NCBI GenBank assembly: GCA_043818355.1
Contig: JBDRFX010000021.1
Location: 3,228 to 67,227 of the forward strand
DNA from: Patescibacteria group bacterium
Lineage (GTDB): Bacteria; Patescibacteriota; Minisyncoccia; Minisyncoccales; DG-74-3
DNA: 64,000 bases
Reading direction: 5' to 3'
Numbering within the stretch: the stretch's first letter is position 1; each line of letters starts with the position of its first letter. The notes below the pieces were generated by a model that had not been told where the DNA came from, did no database searches, and worked only from the letters and a program-made list of their open reading frames with translations. Positions 1-64,000 of this stretch are shown here, piece after piece. The position numbers and the translations under genes were made by a program.

Positions 1-368
1 CTCTTGGGCCAAGAGAAAATCTCTTTCTTTTTAAGAACACCTGCCCTAAATAACTCTCCTCCAAAGAATAAAATTGGTGCTAAGAATAGAATTGAGTAAC
101 CAGCCCAATATGCTTTAAATAAATTTAAAAAAGAGGCATTTCTTCCTCTTGATAATAAAATTGTTTTCCATCTTAATGTTCCCATTAAGATTATTGATAT
201 TGTTAAAAAGAAAATAACAAATCCCTTCTTAAAGCTAAAAATTGATAAGACATTCCCTAAGTTCTGCCAACCGACCATATCATAAATCAAGGAAAATATG
301 ACAATTCCAATCAAAAAAGAAATTAAGAAAAAAAATACTGTTTTAAAATTCATAAAAAAAGATTGTGT

Positions 369-1013
369 CTAAGAAAATCTTCTTTTCAGTTCATTCATAA
401 TATCAAAACAAATATCACTGTCACATTTTTCATAAGCTGATTCCCAAAGAAAATCAACTGATATATTCGCTCCGTCTTTTTTTCTTAAAAGTCCTTCAAG
501 CAAAACAGCTAAAACATTAAGCTGATTAAGTAATCTGGATTCTTGAGTACTTAATGTTTTATATTCATCGAATAAAGACATCATATCTTCTCTTACAGAT
601 TTAGATAGATTTTTAGTCATGCCTTTCAAAGCCTTTTTCTCTTTTTCATAATCCTTTAAATATTTATCTTTCTTTTCTTGTTTGGATAGTCTTGGCCATT
701 TCTCAATTATTTTTTTCTTCTCTTTTTGATTGTTTGGTAGAGTTCTACCATAAGGAGTAATTAAGTCCCCCGTTTGAGCAGAAGCGATTTCATGGCACAA
801 GGCCATTTTCAATATCTTTTCCATTTTTATTCCCTTTTGATCTTTCCCAAAAACCCAGGCCATTAAAGTTAATTTATAAAGATGGTCCATGACTGTTTCT
901 GGGTTTTTAATACCCAAAGAAACCCATATCTTTCTTGGCATTCTTTTGAGCTTATCTATCTCTATGAAGAAATCTAAGTAATCTACAAAGTCTTTATTTG
1001 TTTGAGTTGTCAT
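369..1013 (-). CDS. HD-domain phosphohydrolase, YfbR/HDDC2-like (5'-deoxynucleotidase family)
   Basis: 214-aa ORF with motifs DHLYKL and ALCHEIASAQTGDLITPYGR, resembling the H...HD/HE...TGDxPTP pattern of YfbR-like HD hydrolases. Confidence 0.5.
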   Translation of the reverse strand: MTTQTNKDFVDYLDFFIEIDKLKRMPRKIWVSLGIKNPETVMDHLYKLTLMAWVFGKDQKGIKMEKILKMALCHEIASAQTGDLITPYGRTLPNNQKEKKKIIEKWPRLSKQEKKDKYLKDYEKEKKALKGMTKNLSKSVREDMMSLFDEYKTLSTQESRLLNQLNVLAVLLEGLLRKKDGANISVDFLWESAYEKCDSDICFDIMNELKRRFS

Positions 1014-1042
1014 TTTTTTAAATTAATATCTTTTTAAAAAAT

Positions 1043-1068
1043 ATATTCAGAACTTTAATTCTGAATAT
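1043..1068 (-). terminator. Perfect 10-bp hairpin (atattcagaa/ttctgaatat) followed by a T-run on the minus strand, downstream of greA
   Basis: Inverted repeat read directly. On the minus strand it is followed by TTTTTT. It lies about 100 nt past the greA stop, so it could be a terminator or an attenuator before the HD gene. Confidence 0.4.
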
Positions 1069-1089
1069 ATTATAACAAATATTTCATAT

Positions 1090-1195
1090 TTGTTTAAGAA
1101 AACTCGTATTTTATTTTCTTAATAACAAATATCTAAGAAAATTCATATTTAACTTTCTTAATAACAAATATCTAAGAAAACTCGTATTTTACTTT
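1090..1195. repeat. About 41-bp tandem direct repeat (2-3 copies) that duplicates the 3' end of greA
   Basis: cttaataacaaatatctaagaaaa and gaaaactcgtatttta each occur twice. One copy overlaps the last greA codons. Confidence 0.5.
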
Positions 1196-1648
1196 TTTAA
1201 TCTTGTAGGCCAATGTAACCGGTGAGTTAATAATAACTTCATCTCCTATCTTGTTGCCTAAAAGAGCTTTACCAACAGGAGATTCAGAAGAAATTTTACC
1301 TTCTCCAGGATTTGCTTCCAATGTCCCCACTATCATAAACTCATTGTTGGAACCATCTTTTTCTTCTAAAGTAACCGTTGCTCCCAAGTGAACTTCTTTT
1401 TTAGCAATACCTGAAGGGGCTTTTATTACTACTGTATTTTTTAATATATTTTCTAACTCCATTAGTCTTGTTTCAATAAAGGTCAAATCTTCCCTAAAAG
1501 AAATGTATTCTGGATTTAAGTCTTCTGAATACAAAATTCTAGGAGCCTCCTCTCTCACTTTAAAAAGCTTCCTTTCCTTTAGGTCATCATACTCCTTTTT
1601 AATCTTCTCTGATCCTTTTTTCGTTAGATAATATTTTTTTTCTTCCAT
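1172..1648 (-). CDS. greA: Transcription elongation factor GreA
   Basis: 158 aa. N-terminal coiled coil and C-terminal FKBP-like domain (ATVTLEEKDG...EFMIVGTLEANPGEGKISSESPVGKALLG), typical of GreA. Confidence 0.9.
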   Translation of the reverse strand: MEEKKYYLTKKGSEKIKKEYDDLKERKLFKVREEAPRILYSEDLNPEYISFREDLTFIETRLMELENILKNTVVIKAPSGIAKKEVHLGATVTLEEKDGSNNEFMIVGTLEANPGEGKISSESPVGKALLGNKIGDEVIINSPVTLAYKIKKVKYEFS

Positions 1649-1917
1649 GATATTTAGCTACAAAGCCTCCTGACTTAGGAGGCTTGGCAAATTATGTTTT
1701 TACTTTGTTTAATATAAATCTTTGACCAGACCCTCCTAATGGTGACTAAATAGTTTTTTTGTTGTGCAAAAAAGTCTATCAGTCTTAATGATAATCTTAG
1801 AACTAGTGACTTTTTGATTTTCTTGCAACATCATATTTGATCTTTATATCTCAATGATCTCACTGTTGAACATAAATCTATTCTAATCAAAGAAAAGTTC
1901 CTGTCAAGTGAGGTTTT

Positions 1918-3159
1918 CTAAAACAACATTGATTGAGATATTCTTTTTTTTAAATCTGTTTCAGAAAATATTTCTATTCTTCCAAAAACACCATCATGTC
2001 CTGGTTTGATATTAACTTTTCCCTCTCTTACCCTAATAATTCCTTCCGCAATATTGGCATCACAAACCTCTTCTATTTCTTTTCTAGAAGCCTCTATCAA
2101 AATATAGAATTCATTTTTTAAACCTTTAATCATATTGTCATATAGTGACTGCACTTTCTTACTCTTTGGCCCAATGCCAACACATTCAGAAATAATTTCT
2201 TCTAAAGGTATTATGCTTTTAAAAGGAATTTTTCCTTTTGATCCCAATGGCCTATCCGCTAATTCTTGAACCCTACTTAAAACTCCGATAGTAAGGGCTT
2301 TTCCGCAGACAGGACATATTCCTCCAGATCTTAAAGATTGTTGAGGATCAAAACAAATATCACATGACCTATGACCATCATAATGATATTTTCCTTCTTC
2401 TGGGAAAAACTCTATTGTATACAAAAACTTTTTTGGATCATTGGATTTAATAGCATCAATAATGCCATGATAACTAAGTTCTGTATCAAAAACATTCGCC
2501 TCTCTCCCTATCTTAGACGCAGAATGAGCATCTGAATTAGAAATTAAGGCAATATTATCTAAGGAAGATAATTGCCAATTCATAGATGGCGAAGAAGAAA
2601 GTCCTGTTTCAACGGCATATATGTGTTTCGCATAATCTTCAAAACATTCTTCGATAGAATTAAATCCTGACTTTGATCCGAATAAAGCAAACCATGGAGT
2701 CCAAATATGAGCAGGTACAATTAAACAATCTTTGTCAGCCGTTAAAACGATTCTAGCCAATTCTTTGACGTCCAGTCCTAATATTGGCCTTCCATCTGAT
2801 TTCAAATTACCTATTTTATCTAATTCAGAATTAATTTCGTCTACTGCTTCAAATGATGGAGCAAAAACTACAATATGTACTTTACGAACTTTCCCTCCCT
2901 TAGAATAGATACAACTAATTTCTGATGTGAGTAGGAAACGGACTCCTGTTGTTGATTTTTTAAAACAGAAAAGACCAGTTTCTGCTGGCTCTAAATTGGT
3001 TTTTAATTCTTTCAACCATTCTGGATGAGTAAAATCGCCCGTCCCCAAAACATTTATTCCTTTAATTTTAGCCCATAAATCTAAATTTTCTACATTAATC
3101 TTGGGAGAACAAGCTCTAGAAAATCTTGAGTGAATATGAAGGTCAGTTATAATTTTCAT
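1918..3159 (-). CDS. PHP-domain nuclease, endonuclease Q (TIGR00375)-like
   Basis: 413 aa. N-terminal DLHIHSRFSRACS PHP metal motif and C-terminal zinc ribbon CDICFD...CPVCGK. Length and architecture match EndoQ. Confidence 0.55.
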   Translation of the reverse strand: MKIITDLHIHSRFSRACSPKINVENLDLWAKIKGINVLGTGDFTHPEWLKELKTNLEPAETGLFCFKKSTTGVRFLLTSEISCIYSKGGKVRKVHIVVFAPSFEAVDEINSELDKIGNLKSDGRPILGLDVKELARIVLTADKDCLIVPAHIWTPWFALFGSKSGFNSIEECFEDYAKHIYAVETGLSSSPSMNWQLSSLDNIALISNSDAHSASKIGREANVFDTELSYHGIIDAIKSNDPKKFLYTIEFFPEEGKYHYDGHRSCDICFDPQQSLRSGGICPVCGKALTIGVLSRVQELADRPLGSKGKIPFKSIIPLEEIISECVGIGPKSKKVQSLYDNMIKGLKNEFYILIEASRKEIEEVCDANIAEGIIRVREGKVNIKPGHDGVFGRIEIFSETDLKKRISQSMLF

Positions 3160-3160
3160 A

Positions 3161-4294
3161 TTAACTAAAAAAATGAAAAATTGCTCCTATTAAAAAAACC
3201 ATCAACAAAGCATTAGTAACAAAATTGGGAACATTGAGAGAATATTCTGGCTCTCTGTCTCCCAAAACCTTGGCTTTTTTAAATATTGAAACTATGATTA
3301 TTCCCTCTATAGCTCCAATCATTGTGCCTGCAAAACCTATAACTCCAATAAATTCTCTGAAACCCAGCAAAAACATTGTTAATGGAACTCCCCAAGAAAA
3401 CCAAAGGGCTGTTTTTCTCTTAAAATTATAGTCATGTATAAGCGTATTCTTAAGATATAAACCAAGGATTAAAAAAGAATCAGCTATAGTAATAAATCCT
3501 GCTAAAACTCCCAAAAGAATAATGTTTTTATTCAAAAACGGTATTAATCCCAAGAATGTATCAGGAGAAGTATATTTACCACTCACTCCCATAACAGCTA
3601 ACACGAATATAAAATAAACAACTATAGAGACTATCATGGAGAATATAATAGATTTCTTAAGTTTCTTTCTTTCTTTTCCTTTTAAAATTTCTGTCATCTC
3701 AGGAATAGCCGACCAACCAGTTAAAGCAAATAATATAACTCCGTATGGTAAAAAAACTTGACCAGGATTAAATAATACAAAATTATAAACCTCTATATTA
3801 GAAAAGCTTAATATAAATATCGCAAAGACAATGAGAATAAAAGCCGTATTGGTGAATAATTCAGCTTTAGCTACTAATCTGGCTTCTTTTAAGAAAAATG
3901 GCAATAGGATAAAACTGAAAATTAAACTAAATTGAAAATAAGACAGGTTAATGGATGGGAAAAACAAAAGCCTTAAGAAATTTCCTCCTAAAATAATATA
4001 GGCCAATAGAGCTAAAACTGTTCCCAATAAAACTGAAAAAGAAGTTATTATTTTACCATTATTACCTAAATATTTTTTAGCATAGCCTGGCAAGCGACAA
4101 TTTTCTTTTGTTCTTAAAATAATTTCTCCGAAGAATAAATGAATCAATGTACTAACTATTCCCAAAATAAGAAAATAGAAAATAGCTGGCAATAATCCAC
4201 TTTTAACGACTACAAAAGGAAGACCAAAAATTCCAGCACCAATCATAGTGCCTAACAATAATGAAGAAGATAAAAAAAAGTCTTTACTTTCCAT
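3161..4294 (-). CDS. Amino acid permease (AAAP/HAAAP-type, 10-11 TM)
   Basis: 377-aa polytopic membrane protein. N-terminal LLLGTMIGAGIFGLPF motif is typical of aromatic/hydroxy amino acid permeases. Confidence 0.5.
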   Translation of the reverse strand: MESKDFFLSSSLLLGTMIGAGIFGLPFVVVKSGLLPAIFYFLILGIVSTLIHLFFGEIILRTKENCRLPGYAKKYLGNNGKIITSFSVLLGTVLALLAYIILGGNFLRLLFFPSINLSYFQFSLIFSFILLPFFLKEARLVAKAELFTNTAFILIVFAIFILSFSNIEVYNFVLFNPGQVFLPYGVILFALTGWSAIPEMTEILKGKERKKLKKSIIFSMIVSIVVYFIFVLAVMGVSGKYTSPDTFLGLIPFLNKNIILLGVLAGFITIADSFLILGLYLKNTLIHDYNFKRKTALWFSWGVPLTMFLLGFREFIGVIGFAGTMIGAIEGIIIVSIFKKAKVLGDREPEYSLNVPNFVTNALLMVFLIGAIFHFFS

Positions 4295-4349
4295 AATTGT
4301 TAAATTTTAGCAAATTGAACATAAGAAGTAAATTTAAAAACTTAAAAAC

Positions 4350-4375
4350 CAAAAACGGGAAAAATCCCGTTTTTA
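4350..4375 (-). terminator. Rho-independent terminator after the methyltransferase gene
   Basis: Hairpin acggga-aaaa-tcccgt flanked by A-run/T-run. Both strands read as stem plus U-tract. Confidence 0.5.
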
Positions 4376-4536
4376 GCTCAGAGGGAAAAGATTCTCAATA
4401 AACTTGACCGTAATTTAATCTAGCATTGGACATTAGCTAGGCTGCAGCTTCAGTCTCCTTTATCAAAAATCGGTTGTCCTTAGAGAAATATCTCATACCC
4501 TCTTCACTATACATAATAAATATTTTAAACAGCATG

Positions 4537-5295
4537 TCAAGTGCTACTTTTCTCCACAGCTACTAAATAAATATTCTGTCTGTTCCCTTTTTCATTCTTA
4601 ACAACTCCCAATTCTTTAATTTTGAAGCCAGCTCTTTCAATTAAATCTCTTAATTCTGTTTTAGAAAAGAAGTGATAATACCTTTCCGCTTGCTTTCCAA
4701 AAGAGATCATCGCATCTCCAAAATCTAAGTCTGTTTTGCCTAATAATTTTAAAATAGTATACTTAAAACAAGCTAAGAGCTCTTTTTTTTGACGAGGCAT
4801 CCAAACAGTAATAATTAAATTTCCTCCAGGTTTTAGGGTTCTTTTGAGCTCTTTCAAAAACTGTAAACGCAATTCTTTAGAAGGAATTTGATGGAGGACT
4901 GCTATGCTACAAATGTTATCAAAATAATTATTTTGAAAAGGTAAGTTTAAAATTCCTCCTACAAAAAACTTGGATTCAGGATATGTTTTTCTAGCAATTT
5001 CTATTAACTCTTGAGATTGATCTATTCCAAAATATTCCACTCCCTTCTTTTTGAAAACAGGAACGTATCTTCCATTTCCACATCCTGCGTCCAAAACCCT
5101 ATCTCTCTCTCTTAAATAATTATCAAATAAAAAAAGAATCTCGTCCCATAAACCACCTCTTGTTCTTGAAAAATCTTGAGCTATGAGATTGTAATCATCT
5201 TTAGTTTTCTTAATTAAATTTTCTGCTATTTCTTTTTTCATGGATATAAACGAATCAACAATTTTAGAACTAATAAAATCAAAGGCTGAAAACAA
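4537..5295 (-). CDS. Class I SAM-dependent methyltransferase
   Basis: 252 aa. Motif I VLDAGCGNGRY and the downstream acidic loop are typical of a Rossmann methyltransferase. Confidence 0.75.
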   Translation of the reverse strand: MFSAFDFISSKIVDSFISMKKEIAENLIKKTKDDYNLIAQDFSRTRGGLWDEILFLFDNYLRERDRVLDAGCGNGRYVPVFKKKGVEYFGIDQSQELIEIARKTYPESKFFVGGILNLPFQNNYFDNICSIAVLHQIPSKELRLQFLKELKRTLKPGGNLIITVWMPRQKKELLACFKYTILKLLGKTDLDFGDAMISFGKQAERYYHFFSKTELRDLIERAGFKIKELGVVKNEKGNRQNIYLVAVEKSST

Positions 5296-6820
5296 GTCTG
5301 GTTTAGCTTTGGCAAAAAGACGAACAGCTAAACTATATAAATCTACACTACCAACTAATATTAGTTTATTAAAAACTTATCATAGATTACTTAAAAGAAA
5401 AAGAATTAAAAAAGATGAAAAAATAGAGAATATTTTGAAAACCAGACCCGTGCGCTCTCTTTCTGGCATAGTCAATATTTCTGTTCTAACGAAACCATAT
5501 CCTTGCCCGGGAAAATGTATATATTGTCCAACTCAAGCTGGCGTTCCTAAAAGTTATCTTGATAACGAACCTGCTGTTATGAGAGCCATATTGAATAAAT
5601 ATGATCCTAAAAACCAGATGATAACTAGAATGGATGCTTTAAAAGATAATGGGCATGATACAGATAAAATTGAATTAAGAATTATTGGAGCCACCTGGAG
5701 CTTTTACCCAAAAAGATATCAGACTTCTTTTATTAAAGAGTGTTTTGACGCTGTAAACTCTAAAAAATCTAAAAACCTAGAAGAAGCTCAAAAACTTAAT
5801 GAAAAAGCAAAAAACAGAATCGTAGGAATATGCGTAGAAACAAGACCTGACTTTATTGATCAAGAAGAAATAAAAAGAATGAGAGGACTAGGAATTACAA
5901 GAGTTGAATTGGGAGTTCAAAGTGTTTACGATGATGTCTTAAAGCTCAACAAAAGAGGCCATAAGACAAAAGCTACTGTTGATGCTACAAAACTATTAAA
6001 AGATGCTGGTTTCAAAGTGGGTTATCAAATGATGCCCAATCTGCCAGGTTCAAATGTTAAAAAAGACGAAGAGATGTTTAAACAACTTTTTCTTTCTAAA
6101 GACTTTAAGCCAGATCTTTTAAAAATATATCCCACTGCCCTATTAAAACAAGCTCCTCTTTATAGATTATGGAAAAAGAAAAAATACAAGCCATATACAA
6201 AAAAAGAACTGATTACTCTTCTTAAAAAAATTAAATTGAGTATTCCTTGTTTTGTCAGAATACAAAGAATTATTAGGGATATCCCATCTCAAAGCATTGT
6301 GACAGGTCCTGCTAAGATTTCTAATATGAGACAGATTTTAAAAAAAGAATTGGAAGCAGAAGGAAAAAAATGTAAGTGTATTAGGTGTAGAGAAATCAGA
6401 GACAGTTATGATCCAAAAGAAAAAATCAAAATGTTTAGATTAGACTATGATGCCTCTGATGGTAAAGAAATTTTTCTGACTTTTGAAAATGAGAAACAAG
6501 AAAGACTCTATAGTCTATTAAGATTAAGAATTCCTTCTCATTTTTTTACAAAAGAAAAACATTTTTTACCTATTCTGCAAGGTTCAAGCATTGTCAGAGA
6601 AATTCATACTTACGGACAACAGCTTGCTCTAAAACAAAAAGGAGTTTCAGCTCAACATAAAGGATTGGGGAAAAAACTAATGAAAGAAGCTGAAAGAATC
6701 ACTAAAAAAGAATTTGGACTTAATAAAATATCTGTTATATCTTCTGTCGGAACCAGAGAATATTTTAAAAAAATTGATTACAAACTCCAAGATACTTATA
6801 TGGTGAAGTCTTTTAAATAA
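5240..6820 (+). CDS. elp3: Elp3-like radical SAM / GNAT acetyltransferase (tRNA wobble-uridine modification family)
   Basis: 526 aa. Radical-SAM cysteine triad CPGKCIYCP followed by a C-terminal GNAT-like domain. Length and domain order match Elp3. The true start may be an internal Met, because the first 56 nt overlap the divergent methyltransferase ORF. Confidence 0.7.
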   Translation: MDINESTILELIKSKAENKSGLALAKRRTAKLYKSTLPTNISLLKTYHRLLKRKRIKKDEKIENILKTRPVRSLSGIVNISVLTKPYPCPGKCIYCPTQAGVPKSYLDNEPAVMRAILNKYDPKNQMITRMDALKDNGHDTDKIELRIIGATWSFYPKRYQTSFIKECFDAVNSKKSKNLEEAQKLNEKAKNRIVGICVETRPDFIDQEEIKRMRGLGITRVELGVQSVYDDVLKLNKRGHKTKATVDATKLLKDAGFKVGYQMMPNLPGSNVKKDEEMFKQLFLSKDFKPDLLKIYPTALLKQAPLYRLWKKKKYKPYTKKELITLLKKIKLSIPCFVRIQRIIRDIPSQSIVTGPAKISNMRQILKKELEAEGKKCKCIRCREIRDSYDPKEKIKMFRLDYDASDGKEIFLTFENEKQERLYSLLRLRIPSHFFTKEKHFLPILQGSSIVREIHTYGQQLALKQKGVSAQHKGLGKKLMKEAERITKKEFGLNKISVISSVGTREYFKKIDYKLQDTYMVKSFK

Positions 6821-7768
6821 TTAATTTCTTGAATGACGAATCACTCCAGAACAAGCAACAATTTCTATTCCCTGTTTCTCTAATTCATCTAAGAATAAAT
6901 TAATTCCTAAAGAATCAGATGAAATATGCCCAGGAATAACAACGTTAACATGAGCTTCTTCGGCTTTCTTCTTTCTCTCTTCTGACATATGCATGCTAAT
7001 AATTGTACCAATACCAGCCACAGCCATTTTTTCATAAAGCTCTGGCGAACCTTCTGTTCCTCCAGTAATTTCAGTAACGGCAATCTTCCCACATCTATTG
7101 TCTTTGTTTCCAACAAAAATCTTGGGACCATTACCAAGCTTAATTGACTCCTCATATTCTGGAATTTCTTTTAAAATCTTCATGATATCTTCAATTCTAG
7201 AATGCTCATCTAGACTTGAAACTCTATCCTTCAAAAAATTAGCTGCTAAATTATCACAAGGAGTATGTATGCACATTAAATTAAATCCTAATAATTTAGC
7301 TGCATCTACTGTTCTTTGATGATTGATTACATTAACCCCCCTAGCCACTTCAGATATTCTCTTCTTCATTAAAGCTTCTGCTACATTAATAGGAACACCA
7401 TATTGATTTAAAACGTCACACTGTAATTCCATCACATCTGCCAAGTTAGCTAAAGCACTTCCTAGAGGATGATGAGAAATGATTAAATCAATGTCTCCCA
7501 GCTCTTTAGCCAATAAAATCTCTGAAGGATCAACATCAACTCCAATCAAGATTTTCTTAATTTCTTTATCATCTGAAACGTTTAAAATTCTAGAATCAGA
7601 ATATGGGTTCTCTAGGCTGTCCTGATCAAATTCATTTTTCTCTACTTCAGAAAGTTTTTCGAATTTATCTTTTTTTCTTTCTAGAAAGATCTCTATTTTT
7701 TCCTTACTTCTAAAATCAGCCCCTATTCCCATCTTAATTGCTAAATTGTATATATCTCTAACTTTCAT
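6821..7768 (-). CDS. Nif3/YbgI-family dinuclear metal-centre protein
   Basis: 315 aa. IISHHPLG motif and C-terminal PGHISSDSLG region are reminiscent of the YbgI/Nif3 fold. Confidence 0.55.
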   Translation of the reverse strand: MKVRDIYNLAIKMGIGADFRSKEKIEIFLERKKDKFEKLSEVEKNEFDQDSLENPYSDSRILNVSDDKEIKKILIGVDVDPSEILLAKELGDIDLIISHHPLGSALANLADVMELQCDVLNQYGVPINVAEALMKKRISEVARGVNVINHQRTVDAAKLLGFNLMCIHTPCDNLAANFLKDRVSSLDEHSRIEDIMKILKEIPEYEESIKLGNGPKIFVGNKDNRCGKIAVTEITGGTEGSPELYEKMAVAGIGTIISMHMSEERKKKAEEAHVNVVIPGHISSDSLGINLFLDELEKQGIEIVACSGVIRHSRN

Positions 7769-7962
7769 CTTTCTTGATGCCTAACTTTTGATACATTTTT
7801 GCAATTTTTTCGCTAACATCTTTCAAATTCAAAGACTTCTTCCTAATTTGAGCTTTTTCTAAACGTATGTGTTTTCTTAATGATTTGGTCAATTTCTTTT
7901 TCATTTAATCTTATTCTCTTATATTGCTGTCTAATCTAGCACTTTAATCTATTTGTTTCAAA

Positions 7963-8844
7963 TTAGTTTTTCATTTCTCTCAAAATCCTTATCCTTTCTT
8001 CGACAGGAGGATGAGTCATAAATAAGCTACTAATAGTCTCTCCTCTCAAGGGATTGGCTATATATAAGTGAGAAGTAGCACTACTGGCTGATTTTAAAGA
8101 CTCTGGATAAACAGATATTTTTTCTAAAGCAGAAGCTAATCCTTCGGGATAACGAGTCAATAAAGCAGCCGAAGCATCCGCCAAAAACTCTCTTTGACGA
8201 GAAATTGCAAAACGTACCAATGAAGCAATAAGCGGAGCAATGATAGCCACTAGTATTCCGAATATTACAAGAACTGAATTTTTGTTCCTAGAACTGTCTC
8301 TTCTAGATCTAAAATTAATTCTTAAAAAATAGTTTGATATATTAGAAACTAATCCAAACAAAGCCACCATAGCACTTCCCAATAACATATCCTTGTTACC
8401 AATATGCGACAATTCATGAGCAATAACTCCTTCTAATTCTACTCTTTCTAATTTTTCCAAAAGCCCACTGGTCACTGCAATAACAGCATGATTTTCATCT
8501 CTCCCTGTAGCGAAGGCATTGGGTTGATTGTCTTGAATAATATATATTTTAGGGAAAGGAAGCCCAGAAGCAATGCAAAGATTTTCAACCAATCTATATA
8601 GTTCTGGATTATCTTGTTTTTCAATCAACTTTGCACTTGAGAGCGCTAAAACAATTTTATCTGAAAACCAAAAACTAGAAAAACTAAAAAATACTGAAAA
8701 AGCAGAACCTATTAATAGAATAGATTGATCTTCGAGGATATAGCTGAAAACCCAACTGAGACTAATTACTAAAAAAAGAAAAAAAGTTATTAGAAACCAA
8801 GTTTTGCGGATATTTGAATCCGCTTTAGAGTATAAAGTAGACAT
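7963..8844 (-). CDS. htpX: HtpX-family M48 zinc metalloprotease
   Basis: 293 aa. N-terminal TM helices, HELSH zinc motif (HExxH), and the usual LemA-HtpX gene pair. Confidence 0.85.
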   Translation of the reverse strand: MSTLYSKADSNIRKTWFLITFFLFLVISLSWVFSYILEDQSILLIGSAFSVFFSFSSFWFSDKIVLALSSAKLIEKQDNPELYRLVENLCIASGLPFPKIYIIQDNQPNAFATGRDENHAVIAVTSGLLEKLERVELEGVIAHELSHIGNKDMLLGSAMVALFGLVSNISNYFLRINFRSRRDSSRNKNSVLVIFGILVAIIAPLIASLVRFAISRQREFLADASAALLTRYPEGLASALEKISVYPESLKSASSATSHLYIANPLRGETISSLFMTHPPVEERIRILREMKN

Positions 8845-8851
8845 AAAGCCT

Positions 8852-9400
8852 TTAGAATTTTACCTCTGGGACCTGTCTTTCAGCTTCGCTCTCTGTTCCA
8901 AAAAATTCTTCTTTGTTAAAATCCATCGTAGAAGCAATAAGTTTGGTTGGAAATGTTTCTACTTTAGTATTCCAATCTCTAACATTGCCATTATAAAATC
9001 TTCTGGCTGACTGAATTTTATCTTCTGTATCTCTCAACTCTCTTTGAAGTTCAACGAAATTAGCTGATGCTTTTAATTCAGGATAACTTTCAGAAACAGC
9101 AATTAAAGACTTTAGAGTACCAGAAAGCATGTTTTCAGCTTCTCCTTTCTCTTTTAATCCCTGCGCTCCCATTGCCATACTTCTAGCTTCTGAAACCTTT
9201 TCGAAAACTCCTTTTTCATGAGTAGCATAACCCTTTACTGTTTCAACTAAGTTAGGGATTAGGTTATACCTACGTCTTAATTGAACATCAATGTCTGACC
9301 AAGCCTCTTTAACTCTATTATGAAGAGTAATTAAGCCGTTGTACGTACTAACTATCCACAGAAACAAAACAACTAAAAATCCTAATAAAAATTGTATCAT
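8852..9400 (-). CDS. lemA: LemA-family membrane protein
   Basis: 182 aa. Single N-terminal TM, then LHNRVKEAWSDIDVQLRRRYNLIPNLVETVKGYA, the LemA signature. Confidence 0.85.
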   Translation of the reverse strand: MIQFLLGFLVVLFLWIVSTYNGLITLHNRVKEAWSDIDVQLRRRYNLIPNLVETVKGYATHEKGVFEKVSEARSMAMGAQGLKEKGEAENMLSGTLKSLIAVSESYPELKASANFVELQRELRDTEDKIQSARRFYNGNVRDWNTKVETFPTKLIASTMDFNKEEFFGTESEAERQVPEVKF

Positions 9401-9423
9401 ATTCTTTAATTACTAATATTATT

Positions 9424-10677
9424 TTATTCTAACGAATTATATGCCTCTTTGGCAACTTTTCTATCGTCCCAAGAGATTTGTTCTCCATGAGCCAAGCAAA
9501 TAGACGGCTCACATCCTTTTCCTGTAATTATAACCACGTCATCCTTTTGAGCCATAGTAATGGCTTTTTCAATTGCCTCTTTTCTATCAATAATTTTTAT
9601 TGCTCTTCCCTTCGCCCCTTCAGCAACTTGATTAATAATCTCTAAAGGATCTTCGTCATACGGATCTTCATTAGTAACAATAATTTTATCACAATATTTT
9701 TCAGCCAATCCTCCAAGAACGGGTCTTTTCCATTTATCTCTCCCTCCTCCACAGGAGCCCAAAACGCATATCATATTCTTTGGCTGAAAATTATTCTTAA
9801 TAGTTGAATAGACTTTATTCAAAGCATTAGGAGTAAAAGCATAGTCAACAATAACTCTAAATGGTTCTGAAACTACCTCCTCCATTCTACCTGGTACTCC
9901 CTTAGCTTTGTCTAGAACTGTTTGACAAACTGACAAATCAATATTCTCAGACAAAGCTACGGAAATTGCAGCCAAAGCATTATATACATTAAACCTGCCT
10001 AAAACTTTTAAGTTAAAGTTTAATCCATTGACTCTAAATTTTGTTCCTTTTGTGGTGACATGTATATCTGTTGCTTTAATGAATCTATGAGAAGTTGTAT
10101 TCTCGTTTAGCCCATAAACTATTTTGTCTTGAGCCGAAAATTGCAAAAAGAAATCTTTATACTCGTCGTCGATATTAATAATATGAAATTTTTTTGTAAT
10201 ATTAAATAATTTTCCCTTAGCATTTTTATAATTCTCAAACCCTCCATGAGATTCAATATGTTCTGGAGTTAAATTAGTTAAAACAGCTACATTAAAATCA
10301 ATGAACTCATGGCGATGCTGTTTAATCCCTTCTGAGGTAACCTCCAAAATCACATAATCGCATTTTTCGTCTACTGCTTTTTTTAAAAACTTTTGAATTA
10401 AAAACCCTCCTGGCATTGTCATTCTTAAGTTATTCAATTCTTCTTTATCACCAATTTCAAATGATACGGACGAAGAAGTCGCAACTTTAAATCCAGCTTC
10501 TTTAAATATTTTAGCTATGAAATTGACAACAGTAGATTTTCCATTAGTCCCTGTCACGCCTATTATCTTGATTTTTTTACCAGGAAAACCAAACATCATA
10601 GCTCCGAGAAAACTAGAGAGCATGTGATATCTATCTATTAAGGTCTTTGGTAAAATCTTTTTAATTGCTTTTTTCAC
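9424..10677 (-). CDS. Mur ligase-family protein (MurE/MurT-like, short form)
   Basis: 417 aa. P-loop GVTGTNGKSTV, TPEH and DYAFTP motifs of the Mur ligase central domain. N-terminal domain reduced. Confidence 0.6.
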   Translation of the reverse strand: MKKAIKKILPKTLIDRYHMLSSFLGAMMFGFPGKKIKIIGVTGTNGKSTVVNFIAKIFKEAGFKVATSSSVSFEIGDKEELNNLRMTMPGGFLIQKFLKKAVDEKCDYVILEVTSEGIKQHRHEFIDFNVAVLTNLTPEHIESHGGFENYKNAKGKLFNITKKFHIINIDDEYKDFFLQFSAQDKIVYGLNENTTSHRFIKATDIHVTTKGTKFRVNGLNFNLKVLGRFNVYNALAAISVALSENIDLSVCQTVLDKAKGVPGRMEEVVSEPFRVIVDYAFTPNALNKVYSTIKNNFQPKNMICVLGSCGGGRDKWKRPVLGGLAEKYCDKIIVTNEDPYDEDPLEIINQVAEGAKGRAIKIIDRKEAIEKAITMAQKDDVVIITGKGCEPSICLAHGEQISWDDRKVAKEAYNSLE

Positions 10678-10808
10678 CCTTTTTGTTTAATTTTTTAATT
10701 TCTTGCTTCAATTCTATCATTTTTAACTCTCTGCCATATTTCAATTATAACTTCCTTTATTCAAAAAAACCATTTATTAATATATAATACATTACAAAAT
10801 TAATATCC

Positions 10809-12737
10809 ATGTTTAAGCTTCATAAATCATTTCAGCCAACTGGGGATCAACCCGAGGCAATAAAAAAGTTAACTAAAAACCTAAAGAATAATATTCCATA
10901 TCAGGTGCTTTTGGGAGTAACTGGATCTGGAAAAACCTTTACAATGGCCAATGTAATAGAGCAAACTCAAAAACCAACCCTAGTTATTTCTCACAATAAA
11001 ACCTTGGCAGCTCAACTTTATCAAGAATTTAAGGAATTTTTCCCAAATAATGCCGTTCATTACTTTGTTTCATATTATGATTATTATCAACCAGAGGTAT
11101 ATATGCCAGCCAAAGATATATACATTGAAAAAGAAGCGGACGTTAACCAAGAAATAGATCGCTTAAGACATGCTGCTGTCCAGGATTTATTATCTAGAAA
11201 AGATGTTATTGTGGTGGCTTCTGTTTCCTGTATTTATAACATTGGTTCTCCAGAGAACTATCAAAGCATAAGTCTAGATATATCTAAAGATCAGAATTTA
11301 TCCAGAAAAGAATTTATCTTTCAATTAATTTCTCTGCAATATAAAAGAGATGACTTTGATTTTGAGCCAGGAAACTTTAGGGTTAGGGGTAACATTATTG
11401 AAATATTTTTAGTCACAGGTGAAAAAATTATTAAGGTTGAGTTTGATAAGAAAAAAATAGAAAAAATATCTGAAAGTGATAGTAGGGATATTTTTAATTT
11501 GAAATTTAAGAATCAAGAATCAATTAAAATATTTCCTGCCAAGTTTTGGATGGGACCAGAAGAAAAACTTAATATTGCTATTGGGAACATCAGGCTAGAA
11601 ATGCAAAAACATGTTGAGACATTTAAAAGAGAAAATAAGCTTTTAGAAGCACAAAGAATAGAACAAAGAACAAATCATGACTTGGAGTTTCTAAGAGAAA
11701 CTGGATTCTGCAATGGAATTGAAAACTATTCCAGGCATCTTGAATTTAGAGATCCCAAAAGTTCTCCTTTTGTTTTGCTAGACTATTTTCCTAAAGGTTT
11801 TCTGACGATTATAGATGAATCTCATATGACTATCCCTCAACTTAAAGCAATGTCAGCGCAAGATAAAGCTAGAAAAGATACTCTAATAGAATATGGATTT
11901 AGGCTTCCCTCAGCCATAGACAATAGGCCATTAAGATATGAGGAATTTGAAGAAAAAACTAACCAAATCATATATTCCTCTGCTACTCCATCTGTTTTTG
12001 AAAAAGAAAAAGCTGGCAAGAATATTGTTGAACAATTAATCAGGCCAACTGGACTATTAGAACCATCAATTGAAATAAGGCCCACCGATAATCAGGTGGA
12101 AGATTTGATAGAAGAAATTAAAAAAAGAAAAGAAAAAGGGCAAAGAGTTTTAGCCATAACTTTAACTAAAAAACTATCTGAGGCTTTAGCTGATTATTTG
12201 TTAAGACAAGATATTAAAACTCAATGGCTTCATTCTGAGATTAAAACACTAGATAGACCTAAAATATTGCGGGATTTAAGATTGGGAGAATATGATGTCT
12301 TAGTTGGCATCAATCTCCTAAGAGAAGGCTTGGATTTGCCAGAAGTAAGCTTAATTGCTATCCTAGACGCCGATAAAGAGGGATTCTTAAGATCAGAAAC
12401 TACTCTCATACAAACTATGGGAAGAGCTGCTAGACATATTGATGGACATGTTATTCTCTATGCTAATAAGATGACGGGATCCATGGAAAGAGCAATTAAA
12501 GAGACTGAAAGGAGAAAAAAAATACAAATAGCATACAACAAAAAAAACAATATTGTTCCTTCTGCCATAAAAAGCAAGATCAAGGAATGGAACTTAGCAA
12601 ATGCTCCGAAAGAAGTTGATTTATTTGGAATTTCTAGAGATATTAAAAACTTAGAAAAAGAAATTAAGAAGTCGGTTAAAAATCTTGAATTTGAAAAAGC
12701 CGCTAAAATAAGGGACATGATTAAAAAAATAAAGTAA
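10809..12737 (+). CDS. uvrB: Excinuclease ABC subunit B
   Basis: 642 aa. N-terminal FxLxSxFxPxGDQPxAI, helicase motifs GVTGSGKT and DESH, C-terminal UvrB/UvrC interaction helix. Confidence 0.95.
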   Translation: MFKLHKSFQPTGDQPEAIKKLTKNLKNNIPYQVLLGVTGSGKTFTMANVIEQTQKPTLVISHNKTLAAQLYQEFKEFFPNNAVHYFVSYYDYYQPEVYMPAKDIYIEKEADVNQEIDRLRHAAVQDLLSRKDVIVVASVSCIYNIGSPENYQSISLDISKDQNLSRKEFIFQLISLQYKRDDFDFEPGNFRVRGNIIEIFLVTGEKIIKVEFDKKKIEKISESDSRDIFNLKFKNQESIKIFPAKFWMGPEEKLNIAIGNIRLEMQKHVETFKRENKLLEAQRIEQRTNHDLEFLRETGFCNGIENYSRHLEFRDPKSSPFVLLDYFPKGFLTIIDESHMTIPQLKAMSAQDKARKDTLIEYGFRLPSAIDNRPLRYEEFEEKTNQIIYSSATPSVFEKEKAGKNIVEQLIRPTGLLEPSIEIRPTDNQVEDLIEEIKKRKEKGQRVLAITLTKKLSEALADYLLRQDIKTQWLHSEIKTLDRPKILRDLRLGEYDVLVGINLLREGLDLPEVSLIAILDADKEGFLRSETTLIQTMGRAARHIDGHVILYANKMTGSMERAIKETERRKKIQIAYNKKNNIVPSAIKSKIKEWNLANAPKEVDLFGISRDIKNLEKEIKKSVKNLEFEKAAKIRDMIKKIK

Positions 12738-12821
12738 CCAAAATTAAACTTAATTAATTAGGTACTAAACTTGATAAATTAATTAAATTGATATAATATA
12801 TTTTCATATCTTAAAAATACT

Positions 12822-13082
12822 ATGCCAATTAAAGAATCAGCCAAAAAAGCTCTAAGGCAGTCTGAAAAAAGACGCTTAAGGAATATTCATAAAAATAGAA
12901 AGCTTAAAAAGAACCTTAAGGAATTAGGGAAATTTATTGATGAGAAAAAAATTAAAGAAGCTAAAGAGCTTCTTCCCAAAACATACAAATTAATAGATAA
13001 AGCAGCAAAAACTGGATTAATGAAAGAAAACGCTGCGTCTAGAAAGAAATCTAGATTGACTAAGGCAATCAACAAAGTATAA
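12822..13082 (+). CDS. rpsT: 30S ribosomal protein S20
   Basis: 86-aa basic protein, MPIKESAKKALRQSEKRRLRN... Confidence 0.9.
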   Translation: MPIKESAKKALRQSEKRRLRNIHKNRKLKKNLKELGKFIDEKKIKEAKELLPKTYKLIDKAAKTGLMKENAASRKKSRLTKAINKV

Positions 13083-13094
13083 AAGAGCTTAAAA

Positions 13095-14039
13095 CTAGTT
13101 TTGCATTATGAAAAGCTCTAAAGCTTCCTCTCCGTCTAAATTACCTACTTTAATATTTAAATCTATCTCAAAAATTTTGAGGTAGATTTTTTTTAATTCA
13201 GAAAAAGAAAATTGTTGAGCTAGAGGATAAGTTTTCTTAACAACGAATGGATGAAGCCCAGCTTCTTTGGCAATAGAATAATATTCTTTATTTTTCTCAA
13301 TAGCCTCTCTAATAATTAGAAGATTCTTAAACTGAAAGGCAATCATAGAAAGAAGATAAAGAGGAGAGTCTCCTTTCTCAATATGATTCTTAATGAGCCT
13401 TAAGGCTCTTTTTTTATCTTTTTTAGCAATACATTCTATGGTTTTAAAAACATCAACACTGGCTTTAAATTTCATTAACAATTCTACATCCTCAACGGTG
13501 ACCATAGCTTCCTCATCTGATTTTTTATAATTCACTATTTTTTGAATTTCATTATAAAAATACCATAAATCTGATCCAATGTTTTCAATCATTAATTTCA
13601 AGGCTTGAGGCTGAATTTTAAACCCATATTTTAAAAACTCCTTATTAACCCATGCTTCTAAAGGCTTTCTCTCTAAATTTTTAAACTCTTGAAAAGTAGC
13701 AAGTTTTTTTAATTTTTGAAATAATTTGTCAGTAGATAATATTTTTTCTCTTTCTGTGATAACAATGACATCTTCTCTTTCTATAAAATTCTTGATGCTT
13801 TTAACAAATCCTTCTTTAAAATCAGGATTTGAAAAAATATCGCTTAAAATTAATAGCTTTTTCTCTTTAAACATCGAGGTTTGCTGAAATTCATCCCTAA
13901 AGTCTTGAAAGGTAAAGTTATTGCCTTCTAAAAATCTCAAATTAAGCCCACTCTTATGGATTAATTTATATCTATCAACAATCTCCCTTAACTTGCTACT
14001 CAATAAGTATGTTTCTGGTCCGTATAAAAAGATTATCAT
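13095..14039 (-). CDS. holA: DNA polymerase III delta subunit
   Basis: 314 aa. Starts MIIFLYGPETYLL, with a length and helical C-terminus typical of HolA. Confidence 0.7.
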   Translation of the reverse strand: MIIFLYGPETYLLSSKLREIVDRYKLIHKSGLNLRFLEGNNFTFQDFRDEFQQTSMFKEKKLLILSDIFSNPDFKEGFVKSIKNFIEREDVIVITEREKILSTDKLFQKLKKLATFQEFKNLERKPLEAWVNKEFLKYGFKIQPQALKLMIENIGSDLWYFYNEIQKIVNYKKSDEEAMVTVEDVELLMKFKASVDVFKTIECIAKKDKKRALRLIKNHIEKGDSPLYLLSMIAFQFKNLLIIREAIEKNKEYYSIAKEAGLHPFVVKKTYPLAQQFSFSELKKIYLKIFEIDLNIKVGNLDGEEALELFIMQN

Positions 14040-14101
14040 AATACAAATAAGGAACTTACTAAAAGCTCCTTTTAAACAAATTTTATTTATTTAAGATAAA
14101 A

Positions 14102-14494
14102 TTATTTTAAATTTGCTTTTACCTTTTCAATAATTTCTACTGGAGTGAAGTGAGCTTTAATAAGATAATCTTTGGCTCCTAATTCTATCCCCCTTTCTAC
14201 ATCTTCTCTTTGTCCTAAATTAGACAAAATAATCACAGGAATAGATTTCACCGTAGGATCTGCTTTCATCTGAGATAAAACCTCAAAACCATCTATTCCT
14301 GGAAGAATAAGATCCAAAAGAACTAAATCTGGTTTTTCTTCTTTGATTTTTTTGATCCCATCTTCTCCATCAACAGCGCCAACCACATCAAAACCTTCAT
14401 TAGAAATTTTCTGAGTTATTAGTTCTCTTAAAAACTTATCGTCCTCTACTACTAAAATTTTTTGGGGCATTTTATTATTTAATGTGTTTAACAA
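14102..14494 (-). CDS. Single-domain response regulator (CheY-like receiver)
   Basis: ILVVEDD...DLVLLDLILPG...K receiver motifs. Likely true start is MPQKILVV at about 14470, since the first 20 nt overlap the upstream gene. Confidence 0.85.
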   Translation of the reverse strand: MLNTLNNKMPQKILVVEDDKFLRELITQKISNEGFDVVGAVDGEDGIKKIKEEKPDLVLLDLILPGIDGFEVLSQMKADPTVKSIPVIILSNLGQREDVERGIELGAKDYLIKAHFTPVEIIEKVKANLK

Positions 14495-14843
14495 CTTTTT
14501 CTATTACTTCTTTGGGATCAAATTCTGTTTTGATTAACCAATCTTTGGCTCCCAATTCTTTTATTCTTTTAATTTCAACTGGCTGTCCAGAGTTAGATAT
14601 GATAACAATGGGAATTTTTTTCATTTCTTCATCTTCATTAATTTTTTCCATAACCTCCATCCCATCCATTCTTGGCATTACAATATCAAGTAAAATCAAA
14701 TCTGGCTTGACTGTTTTTATCATCTCCAAACCTTCAACGCCATCTCTGGCTATATGCACCTCATAACCCTCTTGAGATAATTTTCTAGAAATGAGATTAA
14801 TCATTACCTCATCATCTTCTATGCACAAAATTTTTTTAGTCAT
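14475..14843 (-). CDS. Single-domain response regulator (CheY-like receiver)
   Basis: 122 aa. ILCIEDDEV...DLILLDIVMPRMDG...K receiver motifs. Confidence 0.85.
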   Translation of the reverse strand: MTKKILCIEDDEVMINLISRKLSQEGYEVHIARDGVEGLEMIKTVKPDLILLDIVMPRMDGMEVMEKINEDEEMKKIPIVIISNSGQPVEIKRIKELGAKDWLIKTEFDPKEVIEKVVKHIK

Positions 14844-14891
14844 ATTATGAATATATTTTAACTTTTTTAAAAAAAATGGGCAAACGAAAAA

Positions 14892-16823
14892 CTACTTTTC
14901 TTTGGGCAAGACAATAGAAAAGATAGTCCCTTTGTTTTTCTCTGATTTAAAAGAAACCTTTCCTTTATGAGCATCAATAATGTTTTTAACAATAAACAAT
15001 CCTAGACCAGAACCTTCTGTGTCAATCTTCATGGCATTAGTGGCTCTAAAAAATTTTGTGAATATTCTTTTTTGTTGATCTTCTGGAATACCAATACCAC
15101 TGTCTTTTACAGAAATCTCTAATCCTTCTTTTTTATTCTTCAGAAAAACACTCACTTTCCCCCCCTTAGGAGTATATCTTATCGCGTTATCTATCAAATT
15201 CTGAATGGCCAAACCAATCTTTTCTTCGTCTACTTTAATTTTTGGTGATTTTTTCTTAGGCATATCATATTCCAACTGAATGCCTCTTTTTTCAGCATTA
15301 ACTTTTTGTGCATTAATCAAGATTTGGGTCATCTTAGCGATATCGACAGTATCTAACCTATAAACATATCTGCCCTCTTCAATTCTGCTTACGTTCAATA
15401 AATCATTTATTAATGAGATCATTCTTTCGTTAGACTGATAGGTTTTTTCAAGGAATCCTTTTTGCTCTTTGGAAACTTTGCCTAAATCTCCATCTAAAAA
15501 CATCCTAAGAGTCCATTTTATTGCTGATAAAGGTGTTCTTAATTGATGAGCAGCAATAGAAACAAATTCTGTCTTCATTTTTTCAATTCTTTTTTCTCTT
15601 GTAATGTTGTGTAAAATAACTAAATGTCCGCCTTCTTCTTTTTCTCCCAAAATATTAATTACCGAAACCTCTAAAACCAAATCTTCTCTTATGTTCAACT
15701 CTTCTCTAAAAATAGAATTCCAGCTTCTTCCTATGATTTTAGCTAATAAATTAAAACTAGATTCATTTTTTAGATCGCCGAGGGATTGGTTAATAACATT
15801 TTTAGCTTCAATATTAAATATTTTTTCGGCTTCTGCATTAATTAAAGAAAGCTCATCTTGATTATTGAAAACCATTAAGCCATCAGTAAAGTTTGTTATT
15901 ATAGCTAAAGTTTTATCTCTTTCTTTTTCTGTTTGCTCTTTAGCATTATCTGTGTCCTCCAACATATTTAATAGGGCACCTGAAGTTTTTTTCATTTCTT
16001 CTGATTCTTCAAACCGAATAGATTCTAATTCACTAGTTCTTTTTTTTATTTTACCTTCAAGGCTAGATTTTTCCCTAGCCAAGGCTTCTGTTCTATCTTT
16101 CAATTTTTCCGTCATATTATTAAAACCAATAGACAAATCTCCCATTTCATCATTTTTGTGAATACTGATTATGTGGTCTAAATTGCCTGAACCAATTATT
16201 TCAATTCCCTCTTGTAATTTTTTCACTGGACTTATAACTGCCGTCCTTATAACAATAGAAAGAACTACAACAATAAATATTGTAGTCAATAATATGCCTA
16301 CTGAAAATTGGAAAGAAATATTCTTAACATTCCTTTCCAACGTGTCCAAAGACAACGTTAAACCATATACACCAACTTTTTGCCCACTAACATGAACTGG
16401 CGTAACTACCTTAAGTAATTGAGATTCATCTTGAGCGCTTAAAATTTTTGTGAAAAGTTCACCTGTCCTATACGAAGAAACTTCTTCTAAAGAAGCTGGA
16501 AGTCCTATTTTTGTAACATTGCTTGAAGCAACAATTATTAACTCCTCATCAATCGGCAGACTAATGGTAATGTTAGTAATATTGGGATTTAACCAAATAA
16601 TTTTATGCACTTTTGTCTGTAATTTTTCAACATCTTCTAGGTCTGCCCTATTTGTTATTCCAGCGTCTAGTGTTTGTAATAAAGCAATGGCTGAATCTAA
16701 AAATAAATCTTCTGCTAAAGTTTTTTGATTACGAATACTCAAATATCCAAAACAAAAAAGAGAGAATAAAACAATAAAAACTACAGAGATAAGTAGTTTA
16801 AATTGAAGATTAAATTTAATCAT
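14892..16823 (-). CDS. Sensor histidine kinase (TM, HAMP, coiled coil, PAS-like, HisKA, HATPase)
   Basis: 643 aa. H-box SIAAHQLRTPLSAI. G boxes DSGIGIPEDQQKRIFTKFFRA and GSGLGLFIVKNI. Confidence 0.85.
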   Translation of the reverse strand: MIKFNLQFKLLISVVFIVLFSLFCFGYLSIRNQKTLAEDLFLDSAIALLQTLDAGITNRADLEDVEKLQTKVHKIIWLNPNITNITISLPIDEELIIVASSNVTKIGLPASLEEVSSYRTGELFTKILSAQDESQLLKVVTPVHVSGQKVGVYGLTLSLDTLERNVKNISFQFSVGILLTTIFIVVVLSIVIRTAVISPVKKLQEGIEIIGSGNLDHIISIHKNDEMGDLSIGFNNMTEKLKDRTEALAREKSSLEGKIKKRTSELESIRFEESEEMKKTSGALLNMLEDTDNAKEQTEKERDKTLAIITNFTDGLMVFNNQDELSLINAEAEKIFNIEAKNVINQSLGDLKNESSFNLLAKIIGRSWNSIFREELNIREDLVLEVSVINILGEKEEGGHLVILHNITREKRIEKMKTEFVSIAAHQLRTPLSAIKWTLRMFLDGDLGKVSKEQKGFLEKTYQSNERMISLINDLLNVSRIEEGRYVYRLDTVDIAKMTQILINAQKVNAEKRGIQLEYDMPKKKSPKIKVDEEKIGLAIQNLIDNAIRYTPKGGKVSVFLKNKKEGLEISVKDSGIGIPEDQQKRIFTKFFRATNAMKIDTEGSGLGLFIVKNIIDAHKGKVSFKSEKNKGTIFSIVLPKEK

Positions 16824-16826
16824 TTG

Positions 16827-17612
16827 TTATTGATTTAGCCATTTTTGTTCTAACTCTTTTAGGTCTCCATCTTGCTTGAGACGCCTTATGGTTTTATTAA
16901 TTTGAGAAAGCAATTCTTTTTGATCTTTCTGAACGACTATTCCGTAGAACTCTTGAGTAAATGGATCGCCCACTATTTTAATGTCCGTTTCTCCTTTAAC
17001 TAACCCAAAAGCTCCGGGATAATCTGCTATAATAATATCTATCTCTCCTTCCATCAGATCGTCTTTGGCTAAATAATAATCAACATAATTTTTTATCAAA
17101 GACGCATCTTCAACATATTTAATAGCTTCTTGCTCGCTCGTAGTACCCTCTTGAATTCCTACTTTATGTTCAGCAATATCATTAATATCTTGAATTTTTC
17201 CGCTATCTCTAGATCTAATAATCAAAACTTGACCAGCATTAAAATAGGGGTCAGAGAAACTCATTGTTTGAGCTCTTTCTTGTGTAATAGTCACAGAAGA
17301 TATCATAACATCAACATCTCCGTTCCTAACAACATCAAAAATTATTTCCCATGGAACGTTTTGAAATATTGGCTCTACTCCAAGATCTTTGGCAACTTCC
17401 TTCATAATATCTATATCTAAACCATAAAAACTACCATCTTCATCTATGGCTTCCATGGGCGGATAAGTTGCATCCGTTCCTATAATAAGCTCTCCCTCCT
17501 GTTTAATTTTTTTTAACAAAGGATCTTCTACTTTATTGGGGGGTAAATTTAAAAAAAACAAAATTATTGTGCAAATGATTATAAAAATTATGAAAATATT
17601 TTTTTTCGTCAT
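16827..17612 (-). CDS. Periplasmic solute-binding protein (SBP_bac_3 amino-acid-binding family), probably the sensing partner of the kinase
   Basis: 261 aa. Signal/TM, then GTDATYPPMEAIDEDGSFYGLDIDIMKEVAKDLGV. Confidence 0.7.
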   Translation of the reverse strand: MTKKNIFIIFIIICTIILFFLNLPPNKVEDPLLKKIKQEGELIIGTDATYPPMEAIDEDGSFYGLDIDIMKEVAKDLGVEPIFQNVPWEIIFDVVRNGDVDVMISSVTITQERAQTMSFSDPYFNAGQVLIIRSRDSGKIQDINDIAEHKVGIQEGTTSEQEAIKYVEDASLIKNYVDYYLAKDDLMEGEIDIIIADYPGAFGLVKGETDIKIVGDPFTQEFYGIVVQKDQKELLSQINKTIRRLKQDGDLKELEQKWLNQ

Positions 17613-17663
17613 ATTCTATTTTATTTTATCTATTGTCATATTAACATAATCTTAAATTTTTTT

Positions 17664-18515
17664 TCATTTTGCTTTCTTCAACTGATTATTTAACTTTTTA
17701 ATTTCTTCTTTTAGTTCTATCATCTTAAGCTCTCTGCCGACAGTTAACTCGTGAAACCTTTCTAATTCATTTATTCTTTCTTGAAGCTCATTTGTTCTTT
17801 GTACAACTTTTTGGTCTAAGCTCTGAGTCAACTCTTCTAGTTCTTTGGTTCTTGCCTTAATTCTAATTTCTAAAGCAGATTGCAATTCTTCTAATTCTAA
17901 TTTTGTTTTTTCTAGGGCCAATGTTCTTTTTCTTAGAAAATCAGTAAGAATATTCACCGCTAATCCTATTGCATAAAAAGTAAAAATCATAAAAGAAACT
18001 GTTGTCAAAACATATGCAGAGTCATTATGAAAATTAACTCCTAGAGTAAAAAACTTTCTAAAAGGTATAATGTTAAAATATTCTAAAAACAATAAAAGAA
18101 CATAGTTAAGTCCTGTTATGGTGGTAATAAGAAATCCCTTTACTCTGGAAAAAATAATATTTCCATAAACAACTGGGAATAAGTAAAAAACCGGACCCAA
18201 CCACTCTACTCCTCCAATATTATAAACTAACCAATCTAATAGCAAAATGTTCTCGACCATAACAATAAAGTACACATTCTCAATACCGGAAATAGTTTTA
18301 GCTCTGTCAACATAGAAATTCAAAAGAACTATAGTAATTAGCCAAATAATAAGAGCTGCAATCATTTCTGTTAGATATTGAGTTATGGGCATTAAATTAA
18401 AAATCTTGACGATTAAAAGAATCGTCAAGCTAATCATTATGCTAACTGCTGAAAGCCGAATAGCTGACTTTACTCTTAAAAAAACATCTTCGAATTCTAA
18501 TTCTCTATCTTCCAT
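17664..18515 (-). CDS. Polytopic membrane protein with C-terminal signalling-type coiled coil and no output domain
   Basis: 283 aa. About 6 TM helices, then ELEELQSALEIRIKARTKELEELTQSL...LTVGRELKMIELKEEIKKL, the S-helix-like segment normally preceding kinase/PAS modules. Confidence 0.45.
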   Translation of the reverse strand: MEDRELEFEDVFLRVKSAIRLSAVSIMISLTILLIVKIFNLMPITQYLTEMIAALIIWLITIVLLNFYVDRAKTISGIENVYFIVMVENILLLDWLVYNIGGVEWLGPVFYLFPVVYGNIIFSRVKGFLITTITGLNYVLLLFLEYFNIIPFRKFFTLGVNFHNDSAYVLTTVSFMIFTFYAIGLAVNILTDFLRKRTLALEKTKLELEELQSALEIRIKARTKELEELTQSLDQKVVQRTNELQERINELERFHELTVGRELKMIELKEEIKKLNNQLKKAK

Positions 18516-18532
18516 TTTTTTTAATTTTTATA

Positions 18533-19501
18533 TTAAAACATTTTTAAATTCTTCCGAACTGGTTGATTTTTTTTATTTTCTTCTGAACAAAGTTCTTTTA
18601 CTTTTAATCTTAACAATCTTTTTATCAAACCATGGAAGCCAAGCTCTGATAAAAAGCTTATCACTTCTGATTCTTTGTAGTTCCCCCACTGACTTTTCTT
18701 TAACTGAAAATCGATGGGAACATCTTTATTAATAGTAGCTAAATATTTACTTAAAAAAGCCTGCTCTTTATATTGAATCAGGAGATTTCTAAGTCCTGGT
18801 TTTAATTCTTTAGACTTTGCAGAATTTTCTTCAATTTCTTTATAGATTTTTTCTAAAGTAAAAAACTTATTTAAAAGCATAGTGGCTGTTTTCTCTCCTA
18901 TGCCAGTCACTCCTGGAATATTGTCTGAAGGATCTCCCCTCAATGCCTTATAGTCAAGAATTTGCTCAGGAGTAATACCGTGTTTTTTAATTACTTCTTC
19001 CTCGTCATATAAAATAGCATTTTTAATTCCTCGAGCTAAAAGAAATACTTTTGTTTTTTTATCAACAAGTTGTAGAGCGTCTTTATCTCCAGTCATAATA
19101 ATGCTTTCTAGGGCTGGGACAACCTGTTTTCTTGGGGCTATTTTTGCAATTGTGCCAATTATGTCATCTGCCTCAAATCCCTGTTTTCCGAAAATTGGAA
19201 CATTTAAAGATTCTAAAATATCTTTGATAATTGGAATCTGATCATAGAGTGACTGAGGGGCTTTGGGTCTTTTGGCTTTATACTGTTTAAACTTTTTATG
19301 ACGAAATGTCGGTCCTGGCAAATCAAAACAAGTTACCACAAAATCTGGCTGGAAATCTTTTATTGCCCTAAAAAAGGCCAAGAAAAAACCATAAACTGCT
19401 CCTATTGGCTGTCCCTTTTTATTGGTTAATGGAGGTAAAGCATGAAAAGCTCTATGCACGATTGAATTACTGTCTATAATAATTAATTTTTTATTATCCA
19501 T
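18533..19501 (-). CDS. Stand-alone 5'-3' exonuclease (Pol I N-terminal / FEN-like)
   Basis: 322 aa. LIIIDSNSIVHRAFHALPPLTNKKGQPIGAVYGF and downstream acidic metal ligands. No polymerase domain. Confidence 0.85.
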   Translation of the reverse strand: MDNKKLIIIDSNSIVHRAFHALPPLTNKKGQPIGAVYGFFLAFFRAIKDFQPDFVVTCFDLPGPTFRHKKFKQYKAKRPKAPQSLYDQIPIIKDILESLNVPIFGKQGFEADDIIGTIAKIAPRKQVVPALESIIMTGDKDALQLVDKKTKVFLLARGIKNAILYDEEEVIKKHGITPEQILDYKALRGDPSDNIPGVTGIGEKTATMLLNKFFTLEKIYKEIEENSAKSKELKPGLRNLLIQYKEQAFLSKYLATINKDVPIDFQLKKSQWGNYKESEVISFLSELGFHGLIKRLLRLKVKELCSEENKKNQPVRKNLKMF

Positions 19502-19947
19502 TATTCTAAAATAATTTTTCTTTTCGATTCATTGATAAATTTAAAATTAATCCAAACTGTCGTTTTGGGTAAAATTTTTCTTATTTTGTCTGCCCATTCT
19601 ATAATAACAATATTCCTTGGATTGTTTATTATATTTTTAAAATCAAGATCTAGCAATTCTTTAGAAGATCTTAGTCTATAAGCATCAATATGATAAAAAT
19701 TAAAAAAATTACTATTTTTTAACTTAAAATTCCTTATAATAATGAATGTTGGGCTCAAAATTTTCTCTTTGATTCCTAGTCCGCTAGCAAATCCCTGAAC
19801 AAATGTTGTCTTACCTCCTCCAAGCTCTCCCCTTAAGCCAAAAACAATAGCTCCCTCTTTCGGAGTACTTTGGGATATCTCTAACCCCAAGCCTTTACCA
19901 ATCATTTTTGTTTGACTAGATGTCTGTGTTTCTTCGTTAAGCCTCAT
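19501..19947 (-). CDS. tsaE: tRNA t6A biosynthesis ATPase TsaE (YjeE)
   Basis: 148 aa. P-loop GELGGGKTTFVQGFASGLGI. Confidence 0.8.
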   Translation of the reverse strand: MRLNEETQTSSQTKMIGKGLGLEISQSTPKEGAIVFGLRGELGGGKTTFVQGFASGLGIKEKILSPTFIIIRNFKLKNSNFFNFYHIDAYRLRSSKELLDLDFKNIINNPRNIVIIEWADKIRKILPKTTVWINFKFINESKRKIILE

Positions 19948-20013
19948 TTGACTTAGAATAAAATTTGAGATAAACTTTTCAAAAGCTAACTCTTAATTCA
20001 ATTTTAAACCTTA

Positions 20014-21318
20014 ATGAGAGAAGTTTCAAAAAAAATTATAGAAAGCATTGAAGTTTCTCCACAAATTGCAGAGGAAAGTTCTGAAATTAAAGATGTTTTT
20101 ACCTTCAAAGAAAAAATTGAAAACTATTCTGAAAAAAATATTAGTGAAATTTTAGAAATTATTTTAACTGGATGCATTGCTCTAAATTCTTCAGATCTCC
20201 ATCTGGAACCAGAGCAAGACGAAATAAAACTAAGAGCGAGAATTGATGGAATGTTGCAAGACATAACATCTATTAGTCCACAAATTTTTGAAAAAGTCCT
20301 AAGCAGAATTAAGCTTTTGGCAGGACTAAAATTAAATGTTGAAGATCGACCTCAGGATGGTCGCTTTTCTGTTTTTTTAAACGATAATTTAATTGAAATT
20401 AGAGCATCCAGTCTTCCGTCTCAACACGGAGAGGCTATTGTTTTGAGAATTTTAAATCCTCAAAACCTCATTAACATAGAAGCTCTGGAATTAAGAAAAG
20501 ATCTTCTAAGTCTTTTTAAAAAAGAAATAAAAAGACCTCACGGGATGATTATTGTTACTGGTCCAACGGGTTCTGGTAAAACAACTACCCTCTACGCTTT
20601 CTTAAAAGAACTACGAAATCCTGAAGTTAAAATTGTCACCATTGAAGATCCAATTGAATATAGACTAGAAGGAATCTCTCAAACTCAAGTTAATCCAAGC
20701 AAGGGATATGATTTTGCTAATGGGCTCAAGGCCATTGTGCGTCAAGATCCAGACATAATATTGGTTGGAGAGATAAGGGATGAAAAAACAACAGACATAG
20801 GGCTACAAGCTGCTTTAACTGGTCACCTAGTCCTTACGACATTACATACGAATGACGCTGCTGGGGCCATTGCTAGACTAATAAGTTTGGGGGCTCAAAA
20901 AAACAATATTGCTCCTGCCGTTAACGTGGTGATTGCTCAAAGATTAATTAGAAAAGTTTGCAAAGAATGTGCTAAATTAGAAAAACCAACAAACGAAGAA
21001 TTATTAAAGATTAAAAAATCTGTTAAGGGCTTACCTAAAAACATTCAAATCCCAGCTATTAATGGTGAATTAAAGATTTTGAAGAGTGTGGGGTGTAAAG
21101 AGTGTAATAATACTGGCTTCTCTGGAAGAGTCGGCATTTTTGAGGCTTTTATATTAGATCAAGAAATGGAGAAATTTATATTGAAATCTGATTCAATAGC
21201 AGATCTAAAGGAAAAAGCCATTGAGAGTGGCATGGTTACTATAGAACAAAGTGGAATTATTAAAGTGTTGCAACAAATTACAACACTAGAAGAAATAGAG
21301 AGAATTACGGATTTATAA
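20014..21318 (+). CDS. pilB: Type IV pilus / type II secretion assembly ATPase (PilB/GspE family, no N-terminal domain)
   Basis: 434 aa. Walker A TGPTGSGKTTTLYA, Asp/His boxes, C-terminal tetracysteine CKEC...CNNTG. Confidence 0.85.
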   Translation: MREVSKKIIESIEVSPQIAEESSEIKDVFTFKEKIENYSEKNISEILEIILTGCIALNSSDLHLEPEQDEIKLRARIDGMLQDITSISPQIFEKVLSRIKLLAGLKLNVEDRPQDGRFSVFLNDNLIEIRASSLPSQHGEAIVLRILNPQNLINIEALELRKDLLSLFKKEIKRPHGMIIVTGPTGSGKTTTLYAFLKELRNPEVKIVTIEDPIEYRLEGISQTQVNPSKGYDFANGLKAIVRQDPDIILVGEIRDEKTTDIGLQAALTGHLVLTTLHTNDAAGAIARLISLGAQKNNIAPAVNVVIAQRLIRKVCKECAKLEKPTNEELLKIKKSVKGLPKNIQIPAINGELKILKSVGCKECNNTGFSGRVGIFEAFILDQEMEKFILKSDSIADLKEKAIESGMVTIEQSGIIKVLQQITTLEEIERITDL

Positions 21319-21352
21319 TTTTTTTAAAATCAATTTCGTATAATTAAACATA

Positions 21353-21490
21353 AAAAAGCTCGAAGGTTGGGGGTCAAACTAAGGTATTTGGAACTCAAAG
21401 TGCGGAATGTTTCTGAGGAGTAGTTTCGCTAAAAGCCAAACTATCCAGCTAAGAAAAACTCCTAAACCCCCAACCTTAAAGCTTTTTCAC
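21353..21490 (+). ncRNA. Candidate structured RNA or long-stem element in the pilB-LTD spacer
   Basis: An about 17-bp closing stem (aaagctcgaaggttggggg / cccccaaccttaaagcttt) encloses about 90 nt with nested hairpins and is followed by TTTTT. Identity unknown. Confidence 0.25.
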
Positions 21491-21518
21491 TTTTAATGCA
21501 GATATATAATAGCAAATT

Positions 21519-22241
21519 ATGATAAATTTGTCAAGAGTTTTTGTTATTACAAGCGTTTTATTACTGTCCTACCCTGTCCTATCTCTTGCCATTGAACCGA
21601 ATATTTTGATTAATGAAATAGCCTGGATGGGAAATAAAAACTCTTTTAATGATGAGTGGATAGAGCTTTACAACCCAAATGACATTGCTGTTGATTTAAG
21701 CAAATGGACTCTTAAGAGTGCTAACGAAAAAATACGAATAAAACTGATAGGACAAATTAAACCTAAATCTTATTTTTTATTAGAAAGAACGAACGATGAC
21801 AGCGTTCTTGGCATAAAGGCTGATCAAATTTATACTGGATCTCTCAATAATAACGGAGAACATCTGATTTTGCTTTCTAATGATACCATAATAGACGAAA
21901 TAAATCATTCTAATGGTTGGCTCTTTGGCGACAATAAAACAAAACAAACCATGGAAAAAAATGCTGATATTTGGCAAACTTCTAAAAATCCAGAAGGAAC
22001 TCCAAAAGAAAAGAATAGTGACGGATTACCAAAGGTCAAACAGGAAAAAATTGTATCTTCAAAAACATTTTCTGAAAAGATTGATGAAGAAAAAAACATA
22101 GACGCTTCTCTTTTTAAAAAACAACTGTCCTCTTTCACAGAAAACACTGATTCTGCTAATTATTTCTTTATCAAAGCTCTTTCATTGTCTTTTTTAATAG
22201 GAATTGCTATAGTGTTCTTAAAAAGAAGACTTAAAAATTAA
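21519..22241 (+). CDS. Lamin-tail-domain (LTD) surface protein with signal peptide and C-terminal TM anchor
   Basis: 240 aa. NILINEIAWMGNKNSFNDEWIELYNPNDIAVDLSKWTL...GSLNNNGEHLILL matches the LTD consensus. Confidence 0.7.
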   Translation: MINLSRVFVITSVLLLSYPVLSLAIEPNILINEIAWMGNKNSFNDEWIELYNPNDIAVDLSKWTLKSANEKIRIKLIGQIKPKSYFLLERTNDDSVLGIKADQIYTGSLNNNGEHLILLSNDTIIDEINHSNGWLFGDNKTKQTMEKNADIWQTSKNPEGTPKEKNSDGLPKVKQEKIVSSKTFSEKIDEEKNIDASLFKKQLSSFTENTDSANYFFIKALSLSFLIGIAIVFLKRRLKN

Positions 22242-22277
22242 TTTGTTTTTTAAAGTCTCGTAGGCTACAATAAATAT

Positions 22278-22997
22278 ATGTCAGGACACAGTCACTGGTC
22301 AAAAATTAAACACAAGAAGGGAGCAAGCGATGTTATAAGAGGCAATACATTCTCAAAAATGGCTCAGGCTATTGCCATTGCAGCAAAAGATGGAGGTGAT
22401 CCAGACATGAATCCAAAATTAAGAATGGCTATTGAAAAAGCCAAAGAAATCAATCTGCCCAAAGAAAACGTAGAAAGGGCAATTAAAAAGGGATGTGGAG
22501 AAATAGAAGGAATTCAACTTCAAGAACTATCTTTCGAAGCATTCGGGCCAGGAGGAATAGCCATAATGGTAGAAGGAATTTCTGACAATAAAAACCGATC
22601 TTTAGGAGAAATCAAGCAGGCGCTTAATAAGCATAATGGAAAATTAGCTGGAGAGGGCTCTGTTAAATGGCTATTTGAAAGAAGAGGTATTCTTGCTGTA
22701 GATTACCAACCCGAACAAGATAAGGAAGATTTTGAGCTTAAAGCCATAGAATCTGGAGCTGAAAATTTTAGTTGGTATGAAGATTCTCTAGAAATTCATA
22801 CTAAAATTGACGATTTAGAAATTGTAAAAAATAATCTAGAAAAACAAGAACTTAAAGTTACATCTGCTTCTCTTGGTTGGATAGCTAAAGAAGAAATAGA
22901 AATTGGAGAAAAAGACAAAGAAGCTGCCAATAGATTGTTTGAAGCGTTAGACGATACTGAATTTGCTCAAGAAATATATTCAAATTTAAAAAATTAA
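22278..22997 (+). CDS. yebC: YebC/PmpR-family transcriptional regulator
   Basis: 239 aa. Starts MSGHSHWSKIKHKKG. Confidence 0.9.
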   Translation: MSGHSHWSKIKHKKGASDVIRGNTFSKMAQAIAIAAKDGGDPDMNPKLRMAIEKAKEINLPKENVERAIKKGCGEIEGIQLQELSFEAFGPGGIAIMVEGISDNKNRSLGEIKQALNKHNGKLAGEGSVKWLFERRGILAVDYQPEQDKEDFELKAIESGAENFSWYEDSLEIHTKIDDLEIVKNNLEKQELKVTSASLGWIAKEEIEIGEKDKEAANRLFEALDDTEFAQEIYSNLKN

Positions 22998-23480
22998 ATG
23001 CTTGTTTTAGGAATTGATCCCGGCACTGCAACGACGGGATTTGCTCTTGTCAAAAAAAGAGGTAAGTATTTTGAATGCGTTCATTGCGGAACAATAGACA
23101 CTCTTCCTAGTCAGACTATCTCAAAAAGATTGCAGATAATCAATAATGGGTTATCAAAAATAATTAAAGAATATGGACCTTCAATTTTAGCAATGGAAAA
23201 GGTTTTCTTTTTTAAAAACCTTAAAACCATTATACCGGTCAGCCAAGCTCAAGGTGTTATTCTCTTAACCGCTGCTAAGAAAAACTTACCCGTATGGCAA
23301 CTAACACCAATCCAAGTAAAAATGATTATCACTGGATATGGCAGATCAAAGAAAAAACAGGTTGAGGAAGAAATTAAAAAAATTATTAAGATAGCCGAGA
23401 TGCCAAAATCAGATGACGCTGTGGATGCTATAGCTATTGCAATTTGCTATTTAATTAAGAAAGATGACCCCTCCACTTGA
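22998..23480 (+). CDS. ruvC: Holliday junction resolvase RuvC
   Basis: 160 aa. MLVLGIDPGTATTGFALV. Start overlaps the yebC stop. Confidence 0.9.
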   Translation: MLVLGIDPGTATTGFALVKKRGKYFECVHCGTIDTLPSQTISKRLQIINNGLSKIIKEYGPSILAMEKVFFFKNLKTIIPVSQAQGVILLTAAKKNLPVWQLTPIQVKMIITGYGRSKKKQVEEEIKKIIKIAEMPKSDDAVDAIAIAICYLIKKDDPST

Positions 23481-23628
23481 CAATCTCTAGAAAAAAAATA
23501 CAATGTATCTTAGAAACTCAAGCACACTCTTGAGTCTGTCGTTTTCAAAGTCGAGAGTATCATTATGAGAATATTATTTCTCAATAATCCGTTTTAAAGA
23601 ACGGTTTCTAAAATTAATCAAAAATAAC

Positions 23629-23820
23629 ATGATTTACGAAGAAATTTTAAATGCAGAAGAGGAAGAAGAATTCACAATGGAAGATGATGAAGAAGCTGAA
23701 TTCACAATGGAAGATGAAGAAGTAGAAGAGGTAGAAGATGATGATGATGACGAAGATGACGACGAAGACAAAGATGACAAAGAAATAGAAGAGGTAGAAG
23801 AAGAAGAAGAAACCCTCTAA
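23629..23820 (+). CDS. Hypothetical small hyper-acidic protein (63 aa, about 70% D/E) with an internal EFTMEDxEE repeat
   Basis: ORF in a purine-rich (GAA)n-like tract, followed by a strong bidirectional terminator. No recognisable family. Confidence 0.3.
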   Translation: MIYEEILNAEEEEEFTMEDDEEAEFTMEDEEVEEVEDDDDDEDDDEDKDDKEIEEVEEEEETL

Positions 23821-23842
23821 AGAAAAACTCATCGATATTTAA

Positions 23843-23868
23843 AACCCCGCCTATTGCGGGGTTTTTGT
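23843..23868. terminator. Bidirectional rho-independent terminator (ccccgc-ctatt-gcgggg with flanking A/T runs)
   Basis: GC-rich 6-bp stem with T-tracts on both strands, between the convergent acidic ORF and tyrS. Confidence 0.65.
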
Positions 23869-23885
23869 TTTGTTTAATAAGAGCA

Positions 23886-25082
23886 CTATTTTATCTCTAC
23901 AAACTTTCTTTTTCCTACTTGAATTATTTGTCCTTTCTTAATCTTTACAACCTTCTTCCAGTCATCTTCTATTTTACTGTCTATTTTTACTCCCTTTTGC
24001 ATTACCAACCTCTTGGCTTCTGATTTAGAGATAGCCATCTTAACATCAACTAACAAACTCAAAAGATCCATTTCTTTTTCTCTTACTGATATTTTTTTAA
24101 TATTCTCTGGGATCTCGTCTTTTACGAAAATTTTCTTAAATTCTTTTTGGGCCTTTTTAGCTTCTTTTTCTGAGTGGTAAAATTTTACTATTTCTAATGC
24201 CAATTCTTCTTTAAGATTTTTTGGATTCACTTTCTTATTATTCAGGTCTTTTGAGTATTGTTTAATTTTTTTAATAGGAACGTCTGTCAACAACTCAAAG
24301 TAAGAAATAATCATACTGTCTGGCATAGACATAATCTTGCCGAACATTTCCTGAGGAGAATCAGCTAGCCAAACGCAATTTCCAGATGTTTTGCTCATTT
24401 GCTTGCCATCTGTTCCTAAAATCATTGGGACTGTTAAAATAAATTTTTCCCTATTATTCATTTTTTGCTGAAGCTCTCTCCCAATCAACATATTAAAGAC
24501 CTGATCTGTTCCTCCTATTTCCAAATCAACATCCATGGCAACAGAATCATACCCCTGCAATAAGGGATATAAAATTTCATGCATCCATATGGTGTCATTA
24601 GCCTTCATTCTTCTTTTAAACATATCTCTTTGAAAAAGATGAACTGCTGAGATATTAGAAGCTATACTCAACATTCCAGCCAAATCTAGCTTTAACAACC
24701 AATCTCCATTGTATTTTATCTTTATCTTTGAAAAGTCTAAGATCTTACTGGCTTGCTTCTTCCAAGTAGCCATATTATTATCAATTTCCTTCTGAGTAAT
24801 ATGTGGTCTGCTTTTGTCCCTTTCTGAAGGATCTCCAGCTAAAACCGTTCCTGTACCTATTAATAAGATTGATTCATGGCCCAATTCAGCAAACTCTCTA
24901 AGCTTTCTTAAGGCAATTGAATGCCCTAAATGAAGCCTCGTCCCCGTTGGGTCAATGCCCAAGTAAAGCCTAATACTTTTTTTCGACATTAATTTTTTAA
25001 AGGCTTCTTTGGTAGGAAGAATCTCTTGCACTCTTCTTGTCAAAACTTCATCTATTTTTTTTGAATTCTTATTTATTTTCAT
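23886..25082 (-). CDS. tyrS: Tyrosyl-tRNA synthetase
   Basis: 398 aa. HIGH motif (LGIDPTGTRLHLGH), KMSKT motif (KMSKTSGN), C-terminal S4-like domain. Confidence 0.9.
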   Translation of the reverse strand: MKINKNSKKIDEVLTRRVQEILPTKEAFKKLMSKKSIRLYLGIDPTGTRLHLGHSIALRKLREFAELGHESILLIGTGTVLAGDPSERDKSRPHITQKEIDNNMATWKKQASKILDFSKIKIKYNGDWLLKLDLAGMLSIASNISAVHLFQRDMFKRRMKANDTIWMHEILYPLLQGYDSVAMDVDLEIGGTDQVFNMLIGRELQQKMNNREKFILTVPMILGTDGKQMSKTSGNCVWLADSPQEMFGKIMSMPDSMIISYFELLTDVPIKKIKQYSKDLNNKKVNPKNLKEELALEIVKFYHSEKEAKKAQKEFKKIFVKDEIPENIKKISVREKEMDLLSLLVDVKMAISKSEAKRLVMQKGVKIDSKIEDDWKKVVKIKKGQIIQVGKRKFVEIK

Positions 25083-25395
25083 AATTTTGATAAATCTATA
25101 TAATTTTAATTAATTATTTTAATTATACATTATTTTTTTAATTAATATTCCTTCAAGTTTAAATTTAGAAAAAGAAGGGGGGGATTAAAAGCCATGCTTT
25201 TTGTCTCTCTTTAGCGGAATTTCTACTGATTCTTTCGATTCTTTGGGCAAAGCACCACTAGCTCTTCCGCATAGATTTTTTTGCACTTTTGGTTGTTTCT
25301 CTATTCTATTCATATTCATTGTCAGACAGCCAAATCTATTTATTAAACAATAACAAACAAATTCGGCTGTCCAACTCCCCCCTTTAAAAGAACTA

Positions 25396-25540
25396 AAAAC
25401 TAGCCTTGTGGGGCTAGTCTAATAAATTTATCTTAATTGTTATTTTACATAACTAAACTAGCCACCGCAAAGTTGTTAAAATAAAATAAAAAATAGATTG
25501 TATTTAATTTTTTCACTTCTTGGCTAGTCATTAATTAAAA
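25396..25540 (-). ncRNA. Candidate small RNA on the minus strand, with its own promoter and terminator
   Basis: Minus-strand TTGACA-N17-TATTAT (plus coordinates 25568-25540), then about 135 nt ending in hairpin gactagcc-ccacaa-ggctag plus TTTTT (plus coordinates 25418-25396). Internal ACUAGCCA/UGGCUAGU pairing is possible. Confidence 0.3.
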
Positions 25541-25568
25541 TAATAACCAAAATATAAATCCATGTCAA
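25540..25568 (-). promoter_or_regulatory. Near-consensus sigma70-like promoter (TTGACA-17-TATTAT) reading leftward
   Basis: Read directly from the reverse complement of 25540-25568. Confidence 0.35.
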
Positions 25569-25618
25569 ATTTTTTTGCCAATAATAATAAAATTTAGTAC
25601 AAATAAATAAGTTAATAT

Positions 25619-27562
25619 ATGAAATCCAAGAAACTCAAAAAAAACAAAACTAAAAAAACATCCTTACTAATAAGGCTTTTTCTTTTTTTCTTTGTCCTTG
25701 GAGTTGTAACTTTTTTAAGTCTATTCATTTACTATAGCAAAGACCTACCAAGACCAGAAAAATTTACTGAAAGACCTTTCCCGGAATCAACAAAAATCTA
25801 TGACCGAACAGGAACAGTACTTTTGTATGATATTTATGGAGAAGAAAAAAGAACCTATGTGAAGCTAGATCAAATGCCAGACTATTTACAAAAAGCTGTA
25901 ATTGCTGCTGAAGATAAAAATTTTTATACTCATTTTGGCATTGATCTAGAAGGAATTGCTAGATCTTTTTTAATTAATTTAAAAATTAGAAAGCTATCAG
26001 TGGGAGGCTCTACTCTCAATCAACAACTAATAAGGTCTAGCTTCCTTAATATTCAGAAAACGGCACAAAGAAAAATTAGGGAAATAATTTTATCTTTAGA
26101 GTTAGACAGAAAATATGAGAAAGATCAAATATTAGAATGGTACTTAAATCAAGTTCCTTTTGGCTCAAACGCATACGGGATAGAAGCGGCCTCTCAAACA
26201 TATTTCCGAAAGCCAGCTTCAAAACTCTCTTTATCAGAATCAACTATCTTAGCTGCCATAGTCCAAGCTCCAACAAGATTTAGTCCATATACAAATAAAG
26301 AAGGATTACTAGAAAGACAAAAATATGTTTTGAACAGAATGGTAAGTGATGGATATATCACCGAGTCTGATATGGAGGTTGCCCTACAAGAAGAAATCAT
26401 ATTCCAAAAACCCACAACAGTCAGGGCTCCATACTTTACTCTTCAATATATCAAGGGATATCTCGACTCAAAATATAGTCCTGAATTTTTAAGGGAAAAA
26501 GGATTAAAAGTTTATACTTCTCTTGATTGGGATATACAACAAATTGCAGAACAGGCTGTAATAGAAGGAGCTAAACAAAATAAAAATAACAATGCCTATA
26601 ATGCTGCATTAGTTTCCATAGATCCAAAAACAGGGGAAATTTTAGCTATGGTAGGAGGAGTAGATTATTTTGCAGACCCATATCCAGCTAAATGTATCCC
26701 TGGTAAAAATTGTAAACTGGATCCACAATTTAATGTAGCTACCTTGGGATTAAGACAACCCGGATCAGCTTTTAAGCCTTTTGCCTATATAACTGCTTTT
26801 AACAAAGGGGCCACTCCAGACACTATTGTTGTAGATGAAGAAACCAATTTCGGAATATGGGGAGGAAAGGAATATATCCCCAAAAACTACGATGACCATT
26901 TTAGGGGGGCAATAACCCTGAGATCATCTTTGGCTCAATCTATCAACGTCACTTCTATTAAGGTTTTACTTGACCTGGCCGGTCCAGATATAGAAAGTTC
27001 TGTTAAGTCGGCTGAAGACATGGGTATCACTACTCTGAATCCTCCCTATGGCCCCTCAATAGTCCTAGGAGGATGGGAAGTTAAGCTTTTGGACATTACT
27101 TCTGCTTATGGTGTTTTCGCTACAGAAGGGCTCAGAGTCCCTCCAGTTACTATCCTAAAAATAGAAGATGCTCAAGGAAATATTATTGAAGAAAACAAAA
27201 AAACTCAAAAAAGAGTTTTACCAATTGAATCCTGTAGAATGATGAATGATGTTCTGTCTGATAATAATGCTAGAGCCCCAATGTTTGGATATTATTCTTC
27301 TCTTTATTTTCCCGGATATCAATTAGCTGCCAAAACAGGAACCACTCAAAACTATCAAGATGCTTGGGTTGTTGGTTATACGCCATTCATGTCAACTGGA
27401 GTTTGGGTAGGCAACAATGATAATAGTCCAATGAAAGAAAAACCCAGCGTTGTTTTAGCTGGGCCAATTTTCCATAACTTTATGGCTAAAATGTTAATAA
27501 AATATCCTGTACAAAACTTCGTACCTTCGGAAAAAATTATTATTCCCGTTAGTCAGCCTTAA
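25619..27562 (+). CDS. Class A penicillin-binding protein (glycosyltransferase GT51 plus transpeptidase)
   Basis: 647 aa. GT51 motifs AAEDKNFYTHFGID. Transpeptidase SAFKPF (SxxK), SLN-like and KTGTT. Confidence 0.9.
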   Translation: MKSKKLKKNKTKKTSLLIRLFLFFFVLGVVTFLSLFIYYSKDLPRPEKFTERPFPESTKIYDRTGTVLLYDIYGEEKRTYVKLDQMPDYLQKAVIAAEDKNFYTHFGIDLEGIARSFLINLKIRKLSVGGSTLNQQLIRSSFLNIQKTAQRKIREIILSLELDRKYEKDQILEWYLNQVPFGSNAYGIEAASQTYFRKPASKLSLSESTILAAIVQAPTRFSPYTNKEGLLERQKYVLNRMVSDGYITESDMEVALQEEIIFQKPTTVRAPYFTLQYIKGYLDSKYSPEFLREKGLKVYTSLDWDIQQIAEQAVIEGAKQNKNNNAYNAALVSIDPKTGEILAMVGGVDYFADPYPAKCIPGKNCKLDPQFNVATLGLRQPGSAFKPFAYITAFNKGATPDTIVVDEETNFGIWGGKEYIPKNYDDHFRGAITLRSSLAQSINVTSIKVLLDLAGPDIESSVKSAEDMGITTLNPPYGPSIVLGGWEVKLLDITSAYGVFATEGLRVPPVTILKIEDAQGNIIEENKKTQKRVLPIESCRMMNDVLSDNNARAPMFGYYSSLYFPGYQLAAKTGTTQNYQDAWVVGYTPFMSTGVWVGNNDNSPMKEKPSVVLAGPIFHNFMAKMLIKYPVQNFVPSEKIIIPVSQP

Positions 27563-28682
27563 TGGGCATGACTATATATAAATAACTCTCATCACCAACT
27601 GGCCTTAAAACTCCAGGGCCATCTTCTCCATCAAGTTCTAAAGATATCTGAGAGCTTTTAATATTTTGTAGTCCTTCTGTTAAAAACTTATGATTAAATG
27701 AAACAGTAATCGCCTCTCCTTTAATCTTAGCAGGAAAGAAACTATCATATTCTCCTAGATCAGAACTTTTACTTTTAATCTCTACTCTTTTCTCTTCGGG
27801 ATTCACTTGAATTTTTACCTCATTAATTTTTCCACTAAAAATACTGGCTGTTTTTATCTGATTTAAAAATTCTTCTTTATCAAAAATAGCTTGTGTTTTG
27901 CTTTCTTCTGGAATAATTTCTTTGTAATTAGGATATTCTCCTTCAATTAATCTTGAAACTAAATGAATTTGAGGACTAGAAGCAACTTCTGGCATTAATC
28001 TTTCAAATAAAATTTGATTAGGAGTAAGGTGAATGCGGAGCTCTTCTTTTTCTTCACCAAAGATATTAATTACCTCTTTGGCTGTTTTTTGAGGCAAAAT
28101 TAAAGAATATTGTTGTTTTAGTTCAGTTGGATTTTTAACAAAAAAGGTTTTTTCTCCTAATCTAAAACTATCAGTAGCTACCATTTTAATTTCATTCTTA
28201 CCAAAAATAAGATAAACTCCAGATATTTCTGGCCTAGTTGTTGAAGAACTAGCAATACTCACCACTTGATTTAATCCCTTACAAAATTCTTGTCCATCAA
28301 CCGAAACTATTTCTCCGTCAGAAACTTGAGGAATAATTGGAAACTCTTCTGCTAAAAAACCGTTAAGTTGAGTTTTATAATTTTCGCATTCAATATTTAA
28401 AATTAAATCCTTAACCTCAATCTCTGTTTTTTTGTTTGGCAATAAATTAACAAAACTAGAAAGGGCTTGACTTGGAACGGCAAGTTTCCCTTCTTTTTCT
28501 ATTTTAGCTAATGCCCAAAATTTTATTCCTATTTCAAGGTCGGTGGCAGATAAATTTAAAAAACTTTGTTCTGTTCCTAAGAAGACATTATTCAAAATTG
28601 GAAGAGAAATAGATTTTGTTGCTGCTCTACTAACAATTCTTAATCCTTCTTTTAATTTTTCTTGTAATATTAATAATTTCAT
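27549..28682 (-). CDS. dnaN: DNA polymerase III beta sliding clamp
   Basis: 377 aa, three-domain clamp length. Sits immediately downstream of dnaA. Confidence 0.9.
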   Translation of the reverse strand: MKLLILQEKLKEGLRIVSRAATKSISLPILNNVFLGTEQSFLNLSATDLEIGIKFWALAKIEKEGKLAVPSQALSSFVNLLPNKKTEIEVKDLILNIECENYKTQLNGFLAEEFPIIPQVSDGEIVSVDGQEFCKGLNQVVSIASSSTTRPEISGVYLIFGKNEIKMVATDSFRLGEKTFFVKNPTELKQQYSLILPQKTAKEVINIFGEEKEELRIHLTPNQILFERLMPEVASSPQIHLVSRLIEGEYPNYKEIIPEESKTQAIFDKEEFLNQIKTASIFSGKINEVKIQVNPEEKRVEIKSKSSDLGEYDSFFPAKIKGEAITVSFNHKFLTEGLQNIKSSQISLELDGEDGPGVLRPVGDESYLYIVMPIKAD

Positions 28683-28888
28683 TTTTATTATTTATTAATT
28701 ATTATTTATTAAGGGTTTATTTTTATAGTTATTTTTAATCTTATTTGAAGTGGGGAAAAGTAGTTGAATTAATAGTGTGATAACGAGTGTTTTTTCTGGG
28801 GAGGTTTTATAAACGTATTTTTAGGGGTCTTTTTTAAAGAGAATATTAATAGCTTTTTAACATTATTTTCCACATATTTATTAACACA

Positions 28889-30238
28889 TTATGCGCTGAA
28901 TACTCTTTGTTTAATAAGATTAATTTCTTCTGCAAGATTTTCATTTTTTTCAACTTCTTTGGTTATCTTTCCACAAGCATGAATTGCTGTTGTGTGATCT
29001 TTTCCCCCAAGTTTTCTTCCTATAAAAGGATAAGAACTTTTTAATTCTTCTCTCAATAAATACATAGCTACTTGGCGAGGCTTCACAATTTCTCTTTTTC
29101 TTGAAGAAGACAAAATCTCCTTTTCTTTTAGGTCATAAAAATCAGCCACAATACTAATGATTTTTTGCGGGGTAATCATTTTTTTGGGAGAAATTATTAG
29201 GCTTTTTAGTAGAGATCTCACTAATTCAACATCAGGATTTTGATTATTTAATTTTTGGTAGGCAGAAAGCCTTAATAGAGCTCCCTCTAATTCTCTAATA
29301 TTTCTTTGAATATTAGTTGCTACATATTCCATAACATCATTAGAAAAATCTATTTTTTTTTCAACGCATTTATTTTGTAAAATAGCCATTCTGGTTTCAT
29401 AGTCAGGATAACTAATATCAGCTATCATGCCCCCCTCAAAGCGAGATCTTAATCTTTCGGCTAAAGAGGCTATGGCTTTTGGTGGACGATCGGAAGAAAG
29501 AATTATTTGTTTATTTGCTTCGTATAGATAGTTGAAAATATGAAAAAACTCTTCTTGAGTTTTTTCTTTTCCTGCTAGAAATTGTACGTCATCTAGGATT
29601 AAAACATCAATTTCTTTATACTTTTCCTTGAATTCAGCGATAGTTCTTTTGCTGATAGCAGAAACCAATCCTGAAGTGAAGCGTTCAGCAGGAATATATT
29701 TAACTTTCTTTTTTTCGAAATTGGAGATAATATCATTTCCTATAGCTTGTAAAAGATGGGTTTTTCCAAGCCCCACTTTTCCATAGATAAACAGTGGGTT
29801 ATATACTTCTCCTGGGCTTTTAGCTACTGCCCAAGCAGCAGCTTGAGCTAATTCATTAAAAGGACCAATAACAAAATTATCAAAAGTGTATCGGGGGTTG
29901 ATATTAGTATCTTTTTTTAACTTAAACTCTTGTAAATCAAGTTGCCCTACTTCAGAAACATTAAAATTATTTTTCTTTATGGTTTTTCTATTATTTTCTC
30001 CAACCTTGTAGTTGATTTCTTTGATTTGAGGGTCTAGTTCGTGTAAAATTTTTAGGATATCTTTTCCATACTTGGTTTCTATCCACTCTTTAGCAAAAGA
30101 ATTAGAAACTCCAATTGAAATAAGACCTTCTTTCTTATCTATAATTTTAGTGTTTTTAAACCAAGTAGCAAAATTAGCCTGAGAGATTGATAATTGAATT
30201 TGGGCTAATGTAGATTGCCAAAGCTCTGCGTTATTCAT
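28889..30238 (-). CDS. dnaA: Chromosomal replication initiator DnaA
   Basis: 449 aa. AAA+ Walker A GKVGLGKTHLLQAIGN and C-terminal DnaA-box-binding helix-turn-helix. Confidence 0.95.
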   Translation of the reverse strand: MNNAELWQSTLAQIQLSISQANFATWFKNTKIIDKKEGLISIGVSNSFAKEWIETKYGKDILKILHELDPQIKEINYKVGENNRKTIKKNNFNVSEVGQLDLQEFKLKKDTNINPRYTFDNFVIGPFNELAQAAAWAVAKSPGEVYNPLFIYGKVGLGKTHLLQAIGNDIISNFEKKKVKYIPAERFTSGLVSAISKRTIAEFKEKYKEIDVLILDDVQFLAGKEKTQEEFFHIFNYLYEANKQIILSSDRPPKAIASLAERLRSRFEGGMIADISYPDYETRMAILQNKCVEKKIDFSNDVMEYVATNIQRNIRELEGALLRLSAYQKLNNQNPDVELVRSLLKSLIISPKKMITPQKIISIVADFYDLKEKEILSSSRKREIVKPRQVAMYLLREELKSSYPFIGRKLGGKDHTTAIHACGKITKEVEKNENLAEEINLIKQRVFSA

Positions 30239-30461
30239 AATAAAGGGAGTTAAAATTTATGCTTTATTATTACACGGTAAAGATAAAAATCAAAATAGGG
30301 GTAAACTTTTTTCAAAAGTGAATAATCTGTGGATATCCTGTGGATTGACTTCATCTATTTTTCATGTACAATGGACATATAATGTTCCTAAATTTATATC
30401 TATTGCAATATACTATTATCTTCATATATATTAAAAATTTTTACAATAGAGAACCTTTCAT
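30239..30461. promoter_or_regulatory. Putative oriC between divergent dnaA and rpmH, with two tandem DnaA boxes
   Basis: TGTGGATAT (30328-30336) and TGTGGATTG (30339-30347) are reverse complements of near-consensus TTATCCACA boxes. Flanking sequence is AT-rich. Additional box-like sites (TTTTCCACA, TGTGATAA) lie in the dnaN-dnaA spacer 28683-28888. Confidence 0.6.
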
Positions 30462-30555
30462 ATGTCACAAACATATCAACCCAAAACAAAAAAAAGACAA
30501 CGAACCCATGGCTTCAGATCAAGGAGCGAAGGTGCAGGAGGCCAGAGAGTATTAG
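30462..30555 (+). CDS. rpmH: 50S ribosomal protein L34
   Basis: [22 protein letters not shown]...GRKKLTV. The ORF-track start at 30364 is too far upstream; the true start is the ATG at 30462. Confidence 0.9.
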
Positions 30556-30615
30556 CTAATAGAAGAAGAAAGGGCAGGAAAAAACTTACTGTCTAATTTT
30601 GTTTTTTCAAAAAAA

Positions 30616-30960
30616 GTGTTACCAATTGCCAATAGGCTTAAAAAAAATAAAGAAATTAAACAGGTTTTTGAGGGAGGAACAAGATTTCAGCAAGGCCTTT
30701 TAATTATTAAGACAATTCACAACACTCTAGAGCAATCTAGATTTGCTTTTATAGCCTCCCAGCGCCTTTCTAAGAAGGCTGTAGTCAGGAACAGAGTTAA
30801 GAGACGGCTTAGAGAAATAGTGAGCTTAAATCTTAAAGACATGAGCGGAGGAAGAGACGTGGTTATTATTGCCTCTATTGGATTTGATCATCAAGATTTT
30901 AATCAATCTAAAGAAGACCTGGAGAAATTATTTTTAAAAGCTGGATTAACAGAAAAATGA
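30616..30960 (+). CDS. rnpA: RNase P protein component
   Basis: 114 aa. RNR motif region RLSKKAVVRNRVKRRLREIV. TGA stop overlaps the yidC start (ATGA). Confidence 0.85.
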   Translation: MLPIANRLKKNKEIKQVFEGGTRFQQGLLIIKTIHNTLEQSRFAFIASQRLSKKAVVRNRVKRRLREIVSLNLKDMSGGRDVVIIASIGFDHQDFNQSKEDLEKLFLKAGLTEK

Positions 30961-31643
30961 ATTTTTTAGATAATATTTTTAATAAAGCACTATATCAGCC
31001 ACTGCTTAATGCGCTGGTTTTTTTATATCAATTTTTTCCTGGAAATGATTTGGGAATAGCAGTGATTGTTTTAACTGTTTTAGTTAGATTATTTTTACTT
31101 CCATTTACCTTAAGAGCATTGGAGTCTCAGAAAAAGATGACTATTTTGCAAAAGAGAACCAAAGAAATTCAGGAGAGAGAAAAAGATAAAGAAAAGCAAT
31201 TAGAGGAGATAATGAATCTTTATAAAGAAGAAAAGGTTAATCCTTTTGACAGCATCGCTCCCATTTTAATTCAACTATCTCTTTTGGTGGGCCTTTATAG
31301 GGTTTTGCTGAGAGGATTCGGACCAGAAGCATTGGTTTTTTTGTATAGTTTTATTAAGCCTCTAGAGATTAATATGAGTTTTTTGGGATTAATAGATTTA
31401 TCAGTCCCCAATTTGCCATTGGCGGTTATAGCTGGAATTATGCAATTCGTTCAATTTAAAACAATGCCTCAAGATAAAGACAACAAAGAGGCCACAAAAA
31501 TCATGGGCCCAATGTCTTATTTTATGTCTATTATTATTTTTACTATTGTCTTGAGAATGCCTTCTATTGTAGGATTATATATAGTTACAACAACAATTTT
31601 TACCATAGGGCAACAATATCTTTTAGATAAAAAATATAAATAA
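30957..31643 (+). CDS. yidC: Membrane protein insertase YidC (short Oxa1-like form)
   Basis: 228 aa, 5 TM. Conserved LLPFTLRALESQKKM region. Position after rnpA. Confidence 0.8.
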   Translation: MNFLDNIFNKALYQPLLNALVFLYQFFPGNDLGIAVIVLTVLVRLFLLPFTLRALESQKKMTILQKRTKEIQEREKDKEKQLEEIMNLYKEEKVNPFDSIAPILIQLSLLVGLYRVLLRGFGPEALVFLYSFIKPLEINMSFLGLIDLSVPNLPLAVIAGIMQFVQFKTMPQDKDNKEATKIMGPMSYFMSIIIFTIVLRMPSIVGLYIVTTTIFTIGQQYLLDKKYK

Positions 31644-31648
31644 ACTAT

Positions 31649-32113
31649 ATGATTTCAGAATTATACTTAGAAGATTTAAAAAATATGACCAAGGATTTTT
31701 TTAAAAAAACATCTTTTGATTTAGAAGTTAACTTTCCTGAGTCAAAAGAAGAAGGAGTTTTTTCCGTAGCAGTCAAAACCGATGACCCTCAGATTTTAAT
31801 TGGAGAAGGAGGACAAACTCTTGTTGATATGCAACATATTCTAAGAAGAATATTGAGCAGAAAGGTAGATGTAGTTTTTTACTTAGATCTTGATATTAAT
31901 GAATACAAAAAAAAGAAGGCAGAGTTTCTCAAAGAAATAGCTCGCTCAGCAGCAGAAGAAGTAATGTTTAGCAGAAAAGAAAAAGAGCTATCTCCCATGA
32001 GAGCCTTTGAACGAAGAATAATTCATTTGGAACTAGAAGATAGAACGGATATTAAAACAGAAAGCATAGGAGAAGGAGAAAACAGAAGAGTGGTTGTTAA
32101 ATCAAACGTTTAA
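31649..32113 (+). CDS. jag: Jag/KhpB-like KH plus R3H RNA-binding protein
   Basis: 154 aa. C-terminal R3H-like FERRIIHLELEDRTDIKTESIGEGENRRVVV. Canonical position after yidC. Confidence 0.7.
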   Translation: MISELYLEDLKNMTKDFFKKTSFDLEVNFPESKEEGVFSVAVKTDDPQILIGEGGQTLVDMQHILRRILSRKVDVVFYLDLDINEYKKKKAEFLKEIARSAAEEVMFSRKEKELSPMRAFERRIIHLELEDRTDIKTESIGEGENRRVVVKSNV

Positions 32114-32128
32114 TTTTTTGAAAAGAAA

Positions 32129-32158
32129 AACAGACTTTAAGTAGGTCTGTTTTTTTTG
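32129..32158. terminator. Bidirectional rho-independent terminator (cagac-N9-gtctg plus T8)
   Basis: Hairpin with a long T-run on plus and an A-run upstream. Lies between convergent jag and the last gene of the T4SS-like operon. Confidence 0.65.
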
Positions 32159-32171
32159 TATTAAAGGAATA

Positions 32172-32906
32172 TTATTCTAAGACGCTTACCGAGACAGAGG
32201 CAGATTTTTCGCATTCTCCTTTAATTTCAGCGATCCATGTCCCAGGATTCATTTTGTTGGTAAGGTCAAATGTTTTATTTGTAGTACTAGTTTCTCCCGT
32301 GGCTTCCCAAGTAGCTACTACGTTATCATAGGTGTCGTAGAGATTTATTTCAGAGTTAGAATTAGGCAGGACGTTATAAATATTATAGCTGATATATAGA
32401 TAAGGACTTGTATTGCCCATAGAAACGGGAGCAAAGGTTAAATAGAGATCACAAGATGGAGTTATAAGTAAATTTTCTGTTTTTTCCATTTGCTTCACGT
32501 CTGGTAGTACTAAAACAGTGAGCTCTGGATTGATTGTTTTAATAATTAAGAATGAACTTAAAACAAGAACTAGCCCAATAAGAGCTGATTCTATGGTTTT
32601 TTTTGCTTCTTCTGTTTTACTTGAATTTCCAGCTGAACTTAACCAACCAAAGCCACCTGATACAAGTCTTGCAAAAGCTGCCAGTCCAGAAATAGTCACA
32701 ATTAGAGAGTATCCCCAAGCTATTACCTGATTAATATCTTGATCTTTGTTTAAATCAAAACCACCAAAGCTTGGATAATCAAGTTCAAGACAAAGTTCAT
32801 CTTCTGCTATTTCAGTATCTCTACACGTTTTGGCCAATACATTCACGCTTGCAATTGAGAGCAAAACAACTATTAAGATAAGTAAATGTTTTTTCTTCAT
32901 ATTCAT
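32172..32906 (-). CDS. Secreted pilin-like protein (signal peptide, two hydrophobic helices, C-terminal beta-rich extension)
   Basis: 244 aa. Cleavable leader MNMKKKHLLILIVVLLSIASVNVLA. Hairpin LIVTISGLAAFARLVSGGFGW...ALIGLVLVLSSFLIIKTINPEL resembles VirB2/TrbC-type pilins and the C-terminal module of the 848-aa and 134-aa proteins. Confidence 0.45.
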   Translation of the reverse strand: MNMKKKHLLILIVVLLSIASVNVLAKTCRDTEIAEDELCLELDYPSFGGFDLNKDQDINQVIAWGYSLIVTISGLAAFARLVSGGFGWLSSAGNSSKTEEAKKTIESALIGLVLVLSSFLIIKTINPELTVLVLPDVKQMEKTENLLITPSCDLYLTFAPVSMGNTSPYLYISYNIYNVLPNSNSEINLYDTYDNVVATWEATGETSTTNKTFDLTNKMNPGTWIAEIKGECEKSASVSVSVLE

Positions 32907-32942
32907 ATTATATCACAATAATATCGTATTTTTTTAAGAAAT

Positions 32943-33326
32943 TTATTTTTTAAAAAGAGAATTCATTGGGTTTAATTGTATTTTTCCAATGAATTGCTCT
33001 AAAACAAAACGAGTCCAAACTAATCCAATATTTACAAAAGATACTAGATTGATTGTTAAGTCTTGCCAATTGTTCTGAATCCACTCTTTGAATCCTTTGT
33101 CTCCAACAGAACTATTCGGTAGGTTGTTTGACCTGATAAATATCCAGCTACCAATAAGAGCAAAAGCAATCAAATAAATAATTTTACAAACAATAGTGCC
33201 AACGAAAGGAATAAAAGAAAAAATAGAAGAGAGAATATCAAACAAAAAGGCCAAACTTAGTATAGCTATGGCTTCAATACTAGTTAGGGAAATATTGTTT
33301 TCTTCGCTCTCTTCTATTTGATCCAT
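32943..33326 (-). CDS. Small integral membrane protein of the T4SS-like operon
   Basis: 127 aa. Acidic N-terminus, then 3 TM helices. Start is 1 nt after the VirB4 stop. Confidence 0.4.
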   Translation of the reverse strand: MDQIEESEENNISLTSIEAIAILSLAFLFDILSSIFSFIPFVGTIVCKIIYLIAFALIGSWIFIRSNNLPNSSVGDKGFKEWIQNNWQDLTINLVSFVNIGLVWTRFVLEQFIGKIQLNPMNSLFKK

Positions 33327-33327
33327 T

Positions 33328-35115
33328 TTATTGATTTTCCTCTATTTTTTTTGCTTCTTTAATTTTTAAAATTTCTTTTGGGTCAGTAGTAATAATTTGG
33401 TCTTCTGTGTAAGAGGCCACAATTTTAATAGCTACATGTTTTTGTCCAGCAAAGAAGATTCCCTCTCCTACTTCAGCCTCTAACAAAAGACTTTTTTCTT
33501 CATCGGTAAGATTAAATGTTTTTTGTAATAGATCAATCGTAGCAGGGCTTTGTTTTAAAAGAATTTGCATAGAAGAATTAGTAATGATTGGCTTTCCATA
33601 GTCGGACTTCATAAAGTCTCCTACGTCCTGAGTAATAGTTGTTACTCCCAGCCAATATTTTCTAGCTCTTTTAGCCATTCCATATAAGAAAGAGGCTCCA
33701 TCTTCAGATTGCATAATCCACCAAGCTTCATCCACCACTAAAATTCTTTTTTTCAGTTCAGATCTTACTTGGTTCCAAATATATCTCATAATAATGAACA
33801 TGGCTATTGGCCTCAATTCATCCTCCATATCTCTTATGCCAAAAACCACCAATGGCTGATTAGTAGAGATGTTTGTATGCTGGTTGAAGAAGTTGCCAAA
33901 GCTTCCTTTGGTAAACTTTCTAATTCTTTTTAATAAGGAATCAGATCCTTCCATAGTTGAGAGAACATCTTCCAAGTCTTCCATTAAAGGAATATTAGTA
34001 ATCCAGGTTGAAGGGTCTGTTTCTGGGGTGATGTCTTTGGCAGCATATGTCTCAGTTAGGGCCCTATCAATAACAGCATCTTCTTCGGGGGTTAATCCTT
34101 TAAGCATTGCTCTCATTAATCCAACCAAATTTATGATATTAGATCTTAAAACATCTTGTGGTTTCTCTCCTTCTCTGGGTGTTGGCAAATCAAAAGGATT
34201 AACATGGCTAGGAGAACTTAGAGAAATATCAAAGAAAGATCCGTCAACAGAATCAGATAAATGTCGGTATTCATTCTCTGGATCTAAGATAATAACATCT
34301 ACCCCAATCATTAGAGATCTTAATATTTCTAGTTTTATGGCATAGGATTTCCCAGAACCTGATTTAGCAAAAACTATAGAATTAGCATTTTCTAAACTAA
34401 ATCTATCAAATAGAATTAAAGAGTTATTATGTCTATTAATTCCATATAATATTCCGTCAGAAGAGCTTAAATCAAAAGATGTAAATGGGAAGATAGAAGA
34501 CAATGGTCCTGTATTCATTGATGTATGAACTTGTAATTGATCTAGTCCATAAGGAGCACAAGAATTAAATCCTTCTTTCTGTTGGTATAGAGCTGGTTTA
34601 ATATATATAAGTCTAGACTCTAAAATAGATCTTAAGGTTGTTTCTACTTCTTTTAGGTTTGCTTCCTCATCCCCATAAACGGTTAAATATACTCCCATTT
34701 TAAACATTTTTTCTTGGGCTGTTTGAAGGCTGTCTCTTAATCCTTCCAAATCTTGATGGGCTATTTCTAAAGAAGGATCTCTAATGAGTCCTTTTTCTTG
34801 TCTAGACATCATTTCAGCTTGAACTTCCGTCACCTTTCTTCTTAGTTGTCTTAAAATAGTTCCTGTTTCTGTGGGATGTATAAAAATAGAAACATCCATT
34901 GGATCGTCTAAGTTGATAATAGGAGAAAACCATCCAGTGCTTAAATATCTAGGATAGGAGAATATGAAAAAAGGTTTGGCTATTTTCTTACCAAGCTTAA
35001 GTTGATTTGAAGATAGAGAAATAGAAGAAGGGGCAATGATGTCATTCACCTCCATTGCTTTAGTTTCAAATATTTCTTCTTTTTCTTTTTTTTCGTCTTT
35101 TTTAAAAATGCTCAT
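33328..35115 (-). CDS. virB4: VirB4/TraC/CagE-family type IV secretion ATPase (C-terminal ATPase portion)
   Basis: 595 aa. Walker A AKSGSGKSYAIK. Walker B ILVVDEAWWIM (DEAW is typical of VirB4). Confidence 0.75.
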   Translation of the reverse strand: MSIFKKDEKKEKEEIFETKAMEVNDIIAPSSISLSSNQLKLGKKIAKPFFIFSYPRYLSTGWFSPIINLDDPMDVSIFIHPTETGTILRQLRRKVTEVQAEMMSRQEKGLIRDPSLEIAHQDLEGLRDSLQTAQEKMFKMGVYLTVYGDEEANLKEVETTLRSILESRLIYIKPALYQQKEGFNSCAPYGLDQLQVHTSMNTGPLSSIFPFTSFDLSSSDGILYGINRHNNSLILFDRFSLENANSIVFAKSGSGKSYAIKLEILRSLMIGVDVIILDPENEYRHLSDSVDGSFFDISLSSPSHVNPFDLPTPREGEKPQDVLRSNIINLVGLMRAMLKGLTPEEDAVIDRALTETYAAKDITPETDPSTWITNIPLMEDLEDVLSTMEGSDSLLKRIRKFTKGSFGNFFNQHTNISTNQPLVVFGIRDMEDELRPIAMFIIMRYIWNQVRSELKKRILVVDEAWWIMQSEDGASFLYGMAKRARKYWLGVTTITQDVGDFMKSDYGKPIITNSSMQILLKQSPATIDLLQKTFNLTDEEKSLLLEAEVGEGIFFAGQKHVAIKIVASYTEDQIITTDPKEILKIKEAKKIEENQ

Positions 35116-35118
35116 ATA

Positions 35119-35748
35119 TTACCTAGTTAATTCAGGAGGAATTTCCGGATAGTATCCTATTGAGGCTTCTTCTGGATGATGCAAAGACCAAAATATTTCG
35201 ATCAGTTCAGATGTATTTAAGGGAACAGACTTTAATCCACATCTTCTCAATCCCATGGCTACAAATTCCATTCTTTGCCAAAGTTGAGACTTGCCTCTTT
35301 TAAGTCTTTCTTCAGATATTTCTTCTTTAGATTTTTTACTGAATAATCCATCTCCAGCTCCAGGTATTTCTATTAAAGTAAAAGGAATAACAACATAAAA
35401 GCTTTTTGACATAATAGATCCTTTAGAAATTAATTCTTGTACAAAGTTTCTATATTCTGCTGTTTGTATTTTCAATAATTCATTTGATTGTTCGGCTTCT
35501 AATTTTTCTAGCTTTTCTAGATATCCCGTTATATTAAGTTTCCTAGATTGAATTACTATTTGAATAGTAAAGTCGAGTGAATTTAAGAAGTTTTGAAATT
35601 GATATATAATGGCGTTTTGTTCATCAAGCGATTTTAAAGCAAAGTTTAAAGAAGATACCATTAAAACACCCCTCATGGAGTTATTTTTTAAAATCACTAC
35701 CCCCTCTTTAATTTCTTTAATTTCTAAAAAATCTTGACTTGAAGACAT
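35119..35748 (-). CDS. Probable VirB4 N-terminal domain, in the same frame as the ATPase ORF and separated from it by one TAA codon
   Basis: 209 aa. Its TAA stop (35121-35119) is followed by one codon and then the ATG of the 595-aa ORF in the same frame. Combined length about 805 aa equals full-length VirB4. Confidence 0.4.
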   Translation of the reverse strand: MSSSQDFLEIKEIKEGVVILKNNSMRGVLMVSSLNFALKSLDEQNAIIYQFQNFLNSLDFTIQIVIQSRKLNITGYLEKLEKLEAEQSNELLKIQTAEYRNFVQELISKGSIMSKSFYVVIPFTLIEIPGAGDGLFSKKSKEEISEERLKRGKSQLWQRMEFVAMGLRRCGLKSVPLNTSELIEIFWSLHHPEEASIGYYPEIPPELTR

Positions 35749-35765
35749 TTTGTTTTATATAAATA

Positions 35766-36170
35766 TCAATTCTTTTTTGTTTCAACGAATGTTTGCAATT
35801 TTTTAATTTGGCTGTCTCTAGAAGTTTTAAATGGACTTTCTTTTGTAGATTTCACTAATTCAATTTTCTTTTCAACCATTTCAATCTTTGCCTCTCCCTT
35901 TTTCCAAATATACATTTTAGGAGAAGAATTAAACTTCATAGCATTGACTAGAAAGTTTGGTAAATCAACGCCATCTATTTTCAAAAAAGCTAAGGCTGCA
36001 GCACCTGCTATTAATATGGCGCCTGAGAACATAAATATTTCAAAAGGAGCAACAAAGTAAACCATGAAAGCAATTACTCCAGCGATACCAAAAAATCCGA
36101 ACTGCTTAAAGGTAAGAGGTCCTACTATTTTAGAATCTACTTCAATAAATTGTGGAACTGTGAACCGCAT
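35766..36170 (-). CDS. VirB3/PrgI-like small two-TM membrane protein
   Basis: 134 aa. Two adjacent TM helices (FGFFGIAGVIAFMVYFVAPF / IFMFSGAILIAGAAALAFL). Sits immediately upstream of VirB4, as VirB3/PrgI genes do. Confidence 0.4.
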   Translation of the reverse strand: MRFTVPQFIEVDSKIVGPLTFKQFGFFGIAGVIAFMVYFVAPFEIFMFSGAILIAGAAALAFLKIDGVDLPNFLVNAMKFNSSPKMYIWKKGEAKIEMVEKKIELVKSTKESPFKTSRDSQIKKLQTFVETKKN

Positions 36171-36184
36171 GTGTTTAGTCTTAA

Positions 36185-36628
36185 TTAGATTTCTTCAATA
36201 GTTTCTCTATAGCTATCTTTTCTGAGTGTTTTCTTGTTTGTTGTCTCTCTTATCTCTCGATTATCTATTGGCCCAGCTTTTTTTATTTTTGATGGAGCTA
36301 ATTTTATAGAGTAGATTTTTTCTAAGTCTTCTTTTACTGGAGCAAAAATTATTTCTTGAATTTCTTGGTTGACTTTTTGAGCCTGCTCTTTTCCTAAGCT
36401 TAATTCTTGTGTTAACGTTTGTTTTAAATTTTCTGGAGAAAGAACGCCAAGTAGTGTTTGTCCTATAAAACTTGCTGTTTGTGATATTGTGTCAATGTCT
36501 ATATTATTTCTATCGCAAATATCAAAAATATTTGTTGCAGTTTCTTCAGACAAAATATGGGCTTTCATTTCACTTGGAAGCTTTTGAAATAAATCCCAAT
36601 ATTGATTTTTTGTTAGCTCTTTTGTCAT
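36185..36628 (-). CDS. Hypothetical soluble protein in the T4SS-like operon
   Basis: 147 aa, no TM, no recognisable motif. Confidence 0.35.
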   Translation of the reverse strand: MTKELTKNQYWDLFQKLPSEMKAHILSEETATNIFDICDRNNIDIDTISQTASFIGQTLLGVLSPENLKQTLTQELSLGKEQAQKVNQEIQEIIFAPVKEDLEKIYSIKLAPSKIKKAGPIDNREIRETTNKKTLRKDSYRETIEEI

Positions 36629-36661
36629 ATAAATAAAGATTATTTTTCGAAATTACTTTTT

Positions 36662-39112
36662 TTATTCTTCTTTCTTTTTTTCTTCTTTCTTTTTTTCTTT
36701 AGAGGATTGTCTTCCGATTTCTTTTACTAAGTTAGTAGTGAATCCTATCAAGCTTTTATCCACGACTTTCTTTATTTCTTGAGTGTTGCTTTTTTTGAGC
36801 TTAAGATTTTCCTCGTTTTGGTCGAGTCTGTTTTGGGTGCTTTTAAGTATATTTTCTAGATTTTGAACTTTAAAACCAGAGGCTCCAGCATTTCTTGCTT
36901 CGCTAATTTTCGTTGTAGTCTCTTCCATTTTTTCTTTTAATTCGCCCATATTTTTGCTCATTTTGTTTATTTCTTGAAGTCCTTTTGTATAGATGGCTTG
37001 ATTTTTTTCAATTTTAGCAATTTCTTTTTGTATTTCTTCAGTGTTTCCTTTTAGCTCTGCGAAATTTAAACCGGCATGTTTTAACGCGTTAATCTTAATG
37101 GTATTTGGCGTGATTGTTGAGATTGTTGTTTGATTGCCTCGGATTTGGATTACTTGTTTTATATGCTGATTCAGTTTTGTTTTGTCTATGCTTTCTATTT
37201 CTGGTGGCAACTTTAAAAACGCTGGACTACTCATGAGATATTTAACAAGGGCAGGATTTTCATGTACTAAATTTTCACCTCTACTATTTATAGCGCTTTG
37301 CATGATGTCGCGTGTTTTTTGATCAGAATTTTTTAAAGTTGCTCCAAGTTGACCTGGAGTTAATAGTGGTGCTAATTCTTTTCCAAGATCTGTTTCAAAG
37401 AATTTTTTATCAAGAGTTTCCATGTTTTTGTTAGATACGCCTGCAAATGCATTGCTAAGTATTTCTCTCTTGATAGCTGTTTTGGCATTGTTTTTTCCAT
37501 CTATAATGTTTTGTATTTTTGTCTTAATTTCTTGACCGCTTAGACTACTGTTCGCCGTTAAATTGCCTACTGCGACTCCTAGTTTTTGATCTTCTATAGA
37601 ATCCATAATTTTCATTATTTCAAATTGTTCCGCATAGTCAGAAGTCATTTGGGATTCTAAATCATCGGAGTTTCCTAGCTTGTCAAGGATAATTTTTGAT
37701 TTTATGGAGGCGACAGTCTTAGACGGCTTTATTCCTAAAACTTTATCGAGCTCTTTCTTTTTAGAGTCTTTTTCTATTATTCTTCCAGCTAATTCTGTGG
37801 TCCCTCCTATTCTTCTAGTAGTCCATCCCCTAAGACCAGTACCTTCGGATGCTCTCATTTTGTCTCCCATATCCCTCATTTTTTGACCAACTACTTCTCT
37901 TACTTCACTAATCCTGTCTTTTGTTATCGCACCAGCAATTTTCTGACTTTTTTCAGCTAATTTACTAGCAGCTTTAGGCATAGATTGAATTGAAATCATG
38001 ATTCCAAACCATAACATAGCTACAGAGATCATTGGAGCTAATATTTTTCCCAATAGATCGTTAGTTTGTGTTAGACTCATGCTATTTACAGTATCTTTTA
38101 ATGGAAGAGACAAGGTTGTTTCTAATTGAAAAGCAGTCAGTACTTCGTCTTGCTTAATCATTATTAAGTTAGACAAATATAAGAAAAAGCCAATAGGAAT
38201 TCCAACCGTAGCCCAAGCTACAAATTCTTTCCACCAACCCTTCCAACTTAATACGTCGGGTAATAATGATTTTACTAAATCAGAGTCTGTGGGTAGAACT
38301 TGAGAGAAGAAAGCTATTGGAGAAAGAATCATCAAAATCCATAAATAGATAATTCTGACAAACAATATTATAAAGACGGTAAAATAGGTAAAAGCAGAAA
38401 AGGCATAGAACATAATTAAAACTAAGCCATAGATCATAATGCTGGCAAAGTTGCCCATATAGATAGCCAAATTGTTAACTTCAGAATTTTCTTTAAAAAA
38501 GAATATGGATTGGAAGGAACTTGTAATATAATTCACTGCTTGGTCAAGTAGAGAAGGTAGGCTAGATATTTCTCCTGTTTTATTAAAAAAGAAATTAGTG
38601 AAAATATTGGCAATGTCTACTACAAAGCCGACTAAGACGGGAGTGAAATTAATTAAAAGAATAACAGCAATTAATTTTGGTAATGTTTTTTCAACCTCAT
38701 AGTTTTTTAATCTTAAGATTTTAGCTAGACCAATAATGGCTAGTATTAAGAGAAAAAACATATTAATAAAATCTCTCGTAAAGGCCCATCCTATCAACAC
38801 GATAGCATTTTGCGTAATGCTTACGTTTAAGCAAACAGTCATCAGCCAAGATAAAATAGAGGCTATTGTGGAGAAGATTAGTCCTGCTACCATGGCTAAA
38901 AGTCCCATAATTAAAGCCATAAAAAACAGCGGTATTTTAGTTATCAAAAGAGTACTAGAGACAAGTATTTTTTGGATAGCCTCTGATAGAGTTTCTAAAA
39001 TTCCAGCTTCTGCCATCTTAGTTGGTATCATGCTTAAGTAAAGAGAAAGCAGAATAGCAGAAAAAATTAATTTTCTGTTTTTAAATAATGTTTTGGCTAT
39101 TTTTTTTATCAC
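36662..39112 (-). CDS. VirB6/TrbL-like polytopic membrane protein with a roughly 450-aa hydrophilic coiled-coil C-terminal extension
   Basis: 816 aa. At least 8 TM helices in the N-terminal 370 aa, then K/E-rich coiled coil ending EKKKEEKKKEE. Confidence 0.5.
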   Translation of the reverse strand: MIKKIAKTLFKNRKLIFSAILLSLYLSMIPTKMAEAGILETLSEAIQKILVSSTLLITKIPLFFMALIMGLLAMVAGLIFSTIASILSWLMTVCLNVSITQNAIVLIGWAFTRDFINMFFLLILAIIGLAKILRLKNYEVEKTLPKLIAVILLINFTPVLVGFVVDIANIFTNFFFNKTGEISSLPSLLDQAVNYITSSFQSIFFFKENSEVNNLAIYMGNFASIMIYGLVLIMFYAFSAFTYFTVFIILFVRIIYLWILMILSPIAFFSQVLPTDSDLVKSLLPDVLSWKGWWKEFVAWATVGIPIGFFLYLSNLIMIKQDEVLTAFQLETTLSLPLKDTVNSMSLTQTNDLLGKILAPMISVAMLWFGIMISIQSMPKAASKLAEKSQKIAGAITKDRISEVREVVGQKMRDMGDKMRASEGTGLRGWTTRRIGGTTELAGRIIEKDSKKKELDKVLGIKPSKTVASIKSKIILDKLGNSDDLESQMTSDYAEQFEIMKIMDSIEDQKLGVAVGNLTANSSLSGQEIKTKIQNIIDGKNNAKTAIKREILSNAFAGVSNKNMETLDKKFFETDLGKELAPLLTPGQLGATLKNSDQKTRDIMQSAINSRGENLVHENPALVKYLMSSPAFLKLPPEIESIDKTKLNQHIKQVIQIRGNQTTISTITPNTIKINALKHAGLNFAELKGNTEEIQKEIAKIEKNQAIYTKGLQEINKMSKNMGELKEKMEETTTKISEARNAGASGFKVQNLENILKSTQNRLDQNEENLKLKKSNTQEIKKVVDKSLIGFTTNLVKEIGRQSSKEKKKEEKKKEE

Positions 39113-39177
39113 AGGTTAAAAATTATTAATAACTTTTATAATTACGTAATATTTTATTATATACTATGAGTTCATTT

Positions 39178-41724
39178 CTAGAAAGAGATTTGCCACCATG
39201 ATCCCATAGAAAATCCTAAAAGACCCAACAACATATTCAGGAATATCCAAGCAAAGAAAATAATAAAATATCCTTGCCCTGCCATTGTCCATGCTCTTTT
39301 TACTTTAAGCAAAACATTAGGAAAGTCATCATACATAGAGCTAAGGCTTTGTGTATAAGCAAAGTAGACATAGGCTCCAGTCCCTAAGGTTAATAGAGTT
39401 AAAATCATTAAGCTAACTCTCCATAATAAGAAATCTAGAATTATTCTAAACAAGAAAAAAAGATGTTTAATTTCGCATTTTTCCATTTCATTCCAAGGAG
39501 TATCTAGATTGTTTGTGTATCTTCCGCAGGGTACTAATCCAGCTTTTGAGGGGATATCAGGTTCTATTAAACTAAATTCTAGAGTTTCACTAACATATCC
39601 GGCTTGACTGCATTCGTTATCTAAACAAGCTTGGACATTCCAACTATAAGTACCAAGGCAAATTAAATCATTGAGAAAAATAGAATTAGAGCCAATAATA
39701 GATCTAAGAATTTCTTTACCTCCTTGGCTTTGACATTCTTCTGATTCTTGTTCTAGCGGAGCTTTTAGAGATAAGGTTGCAAGATAATAATTAGCACCTT
39801 CCACATTATCCCATTCTATTTTTTTATTATTTGTTACCATTTCTCCATCATTTTCAGGTATAGTATTTTGAGGAGCAGGAAGTTTTTTTGTTTCAAATAT
39901 TTGCTTATCAGTCCAAGAACCACAATATTCATTTAATCCTTCTTGATCAGCGCATGTTTTAACTCGGAAAGAATAATTTTTTTCTTGTAACGCTCCTTCA
40001 TTAAATCCGAAACTTAATATTGATTTGGGAGCAGCTCCAATGGGCTTAATAGTATTTTCTAGAATAATATTTGACCCCTCTTTTATTTCATATTTATAAG
40101 AAAGTGCTCCAGGGATATCCTCCCAGTTTATTTGAATAGGAAAAGAAGAATTATTAATATTTATGTTTTGAGGAGTTTTTCCTGTTGTTTGAAACTTCCA
40201 AGCAGAAGTGGTATTTTCTTCACAATTTTTTATAGTATCTTTTATATGACTTGAACATGCTGAAACTTGCCAGTTATAAATAGTATCTAAATTAAGATCT
40301 TTCCAAAAATGATCAAAATTAACAACTAGTCCATATTCCATAAGCTCTTTCCGAACAGTAGTATTATTTTTTTTGATTTCATAAAAATATGTTATAGCTC
40401 CCAATGTATCACTCCACTCCAAGTTACTTAAAAGATTAACAACAGGGATTGAATTAGGAAAGTTAGGATTGTATTGGGGAAATATTTTTTTGGGAATAGC
40501 GATGTCTACGAATTCAGTACGAAATCCCCACTTTTGGCTAGTTTCTGTTTCGCAAACATTTCCCTCTGTGTCAGAGCAAATAGTGACTTTCCAGTCATAG
40601 TCAGTATCTTTGGTGAGAGCTTCTAATCCTTCAAATTGAAGATAATTAGGCAAATTACCTTCTGTTTCTAATATTGTTTCATCCCAGATGAATTCACCAT
40701 CGCTATGTCTGTCTATGTTTAATAAATATGAGCCAGCAGAATCAGCTGGACACCATTCAAGCTTTACTGGAAATAAAACAGGTTCTTCAGTTTCAATAAA
40801 GGGCCCTGTCCAATCTTTGTCTTTTGGAGTTTTTAATTCAGGAGTTAAGGCAGTGGAAAAACTCCATTCTTGTACGTCTTCGCTTTCAAATGGTTTGCAA
40901 TCAGTTTCATTGAATCCGCAACAAGGTACAACTTTCCAACTTTCATTGCTACCTGCCCGAAATGTACATGCATTAGGAACAAATTCAGAGGCAGTTATAT
41001 TAACAGCAATATTTTTTTCATCATTATTAAATTGAATCTTATATGATTCAACACCATCATTTTTTTGCCATAGCTCCACATCATCCCAGTCTAGTTTTAC
41101 TGGCAGAGAAATATTATTACTTGGAAGACTTTTTTCTGGATTGCTATAATCTCTTGGAAAATATGGGCTATCATAATATCGGGGTTGTCCTTTTACTGGC
41201 TCTAAACAATCTCCCTTACAATCACAAGTATAAGTAGACTTATTTTTGGTCCAATTTGTTCCTCCAGAACAAGTTTGCCAACTTTCACAATCCTTGTCTT
41301 TGGTGTAATTTGTTTCACAATCAATATCTCTAGGCTCGCTCCAGCTGGTACATTTTTCTATGTATTTTCCGCTGGAATTTTTTTCACAACCGTCACAAGA
41401 TCTAGTTATTATGCCAGAGCATATTTTTTTTCTTATATATTCATCAACGCAAATTTTTTGTACTGGATTGCAACTGTATTCATTCCATTCCGCAATATCA
41501 ATTGTTAATTTTTCTGGTGCTTTATCACATTCTTCGCTCCAATGGCATTCTTCTACCTCGCCAACTGTAAAGCATTCATTGCAATATTGAGTTCCACAGG
41601 TATCGCATTTTCTAGTAGTGTCTTTAGCACAAGGAGATTCAGCTAAAACAGGCCCTATATATAATAGGGTTCCCAAAATGATTAGAAACAGAAAGAATAC
41701 TTGAGAAACTGAAAGCTTATTCAT
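39178..41724 (-). CDS. Giant secreted Cys-rich surface protein with W-rich repeat domains and a C-terminal pilin-like two-helix anchor
   Basis: 848 aa. Signal peptide. About 30 Cys in the first 200 aa (CAKDTTRKCDTCGTQYCNECF...). Repeated about 100-aa W-containing modules. C-terminus FIIFFAWIFLNMLLGLLGFSMGSWWQISF is homologous to the 134-aa protein at 49431-49835. Confidence 0.5.
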   Translation of the reverse strand: MNKLSVSQVFFLFLIILGTLLYIGPVLAESPCAKDTTRKCDTCGTQYCNECFTVGEVEECHWSEECDKAPEKLTIDIAEWNEYSCNPVQKICVDEYIRKKICSGIITRSCDGCEKNSSGKYIEKCTSWSEPRDIDCETNYTKDKDCESWQTCSGGTNWTKNKSTYTCDCKGDCLEPVKGQPRYYDSPYFPRDYSNPEKSLPSNNISLPVKLDWDDVELWQKNDGVESYKIQFNNDEKNIAVNITASEFVPNACTFRAGSNESWKVVPCCGFNETDCKPFESEDVQEWSFSTALTPELKTPKDKDWTGPFIETEEPVLFPVKLEWCPADSAGSYLLNIDRHSDGEFIWDETILETEGNLPNYLQFEGLEALTKDTDYDWKVTICSDTEGNVCETETSQKWGFRTEFVDIAIPKKIFPQYNPNFPNSIPVVNLLSNLEWSDTLGAITYFYEIKKNNTTVRKELMEYGLVVNFDHFWKDLNLDTIYNWQVSACSSHIKDTIKNCEENTTSAWKFQTTGKTPQNININNSSFPIQINWEDIPGALSYKYEIKEGSNIILENTIKPIGAAPKSILSFGFNEGALQEKNYSFRVKTCADQEGLNEYCGSWTDKQIFETKKLPAPQNTIPENDGEMVTNNKKIEWDNVEGANYYLATLSLKAPLEQESEECQSQGGKEILRSIIGSNSIFLNDLICLGTYSWNVQACLDNECSQAGYVSETLEFSLIEPDIPSKAGLVPCGRYTNNLDTPWNEMEKCEIKHLFFLFRIILDFLLWRVSLMILTLLTLGTGAYVYFAYTQSLSSMYDDFPNVLLKVKRAWTMAGQGYFIIFFAWIFLNMLLGLLGFSMGSWWQISF

Positions 41725-42559
41725 TAATATATTTTAAACTTTTTGCTAAATTTATCCAATCTTGGATTTTTAGAGACTCAGCCCTTCTACTTCCTTCAAT
41801 TTTTCCTTTATTCAATAATTTTGAAATTTGTTTTTTATCTAAATTAAGTTCTTGAGAAAAATTATTGGCTAATTGTTTTCTAGGATGAGAAAATCCAGCT
41901 TTCATAATTTTAAAAAATTCTGGAGCAAGAGTTTCTCTTTGTTGTTCCAAAACGTTTTTAGACAACATGGATACTTCAAGAATTGCAGAGTCAATAGTTG
42001 GAACTGGCCAAAAAGAGTTTTTAGAAATTAAAGAAATAATTTTAGGTTGAGCAAAGAATTGAACAGAGTTAGACAGAATGGTCATATCAGGAGGCGTGCT
42101 ACAAATTCTTTGGGCAACTTCTTTCTGTATAATAAAAACCATTTTTTCAGGTTTATTGGGCTCTTCTAAGAATTTCTTTATAATAGGAGAGGTAATATAA
42201 AAAGGCAGATTGCCCACTATTTTATACTTCTTTAGATTATGGGTATTGAAGTTCAAAATATCATCTTGAATTATTTTGATGTTTTCAAAATCTTTTAAAA
42301 TTTCCTTAGAAGCTTTAACCAATTCAGGATCTTTTTCAACTCCAATGACTTCCCCAGCTTTTTCTGCAAGGAATTGAGTAATGCTTCCAAGACCAGAGCC
42401 AATTTCTATAACAGTATCATTTTCATTCAAATCACAGGTTGTAATAAATTTAGCAATAATATTTTTATCTATTAAAAAGTTCTGCCCCATTTTCTTTTGT
42501 GGTTTAAGATTATAGTCCTCCAAGATGACCTGTATTGCCTTAGCTGAATATAGATTCAT
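41717..42559 (-). CDS. rsmA: 16S rRNA (adenine1518/1519-N6)-dimethyltransferase KsgA/RsmA
   Basis: 280 aa. NFLIDKNIIAKFI and SAM motif EIGSGLGSITQFL. Stop overlaps the start of the 848-aa gene by 8 nt. Confidence 0.9.
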   Translation of the reverse strand: MNLYSAKAIQVILEDYNLKPQKKMGQNFLIDKNIIAKFITTCDLNENDTVIEIGSGLGSITQFLAEKAGEVIGVEKDPELVKASKEILKDFENIKIIQDDILNFNTHNLKKYKIVGNLPFYITSPIIKKFLEEPNKPEKMVFIIQKEVAQRICSTPPDMTILSNSVQFFAQPKIISLISKNSFWPVPTIDSAILEVSMLSKNVLEQQRETLAPEFFKIMKAGFSHPRKQLANNFSQELNLDKKQISKLLNKGKIEGSRRAESLKIQDWINLAKSLKYINE

Positions 42560-42647
42560 ATTATTTAGGCTATCAGATTATTAAGTTTAAATCTACTTGA
42601 CTTTAAAGTCAGGGAAGGTATCATTAAGGCAAGTCAATTAAAGTATA

Positions 42648-43688
42648 TTGTCTTTGTTTAATTACAAAAAAATAACCCTATATATGTCACGGAAAAACAT
42701 TTTAATTGTTCTGATTGTGCTTACGGCTTTAATTTCATTGAATATTTTTAAAAACGAATCTCCATCTCTGAGTATGGAGAATTTTCAGTTTACCAACCCC
42801 AGCGATCTTTTTTTGAGTTCAATAGAAAAGTTTTCCATTGAATCCCCTGATTTATTGCTAATTCAGAAAAACAGTTTAAGAGCATCAATGCCTCCTACGG
42901 TTTTTTCTCCTCAAGTCTTAGGATCCTTAGTTGGAACAAGTGTTGAATCAACAGCAAGAAACTATATCATTGAATATGTTGTTGAATCAGGAGACACTCT
43001 TTCAGTTATTGCCAATAATAACAATATTTCTTTGAATAGTTTGCTTTGGGCCAATGATTTAACTCAATATTCTAAAATTAAGGTTGGACAAAAATTAGTT
43101 ATTCCTCCGGTTTCAGGAATAATTTATGTTGTTAAAAAAGGAGACACACTAAGTCAAATAGTTGAAAAATACAAAGGTAGCGTTCAAGAAATAGTTGAAT
43201 TTAATAAATTGTCAAGCGAATCAGATATTTTTATAGGAGATATTGTGGTTATCCCAGGAGGTAAGATGCCAGAAGGATTAACTCGTATTGTTAGTATTCC
43301 GGTTGGTGCTTCGTATTTTATTTATCCTTGCGAAGGTACTATTACTCAGGGATTGCATGGAGACATTAGAAATGCTGTAGATATTGCCAATAAGTGTGGA
43401 AAGCCAATTATTGCTTCAGCTTCAGGTATAGTTCAAAGATCAGGAACGATTTGGATTGGAGGTCAAAGAATAACAATTTTGCATCCCAATGGAGTAGTTA
43501 CTTATTATGGTCATTTATCTAAGATTTTTGTTACGTCAGGCCAAGAAGTAAGAAAAGGTGACATTATTGGATTAATGGGCAATACAGGCTATACAATAGG
43601 AGTTACTGGTTGCCACCTTCACTTTGATGTCAGAGGAACCGCAAACTTTTTAGGTGGATATTCAGTTGGAACAAAGTTAAGCTGGTAA
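42648..43688 (+). CDS. LysM-domain M23 metallo-endopeptidase (peptidoglycan hydrolase)
   Basis: 346 aa. Two LysM repeats (YVVESGDTLSVIA, YVVKKGDTLSQIV) and M23 motifs HGDIRNAVD...GNTGYTIGVTGCHLHFDV. Confidence 0.85.
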   Translation: MSLFNYKKITLYMSRKNILIVLIVLTALISLNIFKNESPSLSMENFQFTNPSDLFLSSIEKFSIESPDLLLIQKNSLRASMPPTVFSPQVLGSLVGTSVESTARNYIIEYVVESGDTLSVIANNNNISLNSLLWANDLTQYSKIKVGQKLVIPPVSGIIYVVKKGDTLSQIVEKYKGSVQEIVEFNKLSSESDIFIGDIVVIPGGKMPEGLTRIVSIPVGASYFIYPCEGTITQGLHGDIRNAVDIANKCGKPIIASASGIVQRSGTIWIGGQRITILHPNGVVTYYGHLSKIFVTSGQEVRKGDIIGLMGNTGYTIGVTGCHLHFDVRGTANFLGGYSVGTKLSW

Positions 43689-43771
43689 TAAAAACAATAT
43701 TTTACAAAAAATTAAGCCGCTATATTCCATTGGAAAATAGCGGTTTTAAAAAATAAGAAAAAAAGGTGGGA

Positions 43772-44170
43772 TTATATGTGTTTTTCTAGGAAATTTGCGA
43801 AGCCTGCCTGTATCTGGGGTGTAACATGAACAGATATGTTCTCTTCAAGTTTTTTACTTGTTCCGGGGACAACTACGTATCTACCCATTTTTATATAGAC
43901 TCCATTTAGCACACTGGAGCCAGAAACACTAAGCATTTCTTTTGCCTGTTGTAGACTAATAAGTTTTTCTGCCTCGCAAAAAAAGAATGGCTCGCTCTTT
44001 TTCCTTTTTCTCAGGCTTCCTATTAGTTTTAATTGGTTATTGCCAGATATTTCTAGCGCTAGTCGTGCTGTTCTCGTTCCATTCGACAACACAAATTTTT
44101 GTGATGTTATGCCGATTGGAGCCATGCTTTTCCCATATTCGCAGTATCCTGATGGTTTTTCTTCTATCAA
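43772..44170 (-). CDS. Hypothetical protein
   Basis: 132-aa ORF, no recognisable motif. Confidence 0.3.
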   Translation of the reverse strand: MIEEKPSGYCEYGKSMAPIGITSQKFVLSNGTRTARLALEISGNNQLKLIGSLRKRKKSEPFFFCEAEKLISLQQAKEMLSVSGSSVLNGVYIKMGRYVVVPGTSKKLEENISVHVTPQIQAGFANFLEKHI

Positions 44171-44321
44171 TCTTACTCCTCGATGCTTTCCCCCTTATTC
44201 AAATTAAGAATAGGGAGATTGCAAATTAAAATATATATTAAATATGTTTTTTAGGCAAATTTTTCTCAAAAACAAAAAGCCATCTACGGGCTTAAAATTC
44301 CTTTAAGATGTCTTTTTTAAA

Positions 44322-44690
44322 TTACTTTTTGCACTTTAAGCAAATTCTAGCTTGAGGAGAAATTTTTAATCTTTCAATATTAATAGGCTTGCCACATACC
44401 TCGCATATGCCATATTTTTCTTTTTCAATCTTTTTTAGAGCTAAATTAATATCTTTAAATTTAGTTTCTAAGCTTTCTTCTATAGAAAGTAGCGTGCTGT
44501 ATTGTTCTACTTCATCAGCCTCTTTCTCTAGGTCTACTCCTTCAGAACCTGTTCCCATGGAAGGAAATTTAGTGTCCCAATCCCCTTCGGTGGTACTGTC
44601 TTTCTCAGCAAAACCACCTAGCATTTTTTCTAGTTTTTCTTTTTCTGCTTTTAATTTTTCCTTTAATTCTGTTTTTAATTTTTCATTCAT
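44322..44690 (-). CDS. DksA/TraR-family C4 zinc-finger protein
   Basis: 122 aa. N-terminal coiled coil, C-terminal CEVCGKPIN...CLKCKK zinc finger. Confidence 0.7.
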   Translation of the reverse strand: MNEKLKTELKEKLKAEKEKLEKMLGGFAEKDSTTEGDWDTKFPSMGTGSEGVDLEKEADEVEQYSTLLSIEESLETKFKDINLALKKIEKEKYGICEVCGKPINIERLKISPQARICLKCKK

Positions 44691-44694
44691 GTTT

Positions 44695-45552
44695 TTAATT
44701 TTTTATTCTAGCTATTATTAACCCCTGTCGACCATTATTTTTTAAATATTCTTCTAAAGATTCTTCGATTACTTTTCCTTTTATTGAAGAGGCATGTCTT
44801 AAAAGAATTTTTTCACTAATTGATATAATTCCAAGATGTGTTATGTCTAGCCCTTCATTCTTAGTATAGAATCCTATCAAGTCTCCATTTTTTAAAAACT
44901 GATAAGATTCCATAAGATTCTCTCTTGGAACGAAACATATTTCTTTATCAATAGGAGCAATTCCCTCTACCCATTCTTTGCTATTAAGTTCTTTTTGTTC
45001 GCAAATAAATCCTTCAAAAGTATTTGATATATTATTTATATTATATGCATTATCTATCCATTGGGCAAAAAAATGATTCCTTTTGATAAAACTGACTTCT
45101 CCATTTTCATATCTGATTAATTTTAATTTATCATAAAAGTCTGAAAAGTCATTTGATAGAGACAGAGCCACAACATAATCCAAGAAAGTAGAACAATCCA
45201 TTTCATCTAACTTGATTACAAGATTTTCTGACAAATCCTTATCAGTGTTTAGGGTGTCAGCCTTATACGGAATTTCTAAGAACATTTTTGAAATATAGTC
45301 TATTCTATCTCCGTCATTATATTCTTTAGATCTTTCAATTAATTCTTCAAGGGACTGAATATCCCAGTTACCCAAAGAAATTTCTTTTTTAAATTTTTCT
45401 TCTGGTAGAATAACCTCTGACTCTCTAACTGGAAAACAATAAGCCAGCGTTATGGCTATTATCAAAAAAACAAACGAAGAAAGTATTTTCTTCATACTTA
45501 AAGAGATAATTGTTGTGTGTAAAAATCTAACGTTTCCCAAGAAAAATTCCAA
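44695..45552 (-). CDS. Hypothetical secreted protein (possibly DUF1460/amidase-like)
   Basis: 285 aa. Internal Met gives signal peptide MKKILSSFVFLIIAITLAYC. C-terminal GLDITHLGIISI...HASSIKGKV. Weak assignment. Confidence 0.3.
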   Translation of the reverse strand: MEFFLGNVRFLHTTIISLSMKKILSSFVFLIIAITLAYCFPVRESEVILPEEKFKKEISLGNWDIQSLEELIERSKEYNDGDRIDYISKMFLEIPYKADTLNTDKDLSENLVIKLDEMDCSTFLDYVVALSLSNDFSDFYDKLKLIRYENGEVSFIKRNHFFAQWIDNAYNINNISNTFEGFICEQKELNSKEWVEGIAPIDKEICFVPRENLMESYQFLKNGDLIGFYTKNEGLDITHLGIISISEKILLRHASSIKGKVIEESLEEYLKNNGRQGLIIARIKN

Positions 45553-46421
45553 GGATCTGTTTGTTCTGGAGAAATTTCATTTCTTCCTAATATGTTTTCT
45601 TGGTTAATTGGATATTCTTTTTGTAAATAATTAACCAGCAGGGCTAAGGATTTATATTGGTTTTCATTAGGACTTTCGTCTATTTTATAAATCAACTCAA
45701 TACCTATAGAAAAATCATTAATAATATTCTTTCTACTACCATCTGGCATTGCTCCACTACCAGCATGATGAGCGATATATTCATTAGGAATTAAAAGATA
45801 GATTACTCCTTCTCTGTTAATAAAGTAATGGGGAGCAACTTTATAGTTTTTATATTTTTCAAGTATTGTGAAAATATCGTATGAATCTTCGCTAGTACTG
45901 TATCCTGAATGAATAATAATAGTATCAATATCACGAGGCTCGCTGGGAACTTTATATCCCCACGAAATAAGGTTGTTTTTTATCAGTTCCTCTATGGGCA
46001 GTTCCACTTTTTCTGGTTCTTTTATTTCGGGAATTTTTTCAACAATTTCCTCTGGATTTATTGCCTCCGGTATCTCTTCTTGATTATTTTTATTTATAAT
46101 TTTAATAACCAAAAAGCCAGCTATGGATAAAAAGATTAAGATTATTGCTATTCTGACGAGATATTTTTTAGCTTGAGAGGGTCGATAAATCTTTTTAGGT
46201 ATAATATCTTCTGTTACAGTCTGTGGGTCGGACGTAGGAAGTGGTGTGGACGGAGATGGAGTAATAATTTTTCCTCCACTTTTTTCAATTTCCAAAGACG
46301 CAATCCTTTCTCTTTCTGTTTGGGCTGCATTTTCCCTGAGACTTTTCAGGTCTTTTTGCATTGTCCTAATGTCTTCTCTTCTTAAGAACTTTAATTTTTC
46401 CTCTTTTTGTTCTTCTGCCAT
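45498..46421 (-). CDS. N-acetylmuramoyl-L-alanine amidase (Amidase_2/PGRP fold) with N-terminal coiled coil and TM anchor
   Basis: 307 aa. TIIIHSGYSTSE...APHYFINREGVIYLLIPNEYIAHHAGSG...SIGIELI. Confidence 0.7.
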   Translation of the reverse strand: MAEEQKEEKLKFLRREDIRTMQKDLKSLRENAAQTERERIASLEIEKSGGKIITPSPSTPLPTSDPQTVTEDIIPKKIYRPSQAKKYLVRIAIILIFLSIAGFLVIKIINKNNQEEIPEAINPEEIVEKIPEIKEPEKVELPIEELIKNNLISWGYKVPSEPRDIDTIIIHSGYSTSEDSYDIFTILEKYKNYKVAPHYFINREGVIYLLIPNEYIAHHAGSGAMPDGSRKNIINDFSIGIELIYKIDESPNENQYKSLALLVNYLQKEYPINQENILGRNEISPEQTDPWNFSWETLDFYTQQLSL

Positions 46422-46432
46422 TTAAAGAGATT

Positions 46433-48529
46433 TTAAGATTTTTTTACGATACTTTTAAGTTTCAAATTAATTCTGCCTTGTTCGTCAACAGAAATTACCT
46501 GGACTTGCACTTTGTCACCAATGTTAATTACATCAGTAACTTTATCTATTCTCTTGTCAGATAACTTAGAAATATGAATCATACCATCTTTTCCAGGTAG
46601 TAATTCTACAAAAGCGCCAAAGTCTAAAATCTTTACAACAGTGCCTTCAAATTCTTGACCAACTTCAATTTCTTTGGTCAAAGTTTCTATCCAATCCATG
46701 GCTTTCTGAGCATCTTTTTCTGATTCAGCTGTTACAAAGATTTGTCCATCCTCTTCAATATCAATTGTAACATTGCAGGTTTGAGTAATCTCATTTATTA
46801 TCTTACCTCCCTTTCCAATCACATCGCCAATCTTTTCAGGATCAATTTTAATGGTCAATATTCTAGGAGCAAATGGAGATAGATTCTTTCTTGGTTCAGG
46901 AATAACTTTCTGAATTTCTTTTAAGATTTCTAAACGAGCTTTTTGACCTTGTTTGAATCCTTGTTCTAGAATTTCCAAGGAGATTCCTCTAATTTTAATA
47001 TCCATTTGAACAGCAGTGATTCCTTTTTCTGTTCCAGTTATCTTTAAGTCCATGTCTCCGAAATGATCTTCTAATCCTTGAATATCAGTTAAGATTTTAA
47101 AGTCATTGCCTTTTCTAGCCAAGCCCAAAGAAATACCTGCTACAGGGGCCTTAATTGGCACTCCTGCATCCATTAGGGCAATGGTTGATCCACAAGTGGC
47201 AGCCATAGAGCTTGAGCCGTTAGAAGACAATATTTCTGTTACAACTCTGATTGTATATGGAAAATTTTCTTGAGAAGGCATAACAGGCTTCAAAGCTTTT
47301 TCGGCTAACATGCCATGTCCTATCTCTCTTCTGCCAGGTCCCCTAATAGGTCTTACTTCTCCCACACAATAAGGTGGAAAGTTATAGTGATGCATATATC
47401 TTTTTTCTCCAGAAACCTCCATGCCATCTAATAGCCTAACGTCTCCAGGAGCACCCAATGTTAAAATAGACAATGCTTTGGTTTTTCCTCTGCAAAATAA
47501 TCCAGATCCATGAGTTCTTGAGAACAATCCATCTTTTACAGATATCTTCCTTATTTCATCCATTTTTCTGTTATCAAGTCTTTTGTCTTGCAATATTTTT
47601 TCATGGAAAAGTTCATCAGTAAAATCTTCTAAGAAGTTTTCTACAGTTCCATTATTATCTTGTTCGGGAAGTTCTTTGTTAGCAATTTCTAACATTTCTT
47701 CTTCTATCTTTTTTAGACCATCCTCTCTTTCTCTTCTATCTTGAATTTCAATAGTTTTAGATAGTTTGTCTGTTAAAAGATTTCTAATATCTTTCTCAAC
47801 TCCTTCGGAAATAGTTTTTGCTATAAATTCTTGTTTAGTTTTACCAACTTTTTGAGCAATTTTATTCTGAAACTCAATTATTTTTTCAAATTCTGGTTGA
47901 GCTGATTTTAAAGCTTCAAGCATTATTTTTTCATCTGCTTCTTTGGCCTCAGCTTCAATCATATTAAATTCTAATTTATTTTGATTAAAAACAGCAGAGA
48001 TAGCTAGGTCAAAAACACTTTGTTCTCTTTGTTCATAGGTAGGATTGAGTATAGTTTTTCCATCAACTTGTCCTATCCTGAGAGGAGCCACAGGTCCTAA
48101 CCAAGGAATATCAGAAACTAAAAGAGCCACTGAGGCGGCTAATAATCCAATAACATCGGCATCGTTTTCTTTGTCCCAAGAGAGACAGGTGATAATAATC
48201 TGTACTTCTTTTTTAAACCCTTTTGGGAAAAGAGGTCTAATAGCTCTATCAATTAATCTTGAGACTATAACGGCTTCGTCAGAAGGTCTTCCTTCTCTTC
48301 TCATATAGCGCGATCCTAGAATTTTACCAGCAGCATAGTTTTTTTCTTCATAGTTAACAGATAAGGGAAAATAGTCTAATCCATCCTTTTGAATTTCAGA
48401 TATCACGGCAGTAGCCAAAACAACAGTATCTCCATACTGAATTATGCAAGATCCTGAAGCCTGTTCTGCTAAATCATTAATTTCAACTGTTAAGTCTTTT
48501 TCTCCTATTTTTAAAGTAAATTTTTCCAT
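46433..48529 (-). CDS. pnp: Polynucleotide phosphorylase
   Basis: 698 aa. Two RNase PH domains, KH (GKGGKIINEI) and S1. Confidence 0.95.
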   Translation of the reverse strand: MEKFTLKIGEKDLTVEINDLAEQASGSCIIQYGDTVVLATAVISEIQKDGLDYFPLSVNYEEKNYAAGKILGSRYMRREGRPSDEAVIVSRLIDRAIRPLFPKGFKKEVQIIITCLSWDKENDADVIGLLAASVALLVSDIPWLGPVAPLRIGQVDGKTILNPTYEQREQSVFDLAISAVFNQNKLEFNMIEAEAKEADEKIMLEALKSAQPEFEKIIEFQNKIAQKVGKTKQEFIAKTISEGVEKDIRNLLTDKLSKTIEIQDRREREDGLKKIEEEMLEIANKELPEQDNNGTVENFLEDFTDELFHEKILQDKRLDNRKMDEIRKISVKDGLFSRTHGSGLFCRGKTKALSILTLGAPGDVRLLDGMEVSGEKRYMHHYNFPPYCVGEVRPIRGPGRREIGHGMLAEKALKPVMPSQENFPYTIRVVTEILSSNGSSSMAATCGSTIALMDAGVPIKAPVAGISLGLARKGNDFKILTDIQGLEDHFGDMDLKITGTEKGITAVQMDIKIRGISLEILEQGFKQGQKARLEILKEIQKVIPEPRKNLSPFAPRILTIKIDPEKIGDVIGKGGKIINEITQTCNVTIDIEEDGQIFVTAESEKDAQKAMDWIETLTKEIEVGQEFEGTVVKILDFGAFVELLPGKDGMIHISKLSDKRIDKVTDVINIGDKVQVQVISVDEQGRINLKLKSIVKKS

Positions 48530-48531
48530 TT

Positions 48532-49041
48532 TTATCTATTTTTAATTAAGTATTTTTTAGCGTCTTGTTCTAAATCAATAAAGTCATCTACAACTTCCCT
48601 GAGTGCTGAAGAGGCAGATCTTCCGAAAGCAATTACTTCCACTCTTTTTCCTTGATTTTTTAAGTATTCAACTAATTGAATAAAATCACCATCTCCTGAA
48701 GCCAAAACAATTGTGTCTATTGCTGGAGCGATTCTAACAGCATCAATGCTTATGCCAACATCCCAGTCTCCTTTTTTTGTTCCACCATGAAATTCTTGTA
48801 AATCTTTAACTCTAGTTTCAATGCCTAATTTTACTAAAGCTTCAAAAAATGCTTTTTCTTCTCCACCCTTAGTTTTAATCACATAAGCAAAAGCGCGGAT
48901 AAGACTTCTTTGAGCTACGGCTAATCTTAAAACGGCTCCGAAGTTAACCTTAGCAGTATAAAGATTTTTAGCTGAATGGTAAAGGTTCTGGACGTCTATT
49001 AGAACTGCTACTCTTTGACCCTTGTGTTGAGAGATGGTCAT
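48532..49041 (-). CDS. NYN-domain (LabA-like, PIN-related) protein
   Basis: 169 aa. [16 protein letters not shown]...[13 protein letters not shown]. Inserted between rpsO and pnp. Confidence 0.75.
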
Positions 49042-49307
49042 TTATTTTTTAAGCCAACTTTTTTAACGATATTGTCATGTCTCTTAATGTCTTTTTCTTT
49101 TAAGTATTTCAAGAGAGACTTTCTTTGAAAAACCATTTTTAATAAACCTCTTTTTGAGTGGAGGTCTTTGGTATGTTTTTTTAAGTGTAAAAGTAATTGT
49201 TCAATTTCTTCTGACAACAAAGCTACTTGCACCTCTGGTGAACCAGTGTCTGAATTATGAAGCTTATATTTTTTAATAATTTGGTCTTTTTCTTCTAAAG
49301 TTAGCAT
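49038..49307 (-). CDS. rpsO: 30S ribosomal protein S15
   Basis: 89 aa. [35 protein letters not shown]... Confidence 0.9.
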
Positions 49308-49347
49308 ATTGTTTTAATTTAAATTTTTGTTTTTAAGTATTTTTATG

Positions 49348-49420
49348 TGCCCCGCGCAGGACTCGAACCTACAACCAATTGCTTAAGAGGCAACTGCTCT
49401 ACCGATTGAGCTAGCGGGGC
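49348..49420 (-). tRNA. tRNA-Lys (anticodon CTT)
   Basis: Manual cloverleaf: acceptor GCCCCGC/GCGGGGC, D-arm GCTC-AATCGGTA-GAGC, anticodon loop CTCTTAA, T-arm GTAGG-TTCGAGT-CCTGC. CCA not encoded. Confidence 0.85.
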
Positions 49421-49430
49421 CTCTTTATTT

Positions 49431-49835
49431 TTATGGGCAATTGATTTGCCACCAAGTGCCAATGCCAGTCCACTCAGATACTCCCATGAAAGAAAGAAAG
49501 GTGTTTAAGAATATCCAAGACATTGAAATGACTAATAATCCCACTACAGTTGCTTTAAATATTTCTTGAGCTGTTTTTAGGTGATTTTGATTTGCTCCTG
49601 CTGCCATATAATAACCTCCTCCGATAACCAACATTAATGTTGCTACAATAGGAGTAAGTCTGGTTAAAATAAAATTGATGACGTTATTGATAAGTACAAA
49701 AAGATGACAAAACTTGCAGGGATTAGCTATTGTTCCACAAGGAATGAATTCATAAGCCATTGTGGTTATTGGGACTAAACAAAGGAATAAAAAAAGTAGA
49801 TTGCCCAATAACTTCATTTTGATTTTGTTTGCCAT
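49431..49835 (-). CDS. Pilin-like small membrane protein (VirB2/TrbC-like two-helix module)
   Basis: 134 aa. N-terminal TM, Cys-containing loop (CGTIANPCKFC), then LMLVIGGGYYMAAG...VISMSWIFLNTFLSFMGVSEWTGIGTWWQINCP, homologous to the C-terminus of the 848-aa protein. Confidence 0.45.
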   Translation of the reverse strand: MANKIKMKLLGNLLFLFLCLVPITTMAYEFIPCGTIANPCKFCHLFVLINNVINFILTRLTPIVATLMLVIGGGYYMAAGANQNHLKTAQEIFKATVVGLLVISMSWIFLNTFLSFMGVSEWTGIGTWWQINCP

Positions 49836-49844
49836 AGATTTTTG

Positions 49845-49918
49845 TACCCCCGACAGGACTCGAACCTGTAGTCTCTGCGTCCGAAGCGCAGCGCCATATC
49901 CAATTAGACTACGGGGGT
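49845..49918 (-). tRNA. tRNA-Arg (anticodon TCG)
   Basis: Manual cloverleaf: acceptor ACCCCCG/CGGGGGT, anticodon stem CTGCG/CGCAG with loop CTTCGGA, T-arm ACAGG-TTCGAGT-CCTGT. The D-stem has only 3 pairs. Confidence 0.7.
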
Positions 49919-50081
49919 GTACTTCGAATGCAGGAATATCTTTTTAATTTTATTACATATTTTACCACTCAATTTACCTTTGGGCAAGAACAGAAAGCAA
50001 CAAAGCTTTTTTGCCATATTTTTAATAAAAAATCAAGTCTTTTTGATTGAAAAAACTAATTTTTCATCATAGAATAAAAGA

Positions 50082-51530
50082 ATGAAGATTCCAAAGATTA
50101 TCAGTTCAATAATTTCTCAATTAGAGAAAAAGGGTTTTAATGCTCATATTGTTGGAGGTTGCGTGAGAGATTTTTTGATAGGCCAAGATCCCAATGATTG
50201 GGATATAGCTACGAATGCCAGCCCCGAAGAAATTCAAAAAATCTTCCCAAACAATTTTTATGAGAATGATTTTTTAACAGTCACGATTCAAACTAAAAGC
50301 AAAGATGCTAATTTTAAAGAGATTGAAATTACTACCTATCGTTTCGAAACAACATATTCTGACAAAAGACATCCTGATAATGTAAAAATAGCTAAAACAC
50401 TTGAAGAGGACTTGTCCCGAAGAGATTTTACAATCAACGCAATAGCTATGGATGCTAAGGGCAATATTATCGATCCTTTTTGTGGCCAAAAAGATGTAGA
50501 GAATAAATTAGTCAAAGCAGTTGGAAAAGCCAAAGAGCGTTTTTCAGAGGATGCCCTAAGAATGATGAGAGCAGTTAGATTTGCTACTGTTTTGGGTTTT
50601 GATATTGAATCAAAAACCCAAAAAGCCATTATTAAAAATTCTTCTTTACTAAAACATGTATCTCAAGAAAGAATCAGAGATGAGTTAATGAAAATCATTA
50701 TGTCAAAAAGAGCAGCAGACGGAATAGAGCTTTTAAGAGAATTGGAATTATTAAAATATATTATCCCAGAACTAGAAGAAGGATATAAAGTAAAACAAAA
50801 CAAACATCACACCTTGGGTTGCTATGCACATAACATAGAATCTTTAAGATTTACCGCAGAGAAAAACTTTAATAAATTTGTTAGACTAGCAGCTTTGCTA
50901 CATGATGTTGGTAAACCGAGAACCAAGAGAGGGCAAGGAGAAAATGCTACTTTTTATGGGCATGAAGTTGTGGGGGCTAGAATGTCTAGGGAAATATTAG
51001 AAAGATTGAAGTTTTCTAAAAAGGAAATTCAAAAAATAGTTAAGTTAGTGAGGTATCATCTTTTTTATTATCATCCCGATGAGGTTGGTGATGCTTCGGT
51101 TAGAAAACTTACACGGAACGTGGGCATTGAAGATATGCCAGATTTAATCAAAGTTAGAATGGCTGACAGAATAGGATCGGGTTGTCCCAAAGCCAAGCCA
51201 TATAAGTTGAGACATTTAGAATATGCTATTGAAAAAATATCAAAAGATCCTATTTCAGTTAAAATGTTGAGGGTTTCTGGAAATGACATAATTAAACAAT
51301 TGGAAATTAAGCCAGGTCCTAAAATAGGATATATATTAAACATTCTTCTGGGTTATGTTTTAGAAGATCCCAAAAAGAATAAAAAGAAATTTTTGAAAGA
51401 AGAAATTGATAATTTGAATAAACTATCAGAAACAAAACTTAAGAAACTTTCCAAAAAAACTAAGGAGGGTGTTGAGAAAATAGAAATCAAGGACGACGAA
51501 ATGACTAAAGATAAGTATTGGGTGAAATAG
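50082..51530 (+). CDS. cca: CCA-adding enzyme (tRNA nucleotidyltransferase, head domain plus HD domain)
   Basis: 482 aa. GGCVRDFLIGQDPNDWDIAT nucleotidyltransferase motif and downstream HD domain (LLHDVGK). Confidence 0.85.
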   Translation: MKIPKIISSIISQLEKKGFNAHIVGGCVRDFLIGQDPNDWDIATNASPEEIQKIFPNNFYENDFLTVTIQTKSKDANFKEIEITTYRFETTYSDKRHPDNVKIAKTLEEDLSRRDFTINAIAMDAKGNIIDPFCGQKDVENKLVKAVGKAKERFSEDALRMMRAVRFATVLGFDIESKTQKAIIKNSSLLKHVSQERIRDELMKIIMSKRAADGIELLRELELLKYIIPELEEGYKVKQNKHHTLGCYAHNIESLRFTAEKNFNKFVRLAALLHDVGKPRTKRGQGENATFYGHEVVGARMSREILERLKFSKKEIQKIVKLVRYHLFYYHPDEVGDASVRKLTRNVGIEDMPDLIKVRMADRIGSGCPKAKPYKLRHLEYAIEKISKDPISVKMLRVSGNDIIKQLEIKPGPKIGYILNILLGYVLEDPKKNKKKFLKEEIDNLNKLSETKLKKLSKKTKEGVEKIEIKDDEMTKDKYWVK

Positions 51531-51574
51531 TTTGCGATAAACAGAATTTATCACAAACAGTTTATTACAAATAG

Positions 51575-51645
51575 GGGCCTATAGCTTAGTGGTAGAGTAC
51601 TGCTTTCGCATAGCAGCGACATGGGTTCGATTCCCGTTAGGTCCA
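51575..51645 (+). tRNA. tRNA-Ala (anticodon CGC)
   Basis: Manual cloverleaf: acceptor GGGCCTA/TAGGTCC with the G3-U70 Ala identity pair, anticodon stem CTGCT/AGCAG with loop TTCGCAT, T-arm ATGGG-TTCGATT-CCCGT. Confidence 0.75.
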
Positions 51646-51659
51646 CAATATTCTGCGAT

Positions 51660-52250
51660 TTATTTTTGGTTGAGAACGAGAAAAATTCTTTGAATAGCAG
51701 TAAGATTAGATAGGACAGCTAGAGCAATAATGAGATATATTGTGTATTGTAGATTGAATATCCCCAAAAATATGGCTAGATTTTCTAAAATCATCCTTTC
51801 TCCCCTACCGATTAAACCTTTTTTGAGTTCTATTTCTAGTATGCCCTTTTCTTTGCCAGCAGCTTTGGCATAAGTTGTCATTAGAGAACCAAATAAAGCT
51901 AAAAATATCCAAATATAGTTTGGGAATAAAATTTGAGGAAGCGGGAGAAATAAAAATCCAAGCAAAATAATTCCCTCAACATATCTGTCTAGAATGGTAT
52001 CTAAATAAGCACCCTTTTTAGATGCAGTTTCGGTTTTTCTAGCAACCGCCCCATCAACAAAGTCTAGAAATGAGGCTGTGGCTAACAACACCAAAGCGGT
52101 TTTTAGTTTTAATTCTATTAGAAATTTGAAACCAATTAAGGAAATAAAAATAGCTAAATAAGAATATTGATTTGGGGTCAAAAATTTATAGAATAAAGTT
52201 CCCACCATATTCTCTAATTTTTTAAAATTTTGTCTTTTTTCAGCCAACAT
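51660..52250 (-). CDS. CDP-alcohol phosphatidyltransferase (head-group transferase)
   Basis: 196 aa, 6 TM. Perfect family motif DGAVARKTETASKKGAYLDTILDRY (D-G-x2-A-R-x8-G-x3-D-x3-D). Confidence 0.85.
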   Translation of the reverse strand: MLAEKRQNFKKLENMVGTLFYKFLTPNQYSYLAIFISLIGFKFLIELKLKTALVLLATASFLDFVDGAVARKTETASKKGAYLDTILDRYVEGIILLGFLFLPLPQILFPNYIWIFLALFGSLMTTYAKAAGKEKGILEIELKKGLIGRGERMILENLAIFLGIFNLQYTIYLIIALAVLSNLTAIQRIFLVLNQK

Positions 52251-52914
52251 ATTTTTTGAAATAATAAGTTAATTTATTAATATTCCTATAAAAGAAACAG
52301 AGGCCTTTTTCAATTAAATTAGTTTCTTCGCCCATAGCTACTACTTTTCCTTCTTTAATTTCTTGAAATATCTCTTCGGCAGAAATACATTTTTTTGCAA
52401 TTTCAAGATATGTTTTTCCAACGAAATGATAGTGATGAGCATCAGATCCTGTTGTTATGGCAAGATTATGTTTTTTAGCGAAGGATAAAGCTTTGGCATT
52501 ATCCCTTGGAGCAATGTTAGCATTTTTAACTTCAATAGCATCAATAAGATGAGCTATTTTTTCTAAATTTCCCTTGAATCTAGAGAGTCCCAAAACAAAA
52601 GGGTGGGGTATAACAACAAAAGCTCCTTGTCTTTTTAATTCCAAGATTGTTTCTTCTGGGCTTAGGCCATCAGCAACTGGCTTTGTGACATTCAATCCCA
52701 AGATGTCTCCCTGAGAACTTTTTATTTCAATGCCGGGAATAACCAATAATTTTCCTTGAGCTTTTTTTATAATTTCTGGAATTCCTTCCATAGTTCCATG
52801 ATCACAAATAGCAATACAGCCTAATCCTTTTTGTAGAGCTTTAGAGACTATTTTTTTTGCCTCAGATTTGCTATCGTAAGAATATGAAGTGTGAATATGT
52901 AGGTCAGCTTTCAT
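52240..52914 (-). CDS. PHP-domain metal-dependent phosphoesterase
   Basis: 224 aa. MKADLHIHTSYSYDS and later CDHGTMEG / HP motifs. Confidence 0.75.
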   Translation of the reverse strand: MKADLHIHTSYSYDSKSEAKKIVSKALQKGLGCIAICDHGTMEGIPEIIKKAQGKLLVIPGIEIKSSQGDILGLNVTKPVADGLSPEETILELKRQGAFVVIPHPFVLGLSRFKGNLEKIAHLIDAIEVKNANIAPRDNAKALSFAKKHNLAITTGSDAHHYHFVGKTYLEIAKKCISAEEIFQEIKEGKVVAMGEETNLIEKGLCFFYRNINKLTYYFKKYVG

Positions 52915-52958
52915 TACAGTATTTTACACATAGAAAATATTAAATTCAAGACAAAACC

Positions 52959-53516
52959 ATGTTTAAATTTCTTTTTTCCTGTTTCTACTTTTTTCTTCCA
53001 GCTTATTTTAACAATATGATTCCCTCCTTGACGTCAAGCCTCGGAGTTCTTAATTTTTTTGATAAGCCGGTAGACGGAGGAAGACAGTTTGGGGGCAAGC
53101 CATTGTTGGGTAGTCATAAAACTTGGAGATTCATATTGGGAGGAATAGTTGGCTTGGCGGTTGTTTTTATTCAGAGGTGGTTATATATAAATTGTCCAGT
53201 AGCTCAAAGCGTTAGTTTAATTAATTACCAAGAATCCAATATTTTGACTTTTGGTTTATCAATTACTTTGGGAGCTTCTTTCGGAGATATGTTTTTTGCT
53301 TTTATAAAAAGACGACTTAACTTAAAATCAGGAGCTAAGTTTATGCCCTGGGATCAAACCAATTATGTTTTAGGGTCAGCTTTTTTTCTATATTTATTTT
53401 ACGGATTAAAAATAGACTTAATGGTTTGGATTACCTTGGCTGTTTTCACATTTATTTTTCATTCTACTTCCACTCAAGTTGGATTTATGTTAGGCTTGTC
53501 TAGGAGTAAATGGTAA
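52959..53516 (+). CDS. CarS/DUF46-like (CDP-archaeol synthase-like, CdsA-related) small membrane protein
   Basis: 185 aa, about 5 TM. C-terminal GASFGDMFFAFIKRRLNLKSGAKFMPWDQTNY resembles the SxxKRRxxxK...D signature of CTP-transferase-like CdsA/CarS proteins. Tentative. Confidence 0.35.
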   Translation: MFKFLFSCFYFFLPAYFNNMIPSLTSSLGVLNFFDKPVDGGRQFGGKPLLGSHKTWRFILGGIVGLAVVFIQRWLYINCPVAQSVSLINYQESNILTFGLSITLGASFGDMFFAFIKRRLNLKSGAKFMPWDQTNYVLGSAFFLYLFYGLKIDLMVWITLAVFTFIFHSTSTQVGFMLGLSRSKW

Positions 53517-54229
53517 AATATTTTAATGGGATAGTATCGTGTTTGTTCAATTTAAAAATTAAAATATTTAAAAATATGATTTTTGATCAATTCGTGCAAC
53601 TATTTTTAGAAAGTTTCGTAGAACATCTTCCTAAGCTTTTATGGGCTAATATTACATTTTTAGTTGGTCTTTTGGTGTCAAAATGGATAGCGTCCTGGGT
53701 AGTTGTTTTATTGAATAAAACAAAGTTTAACCAAGCACTCAAAAGAATGAGTTGGGAAAGCCTAGAAGATGCCGGTTTTAATATGGACGGAGTAGAGTTT
53801 TTTAGTAATTTGGTAAGATGTTTTTTTACACTGTTATTTTTAATGGCTTCTGCTGAGATTATCGGCCTTCCTCAATTCAGTAATTTCTTAGCTCAGGCAG
53901 TTAATTATTTTTCTAACATTTTTATTGCTGCTTTTATTTTCATAGTAGCCGTTTTTATCGCTGATTTTTCTCAAAAAATTGTAGTAGCCTCACTAGAAGA
54001 AGAAAAGATAACTTATTCTAGGTTTTTGGGCAGAGTAATTCGTTGGATTATTTGGGCGTTAACAGTTTTAATTATTCTGTATCAGCTTCAGATTACTCCA
54101 ACTTTGATTTTGACTATATTCGTTGGTTTGATTGCAACCATTACATTAACAATTGGTATTGCTTTTGGCTTGGGAGGAAAAGAAATTGCATCAAAGATTC
54201 TTAAAGATCTTGAAGAAAAAATTCGTTAA
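53510..54229 (+). CDS. Membrane protein with repeated conserved TM helices (CmpX/TM_helix-like)
   Basis: 239 aa, about 5 TM, ends ...GLGGKEIASKILKDLEEK. Confidence 0.35.
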   Translation: MVKYFNGIVSCLFNLKIKIFKNMIFDQFVQLFLESFVEHLPKLLWANITFLVGLLVSKWIASWVVVLLNKTKFNQALKRMSWESLEDAGFNMDGVEFFSNLVRCFFTLLFLMASAEIIGLPQFSNFLAQAVNYFSNIFIAAFIFIVAVFIADFSQKIVVASLEEEKITYSRFLGRVIRWIIWALTVLIILYQLQITPTLILTIFVGLIATITLTIGIAFGLGGKEIASKILKDLEEKIR

Positions 54230-54234
54230 GAATT

Positions 54235-55878
54235 ATGGATACTTTAACGGGAAAAGAGTTGAAAAAGATGATTCTTCTTTCTTATCAAAGAGTGGAAGAA
54301 GAAAAAGAAGAAATAAACAAAATAAATGTTTTTCCAGTTCCAGATCAAGATACTGGTACGAACTTATCTAAAACTCTTTTTGGCATAAAAGAAGCCATTG
54401 AAGATAAAGAATTCTCTAACTTAAAAGATCTTTCAGATGCTATTCTTGATGGAGCTCTAACTATGGCCCAAGGAAACGCTGGTATAATTTATACCGGTTT
54501 TTTGGCTGGATTTTTACCAGCTCTGGGTGACGATAATTCTATTACAGCAAAAGAGTTATCACTTTCTTTTCAAAAAGGTTTAGAAAGAGCAATTTCTAGT
54601 ATTCAAGAGCCCAAAGAAGGGACCATTTTAGACGTAATTGAGGCCACCTCAAAGAGTATAGAGATGGATGCAGAAAAAGAAAAAGACATTGTTGTTCTCT
54701 TTAAAAATGCTACGGAAAAAGCAAGGGAGGCTCTGATTGCGACTCAAGAAAAAATGGATGTTCTTAAGAAAGCCAATGTTGTAGATGCTGGGGGTTTAGG
54801 ATTTTTAATAATCTTAGAAAGCTATCTTGAAGCTATAGACCAAAAGCAAGATAGTCCCAGAGAATTACCACAAAAAGAAGAAAAAGCATCAGAGAAAGTT
54901 AAGAGGTTTATACAAACAGTCAATAATAGATTTGAAATAGTTGTTTTGATTTTTAATCCTAAGTTTTCCACAGAAGAAATTAAGGCCAAACTAAAGGGAT
55001 TTGGAGACAGCATAGATATAATTCAGATTGGAGATAAAGTGAAGGTTCATATTCATACTGATTTGACAGAAGAAGTAAAAGACATTCTTAGGAATATTGG
55101 TAAAATTGAAAACATGAGAGTAGAAGATATGATTAGAGAGGCCGCAGGAGAAAAATCAATAAAAGAAATTTCTATTGGAATCGTTGTTGATGAATTTGTG
55201 GATTTAACTCCGAAGATTAAAAAAAGATATGGCATAGAGGTTGCAGGTAAAAATGATGATTTGGAGCAAATTCTGAAAGCTCAACTCAAAAAATTTAAGA
55301 GAATATTAGTAGTTACCTCTTCTTCTAGGGTAAGCTCTAACTACCAGACAGCCATGGATATTAGATCAAGACTAGAAAATCCCCTTAATGTTTATGTACT
55401 AGATTCTTTGAACATTAGTTCGGGTGAATCTCTTTTGGTTTTAAAAATGATAGAATTTATTAAAGAACAGAGAGATATCAGAGATATGATAGCTAAATTA
55501 CACAGAGAGATTCATAACATTCACACATATATTTTCTTACCCAATCTTAAAGACCAATTCCAAAGGAGAGAAAGGGCTAGATGGATCAAGAGGGTGCAGA
55601 AAAATAAAAATATTAGAATTATCAGAACGGGATTTAGATTCGGGACTTTTGACATAGCAGGAGCTATATTTAAATCTATTGATTCAGACAGCAAGAAGCT
55701 AGGCAGGAATGGCAAGAAGATCAGAGTGGTAATCACTCATACCGGAGATGAAGAGGAAGTAGAGAGATTAGGCAAATTTTTGAAAGAAATTAAGGCAGAA
55801 GTTTCATTTATCAACAGAATGTCTTCTGATCTTGAGGATGAATTAGACTCAGGTAGCATTATCGCTTCTTGGTCCTAA
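54235..55878 (+). CDS. fakA: DAK2-domain protein, YloV/FakA-like (fatty acid kinase ATP-binding subunit)
   Basis: 547 aa. N-terminal DAK2 motif NVFPVPDQDTGTNLSKT. Two-domain length matches FakA/YloV. Confidence 0.65.
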   Translation: MDTLTGKELKKMILLSYQRVEEEKEEINKINVFPVPDQDTGTNLSKTLFGIKEAIEDKEFSNLKDLSDAILDGALTMAQGNAGIIYTGFLAGFLPALGDDNSITAKELSLSFQKGLERAISSIQEPKEGTILDVIEATSKSIEMDAEKEKDIVVLFKNATEKAREALIATQEKMDVLKKANVVDAGGLGFLIILESYLEAIDQKQDSPRELPQKEEKASEKVKRFIQTVNNRFEIVVLIFNPKFSTEEIKAKLKGFGDSIDIIQIGDKVKVHIHTDLTEEVKDILRNIGKIENMRVEDMIREAAGEKSIKEISIGIVVDEFVDLTPKIKKRYGIEVAGKNDDLEQILKAQLKKFKRILVVTSSSRVSSNYQTAMDIRSRLENPLNVYVLDSLNISSGESLLVLKMIEFIKEQRDIRDMIAKLHREIHNIHTYIFLPNLKDQFQRRERARWIKRVQKNKNIRIIRTGFRFGTFDIAGAIFKSIDSDSKKLGRNGKKIRVVITHTGDEEEVERLGKFLKEIKAEVSFINRMSSDLEDELDSGSIIASWS

Positions 55879-55900
55879 AAATTAATTAAAAAATAATAAT

Positions 55901-56524
55901 ATGATTAATGCCTCACAAATAATTTTCTTTTTACTTGCCTATTTTTTGGGTTCATTTCCAACGGCCTATTTAATTGTTAAAAAATTTGCTAACAAAGACA
56001 TAAGAGAAGAGCAGTCTAAGAATGTTGGCTCAATGAATGTTATGAGAATTACTGGCAAGGTTCATTTATTTCTTCTGTCTGTTTTGGGAGATGCAGGAAA
56101 AGGAGCCTTAGCAGTATTGATTCCTCAATGGTTAGGACATGGAGATTTATCAATCGCGACAGCTTCATCTTTTGGAGTTATTTTAGGACATTGCTATTCA
56201 ATATATTTCAAAATGCTTGATGGGCATTTTTATGGAGGAAAAGCCCAAGCTTCTTTGATAGGAGTTCTTGGTATTTTGAATTTTAAATATTTGCTTCTTC
56301 CTTGGGCGAGCCTTTCTATTTTATTTGTTTTGGCCACCCAAACATTCTTTTTCGGTCAATTTATGGCCAATCTTTTATTGCCATTAGTGGGATATTATTT
56401 AGTACCAGAGTATTCTATAGCCAGCCTATTAATGGCATTGCCAATATTTATAAAGCAATGGCCACATTTTATTCCTGCCCTGAAGGGAGCAAGACCCAAA
56501 TGGTATTTTAAGAAAAAAAACTAA
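55901..56524 (+). CDS. plsY: PlsY-family (acyl-phosphate:glycerol-phosphate acyltransferase) membrane protein, divergent paralog 1
   Basis: 207 aa. LLAYFLGSFPTAYLIVKKF...NVGSMNVMRITGK...GDAGKG matches the PlsY layout, but the GSGNxGATN motif is degenerate. Confidence 0.6.
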   Translation: MINASQIIFFLLAYFLGSFPTAYLIVKKFANKDIREEQSKNVGSMNVMRITGKVHLFLLSVLGDAGKGALAVLIPQWLGHGDLSIATASSFGVILGHCYSIYFKMLDGHFYGGKAQASLIGVLGILNFKYLLLPWASLSILFVLATQTFFFGQFMANLLLPLVGYYLVPEYSIASLLMALPIFIKQWPHFIPALKGARPKWYFKKKN

Positions 56525-56525
56525 C

Positions 56526-57647
56526 ATGCCTAAAACTATCATTGTTGGTGCGGGACCTGCTGGTTTAATGGCCGCTAGATATTTAGAGGATTTTCTTATC
56601 CTTGAGAAAAAAAAAGAAATTGGCAGACCGGTTCAATGCGCAGAGGCTATCAATAAGGGAGCCTTAGAAAAACTAGGCATAAAACCAGATTCTAGTTGGA
56701 TTTCATCTACCATCAACGAGATTGAGTTAGTTGCGCCATCTGGTCAATCTTTCACACCAAAGGCAAATGGTGCGGGTTTTATTTTGGACAGAATCCTTTT
56801 TGAAAAATTCTTAGCTCAAGGATTTGAAGATAAAATTAAATTAAATACCAAGGTAGTTGAGATTAAGAGACAGAATGGGAGATGGAAGATTAAAACAGAA
56901 TCAGGAGAAACATATGACTGCCAATATTTGATCGGAGCTGATGGTCCGGCTTCTATTGTTAGGAGAAGTATTTTTAATAGTTCTCCTAAGATTTCACCTT
57001 CCATCCAATATCTAGTTAAAACTGAAAAGGATATTTTAGCAGAAAGAATAAGAATATATTTTGATAACGAGAAATTTCCTCACGGATATGCTTGGGTGTT
57101 CCCCAAGTCTAGCCATACGGCCAATATTGGCTTGGGAGGTAAGGGAAATTTAAAAGAATCGTTTGATTATTTTATGGAAAAGGTCGTGCGAAAAGAGTTT
57201 GGAAACTACGAGCTAATAAAAAATATTAGTGGTTCTATCCCTTCTGGAGGAGCTAAAATGAAGCTTTTTAAAGACAATGCTCTTCTGGTTGGAGATGCTG
57301 GAGCATTGGCTGATCCTGTTTTTGATGGAGGGATTAAAAATGCCATGTTCTCAGGGAAGATTGCGTCAGAGTGTATTCTAGAAAATAAAGCTTATCTCTA
57401 TGAAAAAAGAATTAAATCAATGTCATTTCTTGATCCAGATTTAATCTTAGCCAAGAAATTAATCTCCTCTTTACCGAACTCTGTTTTTAACGTTCTTGCT
57501 GAAATTATTAATCAAGAAAATGCCACTGAAGTAAACTTTTCGAAAATATTGTTTTTAGCTTTAAAAAACCCAGAATCAAGAAAGAGCATATTAAAATTAT
57601 CAAGAATATTTTTTATCTTAAGGAAAAGCGAAGATAGTTTCGGATAA
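56526..57647 (+). CDS. Geranylgeranyl reductase-family FAD-dependent oxidoreductase
   Basis: 373 aa. IIVGAGPAGLMAARYL dinucleotide fold, PVQCAEAI, GADGPASIVRR. Confidence 0.7.
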   Translation: MPKTIIVGAGPAGLMAARYLEDFLILEKKKEIGRPVQCAEAINKGALEKLGIKPDSSWISSTINEIELVAPSGQSFTPKANGAGFILDRILFEKFLAQGFEDKIKLNTKVVEIKRQNGRWKIKTESGETYDCQYLIGADGPASIVRRSIFNSSPKISPSIQYLVKTEKDILAERIRIYFDNEKFPHGYAWVFPKSSHTANIGLGGKGNLKESFDYFMEKVVRKEFGNYELIKNISGSIPSGGAKMKLFKDNALLVGDAGALADPVFDGGIKNAMFSGKIASECILENKAYLYEKRIKSMSFLDPDLILAKKLISSLPNSVFNVLAEIINQENATEVNFSKILFLALKNPESRKSILKLSRIFFILRKSEDSFG

Positions 57648-57654
57648 TTTAATT

Positions 57655-58491
57655 TTAGATTTTTAGGCTTAAGATCAGAGCCAATAAAACAAAAAACATT
57701 GCCAGCTTAGTTGTCTTCTTGTTGCGAGTTGGGCCTTGGAATAGAGAATAAAGAAAAAGAGTGTCTCCTAGAAGAATAGTTTTTAGATAGTTAGCCTTTA
57801 AGAGGCCAGAGAAATATGGTAATGGAGATAAAAGGATAGCAAAAGCAATAAATCCTCTAGCTATTTCTCTGGCAGTTTTTATCCCAGAAGCTATTGGCAA
57901 GGTGTCAGAATTTACAGCTTTGTCACCCTTAATATCTTCTATGCTTTTGAAAATTTCCCTTCCCATATTGGCCAAGAAAGACAAAGTAAACATTATTCCT
58001 GTAAGTTGAAAGTTAGAAGTTATAAGGGCTCCGAAAATAAAGACAGAAGCTGAGAGCCAGCTTACAAGTATATTGCCCAATAGCCACCATCTTTTATAGA
58101 TTTTAGCGTAAAAGAATTCAACCACAGTGTTGGCTAGTGCTAAAATAAAACAATTGATATTGATCATAAAAGCAAATATGAGGCCTAGGGCAAACATGAC
58201 AAGACTATAATAGAAAGCTTTCTCGCGGGATATTTGACCGGATGGAATGGGACGTTCCGGAGCATTAATTTGATCTATTTCATAGTCATAGTAATCATTG
58301 ATTACCATTCCAGCAGAGGTTATAAAAAAGACAGAAAGAGCAATATATAAAAAGAGAATAGAAAAATTAGATCCCGAAATAAGAGCGCCGACGATGGCGC
58401 CCATGGCTCCTAGTAAAGATGTTTCTGGTCTGAGGATTTTTAAATAAGGATTCATATGTTTTGTGTATATGTAGTATGATAAGTAAAACAA
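57655..58491 (-). CDS. UbiA-family prenyltransferase (DGGGP synthase-like)
   Basis: 278 aa, 8-9 TM. MVINDYYDYEIDQINAPERPIPSGQIS (NDxxDxxxD...RPxxSG) and a second Asp-rich region. Confidence 0.75.
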   Translation of the reverse strand: MFYLSYYIYTKHMNPYLKILRPETSLLGAMGAIVGALISGSNFSILFLYIALSVFFITSAGMVINDYYDYEIDQINAPERPIPSGQISREKAFYYSLVMFALGLIFAFMININCFILALANTVVEFFYAKIYKRWWLLGNILVSWLSASVFIFGALITSNFQLTGIMFTLSFLANMGREIFKSIEDIKGDKAVNSDTLPIASGIKTAREIARGFIAFAILLSPLPYFSGLLKANYLKTILLGDTLFLYSLFQGPTRNKKTTKLAMFFVLLALILSLKI

Positions 58492-58582
58492 GAAAAAATT
58501 GCAATATAGCTATCCACATATTACAATTGTGAACATCAGTTCTAATTGTAAAATTATTAATTAAAAACATTTAAGAATTTAT

Positions 58583-59680
58583 ATGGCTGATTTAAATGAA
58601 AAAAAAGAAAGTCAATTCGTTGAATATTTGGATCAAATGAAGCCCAAGATAGATGACATTATTAATAAGTATATGCCAAGAAAGGCTTCGGAAAAGTGGG
58701 CAGATTTTGTTTTTGGAAAGCCTCATTATGCCTATAGCTTAGAGGCAGCCGAAGCCACATTGTTGAATCCTTTTTGGGATCTTATGGACAGGGGAGGTAA
58801 AAGATGGAGACCAGTTCTGTTTTTATTAATAGCGGAAGCTATTGGTGGAGATATAGAAAAAATTAAAGATATAGTTTTAGTTCCAGAGATTGTTCATAAC
58901 GGAACATTAATGATAGATGATATTGAAGATCAGGGAGAGCTTAGGCGAGGAAAACCTTGTATTCATAAGATATTTGGAGTAGATGTTGCTATTAATGCCG
59001 GGAATTTCATGTATTTTTATCCTTTATTGGCTTTTTCTAAAAATAAAGAGAAATTCAGTCCAGAGATTTTATCTAAAGCCTATGAGGTTTATGCACAAGA
59101 AATGATGAACGTTGCTCTTGGTCAAGGTACAGATATTTTTTGGCACAATGGTAGGGCAGTTAATATTTCAGAAGATGAATATTTGCAGATGTGTGCATTT
59201 AAAACAGGATGTCTTTCTAGAATGTCAGCAAAGTTAGCAGTTATTTTTTCTGAAGGTTCTGAAGAGCTTGTAGAAGCTGCGGGGAGAGTAGCTGAAGCCA
59301 TTGGTGTTGCATTCCAAATTCAGGATGACATACTTGACGTTGTTGCTTCAGACGAAGGGAGGACTGATTTTGGAAAGGCATTTGGTAACGACATTAAAGA
59401 AGGAAAAAGAACTTTAATGGTTATTCATGCTTTGCAAAAAGCTTCAGAGGAAGATAAAGTCAGATTGATAGAGATTTTAGATAAACACACAGATGATATG
59501 GATGAAAGAAGAGAGGCAATTGAGATTATTAAAAAATATGACAGTATTAATTATGCTAGGGGAAAAGCAAAAAAAATTATGGCTGATGCTTGGGCAGAAG
59601 CAAATAAATTGCTTTCAGAGTCAGAAGCAAAAACAAGATTAGAAGAATTTGTTAATTTCTTAATAACAAGAAAAATATAA
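58583..59680 (+). CDS. trans-Polyprenyl diphosphate synthase (GGPP synthase-like), with N-terminal extension
   Basis: 365 aa. First Asp-rich motif LMIDDIEDQGELRRGKP and second FQIQDDILDV. Confidence 0.8.
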   Translation: MADLNEKKESQFVEYLDQMKPKIDDIINKYMPRKASEKWADFVFGKPHYAYSLEAAEATLLNPFWDLMDRGGKRWRPVLFLLIAEAIGGDIEKIKDIVLVPEIVHNGTLMIDDIEDQGELRRGKPCIHKIFGVDVAINAGNFMYFYPLLAFSKNKEKFSPEILSKAYEVYAQEMMNVALGQGTDIFWHNGRAVNISEDEYLQMCAFKTGCLSRMSAKLAVIFSEGSEELVEAAGRVAEAIGVAFQIQDDILDVVASDEGRTDFGKAFGNDIKEGKRTLMVIHALQKASEEDKVRLIEILDKHTDDMDERREAIEIIKKYDSINYARGKAKKIMADAWAEANKLLSESEAKTRLEEFVNFLITRKI

Positions 59681-60462
59681 TGCAAAAAATAGGAAAAGTA
59701 GAAAAATATATTCAAGATAAAATTGCTAAAGAGGGTGCTGTTTTAGTGATCTTAATTGATCCTTGCGATTATCAGAGCCCTCAAAAAGCAATAGAAACAG
59801 CGGTTCTTGCTTCTAAAGCAGGAGTTGATGTTATTTCTATTGGTGGTAGCACAGAAGCTCAAGGTCAATTATTAGACGAAGTAACCAAAGGAATAAAGGA
59901 AAAAATTAAAACTCCTACTTTGTTATTCCCAGGCAACATTGCCACAATATCTAGTTATGCGGATGCAATAATGTTCATGTCTTTATTGAATTCCAGAAAT
60001 CCTTATTGGATTTCTCAAGCTCAAATGTTAGCAGCTCCAGTGATTAGAAAATCTAAAATAGAGCCAATTCCTATTGGATATATTCTGGTGTCCCCAGGAG
60101 GAACAGCTGGCTGGGTTGGAGATGCTAATTTGATACCAAGAAACAAGCCAAAAATTGCATCAGCCTTAGCCTTATCTGCTGAATATTCTGGCCAAAGAAT
60201 GGTTTATACAGATGTAGGATCAGCTTCACCCGAACATGTTCCTTTAGAAATGATTTCTATGGTTAGTAAAACAATTTCAGTTCCATATATTGTTGGTGGT
60301 GGAATTAAAAATCCAGAACAGGCAGGGAAGGTTGTTGAGGCGGGAGCTGATGTGTTGTTTGTTGGAACAGCAGCAGAAAATTCAAAAGACGTTAAAAAGC
60401 TTGTTGGAGAGTTTGTGAAGATTATTAAAGAAAAAGGCAAAGAAAAGTTAAAAAATAAATAG
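59680..60462 (+). CDS. GGGP synthase / PcrB-family TIM-barrel glycerol-phosphate prenyltransferase
   Basis: 260 aa. VLVILIDPCDY, ISIGGSTEA, C-terminal phosphate-binding loops YIVGGGIKN and VLFVGTA, typical of the (hepta/geranylgeranyl)glyceryl phosphate synthase fold. Confidence 0.6.
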   Translation: MQKIGKVEKYIQDKIAKEGAVLVILIDPCDYQSPQKAIETAVLASKAGVDVISIGGSTEAQGQLLDEVTKGIKEKIKTPTLLFPGNIATISSYADAIMFMSLLNSRNPYWISQAQMLAAPVIRKSKIEPIPIGYILVSPGGTAGWVGDANLIPRNKPKIASALALSAEYSGQRMVYTDVGSASPEHVPLEMISMVSKTISVPYIVGGGIKNPEQAGKVVEAGADVLFVGTAAENSKDVKKLVGEFVKIIKEKGKEKLKNK

Positions 60463-60463
60463 T

Positions 60464-61129
60464 ATGGCCATTAATTCTGTTTTGTTAATATTTTTGTCTT
60501 ATGCATTGGGATCTATTCCTTTTGGCTATATTTTTACGAATCTTTTTAGTGATAAAAATATTTTAGAGATTGGTTGGAAAAAAACATCAGGCAGTAATGT
60601 TTTGAAGAATGTTGGTTTTGTGCCAGGACTCTTAACAGCACTATTTGATATATTTAAGGGTTATCTTGCTATTAAGATGGCGCAATATTTTGGAGAGCCA
60701 AATTTAGTGCAAGCTTTATGTGGAGTGGCTGCAGTTATTGGTCATAATTGGTCTTTGTTTTTAAACTTTAATGGAGGAAGAGGAATAGGAACTTTTGGAG
60801 GAGTATTGTTGGCCTTTAACTCAACTCTTTTCTATATAGCTTTGAGCTTAGTTGTTTCTTTCGGAATAGTTTGGAATGCTTCAATCGGTACAATCCTGGC
60901 TTTATTTGCCACTATTTTTTATGCTAATGTTTTCGGACAAGCTGATTCAGCTGGCTTATTCGGTAAAATAGTTTTAATCCCGATTTTTCTTAAAAGATTA
61001 AGTCCAATTAAAGAGTTGAAAGATCCGGAATATAGAAAAAAAGTATTGCTCAATCGTATTATTTTTGACGATGAAGTATCTAAAGACTTCAGAGTTAAGA
61101 GGATAATAAAAAAATTGACAGATAGATAA
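60464..61129 (+). CDS. plsY: PlsY-family glycerol-phosphate acyltransferase, paralog 2
   Basis: 221 aa. LLIFLSYALGSIPFGYIFTNLF...KKTSGSNVLKNVG...FDIFKGYLAIKMA. Confidence 0.65.
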   Translation: MAINSVLLIFLSYALGSIPFGYIFTNLFSDKNILEIGWKKTSGSNVLKNVGFVPGLLTALFDIFKGYLAIKMAQYFGEPNLVQALCGVAAVIGHNWSLFLNFNGGRGIGTFGGVLLAFNSTLFYIALSLVVSFGIVWNASIGTILALFATIFYANVFGQADSAGLFGKIVLIPIFLKRLSPIKELKDPEYRKKVLLNRIIFDDEVSKDFRVKRIIKKLTDR

Positions 61130-61185
61130 AGTATGGTATACTTTAACGTAGTCCGTTGAAAAACGGATATTTTAATTAAAAAAAT

Positions 61186-62451
61186 ATGGATATAAAAAAT
61201 TTTGTATCAGTTGTGAATGAAATTGCCGAAGAAAAAGGTATTTCTGCTGAAAAAGTGTTTGAAACTATTGAACAAGCGATAGCAGCAGCATATAAAAAGG
61301 ATTATGGCGAAAGAGGTCAAATCATTCAGGCTAAGCTTGATATAGAAACAAGCAAGCTTTTGTTTTGGCAAATAAAAAAAGTGGTAGAAGAAAGTATGAT
61401 TTATTCAGATGAAGAACTTGAACAAATGAAAGAAGATGAAATGGAAAGAATAGAAGATCCAGAAGAAGGAAAGAAAATTAGATTCAATCCAGAAAAGCAT
61501 ATAATGCTTGGGGATGCTCAAAAAATTCAAAAAGATATTCAAGTTGATGAAGATTTAAAAATTCCTCTTGAAATGCGTGAAGAATATGGAAGAATAGCAG
61601 CTCAAACTGCTAAACAGGTTATCATGCAGAAATTAAGAGAAGCAGAGAGAGAAAGTGTATTTACAGATTATAAAGACAAGGAAGGAGAAATTATCTCAGG
61701 AATTATACAGAGAATTGAGAATAACAATGTTTTTGTTGATATTGGAAAAACCCTTGGAATTTTAATTAGAGAAGAGCAGGTTCCCGGTGAATTTTATAGA
61801 CCAAATCAAAGATTAAAATTCTTTGTTGTTAAGGTGGAAGATACAACCAAGGGAGCCAAAGTCTTTTTGTCTAGAAGTTATCCTAAATTGATTACTAAGC
61901 TTTTTGAATTAGAAGTTCCAGAAATAGCTGATAATCAGGTTGAAATAAAATCTATTGCCAGAGAAGCAGGTTCTAGAACAAAGATTGCAGTTTTTTCTTT
62001 GGCTGAAGGCATAGACCCAATTGGAGCTACTGTTGGTCAAAGAGGAACAAGAGTGCAAGCAGTTATTAATGAATTGGGAGGAGAAAAGATTGATGTTATT
62101 GAATGGTCTGATGATCCAGCAAAATTTATTGCCAATGCATTATCCCCTGCCAAAGTTTTTGAAGTTAAGATTTTACCTAAAAATAAAGTAGTTTGCTTGG
62201 TTCCAGAAGATCAGCTTTCTTTAGCTATTGGGAAGGACGGGCAGAACGTTAGATTAGCTGCTAAGTTAACTGGCTGGAAGATTGATGTTAAAAGTGTTGA
62301 CGATGATAGTGTTGATGATATTGTGAAGAGGGCGGAAGAAGAGGTCTTGGAAGAAGCAAAGCCAGTCAAGAAAGCGAAGAAGGTTAAAAAAGAAAAAAAA
62401 GAAAAGAAAGAAACCAAAAAAACCAAGATTAAAGTAAAAAAAGAAAAATGA
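61186..62451 (+). CDS. nusA: Transcription termination/antitermination factor NusA
   Basis: 421 aa. N-terminal domain, S1, two KH domains, Lys-rich C-terminal tail. Confidence 0.9.
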   Translation: MDIKNFVSVVNEIAEEKGISAEKVFETIEQAIAAAYKKDYGERGQIIQAKLDIETSKLLFWQIKKVVEESMIYSDEELEQMKEDEMERIEDPEEGKKIRFNPEKHIMLGDAQKIQKDIQVDEDLKIPLEMREEYGRIAAQTAKQVIMQKLREAERESVFTDYKDKEGEIISGIIQRIENNNVFVDIGKTLGILIREEQVPGEFYRPNQRLKFFVVKVEDTTKGAKVFLSRSYPKLITKLFELEVPEIADNQVEIKSIAREAGSRTKIAVFSLAEGIDPIGATVGQRGTRVQAVINELGGEKIDVIEWSDDPAKFIANALSPAKVFEVKILPKNKVVCLVPEDQLSLAIGKDGQNVRLAAKLTGWKIDVKSVDDDSVDDIVKRAEEEVLEEAKPVKKAKKVKKEKKEKKETKKTKIKVKKEK

Positions 62452-63386
62452 AAGAAGTCATTGTAATTGGTCATAAAAATCCTGATACAGATTCTGTGGT
62501 TTCTGCCATAGTAATGAGTCAGTTAATTAATCAGGCTCAAGGTCCTGTTTCTGGAAATGCTATTCCTAAAATATCAGGAAGGCCAAATAAAGAAACAGAA
62601 TTTGTTTTAAATCATTTTGAACAGGATGCTCCAGACATAGTTGAGAGTTTGGTTGGGGAGGATGTGTTTTTAATAGATCATAGTGAATTTTCTCAATCTG
62701 TTGATGGAATTGAAGAAGCCAATTTGGTTGGGGTTTTAGACCATCACAATATGGGAGGAATTAAAACAGCTTCTTCTATATTCTATAAGGCTGAACCCAT
62801 TGGTAGCACGGCTACAATTATAGCTAAGATTTTTTCTGGACGTAATATTGAGCTTAATAAAAAACAAGCCGGCTTATTGTTGGCTGCTATTATTTCAGAC
62901 ACTTTAAAATTTACCTCTCCCACCACAACTAAAATAGATAAAGATGTTGCTCAAAAATTAGTTGAAATTTCTGGAGAAGATATTGATCAATTAGCAGAAG
63001 CTATGTTTGAAGCAAAGTCAGATATTTTTGGAATTTCTGCTTTGGAATTAGTTTCTAAAGATTATAAGGAATTTGAAGTTGGAGGCAAGAAATTTGGTAT
63101 TGGCGTTTGGGAAACAGTAAAGCCAGAAAAAATAGAAGCATTAAAAGAAGAAATATTATTTTCTTTAGAAAAAACCAAAGAAGAAAAAGGATTAGATTTA
63201 ATATTCTTTGGCATAGTAGACATTATTGGAAATAAAACAAAAGTTATCTTTTTAGATTCAGACAAAGAAGCATTAGAAGAAGTGTTTGGAATTCAATCAA
63301 ACAACAATAGTCTTGTATTAGAAGGAGTGGTTTCAAGAAAGAAACAGATGGCTCCATTAGTAATTAACTATTTTGAAAAAAAATGA
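62448..63386 (+). CDS. ppaC: DHH/DHHA2 family II (Mn-dependent) inorganic pyrophosphatase-like
   Basis: 312 aa. IGHKNPDTDSVVSA and LDHHN DHH motifs plus a C-terminal DHHA2 region. Confidence 0.7.
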   Translation: MKEVIVIGHKNPDTDSVVSAIVMSQLINQAQGPVSGNAIPKISGRPNKETEFVLNHFEQDAPDIVESLVGEDVFLIDHSEFSQSVDGIEEANLVGVLDHHNMGGIKTASSIFYKAEPIGSTATIIAKIFSGRNIELNKKQAGLLLAAIISDTLKFTSPTTTKIDKDVAQKLVEISGEDIDQLAEAMFEAKSDIFGISALELVSKDYKEFEVGGKKFGIGVWETVKPEKIEALKEEILFSLEKTKEEKGLDLIFFGIVDIIGNKTKVIFLDSDKEALEEVFGIQSNNNSLVLEGVVSRKKQMAPLVINYFEKK

Positions 63387-64000
63387 ACATATCTGTAACA
63401 AAATTACCAAAATCAGAAATAGAGCTATTATTTGAAATTTCTGTTGAAGAATTTGAAAAACATATTGATCAGGCAATTAAAAATTTAGGAGTCAATATTG
63501 AAGCTCCTGGTTTTAGAAAGGGAAACGCTCCCAAAGAGATAGTAGAAAAACAGATTGGAGAAGAAAAGATTTTATTTGCAGCCGCTGACCTAGCTATTCA
63601 AGAAAACTATATTAAGGCGCTAGATGAAAAAGGAATTGAAGTAGTAGCATCTCCAAAAATAGAAATTGTGAAATTAGCCAAAGACAATCCTTTTGAATTT
63701 AAAGCCACTACAGCTGTTTTACCAGAAATAGAGCTTCCCTCTTACAAAGAGATTGTTGGTAAGCTAAAGAAAAAATCAGTTGAAGTTACCAAAGAAGAAA
63801 TAGAAAAGATTAGAAAAGAAAAGGAGAAATGGGAGATAGAAAAATTAAGACAAGAAATGTTAGAAAAAATAGCCGAGAAAGCTAAAATAGAAATTCCAGA
63901 AACTCTTTTAGAACAAGAGAAATTAAGAATGTTGGAGAATTTTAAAAAAGGAGTAACTGGAAACCTACAGATTGGTTTTGAAGAATATTTAAAAAAAGTA
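63383..64000 (+). CDS. tig: Trigger factor (N-terminal part; gene runs off the window)
   Basis: Starts MNISVTKLPKSEIELLFEISVEEF...APGFRKGNAPKEIVEK. The ATG overlaps the ppaC-like TGA (ATGA). Confidence 0.85.
   Translation, partial: MNISVTKLPKSEIELLFEISVEEFEKHIDQAIKNLGVNIEAPGFRKGNAPKEIVEKQIGEEKILFAAADLAIQENYIKALDEKGIEVVASPKIEIVKLAKDNPFEFKATTAVLPEIELPSYKEIVGKLKKKSVEVTKEEIEKIRKEKEKWEIEKLRQEMLEKIAEKAKIEIPETLLEQEKLRMLENFKKGVTGNLQIGFEEYLKKV

Follow-up and report, generated by a model that had tools for sequence, protein, structure and literature searches.

A T4SS of the Patescibacteria clade, related to the monoderm MPF-FATA systems, has been described with a separate TrsD, PrgI, VirB6, PF18895 pilins, no relaxase and a site near dnaA/dnaN/rnpA/rpmH/ksgA (Quinonero-Coronel et al., 2025; PMC12102498). 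In Southlakia epibionticum, epibiotic growth requires a T4SS lacking both relaxase and coupling protein, and the pilins of this system are likewise essential (Wang et al., 2023; PMC10633639). Patescibacterial T4SS have been called unique among monoderms for their pili (review, PMC12857230), and tubular structures reported at a parasite-host interface are possibly T4SS pili (bioRxiv 10.64898/2026.06.21.733656).

The window, meaning the whole 64-kb stretch of DNA that was analysed, carries nine tightly packed minus-strand ORFs at 32172-42559, with the coordinates and lengths given in the initial annotation, whose gene assignments all withstood testing by profile, structure or synteny. These and the other features discussed below, with the evidence used for each, are:

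20014-21318, PilB-like ATPase (PF00437)
32129-32158, no strand assigned, hairpin resembling a bidirectional intrinsic terminator, separating the end of the operon from the convergent jag gene
32172-32906, minus strand, pilin-domain protein, 244 aa (PF18895, NF045849)
32943-33326, minus strand, two-TM protein, 127 aa, immediately after virB4 (TM prediction, family synteny)
33328-35115, minus strand, VirB4 ATPase without N-domain, 595 aa (NF045971, PDB matches)
35119-35748, minus strand, TrsD-like protein, 209 aa, separately encoded counterpart of the N-terminal domain of a complete VirB4 (NCBIfam profiles)
35766-36170, minus strand, PrgI/VirB3-type protein, 134 aa, two TM helices (PF12666)
36185-36628, minus strand, soluble protein of an unannotated family, 147 aa (family motif, structure model)
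36662-39112, minus strand, extended VirB6-like polytopic membrane protein, 816 aa (homologues and predicted structure)
39178-41724, minus strand, secreted protein, 848 aa (repeat boundaries, Cys count, pilin profile)
41717-42559, minus strand, ksgA/rsmA (16S rRNA dimethyltransferase), which opens the co-oriented block (TIGR00755, PF00398)
42648-43688, plus strand, LysM and M23 peptidase, divergently transcribed (PF01476, PF01551)
49431-49835, minus strand, bare pilin, 134 aa, unlinked, between tRNA-Lys and tRNA-Arg, signal peptide and pilin module only

The ksgA and 848-aa ORFs overlap by 8 nt, and the remaining gaps, in order after the 848-aa ORF, are 65, 33, 14, 17, 3, 1 and 36 nt; the tight packing described initially stands, with two gaps (65 and 36 nt) slightly above the 1-35 nt then given. 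The terminator proposed at 32129-32158 is borne out by a hairpin of AAAAACAGAC, a 9-nt loop and GTCTGTTTTT, preceded by an A-run and followed by a T-run, with a folding energy of -9.4 kcal/mol (z = -3.55 versus shuffles). A consensus terminator scan with a stated loop limit of 3-8 nt gave no match at this hairpin.

The published Patescibacteria-clade system, in its Paceibacteria arrangement, does not differ in its core from the operon here: both have VirB4 with a separate TrsD, PrgI/VirB3, VirB6 and VirB2-like pilins of PF18895, both lack a relaxase or T4CP in the vicinity, and both lie beside dnaA, dnaN, rpmH, rnpA and ksgA, with a LysM/M23 peptidase nearby (PMC12102498). The T4SS of S. epibionticum ML1 (SEML1_0006-0019; PMC10633639) shares the order VirB6 ... 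PrgI, TrsD-like, VirB4 (~612 aa), the PF18895 pilins, a cluster without relaxase or coupling protein and a location near the chromosome start, but it belongs to the class Saccharimonadia, encodes a PrgI of 300 aa and, on the opposite strand, a tandem array of six small pilins, and includes NTF2-like (VirB8-like) and phage-tail-lysozyme genes in the cluster. The MPF-FATA systems of pGO1/pSK41 (trs) and pCF10 (prg/pcf) have the same core order (TrsC/PrgI, TrsD, TrsE/VirB4) and a CD1110-family VirB4, and are likewise monoderm systems without VirB7, VirB9 or VirB10; unlike the present locus they are plasmid-borne, with their own relaxase, VirD4, oriT and LPXTG adhesins, and have no VirB2-type pilus. 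No significant profile match was found between pCF10 PrgH, PrgF or PrgG and the 816-aa, pilin, 147-aa or 127-aa families. R388 Trw and Agrobacterium VirB (MPF-T) have in common with it the VirB4 ATPase domain and the concept of a two-helix, VirB2-like pilin, but, being diderm systems, they also possess an outer-membrane core complex together with VirB5, VirB8, VirB11 and VirD4, and their pilins are small and unfused. The region is very probably a chromosomal T4SS typical of Patescibacteria (CPR), in the Paceibacteria arrangement: an ancient derivative of the monoderm mating-pair-formation machinery (MPF-FATA, pGO1/pCF10-like) that is no longer tied to conjugation.

The encoded cytoplasmic-membrane core consists of an extended VirB6-fold channel protein (816 aa), PrgI/VirB3 (134 aa) and the VirB4 ATPase. 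The 595-aa protein carries the Walker A (GSGKSY) and Walker B (DEAW) motifs noted earlier, scores 373 bits against the VirB4-like CD1110 family (NF045971, cut-off 325, profile positions 178-734) and aligns with residues 228-772 of pCF10 PrgJ (26% identity, E 1e-43). In the PDB its sequence matches VirB4 proteins alone: 4ag5 (E 4.8e-40) and TrwK (E 7e-6). An FtsK/HerA identity, which the initial annotation had set against VirB4, gained no support, the matches being confined to VirB4 families and VirB4 structures. The 209-aa protein, previously read as a VirB4 N-domain, indeed matches N-terminal NCBIfam profiles (NF045975, positions 103-233, E 2.4e-11; NF045971, positions 5-119; TrsD NF041427, E 2e-3), and its orthologues carry PF26593 TraC-like. 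The two ORFs share a frame, with nothing but TAA-TAT between the first and the ATG of virB4. The split of VirB4 into TrsD-like and ATPase polypeptides is ancient: the two ORFs are separate in every related locus (none fused among 74 adjacent TrsD/VirB4 pairs examined), their junctions occupy all three frames, and of over 8000 homologues of VirB4 the best 120 have a length of ~595 aa. Those 120 homologues and 80 genome loci all come from Patescibacteria/Parcubacteria MAGs (60-91% identity), in line with a place for this VirB4 in the monophyletic Patescibacteria clade, and across many genomes VirB4 is 76-91% identical, more conserved than DnaA.

The proposed VirB3/PrgI-like protein matches PF12666 well (42.5 bits, cut-off 27), with TM helices at residues 19-37 and 45-63. 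The 816-aa protein has ~8 hydrophobic helices in residues 1-400 and a ~420-aa charged, coiled-coil-like cytoplasmic tail. It gave no direct profile match, and Foldseek E-values were weak (0.1); its assignment as a VirB6 homologue is supported by homologues together with the predicted structure, so that both membrane-protein types singled out for checking, VirB3 and VirB6, found support. An invariant C-terminal DxYRExIE motif marks the large, unannotated family that includes the 147-aa protein; a six-helix N-domain and a disordered linker precede the motif, and the predicted model of the protein is all-helical. The 127-aa protein (TM helices at 21-39 and 49-67) matched nothing in Pfam or NCBIfam, and its family occurs in 24 of 80 loci, mostly directly downstream of virB4. 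VirB8 (NTF2-fold) gave no profile match, neither the 127-aa nor the 147-aa protein having the expected TM-plus-NTF2 layout, and no VirB1 homologue was identified.

Three proteins in the window carry a VirB2-type pilin hairpin: the 848-aa, the 244-aa and the unlinked 134-aa protein. The first, flagged from the start as Cys-rich and pilin-tailed, has 36 Cys overall; a signal peptide (1-28) is followed by a Cys-rich head (29-197, 19 Cys), five Ig-like repeats of ~95 aa (198-294, 310-406, 424-516, 519-616 and 623-721) and a complete C-terminal pilin module (728-848) with a PCG..C..H motif, two TM helices and a G.WWQI end. This tail matches the pilin profile (hhalign 92%, E 5.5e-7) and the 134-aa pilin (BLASTP 4e-14, hhalign 98.8%). 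A word-index search of 5.8e9 proteins returned only 10 homologues of the 848-aa protein, at 28-35% BLASTP identity; among the 10 family members, PF25788 (Ig) was found in seven and PF18895 in eight. The 244-aa protein, also predicted to be pilin-like and secreted, exceeds the PF18895 cut-off (30.1 bits versus 26.6) and matches NF045849, a Mycoplasma ICE pilin-like family (E 1.3e-5); its signal peptide and hairpin (~58-130) are followed by a ~115-aa C-terminal extracellular domain with a weak MG2 (Ig-like) match at 177-242. The gene at 49431-49835 falls outside the range 32172-42559 and is unmentioned in the initial annotation. Its product scores below the PF18895 cut-off (E 7.9e-4), matches the locus-derived pilin-domain profile as well as the 848-aa-tail profile (E 8.2e-18 for the latter) and is a full-length paralogue of the 848-aa protein tail. 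This bare pilin is a candidate for the major pilin.

Pilin-like hairpins might instead serve only to anchor surface adhesins in the membrane, with VirB4/VirB6/PrgI acting as a membrane translocon or assembly factor and no pilus being built. Most pilin-domain ORFs in related loci (66 of 83) extend more than 100 aa beyond the hairpin (median length 374 aa, maximum 1809 aa), and Gram-positive MPF-FATA systems are generally without pili (PMC12102498). We nevertheless regard this as unlikely, given the small bare pilins found here (134 aa) and in other related loci, the essential pilin arrays of S. epibionticum (PMC10633639) and the reported tubular structures (bioRxiv 10.64898/2026.06.21.733656).

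The initial annotation had described the locus as chromosomal, lineage-specific and expected to be conserved in relatives, and this agrees with a comparison of 80 related loci from Paceibacteria, where the conserved order runs from ksgA through a variable surface protein, VirB6, the 147-aa family, PrgI, TrsD, VirB4 and pilins to jag-yidC-rnpA and dnaA-dnaN. Of these loci, 77-78 have TrsD, 73-74 PrgI, ~60 a member of the VirB6 family and 60 one of the 147-aa family; a pilin domain occurs in 61 related loci, and dnaA lies downstream in 48 of 53. The identity of KsgA (TIGR00755, 225 bits, cut-off 171; PF00398, E 5e-51) and the linkage of its gene to the cluster are supported: among the 46 related loci whose upstream flank is complete, 35 have ksgA upstream of virB4 on the same strand. 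Compared with the close relative L083, VirB4 (86%), TrsD (84%) and DnaA (82%) are conserved while the 848-aa protein (38%), the VirB6-like protein (32%) and the pilin (50%) diverge, a gradient that fits a host interface. A search for a DnaA-box cluster found none; judged from marker genes, the operon probably lies close to oriC.

As initially claimed, the 64-kb window showed no relaxase, VirD4/T4CP or integrase, and also no transposase, in Pfam scans of ~58 ORFs with a minimum length of 100 aa; these scans took in most of the ORFs outside the operon, which matched housekeeping families only. With regard to oriT, the four intergenic regions scanned held short AT-rich repeats only. GC is uniform across the window (0.29-0.36, no compositional anomaly), and the cluster keeps a fixed place among housekeeping genes from one genome to the next. 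A relaxase or coupling protein could sit beyond the window; many unlinked VirD4 homologues have been reported (PMC12102498). The LysM/M23 peptidase keeps its place beside ksgA in 10 loci and, by analogy with reported VirB1-like proteins with these two domains (PMC12102498), is a candidate cell-wall-remodelling helper substituting for VirB1. The PilB-like ATPase (E 4.5e-115) has no adjoining pilus-assembly genes, in keeping with its earlier description as stand-alone.

In the T4SS reading, VirB4/TrsD would dock on PrgI and VirB6 and pull pilin modules out of the membrane, and these would form a short pilus or tube at the site of host-cell contact. The 848-aa and 244-aa proteins might serve as host-specific adhesins whose variable, disulfide-rich Ig-like ectodomains are displayed either on this pilus or tube or on the membrane, although large domains joined to a pilin hairpin may clash sterically with a helical pilus; the 147-aa protein may be a cytoplasmic adaptor acting through its conserved C-terminal peptide. 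Such a machine would move protein or nucleic acid, not conjugative DNA, between epibiont and host. Essentiality is a result from S. epibionticum, and a function in host-associated growth is extrapolated from Saccharimonadia, another class.

Transport could also run inwards, drawing in host DNA/RNA or other macromolecules as in archaeal Ced or Helicobacter ComB; the recipient in that scheme is described as a cell unable to make nucleotides. The ATPase has sub-threshold similarity to CedB (E 4e-13) and CedD (E 2e-5), far below the family cut-offs (NF041017, 48.8 bits versus 700; NF053655, 23 bits versus 600), the window holds no relaxase or coupling protein, PNPase is encoded ~4 kb upstream of the operon (46433-48529), and the 2026 preprint reports feeding on host RNA along with possible T4SS tubes in a cultivated relative. 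Import is nonetheless improbable on present evidence, as VirB4 passes the cut-off of the conjugative CD1110 family and not of Ced, and the essentiality of the S. epibionticum T4SS is independent of ComEC-mediated DNA uptake (PMC12857230); the direction of transport is not readable from sequence. That the locus is a decaying integrated conjugative element, with VirB4 broken by an in-frame stop codon (the single TAA, followed by one codon) and the relaxase gone, is scarcely credible, being contradicted by the universal split among the 74 ORF pairs examined, with junctions in all three frames, VirB4 conservation above that of DnaA, uniform GC, fixed synteny with oriC marker genes and the failure to find an integrase or repeats in the ORFs and intergenic regions scanned.

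The initial annotation had presented the system as undescribed. This claim is not supported (PMC12102498; PMC10633639); since the system was published in 2023-2025, only some accessory parts are new. In the literature examined we found no account of the pilin-tailed Ig-repeat protein or the paralogy of its tail to the bare 134-aa pilin, of the 147-aa family, or of the extended pilins. In PMC12102498 we found no description of a pilin module behind a 700-aa Ig-repeat ectodomain, no statement that most Paceibacteria pilin-domain proteins are large, and neither the 147-aa DxYRExIE family nor the 127-aa two-TM family.

It is conceivable, if somewhat doubtful, that the VirB2-type pilin hairpin of Paceibacteria is a general export-and-display module for fast-evolving, disulfide-rich Ig-like ectodomains, and therefore that the VirB4/TrsD motor would assemble a pilus or surface array bearing host-specific adhesins. 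The hairpin lies behind the ectodomain in the 848-aa protein and ahead of it in the 244-aa protein and most related pilin-domain ORFs. In this reading, the unannotated 147-aa family would act through its invariant C-terminal DxYRExIE peptide as a cytoplasmic adaptor, partly standing in for the coupling protein that is missing. Nearly all ultra-small CPR bacteria carry a non-conjugative T4SS cluster beside the replication origin, and the locus described here is very probably a well-preserved example.

All nine minus-strand ORFs that the initial annotation placed at 32172-42559 are present exactly as it listed them. Their core assignments are as follows.

Core assignments in the operon (all minus strand)
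280-aa ORF: KsgA/RsmA
134-aa ORF: PrgI/VirB3 (PF12666 above cut-off)
209-aa ORF: TrsD-like, the missing N-terminal part of VirB4 (NF045975 positions 103-233, E 2.4e-11; NF045971 positions 5-119; TrsD matched weakly)
595-aa ORF: VirB4 (NF045971, CD1110 family, 373 bits against a cut-off of 325; profile positions 178-734 only)
244-aa ORF: pilin-domain protein (PF18895, T4SS_pilin, above cut-off, and a Mycoplasma ICE pilin-like family)

ksgA and the 848-aa ORF overlap by 8 nt, and the remaining gaps are, in order, 65, 33, 14, 17, 3, 1 and 36 nt. The range of 1-35 nt that had been given for this tight packing was slightly too narrow, with gaps reaching 65 and 36 nt. A hairpin lies 13 nt past the operon end at 32129-32158 (AAAAACAGAC, a 9-nt loop, GTCTGTTTTT; -9.4 kcal/mol, z = -3.55), with an A-run on one flank and a T-run on the other. 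The convergent jag gene lies on its other side, which makes a role as a bidirectional terminator plausible. It was missed by a consensus terminator scan, whose stated loop limit of 3-8 nt its loop exceeds.

A scan of one genome per species found 596 related loci, and the best 80 of these, all from Parcubacteria/Paceibacteria MAGs, were examined. Their gene order is ksgA, one or more variable secreted proteins, the VirB6 family, the 147-aa family, PrgI, TrsD and VirB4, followed in some by a two-TM protein and then by one to four pilin-domain proteins, jag/yidC/rnpA and dnaA/dnaN. In the window, jag, yidC and rnpA (with a putative small rpmH-like ORF) likewise lie downstream, on the opposite strand, and are followed by dnaA and dnaN. 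dnaA is downstream in 48 of the 53 loci with a full flank, and 35 of 46 loci have ksgA upstream in the same orientation. Compared with a close relative (L083), identity is 86% for VirB4, 84% for TrsD, 82% for DnaA and 71% for KsgA, versus 50% for the pilin, 38% for the 848-aa protein and 32% for the VirB6-like protein. The motor thus varies less than DnaA, and no genes of the neighbourhood evolve faster than those for the exposed parts. A DnaA-box search for oriC gave 20 matches against 17 expected window-wide, with no cluster, and the surroundings of dnaA (28866-30336) hold just two isolated boxes, each with one mismatch, at 28866 and 30328. GC skew tracks the coding strand, so it did not locate the origin; its cumulative minimum coincides with the change of gene orientation near 50 kb.

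Among solved structures, the 595-aa ATPase matches VirB4 proteins only, and it aligns with residues 228-772 of PrgJ from pCF10; these profile and PDB matches led us to reject an FtsK/HerA identity. The split VirB4 is not a pseudogene. Its two pieces share a frame, with TAA-TAT between them, and of more than 8000 VirB4 homologues the best 120 are about 595 aa long. No fused TrsD/VirB4 ORF was found in the related loci (74 adjacent pairs examined), and the junctions use all three frames. An alternative genetic code or readthrough at the junction was rejected, given the TAA stop, the standard stop-codon usage of the window and the conservation of the split in all frames.

The 816-aa protein has no direct profile match. 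TrbL/VirB6 was matched by 3 of its 31 homologues (best E 3.3e-6), which points to an extended VirB6 with a predicted long, charged cytoplasmic tail. The family profile retrieved only coiled-coil noise from PDB sequences, and its comparison with PrgH of pCF10 was insignificant, a weak negative given the single-sequence template. In roughly a third of the VirB6-like homologues, double zinc-ribbon domains (DZR/Zn_Ribbon_1) form the end of the protein in place of the charged coiled-coil-like tail. Because the two occupy the same position, the cytoplasmic tail of this channel protein is modular.

The soluble 147-aa protein belongs to a family of 1706 representative clusters that occurs in 60 of the 80 loci, usually between the VirB6 and PrgI genes. 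Its six-helix domain is predicted with confidence; a disordered linker follows, and the protein ends in an invariant DxYRExIE motif. No Pfam family covers it, and neither a PDB relative nor an informative fold match turned up: a Pfam scan of 58 members gave a single chance-level match (Erf4, 1/58), and the profile found nothing beyond coiled-coil noise among PDB sequences. Profile comparisons with PrgF and PrgG of pCF10, and of the 127-aa two-TM family (found after virB4 in 24 loci) with PrgG, were insignificant; with single-sequence templates, these are weak negatives. In one related locus (L048, 950-2230, plus strand), a single 426-aa ORF joins a 147-aa-family domain (residues 9-100) to a PrgI domain (290-411). 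Either the fusion is natural, hinting that the two proteins interact physically, or it is an artefact of assembly or of a frameshift.

Behind its signal peptide, the 848-aa protein has a Cys-rich head that varies and contains 19 of the 36 Cys, then five repeats of about 95 aa and a conserved 120-aa C-terminal tail. A word-index search of 5.8 billion proteins found only 10 homologues, of which 7 match an Ig-like Pfam family in the repeats and 8 match PF18895. The tail itself matches a PF18895-type profile (92%) and is a full-length paralogue (BLASTP 4e-14; hhalign 98.8%) of a separate gene, a candidate for the major pilin:

49431-49835, minus strand, bare 134-aa pilin about 7 kb from the operon, between tRNA-Lys (49347-49420) and tRNA-Arg (49844-49918)

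The pilin profile gave an insignificant match to PrgF of pCF10, again a weak negative with a single-sequence template. The 83 pilin-domain ORFs of 61 related loci and the window reach a median of 374 aa and a maximum of 1809 aa, and 66 of them carry more than 100 aa beyond the hairpin. In VirB2/TraA, the N- and C-termini both face outward; by analogy, extensions of both kinds on these hairpins would be extracellular.

Upstream of the operon, close to ksgA, lies a cluster of three cell-wall hydrolase genes (42648-46421), a divergent peptidase and two amidases, with dksA among them:

42648-43688, plus strand, LysM+M23 peptidase
44322-44690, DksA/TraR zinc-finger protein
44695-45552, minus strand, AmiA-like amidase
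45498-46421, minus strand, Amidase_2

These three hydrolases could be VirB1 substitutes. As the initial annotation had noted, the window shows no relaxase, coupling protein or integrase; Pfam scans of most of its ORFs of at least 100 aa found none of these and no transposase, and the remainder is housekeeping. GC is low across the window (0.29-0.36), and no compositional island stands out. The stand-alone PilB-like ATPase is also real and isolated: in the plus-strand stretch 20014-22241, a 434-aa PilB-type T2SSE ATPase has no PilC, PilM or PilT neighbours and is followed by a gene for a lamin-tail-domain (LTD) protein. A compact sensory module on the minus strand (14102-17612) comprises a solute-binding protein (SBP_bac_3), a HAMP-PAS histidine kinase and two stand-alone receiver-domain proteins without an output domain. 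Separately, 52959-60462 (with 54235-56524 and 60464-61129) holds a near-complete archaeal-type ether-lipid gene set, interleaved with two bacterial PlsY genes and a FakA-like kinase:

52959-53516, CarS-like CDP-archaeol synthase
56526-57647, geranylgeranyl reductase
57655-58491, minus strand, UbiA prenyltransferase
58583-59680, polyprenyl synthetase
59680-60462, PcrB/GGGP-synthase family

The window showed no G1P dehydrogenase. The gene content suggests mixed or isoprenoid ether membrane lipids in this CPR bacterium.

In the mechanism we propose, PrgI and the VirB6 channel would be the docking site of VirB4/TrsD, which would pull pilin modules out of the membrane and drive their polymerisation; the fused ectodomains may be host-specific adhesins. 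That the pilin hairpins serve as anchors, without a pilus, seems unlikely to us, and an import role for the machine less likely still. A decaying ICE was rejected.

By gene content and position, the operon is the Patescibacteria-clade T4SS of Quinonero-Coronel et al., 2025 (PMC12102498). That study describes a monophyletic VirB4 clade nested in MPF-FATA, with TrsD as the most abundant associated component, along with PrgI/VirB3, VirB6 and PF18895 pilins; relaxases are almost absent, and the genes often lie beside dnaA, dnaN, rnpA, rpmH and ksgA. In Southlakia epibionticum, the homologous cluster and its pilins are essential for epibiotic growth (Wang et al., 2023, PMC10633639). A 2025 review sets the Patescibacteria systems apart among monoderm T4SSs (PMC12857230), and tubes that may be T4SS structures are reported from a parasite-host interface, along with feeding on host RNA, in a 2026 preprint (bioRxiv 10.64898/2026.06.21.733656). 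The system had been taken for an undescribed one; it is already published (PMC12102498; PMC10633639), and the operon is a member of that kind, not a new kind of system. The rest of the original interpretation holds, and the finding is real and well conserved.

Few machines are known to be essential to the epibiotic life of a very large bacterial radiation, and the Patescibacteria T4SS is one of them. This locus is a clean, complete Paceibacteria example that offers three testable leads: a cytoplasmic protein, widespread but unannotated, whose C-terminus resembles a docking peptide; surface parts whose divergence far outpaces that of the motor; and fusions of pilin modules with Ig-repeat ectodomains that vary and could set host range.

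Follow-up and report, generated by a model that had tools for sequence, protein, structure and literature searches.

A VirB2-like pilin module forms the C-terminus of a conserved FN3-stalk protein encoded at the head of a Patescibacteria T4SS cluster

The T4SS of Patescibacteria is widespread, lies next to the replication origin, and is essential in the one species tested; its function and its relation to host contact are unexplained (PMC10633639, PMC11665869, PMC12857230). Among the essential proteins of Ca. Southlakia are its VirB2-like pilins (PMC10633639), and of the unknown genes of Paceibacterales, those for T4SS pilins have some of the highest expression (PMC10936435). A T4SS pilus has not yet been observed in Patescibacteria, and a review calls it a possibility only (PMC12857230). 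Multiple VirB2-like pilin paralogues beside a dnaA-linked T4SS have already been published, and a census of Patescibacteria T4SS found no adhesin (PMC12102498). The described pilins, from the arrays of Ca. Southlakia epibionticum and TM7x and from the census of Quinonero-Coronel et al. 2025, belong to PF18895 and have been treated as small (PMC12102498, PMC10633639).

We analyzed 64,000 nucleotides from a Patescibacteria group bacterium (the window). The window encodes the same module family and the same machinery (VirB4, PrgI/VirB3, and a VirB6-like protein) in the same dnaA-adjacent position, and likewise several divergent pilin paralogues. Unlike in the published systems, the module here also ends an 848-aa protein with an FN3 stalk whose gene heads the cluster; the operon pilins have extra domains at either end; and one free paralogue, of 134 aa, lies outside the cluster, between two tRNA genes (Table 1). 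The third protein with the module is the 244-aa operon pilin. The coordinates and ORFs given in the first-pass annotation of this DNA are correct.

Table 1. Features of the locus (positions counted from the first nucleotide of the window)
Feature	Position	Strand	Evidence or remark
848-aa modular pilin-tailed, predicted surface protein, gene	39178..41724	-	Whole ORF including stop; ORF list
848-aa protein: signal peptide, aa 1-28, MNKLSVSQVFFLFLIILGTLLYIGPVLA with ES after the predicted cleavage site	41641..41724	-	Hydrophobic segment aa 2-32; AF2 helix 6-20
848-aa protein: Cys-rich head, aa 29-175, 19 Cys	41200..41640	-	Cys positions
848-aa protein: stalk, five FN3/Ig-like beta-sandwich domains, aa ~206-722	39559..41109	-	AF2 strands
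848-aa protein: C-terminal VirB2-like pilin module, aa 727-848	39181..39546	-	BLASTP, hhalign, AF2 helices
rsmA, 16S rRNA dimethyltransferase	41717..42559	-	ORF; PF00398 on L002 orthologue
816-aa polytopic membrane protein, VirB6 position	36662..39112	-	ORF; directly downstream of fusion gene
PrgI/VirB3-like	35766..36170	-	Pfam PrgI 9.5e-11
209-aa protein, TraC-like position	35119..35748	-	PF26593 TraC-like on L001 and L002 orthologues
VirB4 ATPase	33328..35115	-	Pfam P-loop_TraG 1e-28
Block from PrgI/VirB3-like to VirB4	33328..36170	-
244-aa operon pilin	32172..32906	-	PF18895 30.1 bits
244-aa operon pilin: pilin module, aa ~58-127	32526..32735	-
Free 134-aa pilin, four-Cys type	49431..49835	-	ORF, Pfam, homologue family, AF2, Cys pattern
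tRNA-Lys(ctt)	49347..49420	-	ARAGORN; 10 nt downstream of free pilin gene, then rpsO
tRNA-Arg(tcg)	49844..49918	-	ARAGORN; 8 nt upstream of free pilin gene
Promoter-like site	49987-49959		Promoter scan

The 848-aa protein consists of a signal peptide, a Cys-rich head, five FN3-like domains, and a C-terminal pilin module. We searched the literature and found no description of this fusion architecture, nor of a large passenger domain on any classical member of the VirB2 family. The gene's start and the rsmA stop overlap by 8 nt. A similar hydrophobic N-terminus is found in 100 of the 111 long homologues that start with M. Of the protein's 36 cysteines, 19 lie in the head. The stalk is made of repeated beta-sandwich domains of ~100 residues, as in tandem FN3/Ig-like stalk proteins, and conserved Cys pairs occur in each of the five. 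Foldseek matched it to gp130 (6.8e-13), fibronectin Fn7B89 (2.1e-12), and LAR FN3 1-4 (1e-11) in the PDB, and 7 of 10 family members match PF25788 (Ig_Rha78A_N) in this region. (The AF2 model, built from only 10 sequences, has a moderate pLDDT of 68.6, with low values for the head and the C-terminal end.) The pilin module makes up the last ~14% of the protein and runs from a GLVPCG...C knuckle (residues 732-750) through helix 1 (752-793), a short basic loop (794-800), and helix 2 (801-835) to a WWQISF end.

The first-pass annotation had aligned the end of this protein with the 134-aa protein, and the similarity is genuine. With compositional adjustment, BLASTP aligns the last ~120 residues at 30% identity over 122 columns (E = 2e-14), and the alignment extends N-terminally beyond the original one to a common PCG...C motif. 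Transmembrane segments often match spuriously, and the tail has no direct pairwise similarity to the 244-aa protein, so we considered whether the similarity is a chance or compositional resemblance of hydrophobic hairpins, or whether an assembly or annotation artefact has joined two genes. But significance survives the correction for composition. The Smith-Waterman score is 135, versus 30 ± 5 in global shuffles (z = 19.7) and 43 ± 10 in shuffles of 8-residue blocks (z = 8.8), which preserve the hydrophobicity profile; even then, none of 2,000 shuffles reached the observed score. A profile-profile comparison of fusion tails with free pilins (hhalign) gave 99.9% and E = 1e-31. As for an artefact, the same uninterrupted architecture is seen in over 120 independent protein clusters and in 31 genome loci. 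We therefore reject chance and artefact, which we consider exceedingly improbable.

The 244-aa protein had been described as carrying a looser version of the module, and this is correct only transitively. It has no pairwise similarity to the tail of the 848-aa protein (BLASTP found E = 0.062 on an unrelated segment, and the shuffle z is -0.4), but it does match the mature 134-aa protein (Smith-Waterman score 70, z = 9.5 in global and 5.0 in 8-residue block shuffles, 0 of 2,000 shuffles as high). Profile-profile comparisons link the operon pilins to the free pilins (97.8% probability, E = 8.5e-13) and to the fusion tails (90.6%, E = 1.3e-6). As judged from these alignments, the 244-aa protein is joined to the 848-aa tail only via the 134-aa protein and the profiles. 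An HMM of the free-pilin family matches exactly these three among the 449 six-frame ORFs of the window. Besides the module, the 244-aa protein has a signal peptide and a beta-rich C-terminal extension of ~115 residues, and it matches the pilin-like family NF045849 of NCBIfam (1.3e-5, below that family's cut-off). Its orthologues in 24 loci vary in their extensions. Operon-type pilins have He_PIG Ig domains at the N-terminus and beta/gamma-crystallin or other domains at the C-terminus, and all of them score above the cut-off for PF18895.

By sequence, the module can be placed at family level in an established Pfam family of Patescibacteria, PF18895 (T4SS_pilin, VirB2-like), which agrees with the original proposal of a VirB2-like pilin. 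The curated cut-off is 26.6 bits; the 244-aa protein passes it (30.1 bits), and the 134-aa and 848-aa proteins are below it (19.9 and 13.7 bits), so their membership rests on family-level and profile-profile evidence. Matches to PF18895 occur in 112 of the 119 homologues of the 134-aa protein (E ≤ 0.01) and in 8 of 10 fusion orthologues (E ≤ 0.1). The cut-off itself is passed by a divergent 1380-aa family member of L039 (27.4 bits) and by a small free protein with a fusion-type tail (P0152, 27.0 bits). NCBI uses the name "pilin" for some homologues of the 134-aa protein, and 45 of the 119 match PF04956 (TrbC/VirB2; best 1.2e-6). The three proteins of the window itself have no PF04956 match at E ≤ 0.1.

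The module shares several features with VirB2/TrbC/TraA of diderm T4SS (PF04956; T-pilus 8exh, F-pilus): a signal peptide (its cleavage is predicted), two long hydrophobic helices, a short positively charged loop (from hydropathy, AF2, and K/R in the loops), and a locus that also encodes a VirB4 ATPase and further membrane components of the T4SS. The AF2 helices of the pilins are ~35-42 residues, which is longer than a plain membrane span needs. Unlike in the diderm proteins, a PCG...C disulfide knuckle precedes helix 1, the envelope is monoderm, and there is no significant sequence or fold match to any solved pilin. Fold searches returned only generic helical hairpins and do not tell a pilin hairpin from any other. 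T-pilus VirB2 ranked second in Foldseek (24% identity over 68 columns, not significant), and profile searches against PDB sequences found no solved VirB2 or TraA.

The fusion is conserved. Nine orthologues of 679-1068 aa align with the 848-aa protein from end to end, with mean identities of 51% in the tail, 41% in the passenger, and 31% in the head, the most variable part. This order fits a protein whose assembly module is constrained and whose binding end is diversifying. It had been suggested that other proteins ending in this module be sought in related genomes. A profile of the tail found 160 cluster representatives at E ≤ 1e-30 (in a search of representatives), and 124 of the best 150 clusters have at least 400 residues (median 791, maximum 1668), so at least 124 protein clusters, of 400-1668 aa, have the fusion architecture. 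The module is always at the extreme C-terminus, and nearly all of these 124 share the whole passenger. The same type of tail also ends proteins with PKD, InlB B-repeat, or beta-helix passengers. The module thus occurs both as a free protein and as the tail of a giant Cys-rich passenger, as first proposed.

The fusion is also linked to the T4SS. The cluster order is rsmA, fusion, pilin, VirB6-like, PrgI, VirB4, dnaA. Of the related Parcubacteria loci, 29 extend at least 0.8 kb downstream, and in all 29 an operon pilin and/or the VirB6-like gene comes after the fusion gene; the order further on is PrgI, a TraC-like gene, VirB4, jag, yidC, and dnaA. In the window, the genes for the 848-aa and 244-aa proteins flank the VirB6-like, PrgI, and VirB4 genes. 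rsmA is the conserved upstream neighbor (synteny in 22 related loci). The 816-aa protein is syntenic in all related loci; it has no match in Pfam, so we call it VirB6-like because of its position and topology. No relaxase was seen in the cluster.

We lean towards reading the 848-aa protein as a modular VirB2-like (PF18895) T4SS pilin, one that ties an adhesin-like stalk to the surface structure of this secretion system. It would be exported by Sec through its N-terminal signal peptide, and the variable head and the five disulfide-bearing FN3-like domains would fold outside the cell. The C-terminal ~120 residues would insert as a helical hairpin with both ends outside and the short basic loop inside, as in VirB2/TrbC pilins. 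Given the close homology of this hairpin to the free 134-aa pilin, the protein may join that pilin's membrane pool and be handled by the VirB4/PrgI/VirB6-like machinery that is encoded directly downstream, and the stalk would thereby be coupled physically to the surface structure. A filament with a passenger of ~700 residues on every subunit would be crowded, which leaves a minor or tip role as the only one that seems reasonable (this is an argument and not a result); most plausibly, the protein is a low-copy tip or minor subunit. In the 244-aa operon pilin, the extra domain is on the opposite, C-terminal end.

We are more doubtful that the hairpin is just a pilin-derived anchor, which would keep an adhesin with an FN3 stalk, or a structural accessory protein of the T4SS, in the cytoplasmic membrane and would never be extracted or polymerised. 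(Such a protein may dock laterally to the VirB6-like/VirB4 complex.) A signal peptide and two hydrophobic helices suffice for stable anchoring, no pilus is known in Patescibacteria, and synteny with the T4SS is equally expected of a non-polymerising accessory protein. Also, the third and the C-terminal cysteines are kept by 107 of 118 free pilins and by 0 of 156 fusion tails, a difference from the free pilins that may bear on assembly. However, plain anchors usually keep just their hydrophobicity, and here the tail is the best conserved part of the protein, and it shares with the free pilins the invariant positions P-C-G, C, G, and W and the WWQI motif at its end. The tail helices far exceed the length of a membrane span, and operon pilins bear domains at either end of the module, which suggests that the module itself matters.

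The start of the module coincides exactly with the mature N-terminus of the free pilins (xGLVPCG). VirB2 and TraA propilins have unusually long leaders that are removed by signal peptidase, so the 848-aa protein might instead be a giant pro-pilin that is cut at the GLVPCG boundary to give two co-produced products, a soluble or secreted FN3 protein and a mature pilin of normal size. We think this is very unlikely: no conserved signal-peptidase site precedes GLVPCG (the residues there are SKA, CKP, AQG, EKI, QRG, GQN, GGG, QGL), there is no hydrophobic segment ahead of them, and the only protease gene conserved in the cluster encodes a divergent M23/LysM peptidase.

If the 848-aa protein is a modular pilin, it follows the same logic as modular T4P pilins such as PilB of Streptococcus sanguinis (PMC8179133), in which a pilin module with an adhesive module gives the filament a binding function, and the principle would be extended from type IV pili to conjugative-type pilins. 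The pilin fold and the machinery are unrelated (T4P versus T4SS). In T4P the extra module is C-terminal to the pilin, in the 848-aa family it lies on the N-terminal side, and the operon pilins have it on either side or on both. VirB5 (at the pilus tip of diderms) and the PrgB-type LPXTG adhesins of Gram-positive conjugation resemble the 848-aa protein in their expected contact with the target cell, their encoding in the cluster, and their elongated multi-domain extracellular architecture. They have no sequence relation to it, and they attach by tip docking or cell-wall anchoring rather than by a covalently fused pilin module. The 848-aa protein matches no adhesin family in Pfam or NCBIfam, and it contains no LPXTG and no sortase signal; its C-terminus is the pilin module. 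From its sequence, it is the best candidate so far for host-cell contact by the T4SS of an ultrasmall Parcubacteria-type bacterium. A cluster-leading protein that has a stalk and a variable head covalently on a pilin module makes this candidate concrete and testable, and the fast-evolving Cys-rich head would be a natural place to seek determinants of host range in a huge uncultivated lineage.

The 134-aa protein is likely the bulk (major) subunit. It consists of a signal peptide, a PCG-x6-C-x2-C knuckle, two helices (residues 42-78 and 83-116 in the AF2 model, pLDDT 77), and a WWQINCP end. VirB2/TrbC pilins undergo head-to-tail peptide cyclisation; given the Cys pattern, the free forms here probably tie the C-terminus back by a second disulfide instead. 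Taking everything together, a broader reading seems possible to us but short of probable: the VirB2-like hairpin of Parcubacteria/Paceibacteria would be a portable assembly tag that loads diverse passengers (Ig-like, FN3, PKD, beta-helix, and crystallin) onto a T4SS filament, and no conjugative-type pilins before these would have been modular; in the 848-aa family we would have the missing adhesin by which the essential Patescibacteria T4SS contacts its host (a functional substitute for VirB5/PrgB); and the tRNA-nested four-Cys pilin would be a major subunit that is "pseudo-cyclised" by disulfides.

The free copy does sit between tRNA-Lys and tRNA-Arg, as had been noted, and the promoter-like site lies at 49987-49959. 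The arrangement with tRNA-Arg is kept in L003, L007, L012, L020, L022, L023, and L026, and the downstream tRNA-Lys(ctt) is conserved in relatives. The free pilin gene is 7.7 kb from the T4SS genes, and this distance is conserved as well.

The C-terminus of the 848-aa protein is homologous to the 134-aa free pilin, as the first-pass annotation had proposed: the last 122 residues (39181-39546, minus strand) align at E = 2e-14 with compositional adjustment. The significance survives correction for composition, as the Smith-Waterman score of 135 was higher than for all 2000 shuffles (z = 19.7 for global shuffles, and z = 8.8 for shuffles within 8-residue blocks, which keep the hydrophobic profile). 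A chance resemblance is excluded by the E value and by the shuffles. The similarity begins before the limit that had been proposed, at a PCG...C motif ahead of helix 1, and it ends at WWQI. The 244-aa operon pilin had been described as carrying a looser version of this module. This holds relative to the mature 134-aa protein (z = 9.5 global, 5.0 in 8-residue blocks) and by profiles, but there is no pairwise similarity to the tail of the 848-aa protein. The relation of the 244-aa protein is detectable only with profiles and with Smith-Waterman alignment of the trimmed mature sequences; pairwise BLASTP against the 848-aa and 134-aa proteins found nothing. Judged by profile-profile comparison, the three pilin subfamilies are tied together: fusion tails to free pilins (probability 99.9%, E = 1e-31), free pilins to operon pilins (97.8%, E = 8.5e-13), and fusion tails to operon pilins (90.6%, E = 1.3e-6). 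When we compared the free-pilin HMM to all six-frame ORFs of the window, it identified exactly the 848-, 134- and 244-aa ORFs.

All three proteins match PF18895 (T4SS_pilin), with scores of 30.1 bits (244-aa), 19.9 bits (134-aa) and 13.7 bits (848-aa), and only the 244-aa protein exceeds the curated cut-off of 26.6 bits. PF18895 also matches 112 of 119 free-pilin homologues, and 45 of the 119 match PF04956 (TrbC/VirB2) as well, which supports the earlier assignment of the module to the VirB2-like pilins. A search with the module profile returned 421 proteins. The best 120 of these are all 109-209 aa long and nearly all were already annotated with PF18895; some are called "pilin" by NCBI in Nealsonbacteria/Parcubacteria MAGs. 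NCBIfam had no match for the 848- and 134-aa proteins, and a search of PDB sequences with the free-pilin alignment profile gave solely a trivial match to PsaF (signal peptide and "LVPC"). The module and its machinery are already known: Patescibacteria have VirB2-like pilins, often as several divergent paralogues, beside a dnaA-linked T4SS (PMC12102498; PMC10633639; PMC12857230).

The minus strand of the window (G+C of about 32%) contains a gene cluster like this published T4SS (see table). Past the 244-aa gene, the other strand carries jag, yidC and rnpA, and dnaA/dnaN come next. The stop of rsmA and the start of the 848-aa gene overlap by 8 nt (41717-41724), and this adjacency recurs in relatives, so the T4SS cluster appears to be transcribed and translated jointly with a housekeeping gene. 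The 816-aa protein had no match in Pfam. It has many membrane helices followed by a hydrophilic, K/E-rich C-terminal half of about 400 residues, which resembles the "extended VirB6" proteins (PMC12857230). The divergent LysM/Peptidase_M23 protein, whose gene neighbours rsmA and the fusion gene in almost every related locus, is a candidate for the VirB1-like cell-wall hydrolase of this T4SS; an association of VirB1-like proteins with VirB4 has been noted for Paceibacteria (PMC12102498).

Features of the T4SS cluster, its surroundings and the 848-aa protein (nt positions in the window; aa positions in the protein)
Feature	Position	Strand	Remarks
NYN-domain gene (predicted RNase)	48532-49041	-	between rpsO and pnp
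LysM + Peptidase_M23 protein	42648-43688	+	divergent
rsmA (16S rRNA dimethyltransferase)	41717-42559	-	first in cluster order
848-aa fusion ORF	39178-41724	-	directly after rsmA
816-aa polytopic membrane protein	36662-39112	-	VirB6 position, after fusion gene
147-aa protein		-	between 816-aa protein and PrgI/VirB3-like
PrgI/VirB3-like	35766-36170	-	Pfam, 9.5e-11
209-aa protein		-	between PrgI/VirB3-like and VirB4
VirB4	33328-35115	-	P-loop_TraG, 1e-28
127-aa membrane protein		-	between VirB4 and 244-aa gene
244-aa operon pilin	32172-32906	-	last in T4SS order
dnaA	28889-30238		
848-aa: signal peptide	N-terminus		AF2
848-aa: Cys-rich head	aa 29-175		19 Cys; AF2, poorly predicted
848-aa: five beta-sandwich domains	aa ~206-722		AF2
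848-aa: linker with PCG...C knuckle			AF2; between beta-sandwich domains and helices
848-aa: two helices	aa 752-793 and 801-835		AF2

The AF2 model of the 848-aa protein (pLDDT 68.6) has a stalk of beta-sandwich domains that matches tandem FN3 arrays by Foldseek (gp130, 6.8e-13; fibronectin Fn7B89, 2.1e-12; LAR, 1e-11). Comparing the protein to itself with BLAST did not reveal its internal repeats, which can be seen only in the AF2 model and in the consensus of the family. Nine orthologues (679-1068 aa, 28-35% identity) can be aligned over their full length, and each retains the tail, which has the highest mean identity among orthologues (51%, versus 41% for the whole passenger and 31% for the head). 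The module starts exactly at what would be the mature N-terminus of a free pilin (xGLVPCG), so the passenger in effect separates the signal peptide from the mature pilin. The protein might instead be a giant pro-pilin, with the passenger cleaved off at a signal-peptidase site; we think this is very improbable because the junction between passenger and tail is not conserved.

In alignments of the pilin-module families (A3/A4), 107 of 118 free pilins have four cysteines (PCG, C-x2-C and a C-terminal Cys), while all 156 fusion-type tails have only the first two. The third and terminal cysteines are present or absent jointly, which suggests two disulfides: one within the knuckle, probably formed in both free pilins and fusion tails, and another, in the free pilins only, that may link the C-terminal end to the point where helix 1 begins. 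In the 134-aa protein, the latter would join C43 and C133. VirB2/TrbC pilins are cyclised head to tail, and the putative C-terminal disulfide of the free pilins is reminiscent of this and could be a substitute for it.

A pilin module at the C-terminus of a giant passenger, as had been described for the 848-aa protein, is not peculiar to this genome. Word-indexed searches with single sequences gave very few matches (5 and 10); the size of the family emerged only when the fusion-tail profile was run exhaustively with HMMER against 1.84 billion cluster representatives (2851 matches at E ≤ 1e-3, 775 at E ≤ 1e-10 and 160 at E ≤ 1e-30). Among the best 150 matches, 124 have at least 400 aa (median length 791 aa, maximum 1668 aa), and in all 124 the module is at the extreme C-terminus. 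A signal-peptide-like start is present in 100 of 111 long sequences that begin with M. The whole passenger is common to almost all of these proteins, but a few have other passengers on the fusion-type tail: three PKD domains (P0219), an InlB B-repeat plus PKD (P0262), PKD (P0255), or a right-handed beta-helix ahead of the FN3 stalk (P0202). There are also small free proteins that have a fusion-type tail, and one of these (P0152, 150 aa) is above the PF18895 cut-off.

Scanning one genome per species, we found 31 loci with the fusion gene, from genomes titled Nealsonbacteria, Parcubacteria, Paceibacterota, Wildermuthbacteria, or with generic automated names. Across these loci and two metagenome contigs, the gene order is the same in all 29 cases in which the sequence continues for at least 0.8 kb downstream: divergent M23/LysM peptidase, rsmA, fusion gene, operon-type pilin and/or VirB6-like, p147, PrgI, TraC-like, VirB4, (small pilin), jag, yidC, dnaA. 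Thus, in this lineage the T4SS cluster starts with the fusion gene, and this position is conserved. Two loci have two tandem giant pilin-tailed paralogues at the head of the cluster (L031, 3043-8545; L034, 1-4704), which is consistent with diversification of the passenger.

The operon-type pilins of related loci are modular too. Some are bare modules (100-136 aa); others have the module and a C-terminal domain of 114-317 aa, as does the 244-aa protein; and a third form has an N-terminal passenger of 150-363 aa, the module, and a C-terminal domain. N-terminal He_PIG Ig domains are found in L014 (14064-15578), L022 (13013-14758) and L037 (9328-11055), and a C-terminal beta/gamma-crystallin-like domain in L029 (10768-12126). 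PF18895 is above its cut-off in each of these domain-bearing pilins. In L015, the tRNA-adjacent pilin (42-1154) is extended N-terminally by 284 aa, which include an IPT/TIG domain. Domains on either end of the hairpin fit a topology with both ends extracellular, as in VirB2. Some PF18895 pilins of related genomes have N-terminal Cys-rich regions, and some proteins of 500-580 aa have the module in the middle. ARAGORN reported a 95-nt "tRNA-Stop (tta)" within the coding region of a 579-aa modular pilin (L022, 14578-14672), which is probably a false positive.

Homology, architecture, conservation and synteny are established by the results above. We infer the topology, assembly and stoichiometry of the 848-aa protein, and its putative role as an adhesin, as follows. 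It would be exported by Sec; the head and stalk would fold extracellularly; and the hairpin would insert with its basic loop inside. The protein would then join the pilin pool, be handled by the VirB4/PrgI/VirB6-like proteins, and present its stalk on a T4SS surface structure. There it would most plausibly be a tip or minor subunit, and the 134-aa protein would be the bulk subunit. The main alternative, which we consider possible but rather unlikely, is that the tail derives from a pilin but serves as an anchor and always stays in the membrane. The published census regards pilins as small proteins and reports that it detected no adhesin (PMC12102498), and among the open-access texts searched we found no paper on a VirB2-type pilin that carries large fused domains. 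The closest parallel in concept is a modular type IV pilin from Streptococcus sanguinis (PMC8179133), although its pilin and machinery are unrelated. With the pilin-tailed protein, the essential but functionally obscure T4SS of Patescibacteria gains a concrete candidate for contact with the host.

The free pilin gene (49431-49835, minus strand) is indeed nested between tRNAs, with gaps of 8 and 10 nt to tRNA-Arg(tcg) and tRNA-Lys(ctt), and it lies 7.7 kb upstream of the 848-aa gene, close to the 7 kb first described. Downstream are rpsO, the NYN-domain gene and pnp. The order tRNA-Arg(tcg), pilin, tRNA-Lys(ctt), rpsO is kept in seven related loci (L003, L007, L012, L020, L022, L023 and L026), with pilins that are 48-71% identical, and the tRNA-Lys side is present in four more. 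In L016, the two tRNAs directly follow each other and no gene intervenes. The sole promoter-like site at the window's locus (49347-49987, minus strand) lies upstream of tRNA-Arg, and there is no terminator-like site between tRNA-Arg, the pilin and tRNA-Lys or ahead of rpsO. This arrangement suggests that the pilin mRNA is released from a tRNA precursor by RNase P/Z. The free pilin would be co-transcribed with the tRNAs and hence highly expressed, which agrees with a published study that ranks T4SS pilins among the unknown genes with the highest expression in Paceibacterales (PMC10936435). The NYN-domain gene is in the same place in L003 and L007. The cumulative GC skew is lowest at about 50 kb, and the genes change orientation at about 49900-50100, with minus-strand genes up to tRNA-Arg and plus-strand genes from the CCA-adding enzyme at 50082. 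Judging by the skew, the replication origin may be next to the tRNA-pilin locus and thus some 20 kb away from dnaA.

Follow-up and report, generated by a model that had tools for sequence, protein, structure and literature searches.

Gene content of the locus

The window, meaning the whole 64,000-nucleotide stretch of DNA that was analyzed, is a genuine piece of bacterial chromosome from an NCBI Patescibacteria metagenome-assembled genome, belonging to a small-genome (CPR) bacterium. It carries the bacterial markers DnaA, DnaN, Pol III delta, a Mur ligase, NusA, PNPase and peptidoglycan amidases. A cluster of 11 genes occupies positions 51660-61129 (Table 1), and the ORF list, together with motif comparison to orthologs, shows that all of its ORFs are intact. 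The CarS-like and MscS-like genes overlap, as do the polyprenyl synthase and GGGPS genes (by 1 nt), and gaps of 1 nt separate PlsYa from the reductase and GGGPS from PlsYb. Every gene named in the initial annotation lies at exactly the coordinates it was given there and matches the profiles of its proposed family. The PHP-family phosphoesterase and the MscS-like protein, both conserved parts of the locus, had gone unmentioned.

Table 1. Features of the lipid gene cluster and its boundaries, with positions in the window
Feature	Position	Strand	Domain or profile match
CCA-adding enzyme gene with tRNA-Ala, upstream boundary	50082..51646	+	PolyA_pol and tRNA nucleotidyltransferase domains
tRNA-Ala, part of upstream boundary	51575-51646		
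CDP-alcohol phosphatidyltransferase, inositol-phosphate type (AIPS/PIPS-like), head-group module	51660..52250	-	PF01066 (CDP-OH_P_transf), 57 bits
PHP-family metal phosphoesterase, overlaps the transferase gene	52240..52914	-	PHP and PHP_C domains
CarS-like CDP-lipid synthase (CDP-archaeol synthase family)	52959..53516	+	PF01864, 78 bits; CdsA-type PF01148, 21 bits
Small MscS-like membrane protein, conserved TM helix only	53510..54229	+	PF05552, 50 bits
FakA-type fatty-acid kinase catalytic subunit (FakA/YloV)	54235..55878	+	Dak2, 114 bits; FakA-like_M, 45 bits; DegV-like C-terminal domain, 53 bits
PlsYa, non-canonical PlsY paralog	55901..56524	+	PF02660, 107 bits
Geranylgeranyl reductase family flavoprotein (DGGGPL-reductase-like)	56526..57647	+	GGR_cat domain; TIGR02032, 176 bits (cutoff 158.8, exceeded)
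DGGGPS-like UbiA prenyltransferase	57655..58491	-	DGGGPS equivalogs NF009521, 254 bits, and NF009523, 232 bits (both below cutoffs)
trans-Polyprenyl diphosphate synthase	58583..59680	+	PF00348, 230 bits
GGGPS (geranylgeranylglyceryl phosphate synthase), archaeal type	59680..60462	+	PcrB family PF01884; TIGR01769, 211 bits
PlsYb, PlsY paralog with C-terminal extension	60464..61129	+	PF02660, 108 bits
nusA, downstream boundary	61186..62451	+	NusA_N and KH_5 domains

The TIM-barrel protein is a GGGPS, as the initial annotation had proposed. It exceeds the cutoffs of the GGGP equivalog TIGR01769 (161.6 bits) and of NF003198 (297 bits, cutoff 247), whereas the heptaprenylglyceryl phosphate synthase model reached just 19 bits. 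Among solved structures it matches the GGGPS 4MM1 best (240 bits), with no PcrB structure among the matches at E≤1e-5, and the protein is 100% identical to MFH1643335.1. A heptaprenyl PcrB, which was considered for this protein, is excluded by these model scores. The UbiA-family protein had been called DGGGPS-like, and its match to M. jannaschii DGGGPS (6M31, 162 bits), compared with ≤50 bits for chlorophyll synthase or 4-hydroxybenzoate prenyltransferase, bears this out. The affiliations named in advance as fatal to the ether-lipid reading, PcrB for the one and menaquinone or ubiquinone prenyltransferases for the other, were found for neither enzyme. Orthologs of the UbiA protein conserve NDYYDxEIDxIN and GREIFKxIEDxKGDK, and its true start is probably Met13 (ATG at 58455), as in all orthologs.

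The proposed reductase and polyprenyl synthase find their best matches among archaeal lipid reductases and GGPP synthases. The closest solved relative of the reductase is digeranylgeranylglycerophospholipid reductase (3OZ2, 108 bits), and of the ten solved structures that match the polyprenyl synthase best, nine are named GGPP synthase (top 1WY0, 170 bits). The synthase conserves both DDxxD motifs and scores 231 bits for IdsA and 192 bits for GGPP_syn, both under cutoffs. Judging from these matches, it is most likely a GGPP synthase; a Gly in place of an aromatic residue at −5 of the first motif makes a product longer than C20 possible. For five steps the closest solved structure is a characterized archaeal enzyme (4MM1, 6M31, 5GUF, 3OZ2 and 1WY0). 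The DGGGPS, CarS, AIPS, IdsA/GGPPS and FakA matches fall under their NCBIfam equivalog cutoffs and so do not guarantee an exact substrate specificity. No G1P dehydrogenase was found among the 300-450 aa ORFs of the window, nor in relatives within ~10 kb on either side of the cluster.

Conservation in relatives and origin of the modules

The gene order of the cluster recurs in seven other long Patescibacteria contigs (L001, L003, L004/L006, L005, L007, L038 and L046), all ending at nusA, and the arrangement is therefore neither chance nor an assembly artefact. Identity across contigs is 46 to 78% for the cluster proteins and 72 to 77% for NusA, and catalytic motifs are kept across six to eight orthologs of the cluster proteins. 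In every long contig DGGGPS, the reductase and the CDP-activating enzyme are co-conserved with GGGPS. The CCA gene also precedes the head-group module in L001, L045 and L046, and nusA follows PlsYb in every related locus. In L010, the synthase–GGGPS pair adjoins an HMG-CoA reductase gene.

Other relatives carry fatty-acid synthesis (FAS) genes at the homologous locus. In L045, the head-group module is followed by thiolase, KR, FabA-NMO, FabK, PlsC and acetyl-CoA carboxylase (ACC) genes; L048 and L049 have FAS, PlsC, ACC and two PlsY genes, then nusA. Gene order is best read as a module swap, in which FakA and the archaeal ether block would have replaced FAS, ACC and PlsC at one locus. By the NusA tree, either locus type may be ancestral.

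The head-group module consists of the CDP-alcohol transferase, PHP, CarS-like and MscS-like genes. The top NCBIfam model for the transferase is archaetidylinositol phosphate synthase (126 bits, under the cutoff of 180), and its solved relatives are IPCT-DIPPS 4MND, AF2299 and PIP synthases. Its CDP-alcohol signature, described earlier as perfect, is indeed complete (DFVDGAVARKT...GAYLDTILDR), and six orthologs keep the full DxxDGxxAR...GxxxDxxxD. The PHP protein matches the CehA/McbA metallohydrolase domain (87 bits, over the cutoff of 80), and its gene is paired with a CDP-OH transferase gene in L001, L003, L004, L045 and L046, making it a candidate lipid head-group phosphatase. The CarS-like protein scored 109 bits for NF003114, under the cutoff of 148, and among solved structures 31.8 bits for ApCarS (5GUF) and 19 bits for CdsA (4Q2E); GDxxxxFxKRRL and DQ motifs are common to it and ApCarS. 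This family is broad in Patescibacteria. In L047 its gene adjoins one for a UppS-type cis-prenyltransferase, the usual position of cdsA. Given this position and its occurrence in FAS-type relatives, the presence of a CarS-like gene alone is no sign of CDP-archaeol. The MscS-like gene always lies directly after the CarS-like gene and is kept in every cluster locus as well as in L045, which is of the FAS type. A Mannosyl_trans2 glycosyltransferase adjoins the module in L001. Because relatives with FAS and PlsC, and with no ether genes nearby, have the same module, it is best explained as native to the group and as having no ether-lipid specificity. The families first assigned to the CarS-like protein and the transferase thus stand, but their description as archaeal does not, as the module is shared with relatives lacking GGGPS and DGGGPS nearby.

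FakA shows the Dak2, FakA_M and DegV-like domains expected of its assignment and scored 251 bits for YloV and 150 bits for FakA_VfrB, both under cutoffs. It has orthologs in all ether-type loci, and separate DegV/FakB genes lie nearby in relatives; in the window itself, no FakB, PlsX, PlsC or IPP supply genes were seen. The GSGNxGATN motif is degenerate in both PlsY paralogs, as had been noted. PlsYa keeps Ser35, Asn37, Arg45, His92 and Lys104 of aaPlsY, with Thr41 changed to Met or Leu and a non-canonical H177-x-x-N180; it has no copy in L001 or L003, and the FAS-type L049 has a PlsYa-like gene. In PlsYb the G3P clamp (Ser35, Asn37, His177 and Asn180) is replaced and R45K and K104R changes are found, with His92 and the GGxG loop kept. 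Every locus, the FAS-type L048 and L049 included, shows strict conservation of this signature. A member of the PlsYb clade whose motif signature is identical also precedes nusA in a genome of Ca. Nealsonbacteria, at a locus with FAS, ACC and PlsC, and another Parcubacteria contig has PlsYa-like and PlsYb genes both upstream of nusA, again with FAS, ACC and PlsC. No ether genes were found at these PlsY–nusA loci. The PlsY paralogs appear to predate the ether genes at the position next to nusA.

GGGPS and DGGGPS are closest to enzymes of Aenigmarchaeota (DPANN). In the GGGPS tree, built by neighbor-joining from pattern-limited sampling, as were the other trees, the Patescibacteria proteins form a single clade with a bootstrap of just 60%; its sister group is Aenigmatarchaeota (89), and both fall within a DPANN group (98). 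Identity to GGGPS of FCB-group bacteria is 36 to 42%. The closest named archaeal relative of the DGGGPS is from Aenigmarchaeota (45% identity), where the GGGPS and DGGGPS genes are unclustered. GC and GC3 of the ether genes agree with those of housekeeping genes, which marks the transfer as old.

Proposed pathway and alternative explanations

We consider this to be, more likely than not, a conserved three-module chromosomal membrane-lipid locus (head-group, tail and PlsY) of a Parcubacteria-type clade that produces ether lipids. The enzymatic steps, head group, glycerol-phosphate stereochemistry and lipid composition are those that we infer from the gene set. The tail module here comprises FakA with four archaeal-type genes, for GGPP synthase, GGGPS, DGGGPS and geranylgeranyl reductase, in place of the fatty-acid synthesis, acetyl-CoA carboxylase and PlsC of close relatives. 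The polyprenyl synthase would make GGPP from IPP and DMAPP, after which GGGPS would link one chain to glycerol phosphate through an ether bond and DGGGPS would add another in the same way. The DGGGPS product would then be activated with CTP by the CarS-like enzyme, and the CDP-alcohol transferase would add a phosphorylated polyol, most likely inositol phosphate. The phosphate of the attached head group could be removed by the PHP enzyme, and the chains would be saturated by the reductase. In a parallel route, FakA, with FakB encoded elsewhere in the genome, would phosphorylate scavenged fatty acids, and the resulting acyl-phosphate would serve a PlsY-type acyltransferase. The outcome would be a membrane with archaeal-type isoprenoid diether phospholipids, possibly plus scavenged acyl lipids. 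With its ether genes at the place of fatty-acid synthesis genes, the bacterium offers a natural test of how the bacterial/archaeal 'lipid divide' might be crossed.

The heptaprenylglyceryl phosphate made by Bacillus PcrB is not a bulk membrane lipid, and a comparable minor, non-bilayer product can be envisaged here, a polyprenyl-glyceryl phosphate anchor or carrier, with bulk lipids built from scavenged acyl chains through FakA and PlsY. The lack of a G1P dehydrogenase in the window or near the cluster would fit, as would the missing aromatic chain-length residue at −5 of the synthase, the glycosyltransferase beside the module in L001, the FakA and several FakB/DegV genes interleaved in relatives, and the general description of Parcubacteria as unable to synthesize lipids. 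We nevertheless think this unlikely, given the 19 bits for the heptaprenyl model against 211 to 297 for the GGGPS models, the GGPP synthase names of nine of the ten best solved synthase matches, the co-conservation with GGGPS of enzymes for the second ether bond, for lipid-type reduction and for CDP activation, and the position of the ether block where relatives have FAS and PlsC. That the locus serves mainly for salvage and remodeling of lipids from an archaeal host (their re-activation, saturation and provision with new head groups), alongside fatty-acid salvage and in place of de novo synthesis, is quite unlikely. This reading would fit the ectosymbiosis of related Parcubacteria with methanogenic archaea, the shared niche implied by a GGGPS and DGGGPS closest to DPANN, the scavenging role of FakA/FakB and a head-group module that does not depend on tail type. 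However, GGPP synthase and GGGPS catalyze de novo steps, and no other pair is as tightly linked and conserved: their genes overlap and are also paired beside HMG-CoA reductase in L010. Genes for lipid uptake or lipases were not seen in the locus.

The initial annotation had also speculated that the divergent PlsY paralogs use prenyl or G1P substrates. Such recruitment to G1P, GGGP or prenyl substrates, yielding hybrid ether/ester or heterochiral lipids, would suit the position of PlsYb 1 nt after GGGPS in every ether-type locus, and the loss of its G3P clamp residues with His92 and the phosphate-hole loop kept suggests a changed acceptor. But FAS-type loci of Nealsonbacteria and Parcubacteria that have no ether genes carry the PlsYb signature, residue for residue, upstream of nusA, and a PlsYa-like gene is likewise found in the FAS-type L049, indicating that both paralogs, with the changes at these sites, are older than the ether block and exist independently of it. 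We regard a tie to ether chemistry as very unlikely. An artefact, whether chimeric assembly, a mis-binned archaeal fragment or acquired genes decaying without function, might be suspected because the source is a metagenome-assembled genome and mislabeled or mis-binned contigs exist among the relatives (e.g. L007 and L024). It is effectively refuted: bacterial genes (CCA enzyme, FakA, PlsY and NusA) flank the ether genes on both sides in one contig, seven independent assemblies produced by different studies repeat the order, every ORF is intact and keeps the conserved motifs, and composition fits the host genome.

Comparison with known lipid systems

The canonical archaeal pathway (G1PDH, GGPPS, GGGPS, DGGGPS, CarS, AIPS/ASS/AGPS and GGR) has a homolog here for each step except G1PDH; the best characterized relative of each homolog is an archaeal enzyme, and catalytic motifs are intact. 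In contrast to that pathway, this one resides in a bacterium that has peptidoglycan genes, FakA and PlsY are interspersed among its genes, and the CarS-like enzyme and CDP-alcohol transferase belong to a lineage-wide bacterial module that FAS-type relatives use too. The genes are clustered here and dispersed in the DPANN relatives. As with Bacillus PcrB, which occurs with AraM, a member of the PcrB/GGGPS TIM-barrel superfamily (PF01884) is found in a bacterium, but unlike in Bacillus it is accompanied by DGGGPS, a reductase and a CarS-like enzyme. The locus shares with Gram-positive FakA/FakB–PlsY uptake the FakA domain architecture, the DegV/FakB genes of orthologous loci and PlsY-family membrane proteins. 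It differs in that both PlsY proteins depart from residues essential in Aquifex PlsY, FakA scores under the NCBIfam equivalog cutoff, and the window has no FakB, PlsX or PlsC gene.

Archaeal-type ether-lipid genes were reported in FCB-group bacteria (Ca. Cloacimonetes) by Villanueva et al. 2020 (PMC7852524), who also noted one Parcubacteria genome with both GGGPS and DGGGPS. Gene presence in one such genome is thus already published; the operon, the DPANN affinity and the module swap appear to be undescribed in the literature. Both systems bring GGGPS, DGGGPS, a polyprenyl synthase and a geranylgeranyl reductase together in a bacterium, and as in Cloacimonetes, for which a mixed membrane was likewise proposed, G1P dehydrogenase was not detected (here, in the window and cluster surroundings). 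The GGGPS described here groups with DPANN (Aenigmatarchaeota) and not with the FCB/TACK-affiliated clade, and a CarS-family enzyme, reported absent from Cloacimonetes (PMC7852524), is present. Whereas bacterial co-localization of GGGPS and DGGGPS was described as restricted to Cloacimonetes (PMC7852524), the whole pathway here lies in one conserved locus, and its ether block, unlike that of the FCB system, stands at the place of FAS and PlsC in relatives.

Gene content of the lipid locus and its chromosomal setting

Every open reading frame of the initial annotation, which had proposed an archaeal-type ether-lipid gene set mixed with bacterial acyl-lipid genes, was recovered where it had been placed, and each gene family named there is backed by profile searches.

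Genes of the lipid locus, in window coordinates
Product	Position	Strand	Evidence or remark
CDP-alcohol phosphatidyltransferase	51660-52250	-	profile search
PHP phosphoesterase	52240-52914	-	overlaps the transferase gene; conserved; absent from the initial annotation
CarS-like protein	52959-53516	+	profile search
Small MscS-like membrane protein	53510-54229	+	conserved; absent from the initial annotation
FakA	54235-55878	+	Dak2, FakA middle domain, DegV-like C-terminal domain
PlsY-family protein, PlsYa	55901-56524	+	profile search
Geranylgeranyl reductase family (GGR)	56526-57647	+	profile search
UbiA family	57655-58491	-	profile search
Polyprenyl synthase	58583-59680	+	profile search
PcrB/GGGPS family	59680-60462	+	profile search
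PlsY-family protein, PlsYb	60464-61129	+	profile search

Genes abut or overlap in a manner consistent with operons. The polyprenyl synthase and GGGPS genes overlap by 1 nt, and gaps of 1 nt precede the starts of PlsYb (after GGGPS) and GGR (after PlsYa). A scan for consensus promoters returned sites no more numerous than in shuffled sequence.

The window is bacterial chromosome, with genes for DnaA, DnaN, Pol III delta, a Mur ligase, TyrRS, YidC, NusA, PNPase and S15, as well as peptidoglycan amidases, LysM-M23 and T4SS-pilin-like proteins. Its GC content is ~32%, and it contains three tRNAs and no rRNA. MFH1643335.1, encoded on a 67.8 kb contig of an NCBI 'Patescibacteria group bacterium' MAG, matches the GGGPS with 100% identity. 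The cumulative GC skew reaches its minimum at ~48000-50100, and a predominance of minus-strand genes gives way to one of plus-strand genes at ~49.9-50.1 kb, directly upstream of the lipid locus and ~20 kb from dnaA/dnaN (27549-30238). This stretch is possibly a strand-switch region or a replication origin, set apart from dnaA. Elsewhere in the window, a 526-aa protein (5240-6820, +) combines Radical_SAM, Radical_SAM_C and GNAT acetyltransferase domains, an architecture that we take to be Elp3-like and uncommon in bacteria. The window also encodes two small T4SS-pilin-like proteins and a secretion ATPase of the T2SSE type (49431-49835(-), 32172-32906(-) and 20014-21318(+)). Such genes are typical of Patescibacteria surface appendage systems, which may mediate host attachment.

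Assignment of the core and head-group enzymes

The TIM-barrel protein, first listed as a member of the GGGPS/PcrB family, is predicted to be an archaeal-type GGGPS and would use sn-glycerol-1-phosphate and GGPP. It exceeds the curated cutoffs of TIGR01769 (211 bits; cutoff 161.6) and NF003198 (297 bits; cutoff 247), and among solved structures it matches the GGGPS 4MM1 best (240 bits). A heptaprenyl PcrB identity is ruled out: the heptaprenylglyceryl phosphate synthase model NF003197 gives 19 bits (cutoff 260), all seven PcrB-family PDB matches are named GGGPS, and no PcrB structure occurs among the structure matches at E<=1e-5. The motifs LIDP, GGS, LFPGN, SLLNSRNPYW, PGGTAGWVGD and GGGI are conserved, and the protein has an FTDAGSA variant that DPANN archaeal sequences also show.

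The UbiA-family protein appears DGGGPS-like, as had been anticipated. It matches Methanocaldococcus jannaschii DGGGPS (6M31) with 162 bits, compared with 50 for chlorophyll synthase, 28 for AfUbiA and 27 for 4-hydroxybenzoate prenyltransferase. Its three top NCBIfam models are the DGGGPS equivalogs NF009521 and NF009522 and PRK12884, the last named only 'prenyltransferase'. These model and structure scores rule out quinone, haem and chlorophyll prenyltransferase identities. The protein has the two Asp-rich motifs and the RPxPSG loop, with NDYYDYEIDQIN, RPIPSG and GREIFKSIEDIKGDK aligning with NDIFDIEIDRIN, RPLPSG and GREIVKDFEDMEGDK of the M. jannaschii enzyme. The protein stays below equivalog cutoffs (NF009521, 254 versus 296 bits; NF009523, 232 versus 269 bits), which marks it as a divergent member whose function we infer. 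Its open reading frame begins at TTG, whereas all orthologs start at the equivalent of its Met13 (ATG at 58455), and the true protein is probably 266 aa.

The reductase passes TIGR02032 (176 versus 158.8 bits) and carries the GGR catalytic domain PF22578 (48 bits). Its nearest solved structure is 3OZ2, by name a digeranylgeranylglycerophospholipid reductase (108 bits), and it falls under the archaeal DGGGPL-reductase equivalog cutoffs (110 versus 780 bits). The polyprenyl synthase contains the DDxxD motifs IDDIED and QIQDDILD; nine of its ten best PDB matches are GGPP synthases by name (top match 1WY0, 170 bits), and its top NCBIfam model is IdsA. Archaeal type I GGPP synthases have a chain-length-limiting aromatic residue before the first DDxxD. 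The window enzyme has Gly at -5 and Thr at -4, with no aromatic residue at -5. Type III GGPP synthases, a class represented among the PDB matches, have Gly at -5, and so do longer-chain enzymes, so a C20 product is likely but not certain.

The CarS-like protein scores 78 bits with PF01864 (cutoff 22) versus 21 bits, below the cutoff of 24, with the CdsA-type PF01148, and 31.8 bits with 5GUF versus 19 bits with 4Q2E. It has the GDxxxxFxKRRL and DQ motifs in common with Aeropyrum CarS and is below equivalog NF003114 (109 bits; cutoff 148). The family comprises at least 120 clusters in Patescibacteria, 48 to 99% identical to the window protein, and the organism names attached are only bacterial. 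In a further locus (L047, 10001-11278) the CarS-like gene adjoins a UppS-type cis-prenyltransferase gene, the classical site of bacterial cdsA. Because the family occurs both in FAS/PlsC-containing relatives and beside UppS, its substrate may be phosphatidate, archaetidate or both. This distribution suggests that CarS-family enzymes stand in for CdsA in the Patescibacteria group, and the window enzyme may primarily be the CdsA equivalent.

The CDP-alcohol transferase has the complete signature DFVDGAVARKT-x8-GAYLDTILDR, invariant in seven sequences (D1xxD2G1xxAR...G2xxxD3xxxD4). Among family models it scores best with archaetidylinositol phosphate synthase NF040950 (126 bits, below the cutoff of 180), and every solved relative transfers to inositol phosphate. 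From these matches we infer an inositol phosphate head group, with the PHP protein, whose gene forms a conserved pair with that of the transferase and overlaps it, as the candidate phosphatase (PIP/PGP-type lipid phosphatase) completing a head group of this type. The archaeal-type CarS and transferase of the initial annotation hold only in part: CarS-like family membership and the full transferase motif stand, whereas both proteins are below equivalog cutoffs and the head-group module (CarS-like, CDP-alcohol transferase, PHP and MscS-like; window 51660-54229, L045 8679-11257) also occurs in FAS/PlsC-type Patescibacteria.

Conservation, origin and exchange of the tail genes

The complete cluster, in unchanged order and always followed by nusA, is present in seven further long Patescibacteria contigs: L001 (GCA_004196255.1, 358 kb), L003 (321 kb), L004/L006 (Parcubacteria DG_74_3), L005, L007, L038 and L046 (256 kb). 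Identities are 46 to 78% for cluster proteins and 72 to 77% for NusA. The recurring order and these identities exclude a chimeric assembly and indicate long-term purifying selection. In both GC and GC3 the ether genes stay within the values of the housekeeping genes, which rules out recent horizontal transfer and points to an old acquisition. L007 is labelled Saccharibacteria, yet bears the Parcubacteria-type cluster, and is probably mislabelled. In L001, a Mannosyl_trans2 glycosyltransferase gene separates DegV from the CDP-alcohol transferase gene, a position hinting at glycosylated lipid head groups, and an intein-containing protein is encoded downstream (coordinates listed for both observations, 1351-2457 and 16416-18377).

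The origin of GGGPS was addressed with a simple method, a neighbour-joining tree of 44 sequences from named genomes, with sampling limited to what a pattern-based locus search supplied. All Patescibacteria sequences group in a single clade (bootstrap 60) whose sister is an Aenigmatarchaeota sequence (bootstrap 89), and both fall within a DPANN group including Micrarchaeota (bootstrap 98) that is nested among archaeal GGGPS. FCB-group bacterial GGGPS are 36 to 42% identical to the window protein. In an exhaustive representative search, the nearest named archaeal relative of the DGGGPS was an Aenigmarchaeota protein (45% identity, 232 bits). These comparisons support a DPANN affinity of GGGPS and DGGGPS well, but not any given number or direction of transfers. 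On Aenigmarchaeota contigs, GGGPS and DGGGPS each stand alone among genes for TFIIB, histone, ribosomal proteins, proteasome and exosome, and the polyprenyl synthase is 36% identical to that of the window. Block transfer of a ready-made archaeal operon is thus unlikely, and the unclustered archaeal genes argue that the cluster was put together on the bacterial side. The GGGPS of one contig labelled Methanothrix sp. (L024, 2444-3217) falls among Micrarchaeota sequences that are nearly identical to one another, which suggests mis-binning or an episymbiont contig inside a host bin.

A second type of locus occupies the homologous position in relatives. L045 encodes a CCA enzyme, CDP-alcohol transferase, PHP, CarS-like and MscS-like proteins, 44 to 66% identical to those of the window. 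After this head-group module come genes for a thiolase, a ketoreductase, a FabA-NMO fusion, a FabK-like NMO, a PlsC-type acyltransferase and acetyl-CoA carboxylase (ACC) subunits, with no ether genes. L048 (Ca. Nealsonbacteria, CP061210.1) and L049 (a Parcubacteria contig) contain FAS, PlsC and ACC genes, then two PlsY-family genes, then nusA. Taken together, the loci compared give a homologous order of head-group module, tail module, PlsY genes and nusA. The tail module comes in two forms: FAS/PlsC/ACC, or FakA (accompanied by FakB genes in relatives) together with GGR, DGGGPS, GGPPS and GGGPS. NusA is 68 to 76% identical between ether- and FAS-type genomes and 72 to 95% among ether-type genomes; these overlapping identities place both locus types in closely related lineages. 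The NusA tree favours neither the ether-type nor the FAS-type locus as ancestral and does not fix the branching of these lineages. A more distant Patescibacterium (KR13_S3.mb.32; L010, 791-6358) has a compact version of the locus with NUDIX, a GGR-like flavoprotein, UbiA, synthase, GGGPS and HMG-CoA reductase genes. Only its synthase (64%) and GGGPS (60%) are close to those of the window; the low identities of its UbiA protein (26%) and flavoprotein (30%) suggest independent recruitment around a common synthase-GGGPS pair.

FakA has the expected architecture and remains below the equivalog cutoffs of FakA_VfrB (150 versus 975 bits) and YloV (251 versus 396 bits). No FakB/DegV partner was found among the window's 200-450 aa ORFs; partners are present in orthologous loci. 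Genes for PlsC, PlsX, CdsA, UppS, DegV and the mevalonate pathway were likewise not found among ORFs of this size in the window.

The two PlsY paralogs were mapped onto the residues of Aquifex PlsY that bind G3P and acyl-phosphate. Structure and mutagenesis of that enzyme defined a G3P clamp of Ser35, Arg45, Lys104 and Asn180, together with His177, Thr41 and His92 (Li et al. 2017, PMC5700162). PlsYa keeps Ser35, Asn37, Arg45, His92 and Lys104, has Met or Leu in place of Thr41, and is without the canonical H177-x-x-N180. PlsYb has Ser35 replaced by Trp, Asn37 by Lys, and R45K, K104R, H177R and N180P; it keeps only His92 and the GGxG phosphate-hole loop, with a conserved C-terminal extension added. 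The motif described earlier as degenerate is indeed so in both paralogs. They score 89 and 111 bits with TIGR00023 (cutoff 137), and are PlsY-family members by Pfam, of a non-canonical kind. The PlsYb signature is the same, residue for residue, in the FAS-type Nealsonbacteria and Parcubacteria loci (EIGW[RK]KTSGSNV[FL]KN, GGRGIGT and KRLSPIxE in the window gene, L048 10001-10669 and L049 7409-8056), as is the conserved extension NR[LI]IFDDD...RI[KV][KR]I, and L049 also has a PlsYa-like gene. PlsYb is a Parcubacteria-wide paralog independent of the ether genes. The paralogs would then predate the ether block, and their divergence is not attributable to ether-lipid chemistry.

Predicted pathway, alternatives and known systems

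On this gene content, we consider it reasonably probable, with reservations, that a clade of Patescibacteria makes isoprenoid glycerol diether phospholipids. The pathway would run from GGPPS through GGGPS and DGGGPS to the CarS-like enzyme, the CDP-alcohol transferase and the PHP phosphatase. GGR would saturate the chains, and scavenged fatty acids would enter in parallel via FakA/FakB and a PlsY-type enzyme. The prediction is weakened by the search for a G1P dehydrogenase (EgsA/AraM), which covered the window and the surroundings of the cluster in relatives: no Fe-ADH or DHQ-synthase-like domain was found in the window's 300-450 aa ORFs, and none is encoded in the ~10 kb on either side of the cluster in L001, L003, L004 and L046. 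Several sub-cutoff equivalog scores and the potential CdsA role of the CarS-like enzyme weaken it further. That the cluster instead yields a minor prenyl-glycerol-phosphate product is rather unlikely, and salvage of archaeal host lipids is more doubtful still.

The initial annotation had speculated that the divergent PlsY paralogs use prenyl or G1P substrates. Such a hybrid-lipid role is very unlikely, as the same altered PlsYb site occurs in FAS-type loci lacking ether genes. An artefact is hardly credible given the shared order in seven other contigs. Beyond diether synthesis itself lies a broader scenario that we put forward tentatively, as a possibility less probable than its opposite: the clade may have crossed the lipid divide, with DPANN-derived ether enzymes replacing FAS/ACC/PlsC at one conserved locus and feeding a head-group module able to work on either core. 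The membrane would be largely archaeal-type or mixed, possibly heterochiral, a state that could be adaptive for cells living attached to archaeal hosts.

The lipid divide between bacteria and archaea is central to debates on the membrane of LUCA and on eukaryogenesis, and the rare natural organisms that have both pathways come so far mainly from the FCB group. Here, a compact, fully clustered gene set of ~10 kb, clonable in one piece, occurs in a phylum usually described as making no lipids. Because close relatives carry FAS genes at the homologous position, three questions become directly testable: whether one head-group machinery serves both lipid types, where glycerol-1-phosphate comes from without a G1P dehydrogenase, and whether lipid type tracks host type in episymbionts. 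If such a swap took place, sister lineages with the FAS-type locus would be a built-in natural control, and the locus would document membrane-lipid gene flow between DPANN and CPR, both of them radiations of ultra-small symbionts.

The usual view, restated in a paper on a Ca. Nealsonbacteria ectosymbiont of Methanothrix, is that Parcubacteria are unable to synthesise lipids. Parcubacteria are entered in a gene-distribution table by Coleman et al. 2019, and GGGPS with DGGGPS were reported in FCB-group bacteria, with one Parcubacteria genome encoding both (Villanueva et al. 2020, PMC7852524). Beyond that table entry and single-genome mention, the part of the literature covered contains no description of a conserved Patescibacteria operon, of a CarS-family gene in it, of a DPANN affinity of its GGGPS/DGGGPS or of alternative FAS-type content at the locus. 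The presence of the genes was thus partly known; the architecture, the origin and the comparison with a natural 'swap' appear to be new. Villanueva et al. (2020) stated that GGGPS and DGGGPS co-localise, among bacteria, in Cloacimonetes only, where they found neither CarS nor G1PDH; the locus in the window includes a CarS-family gene.
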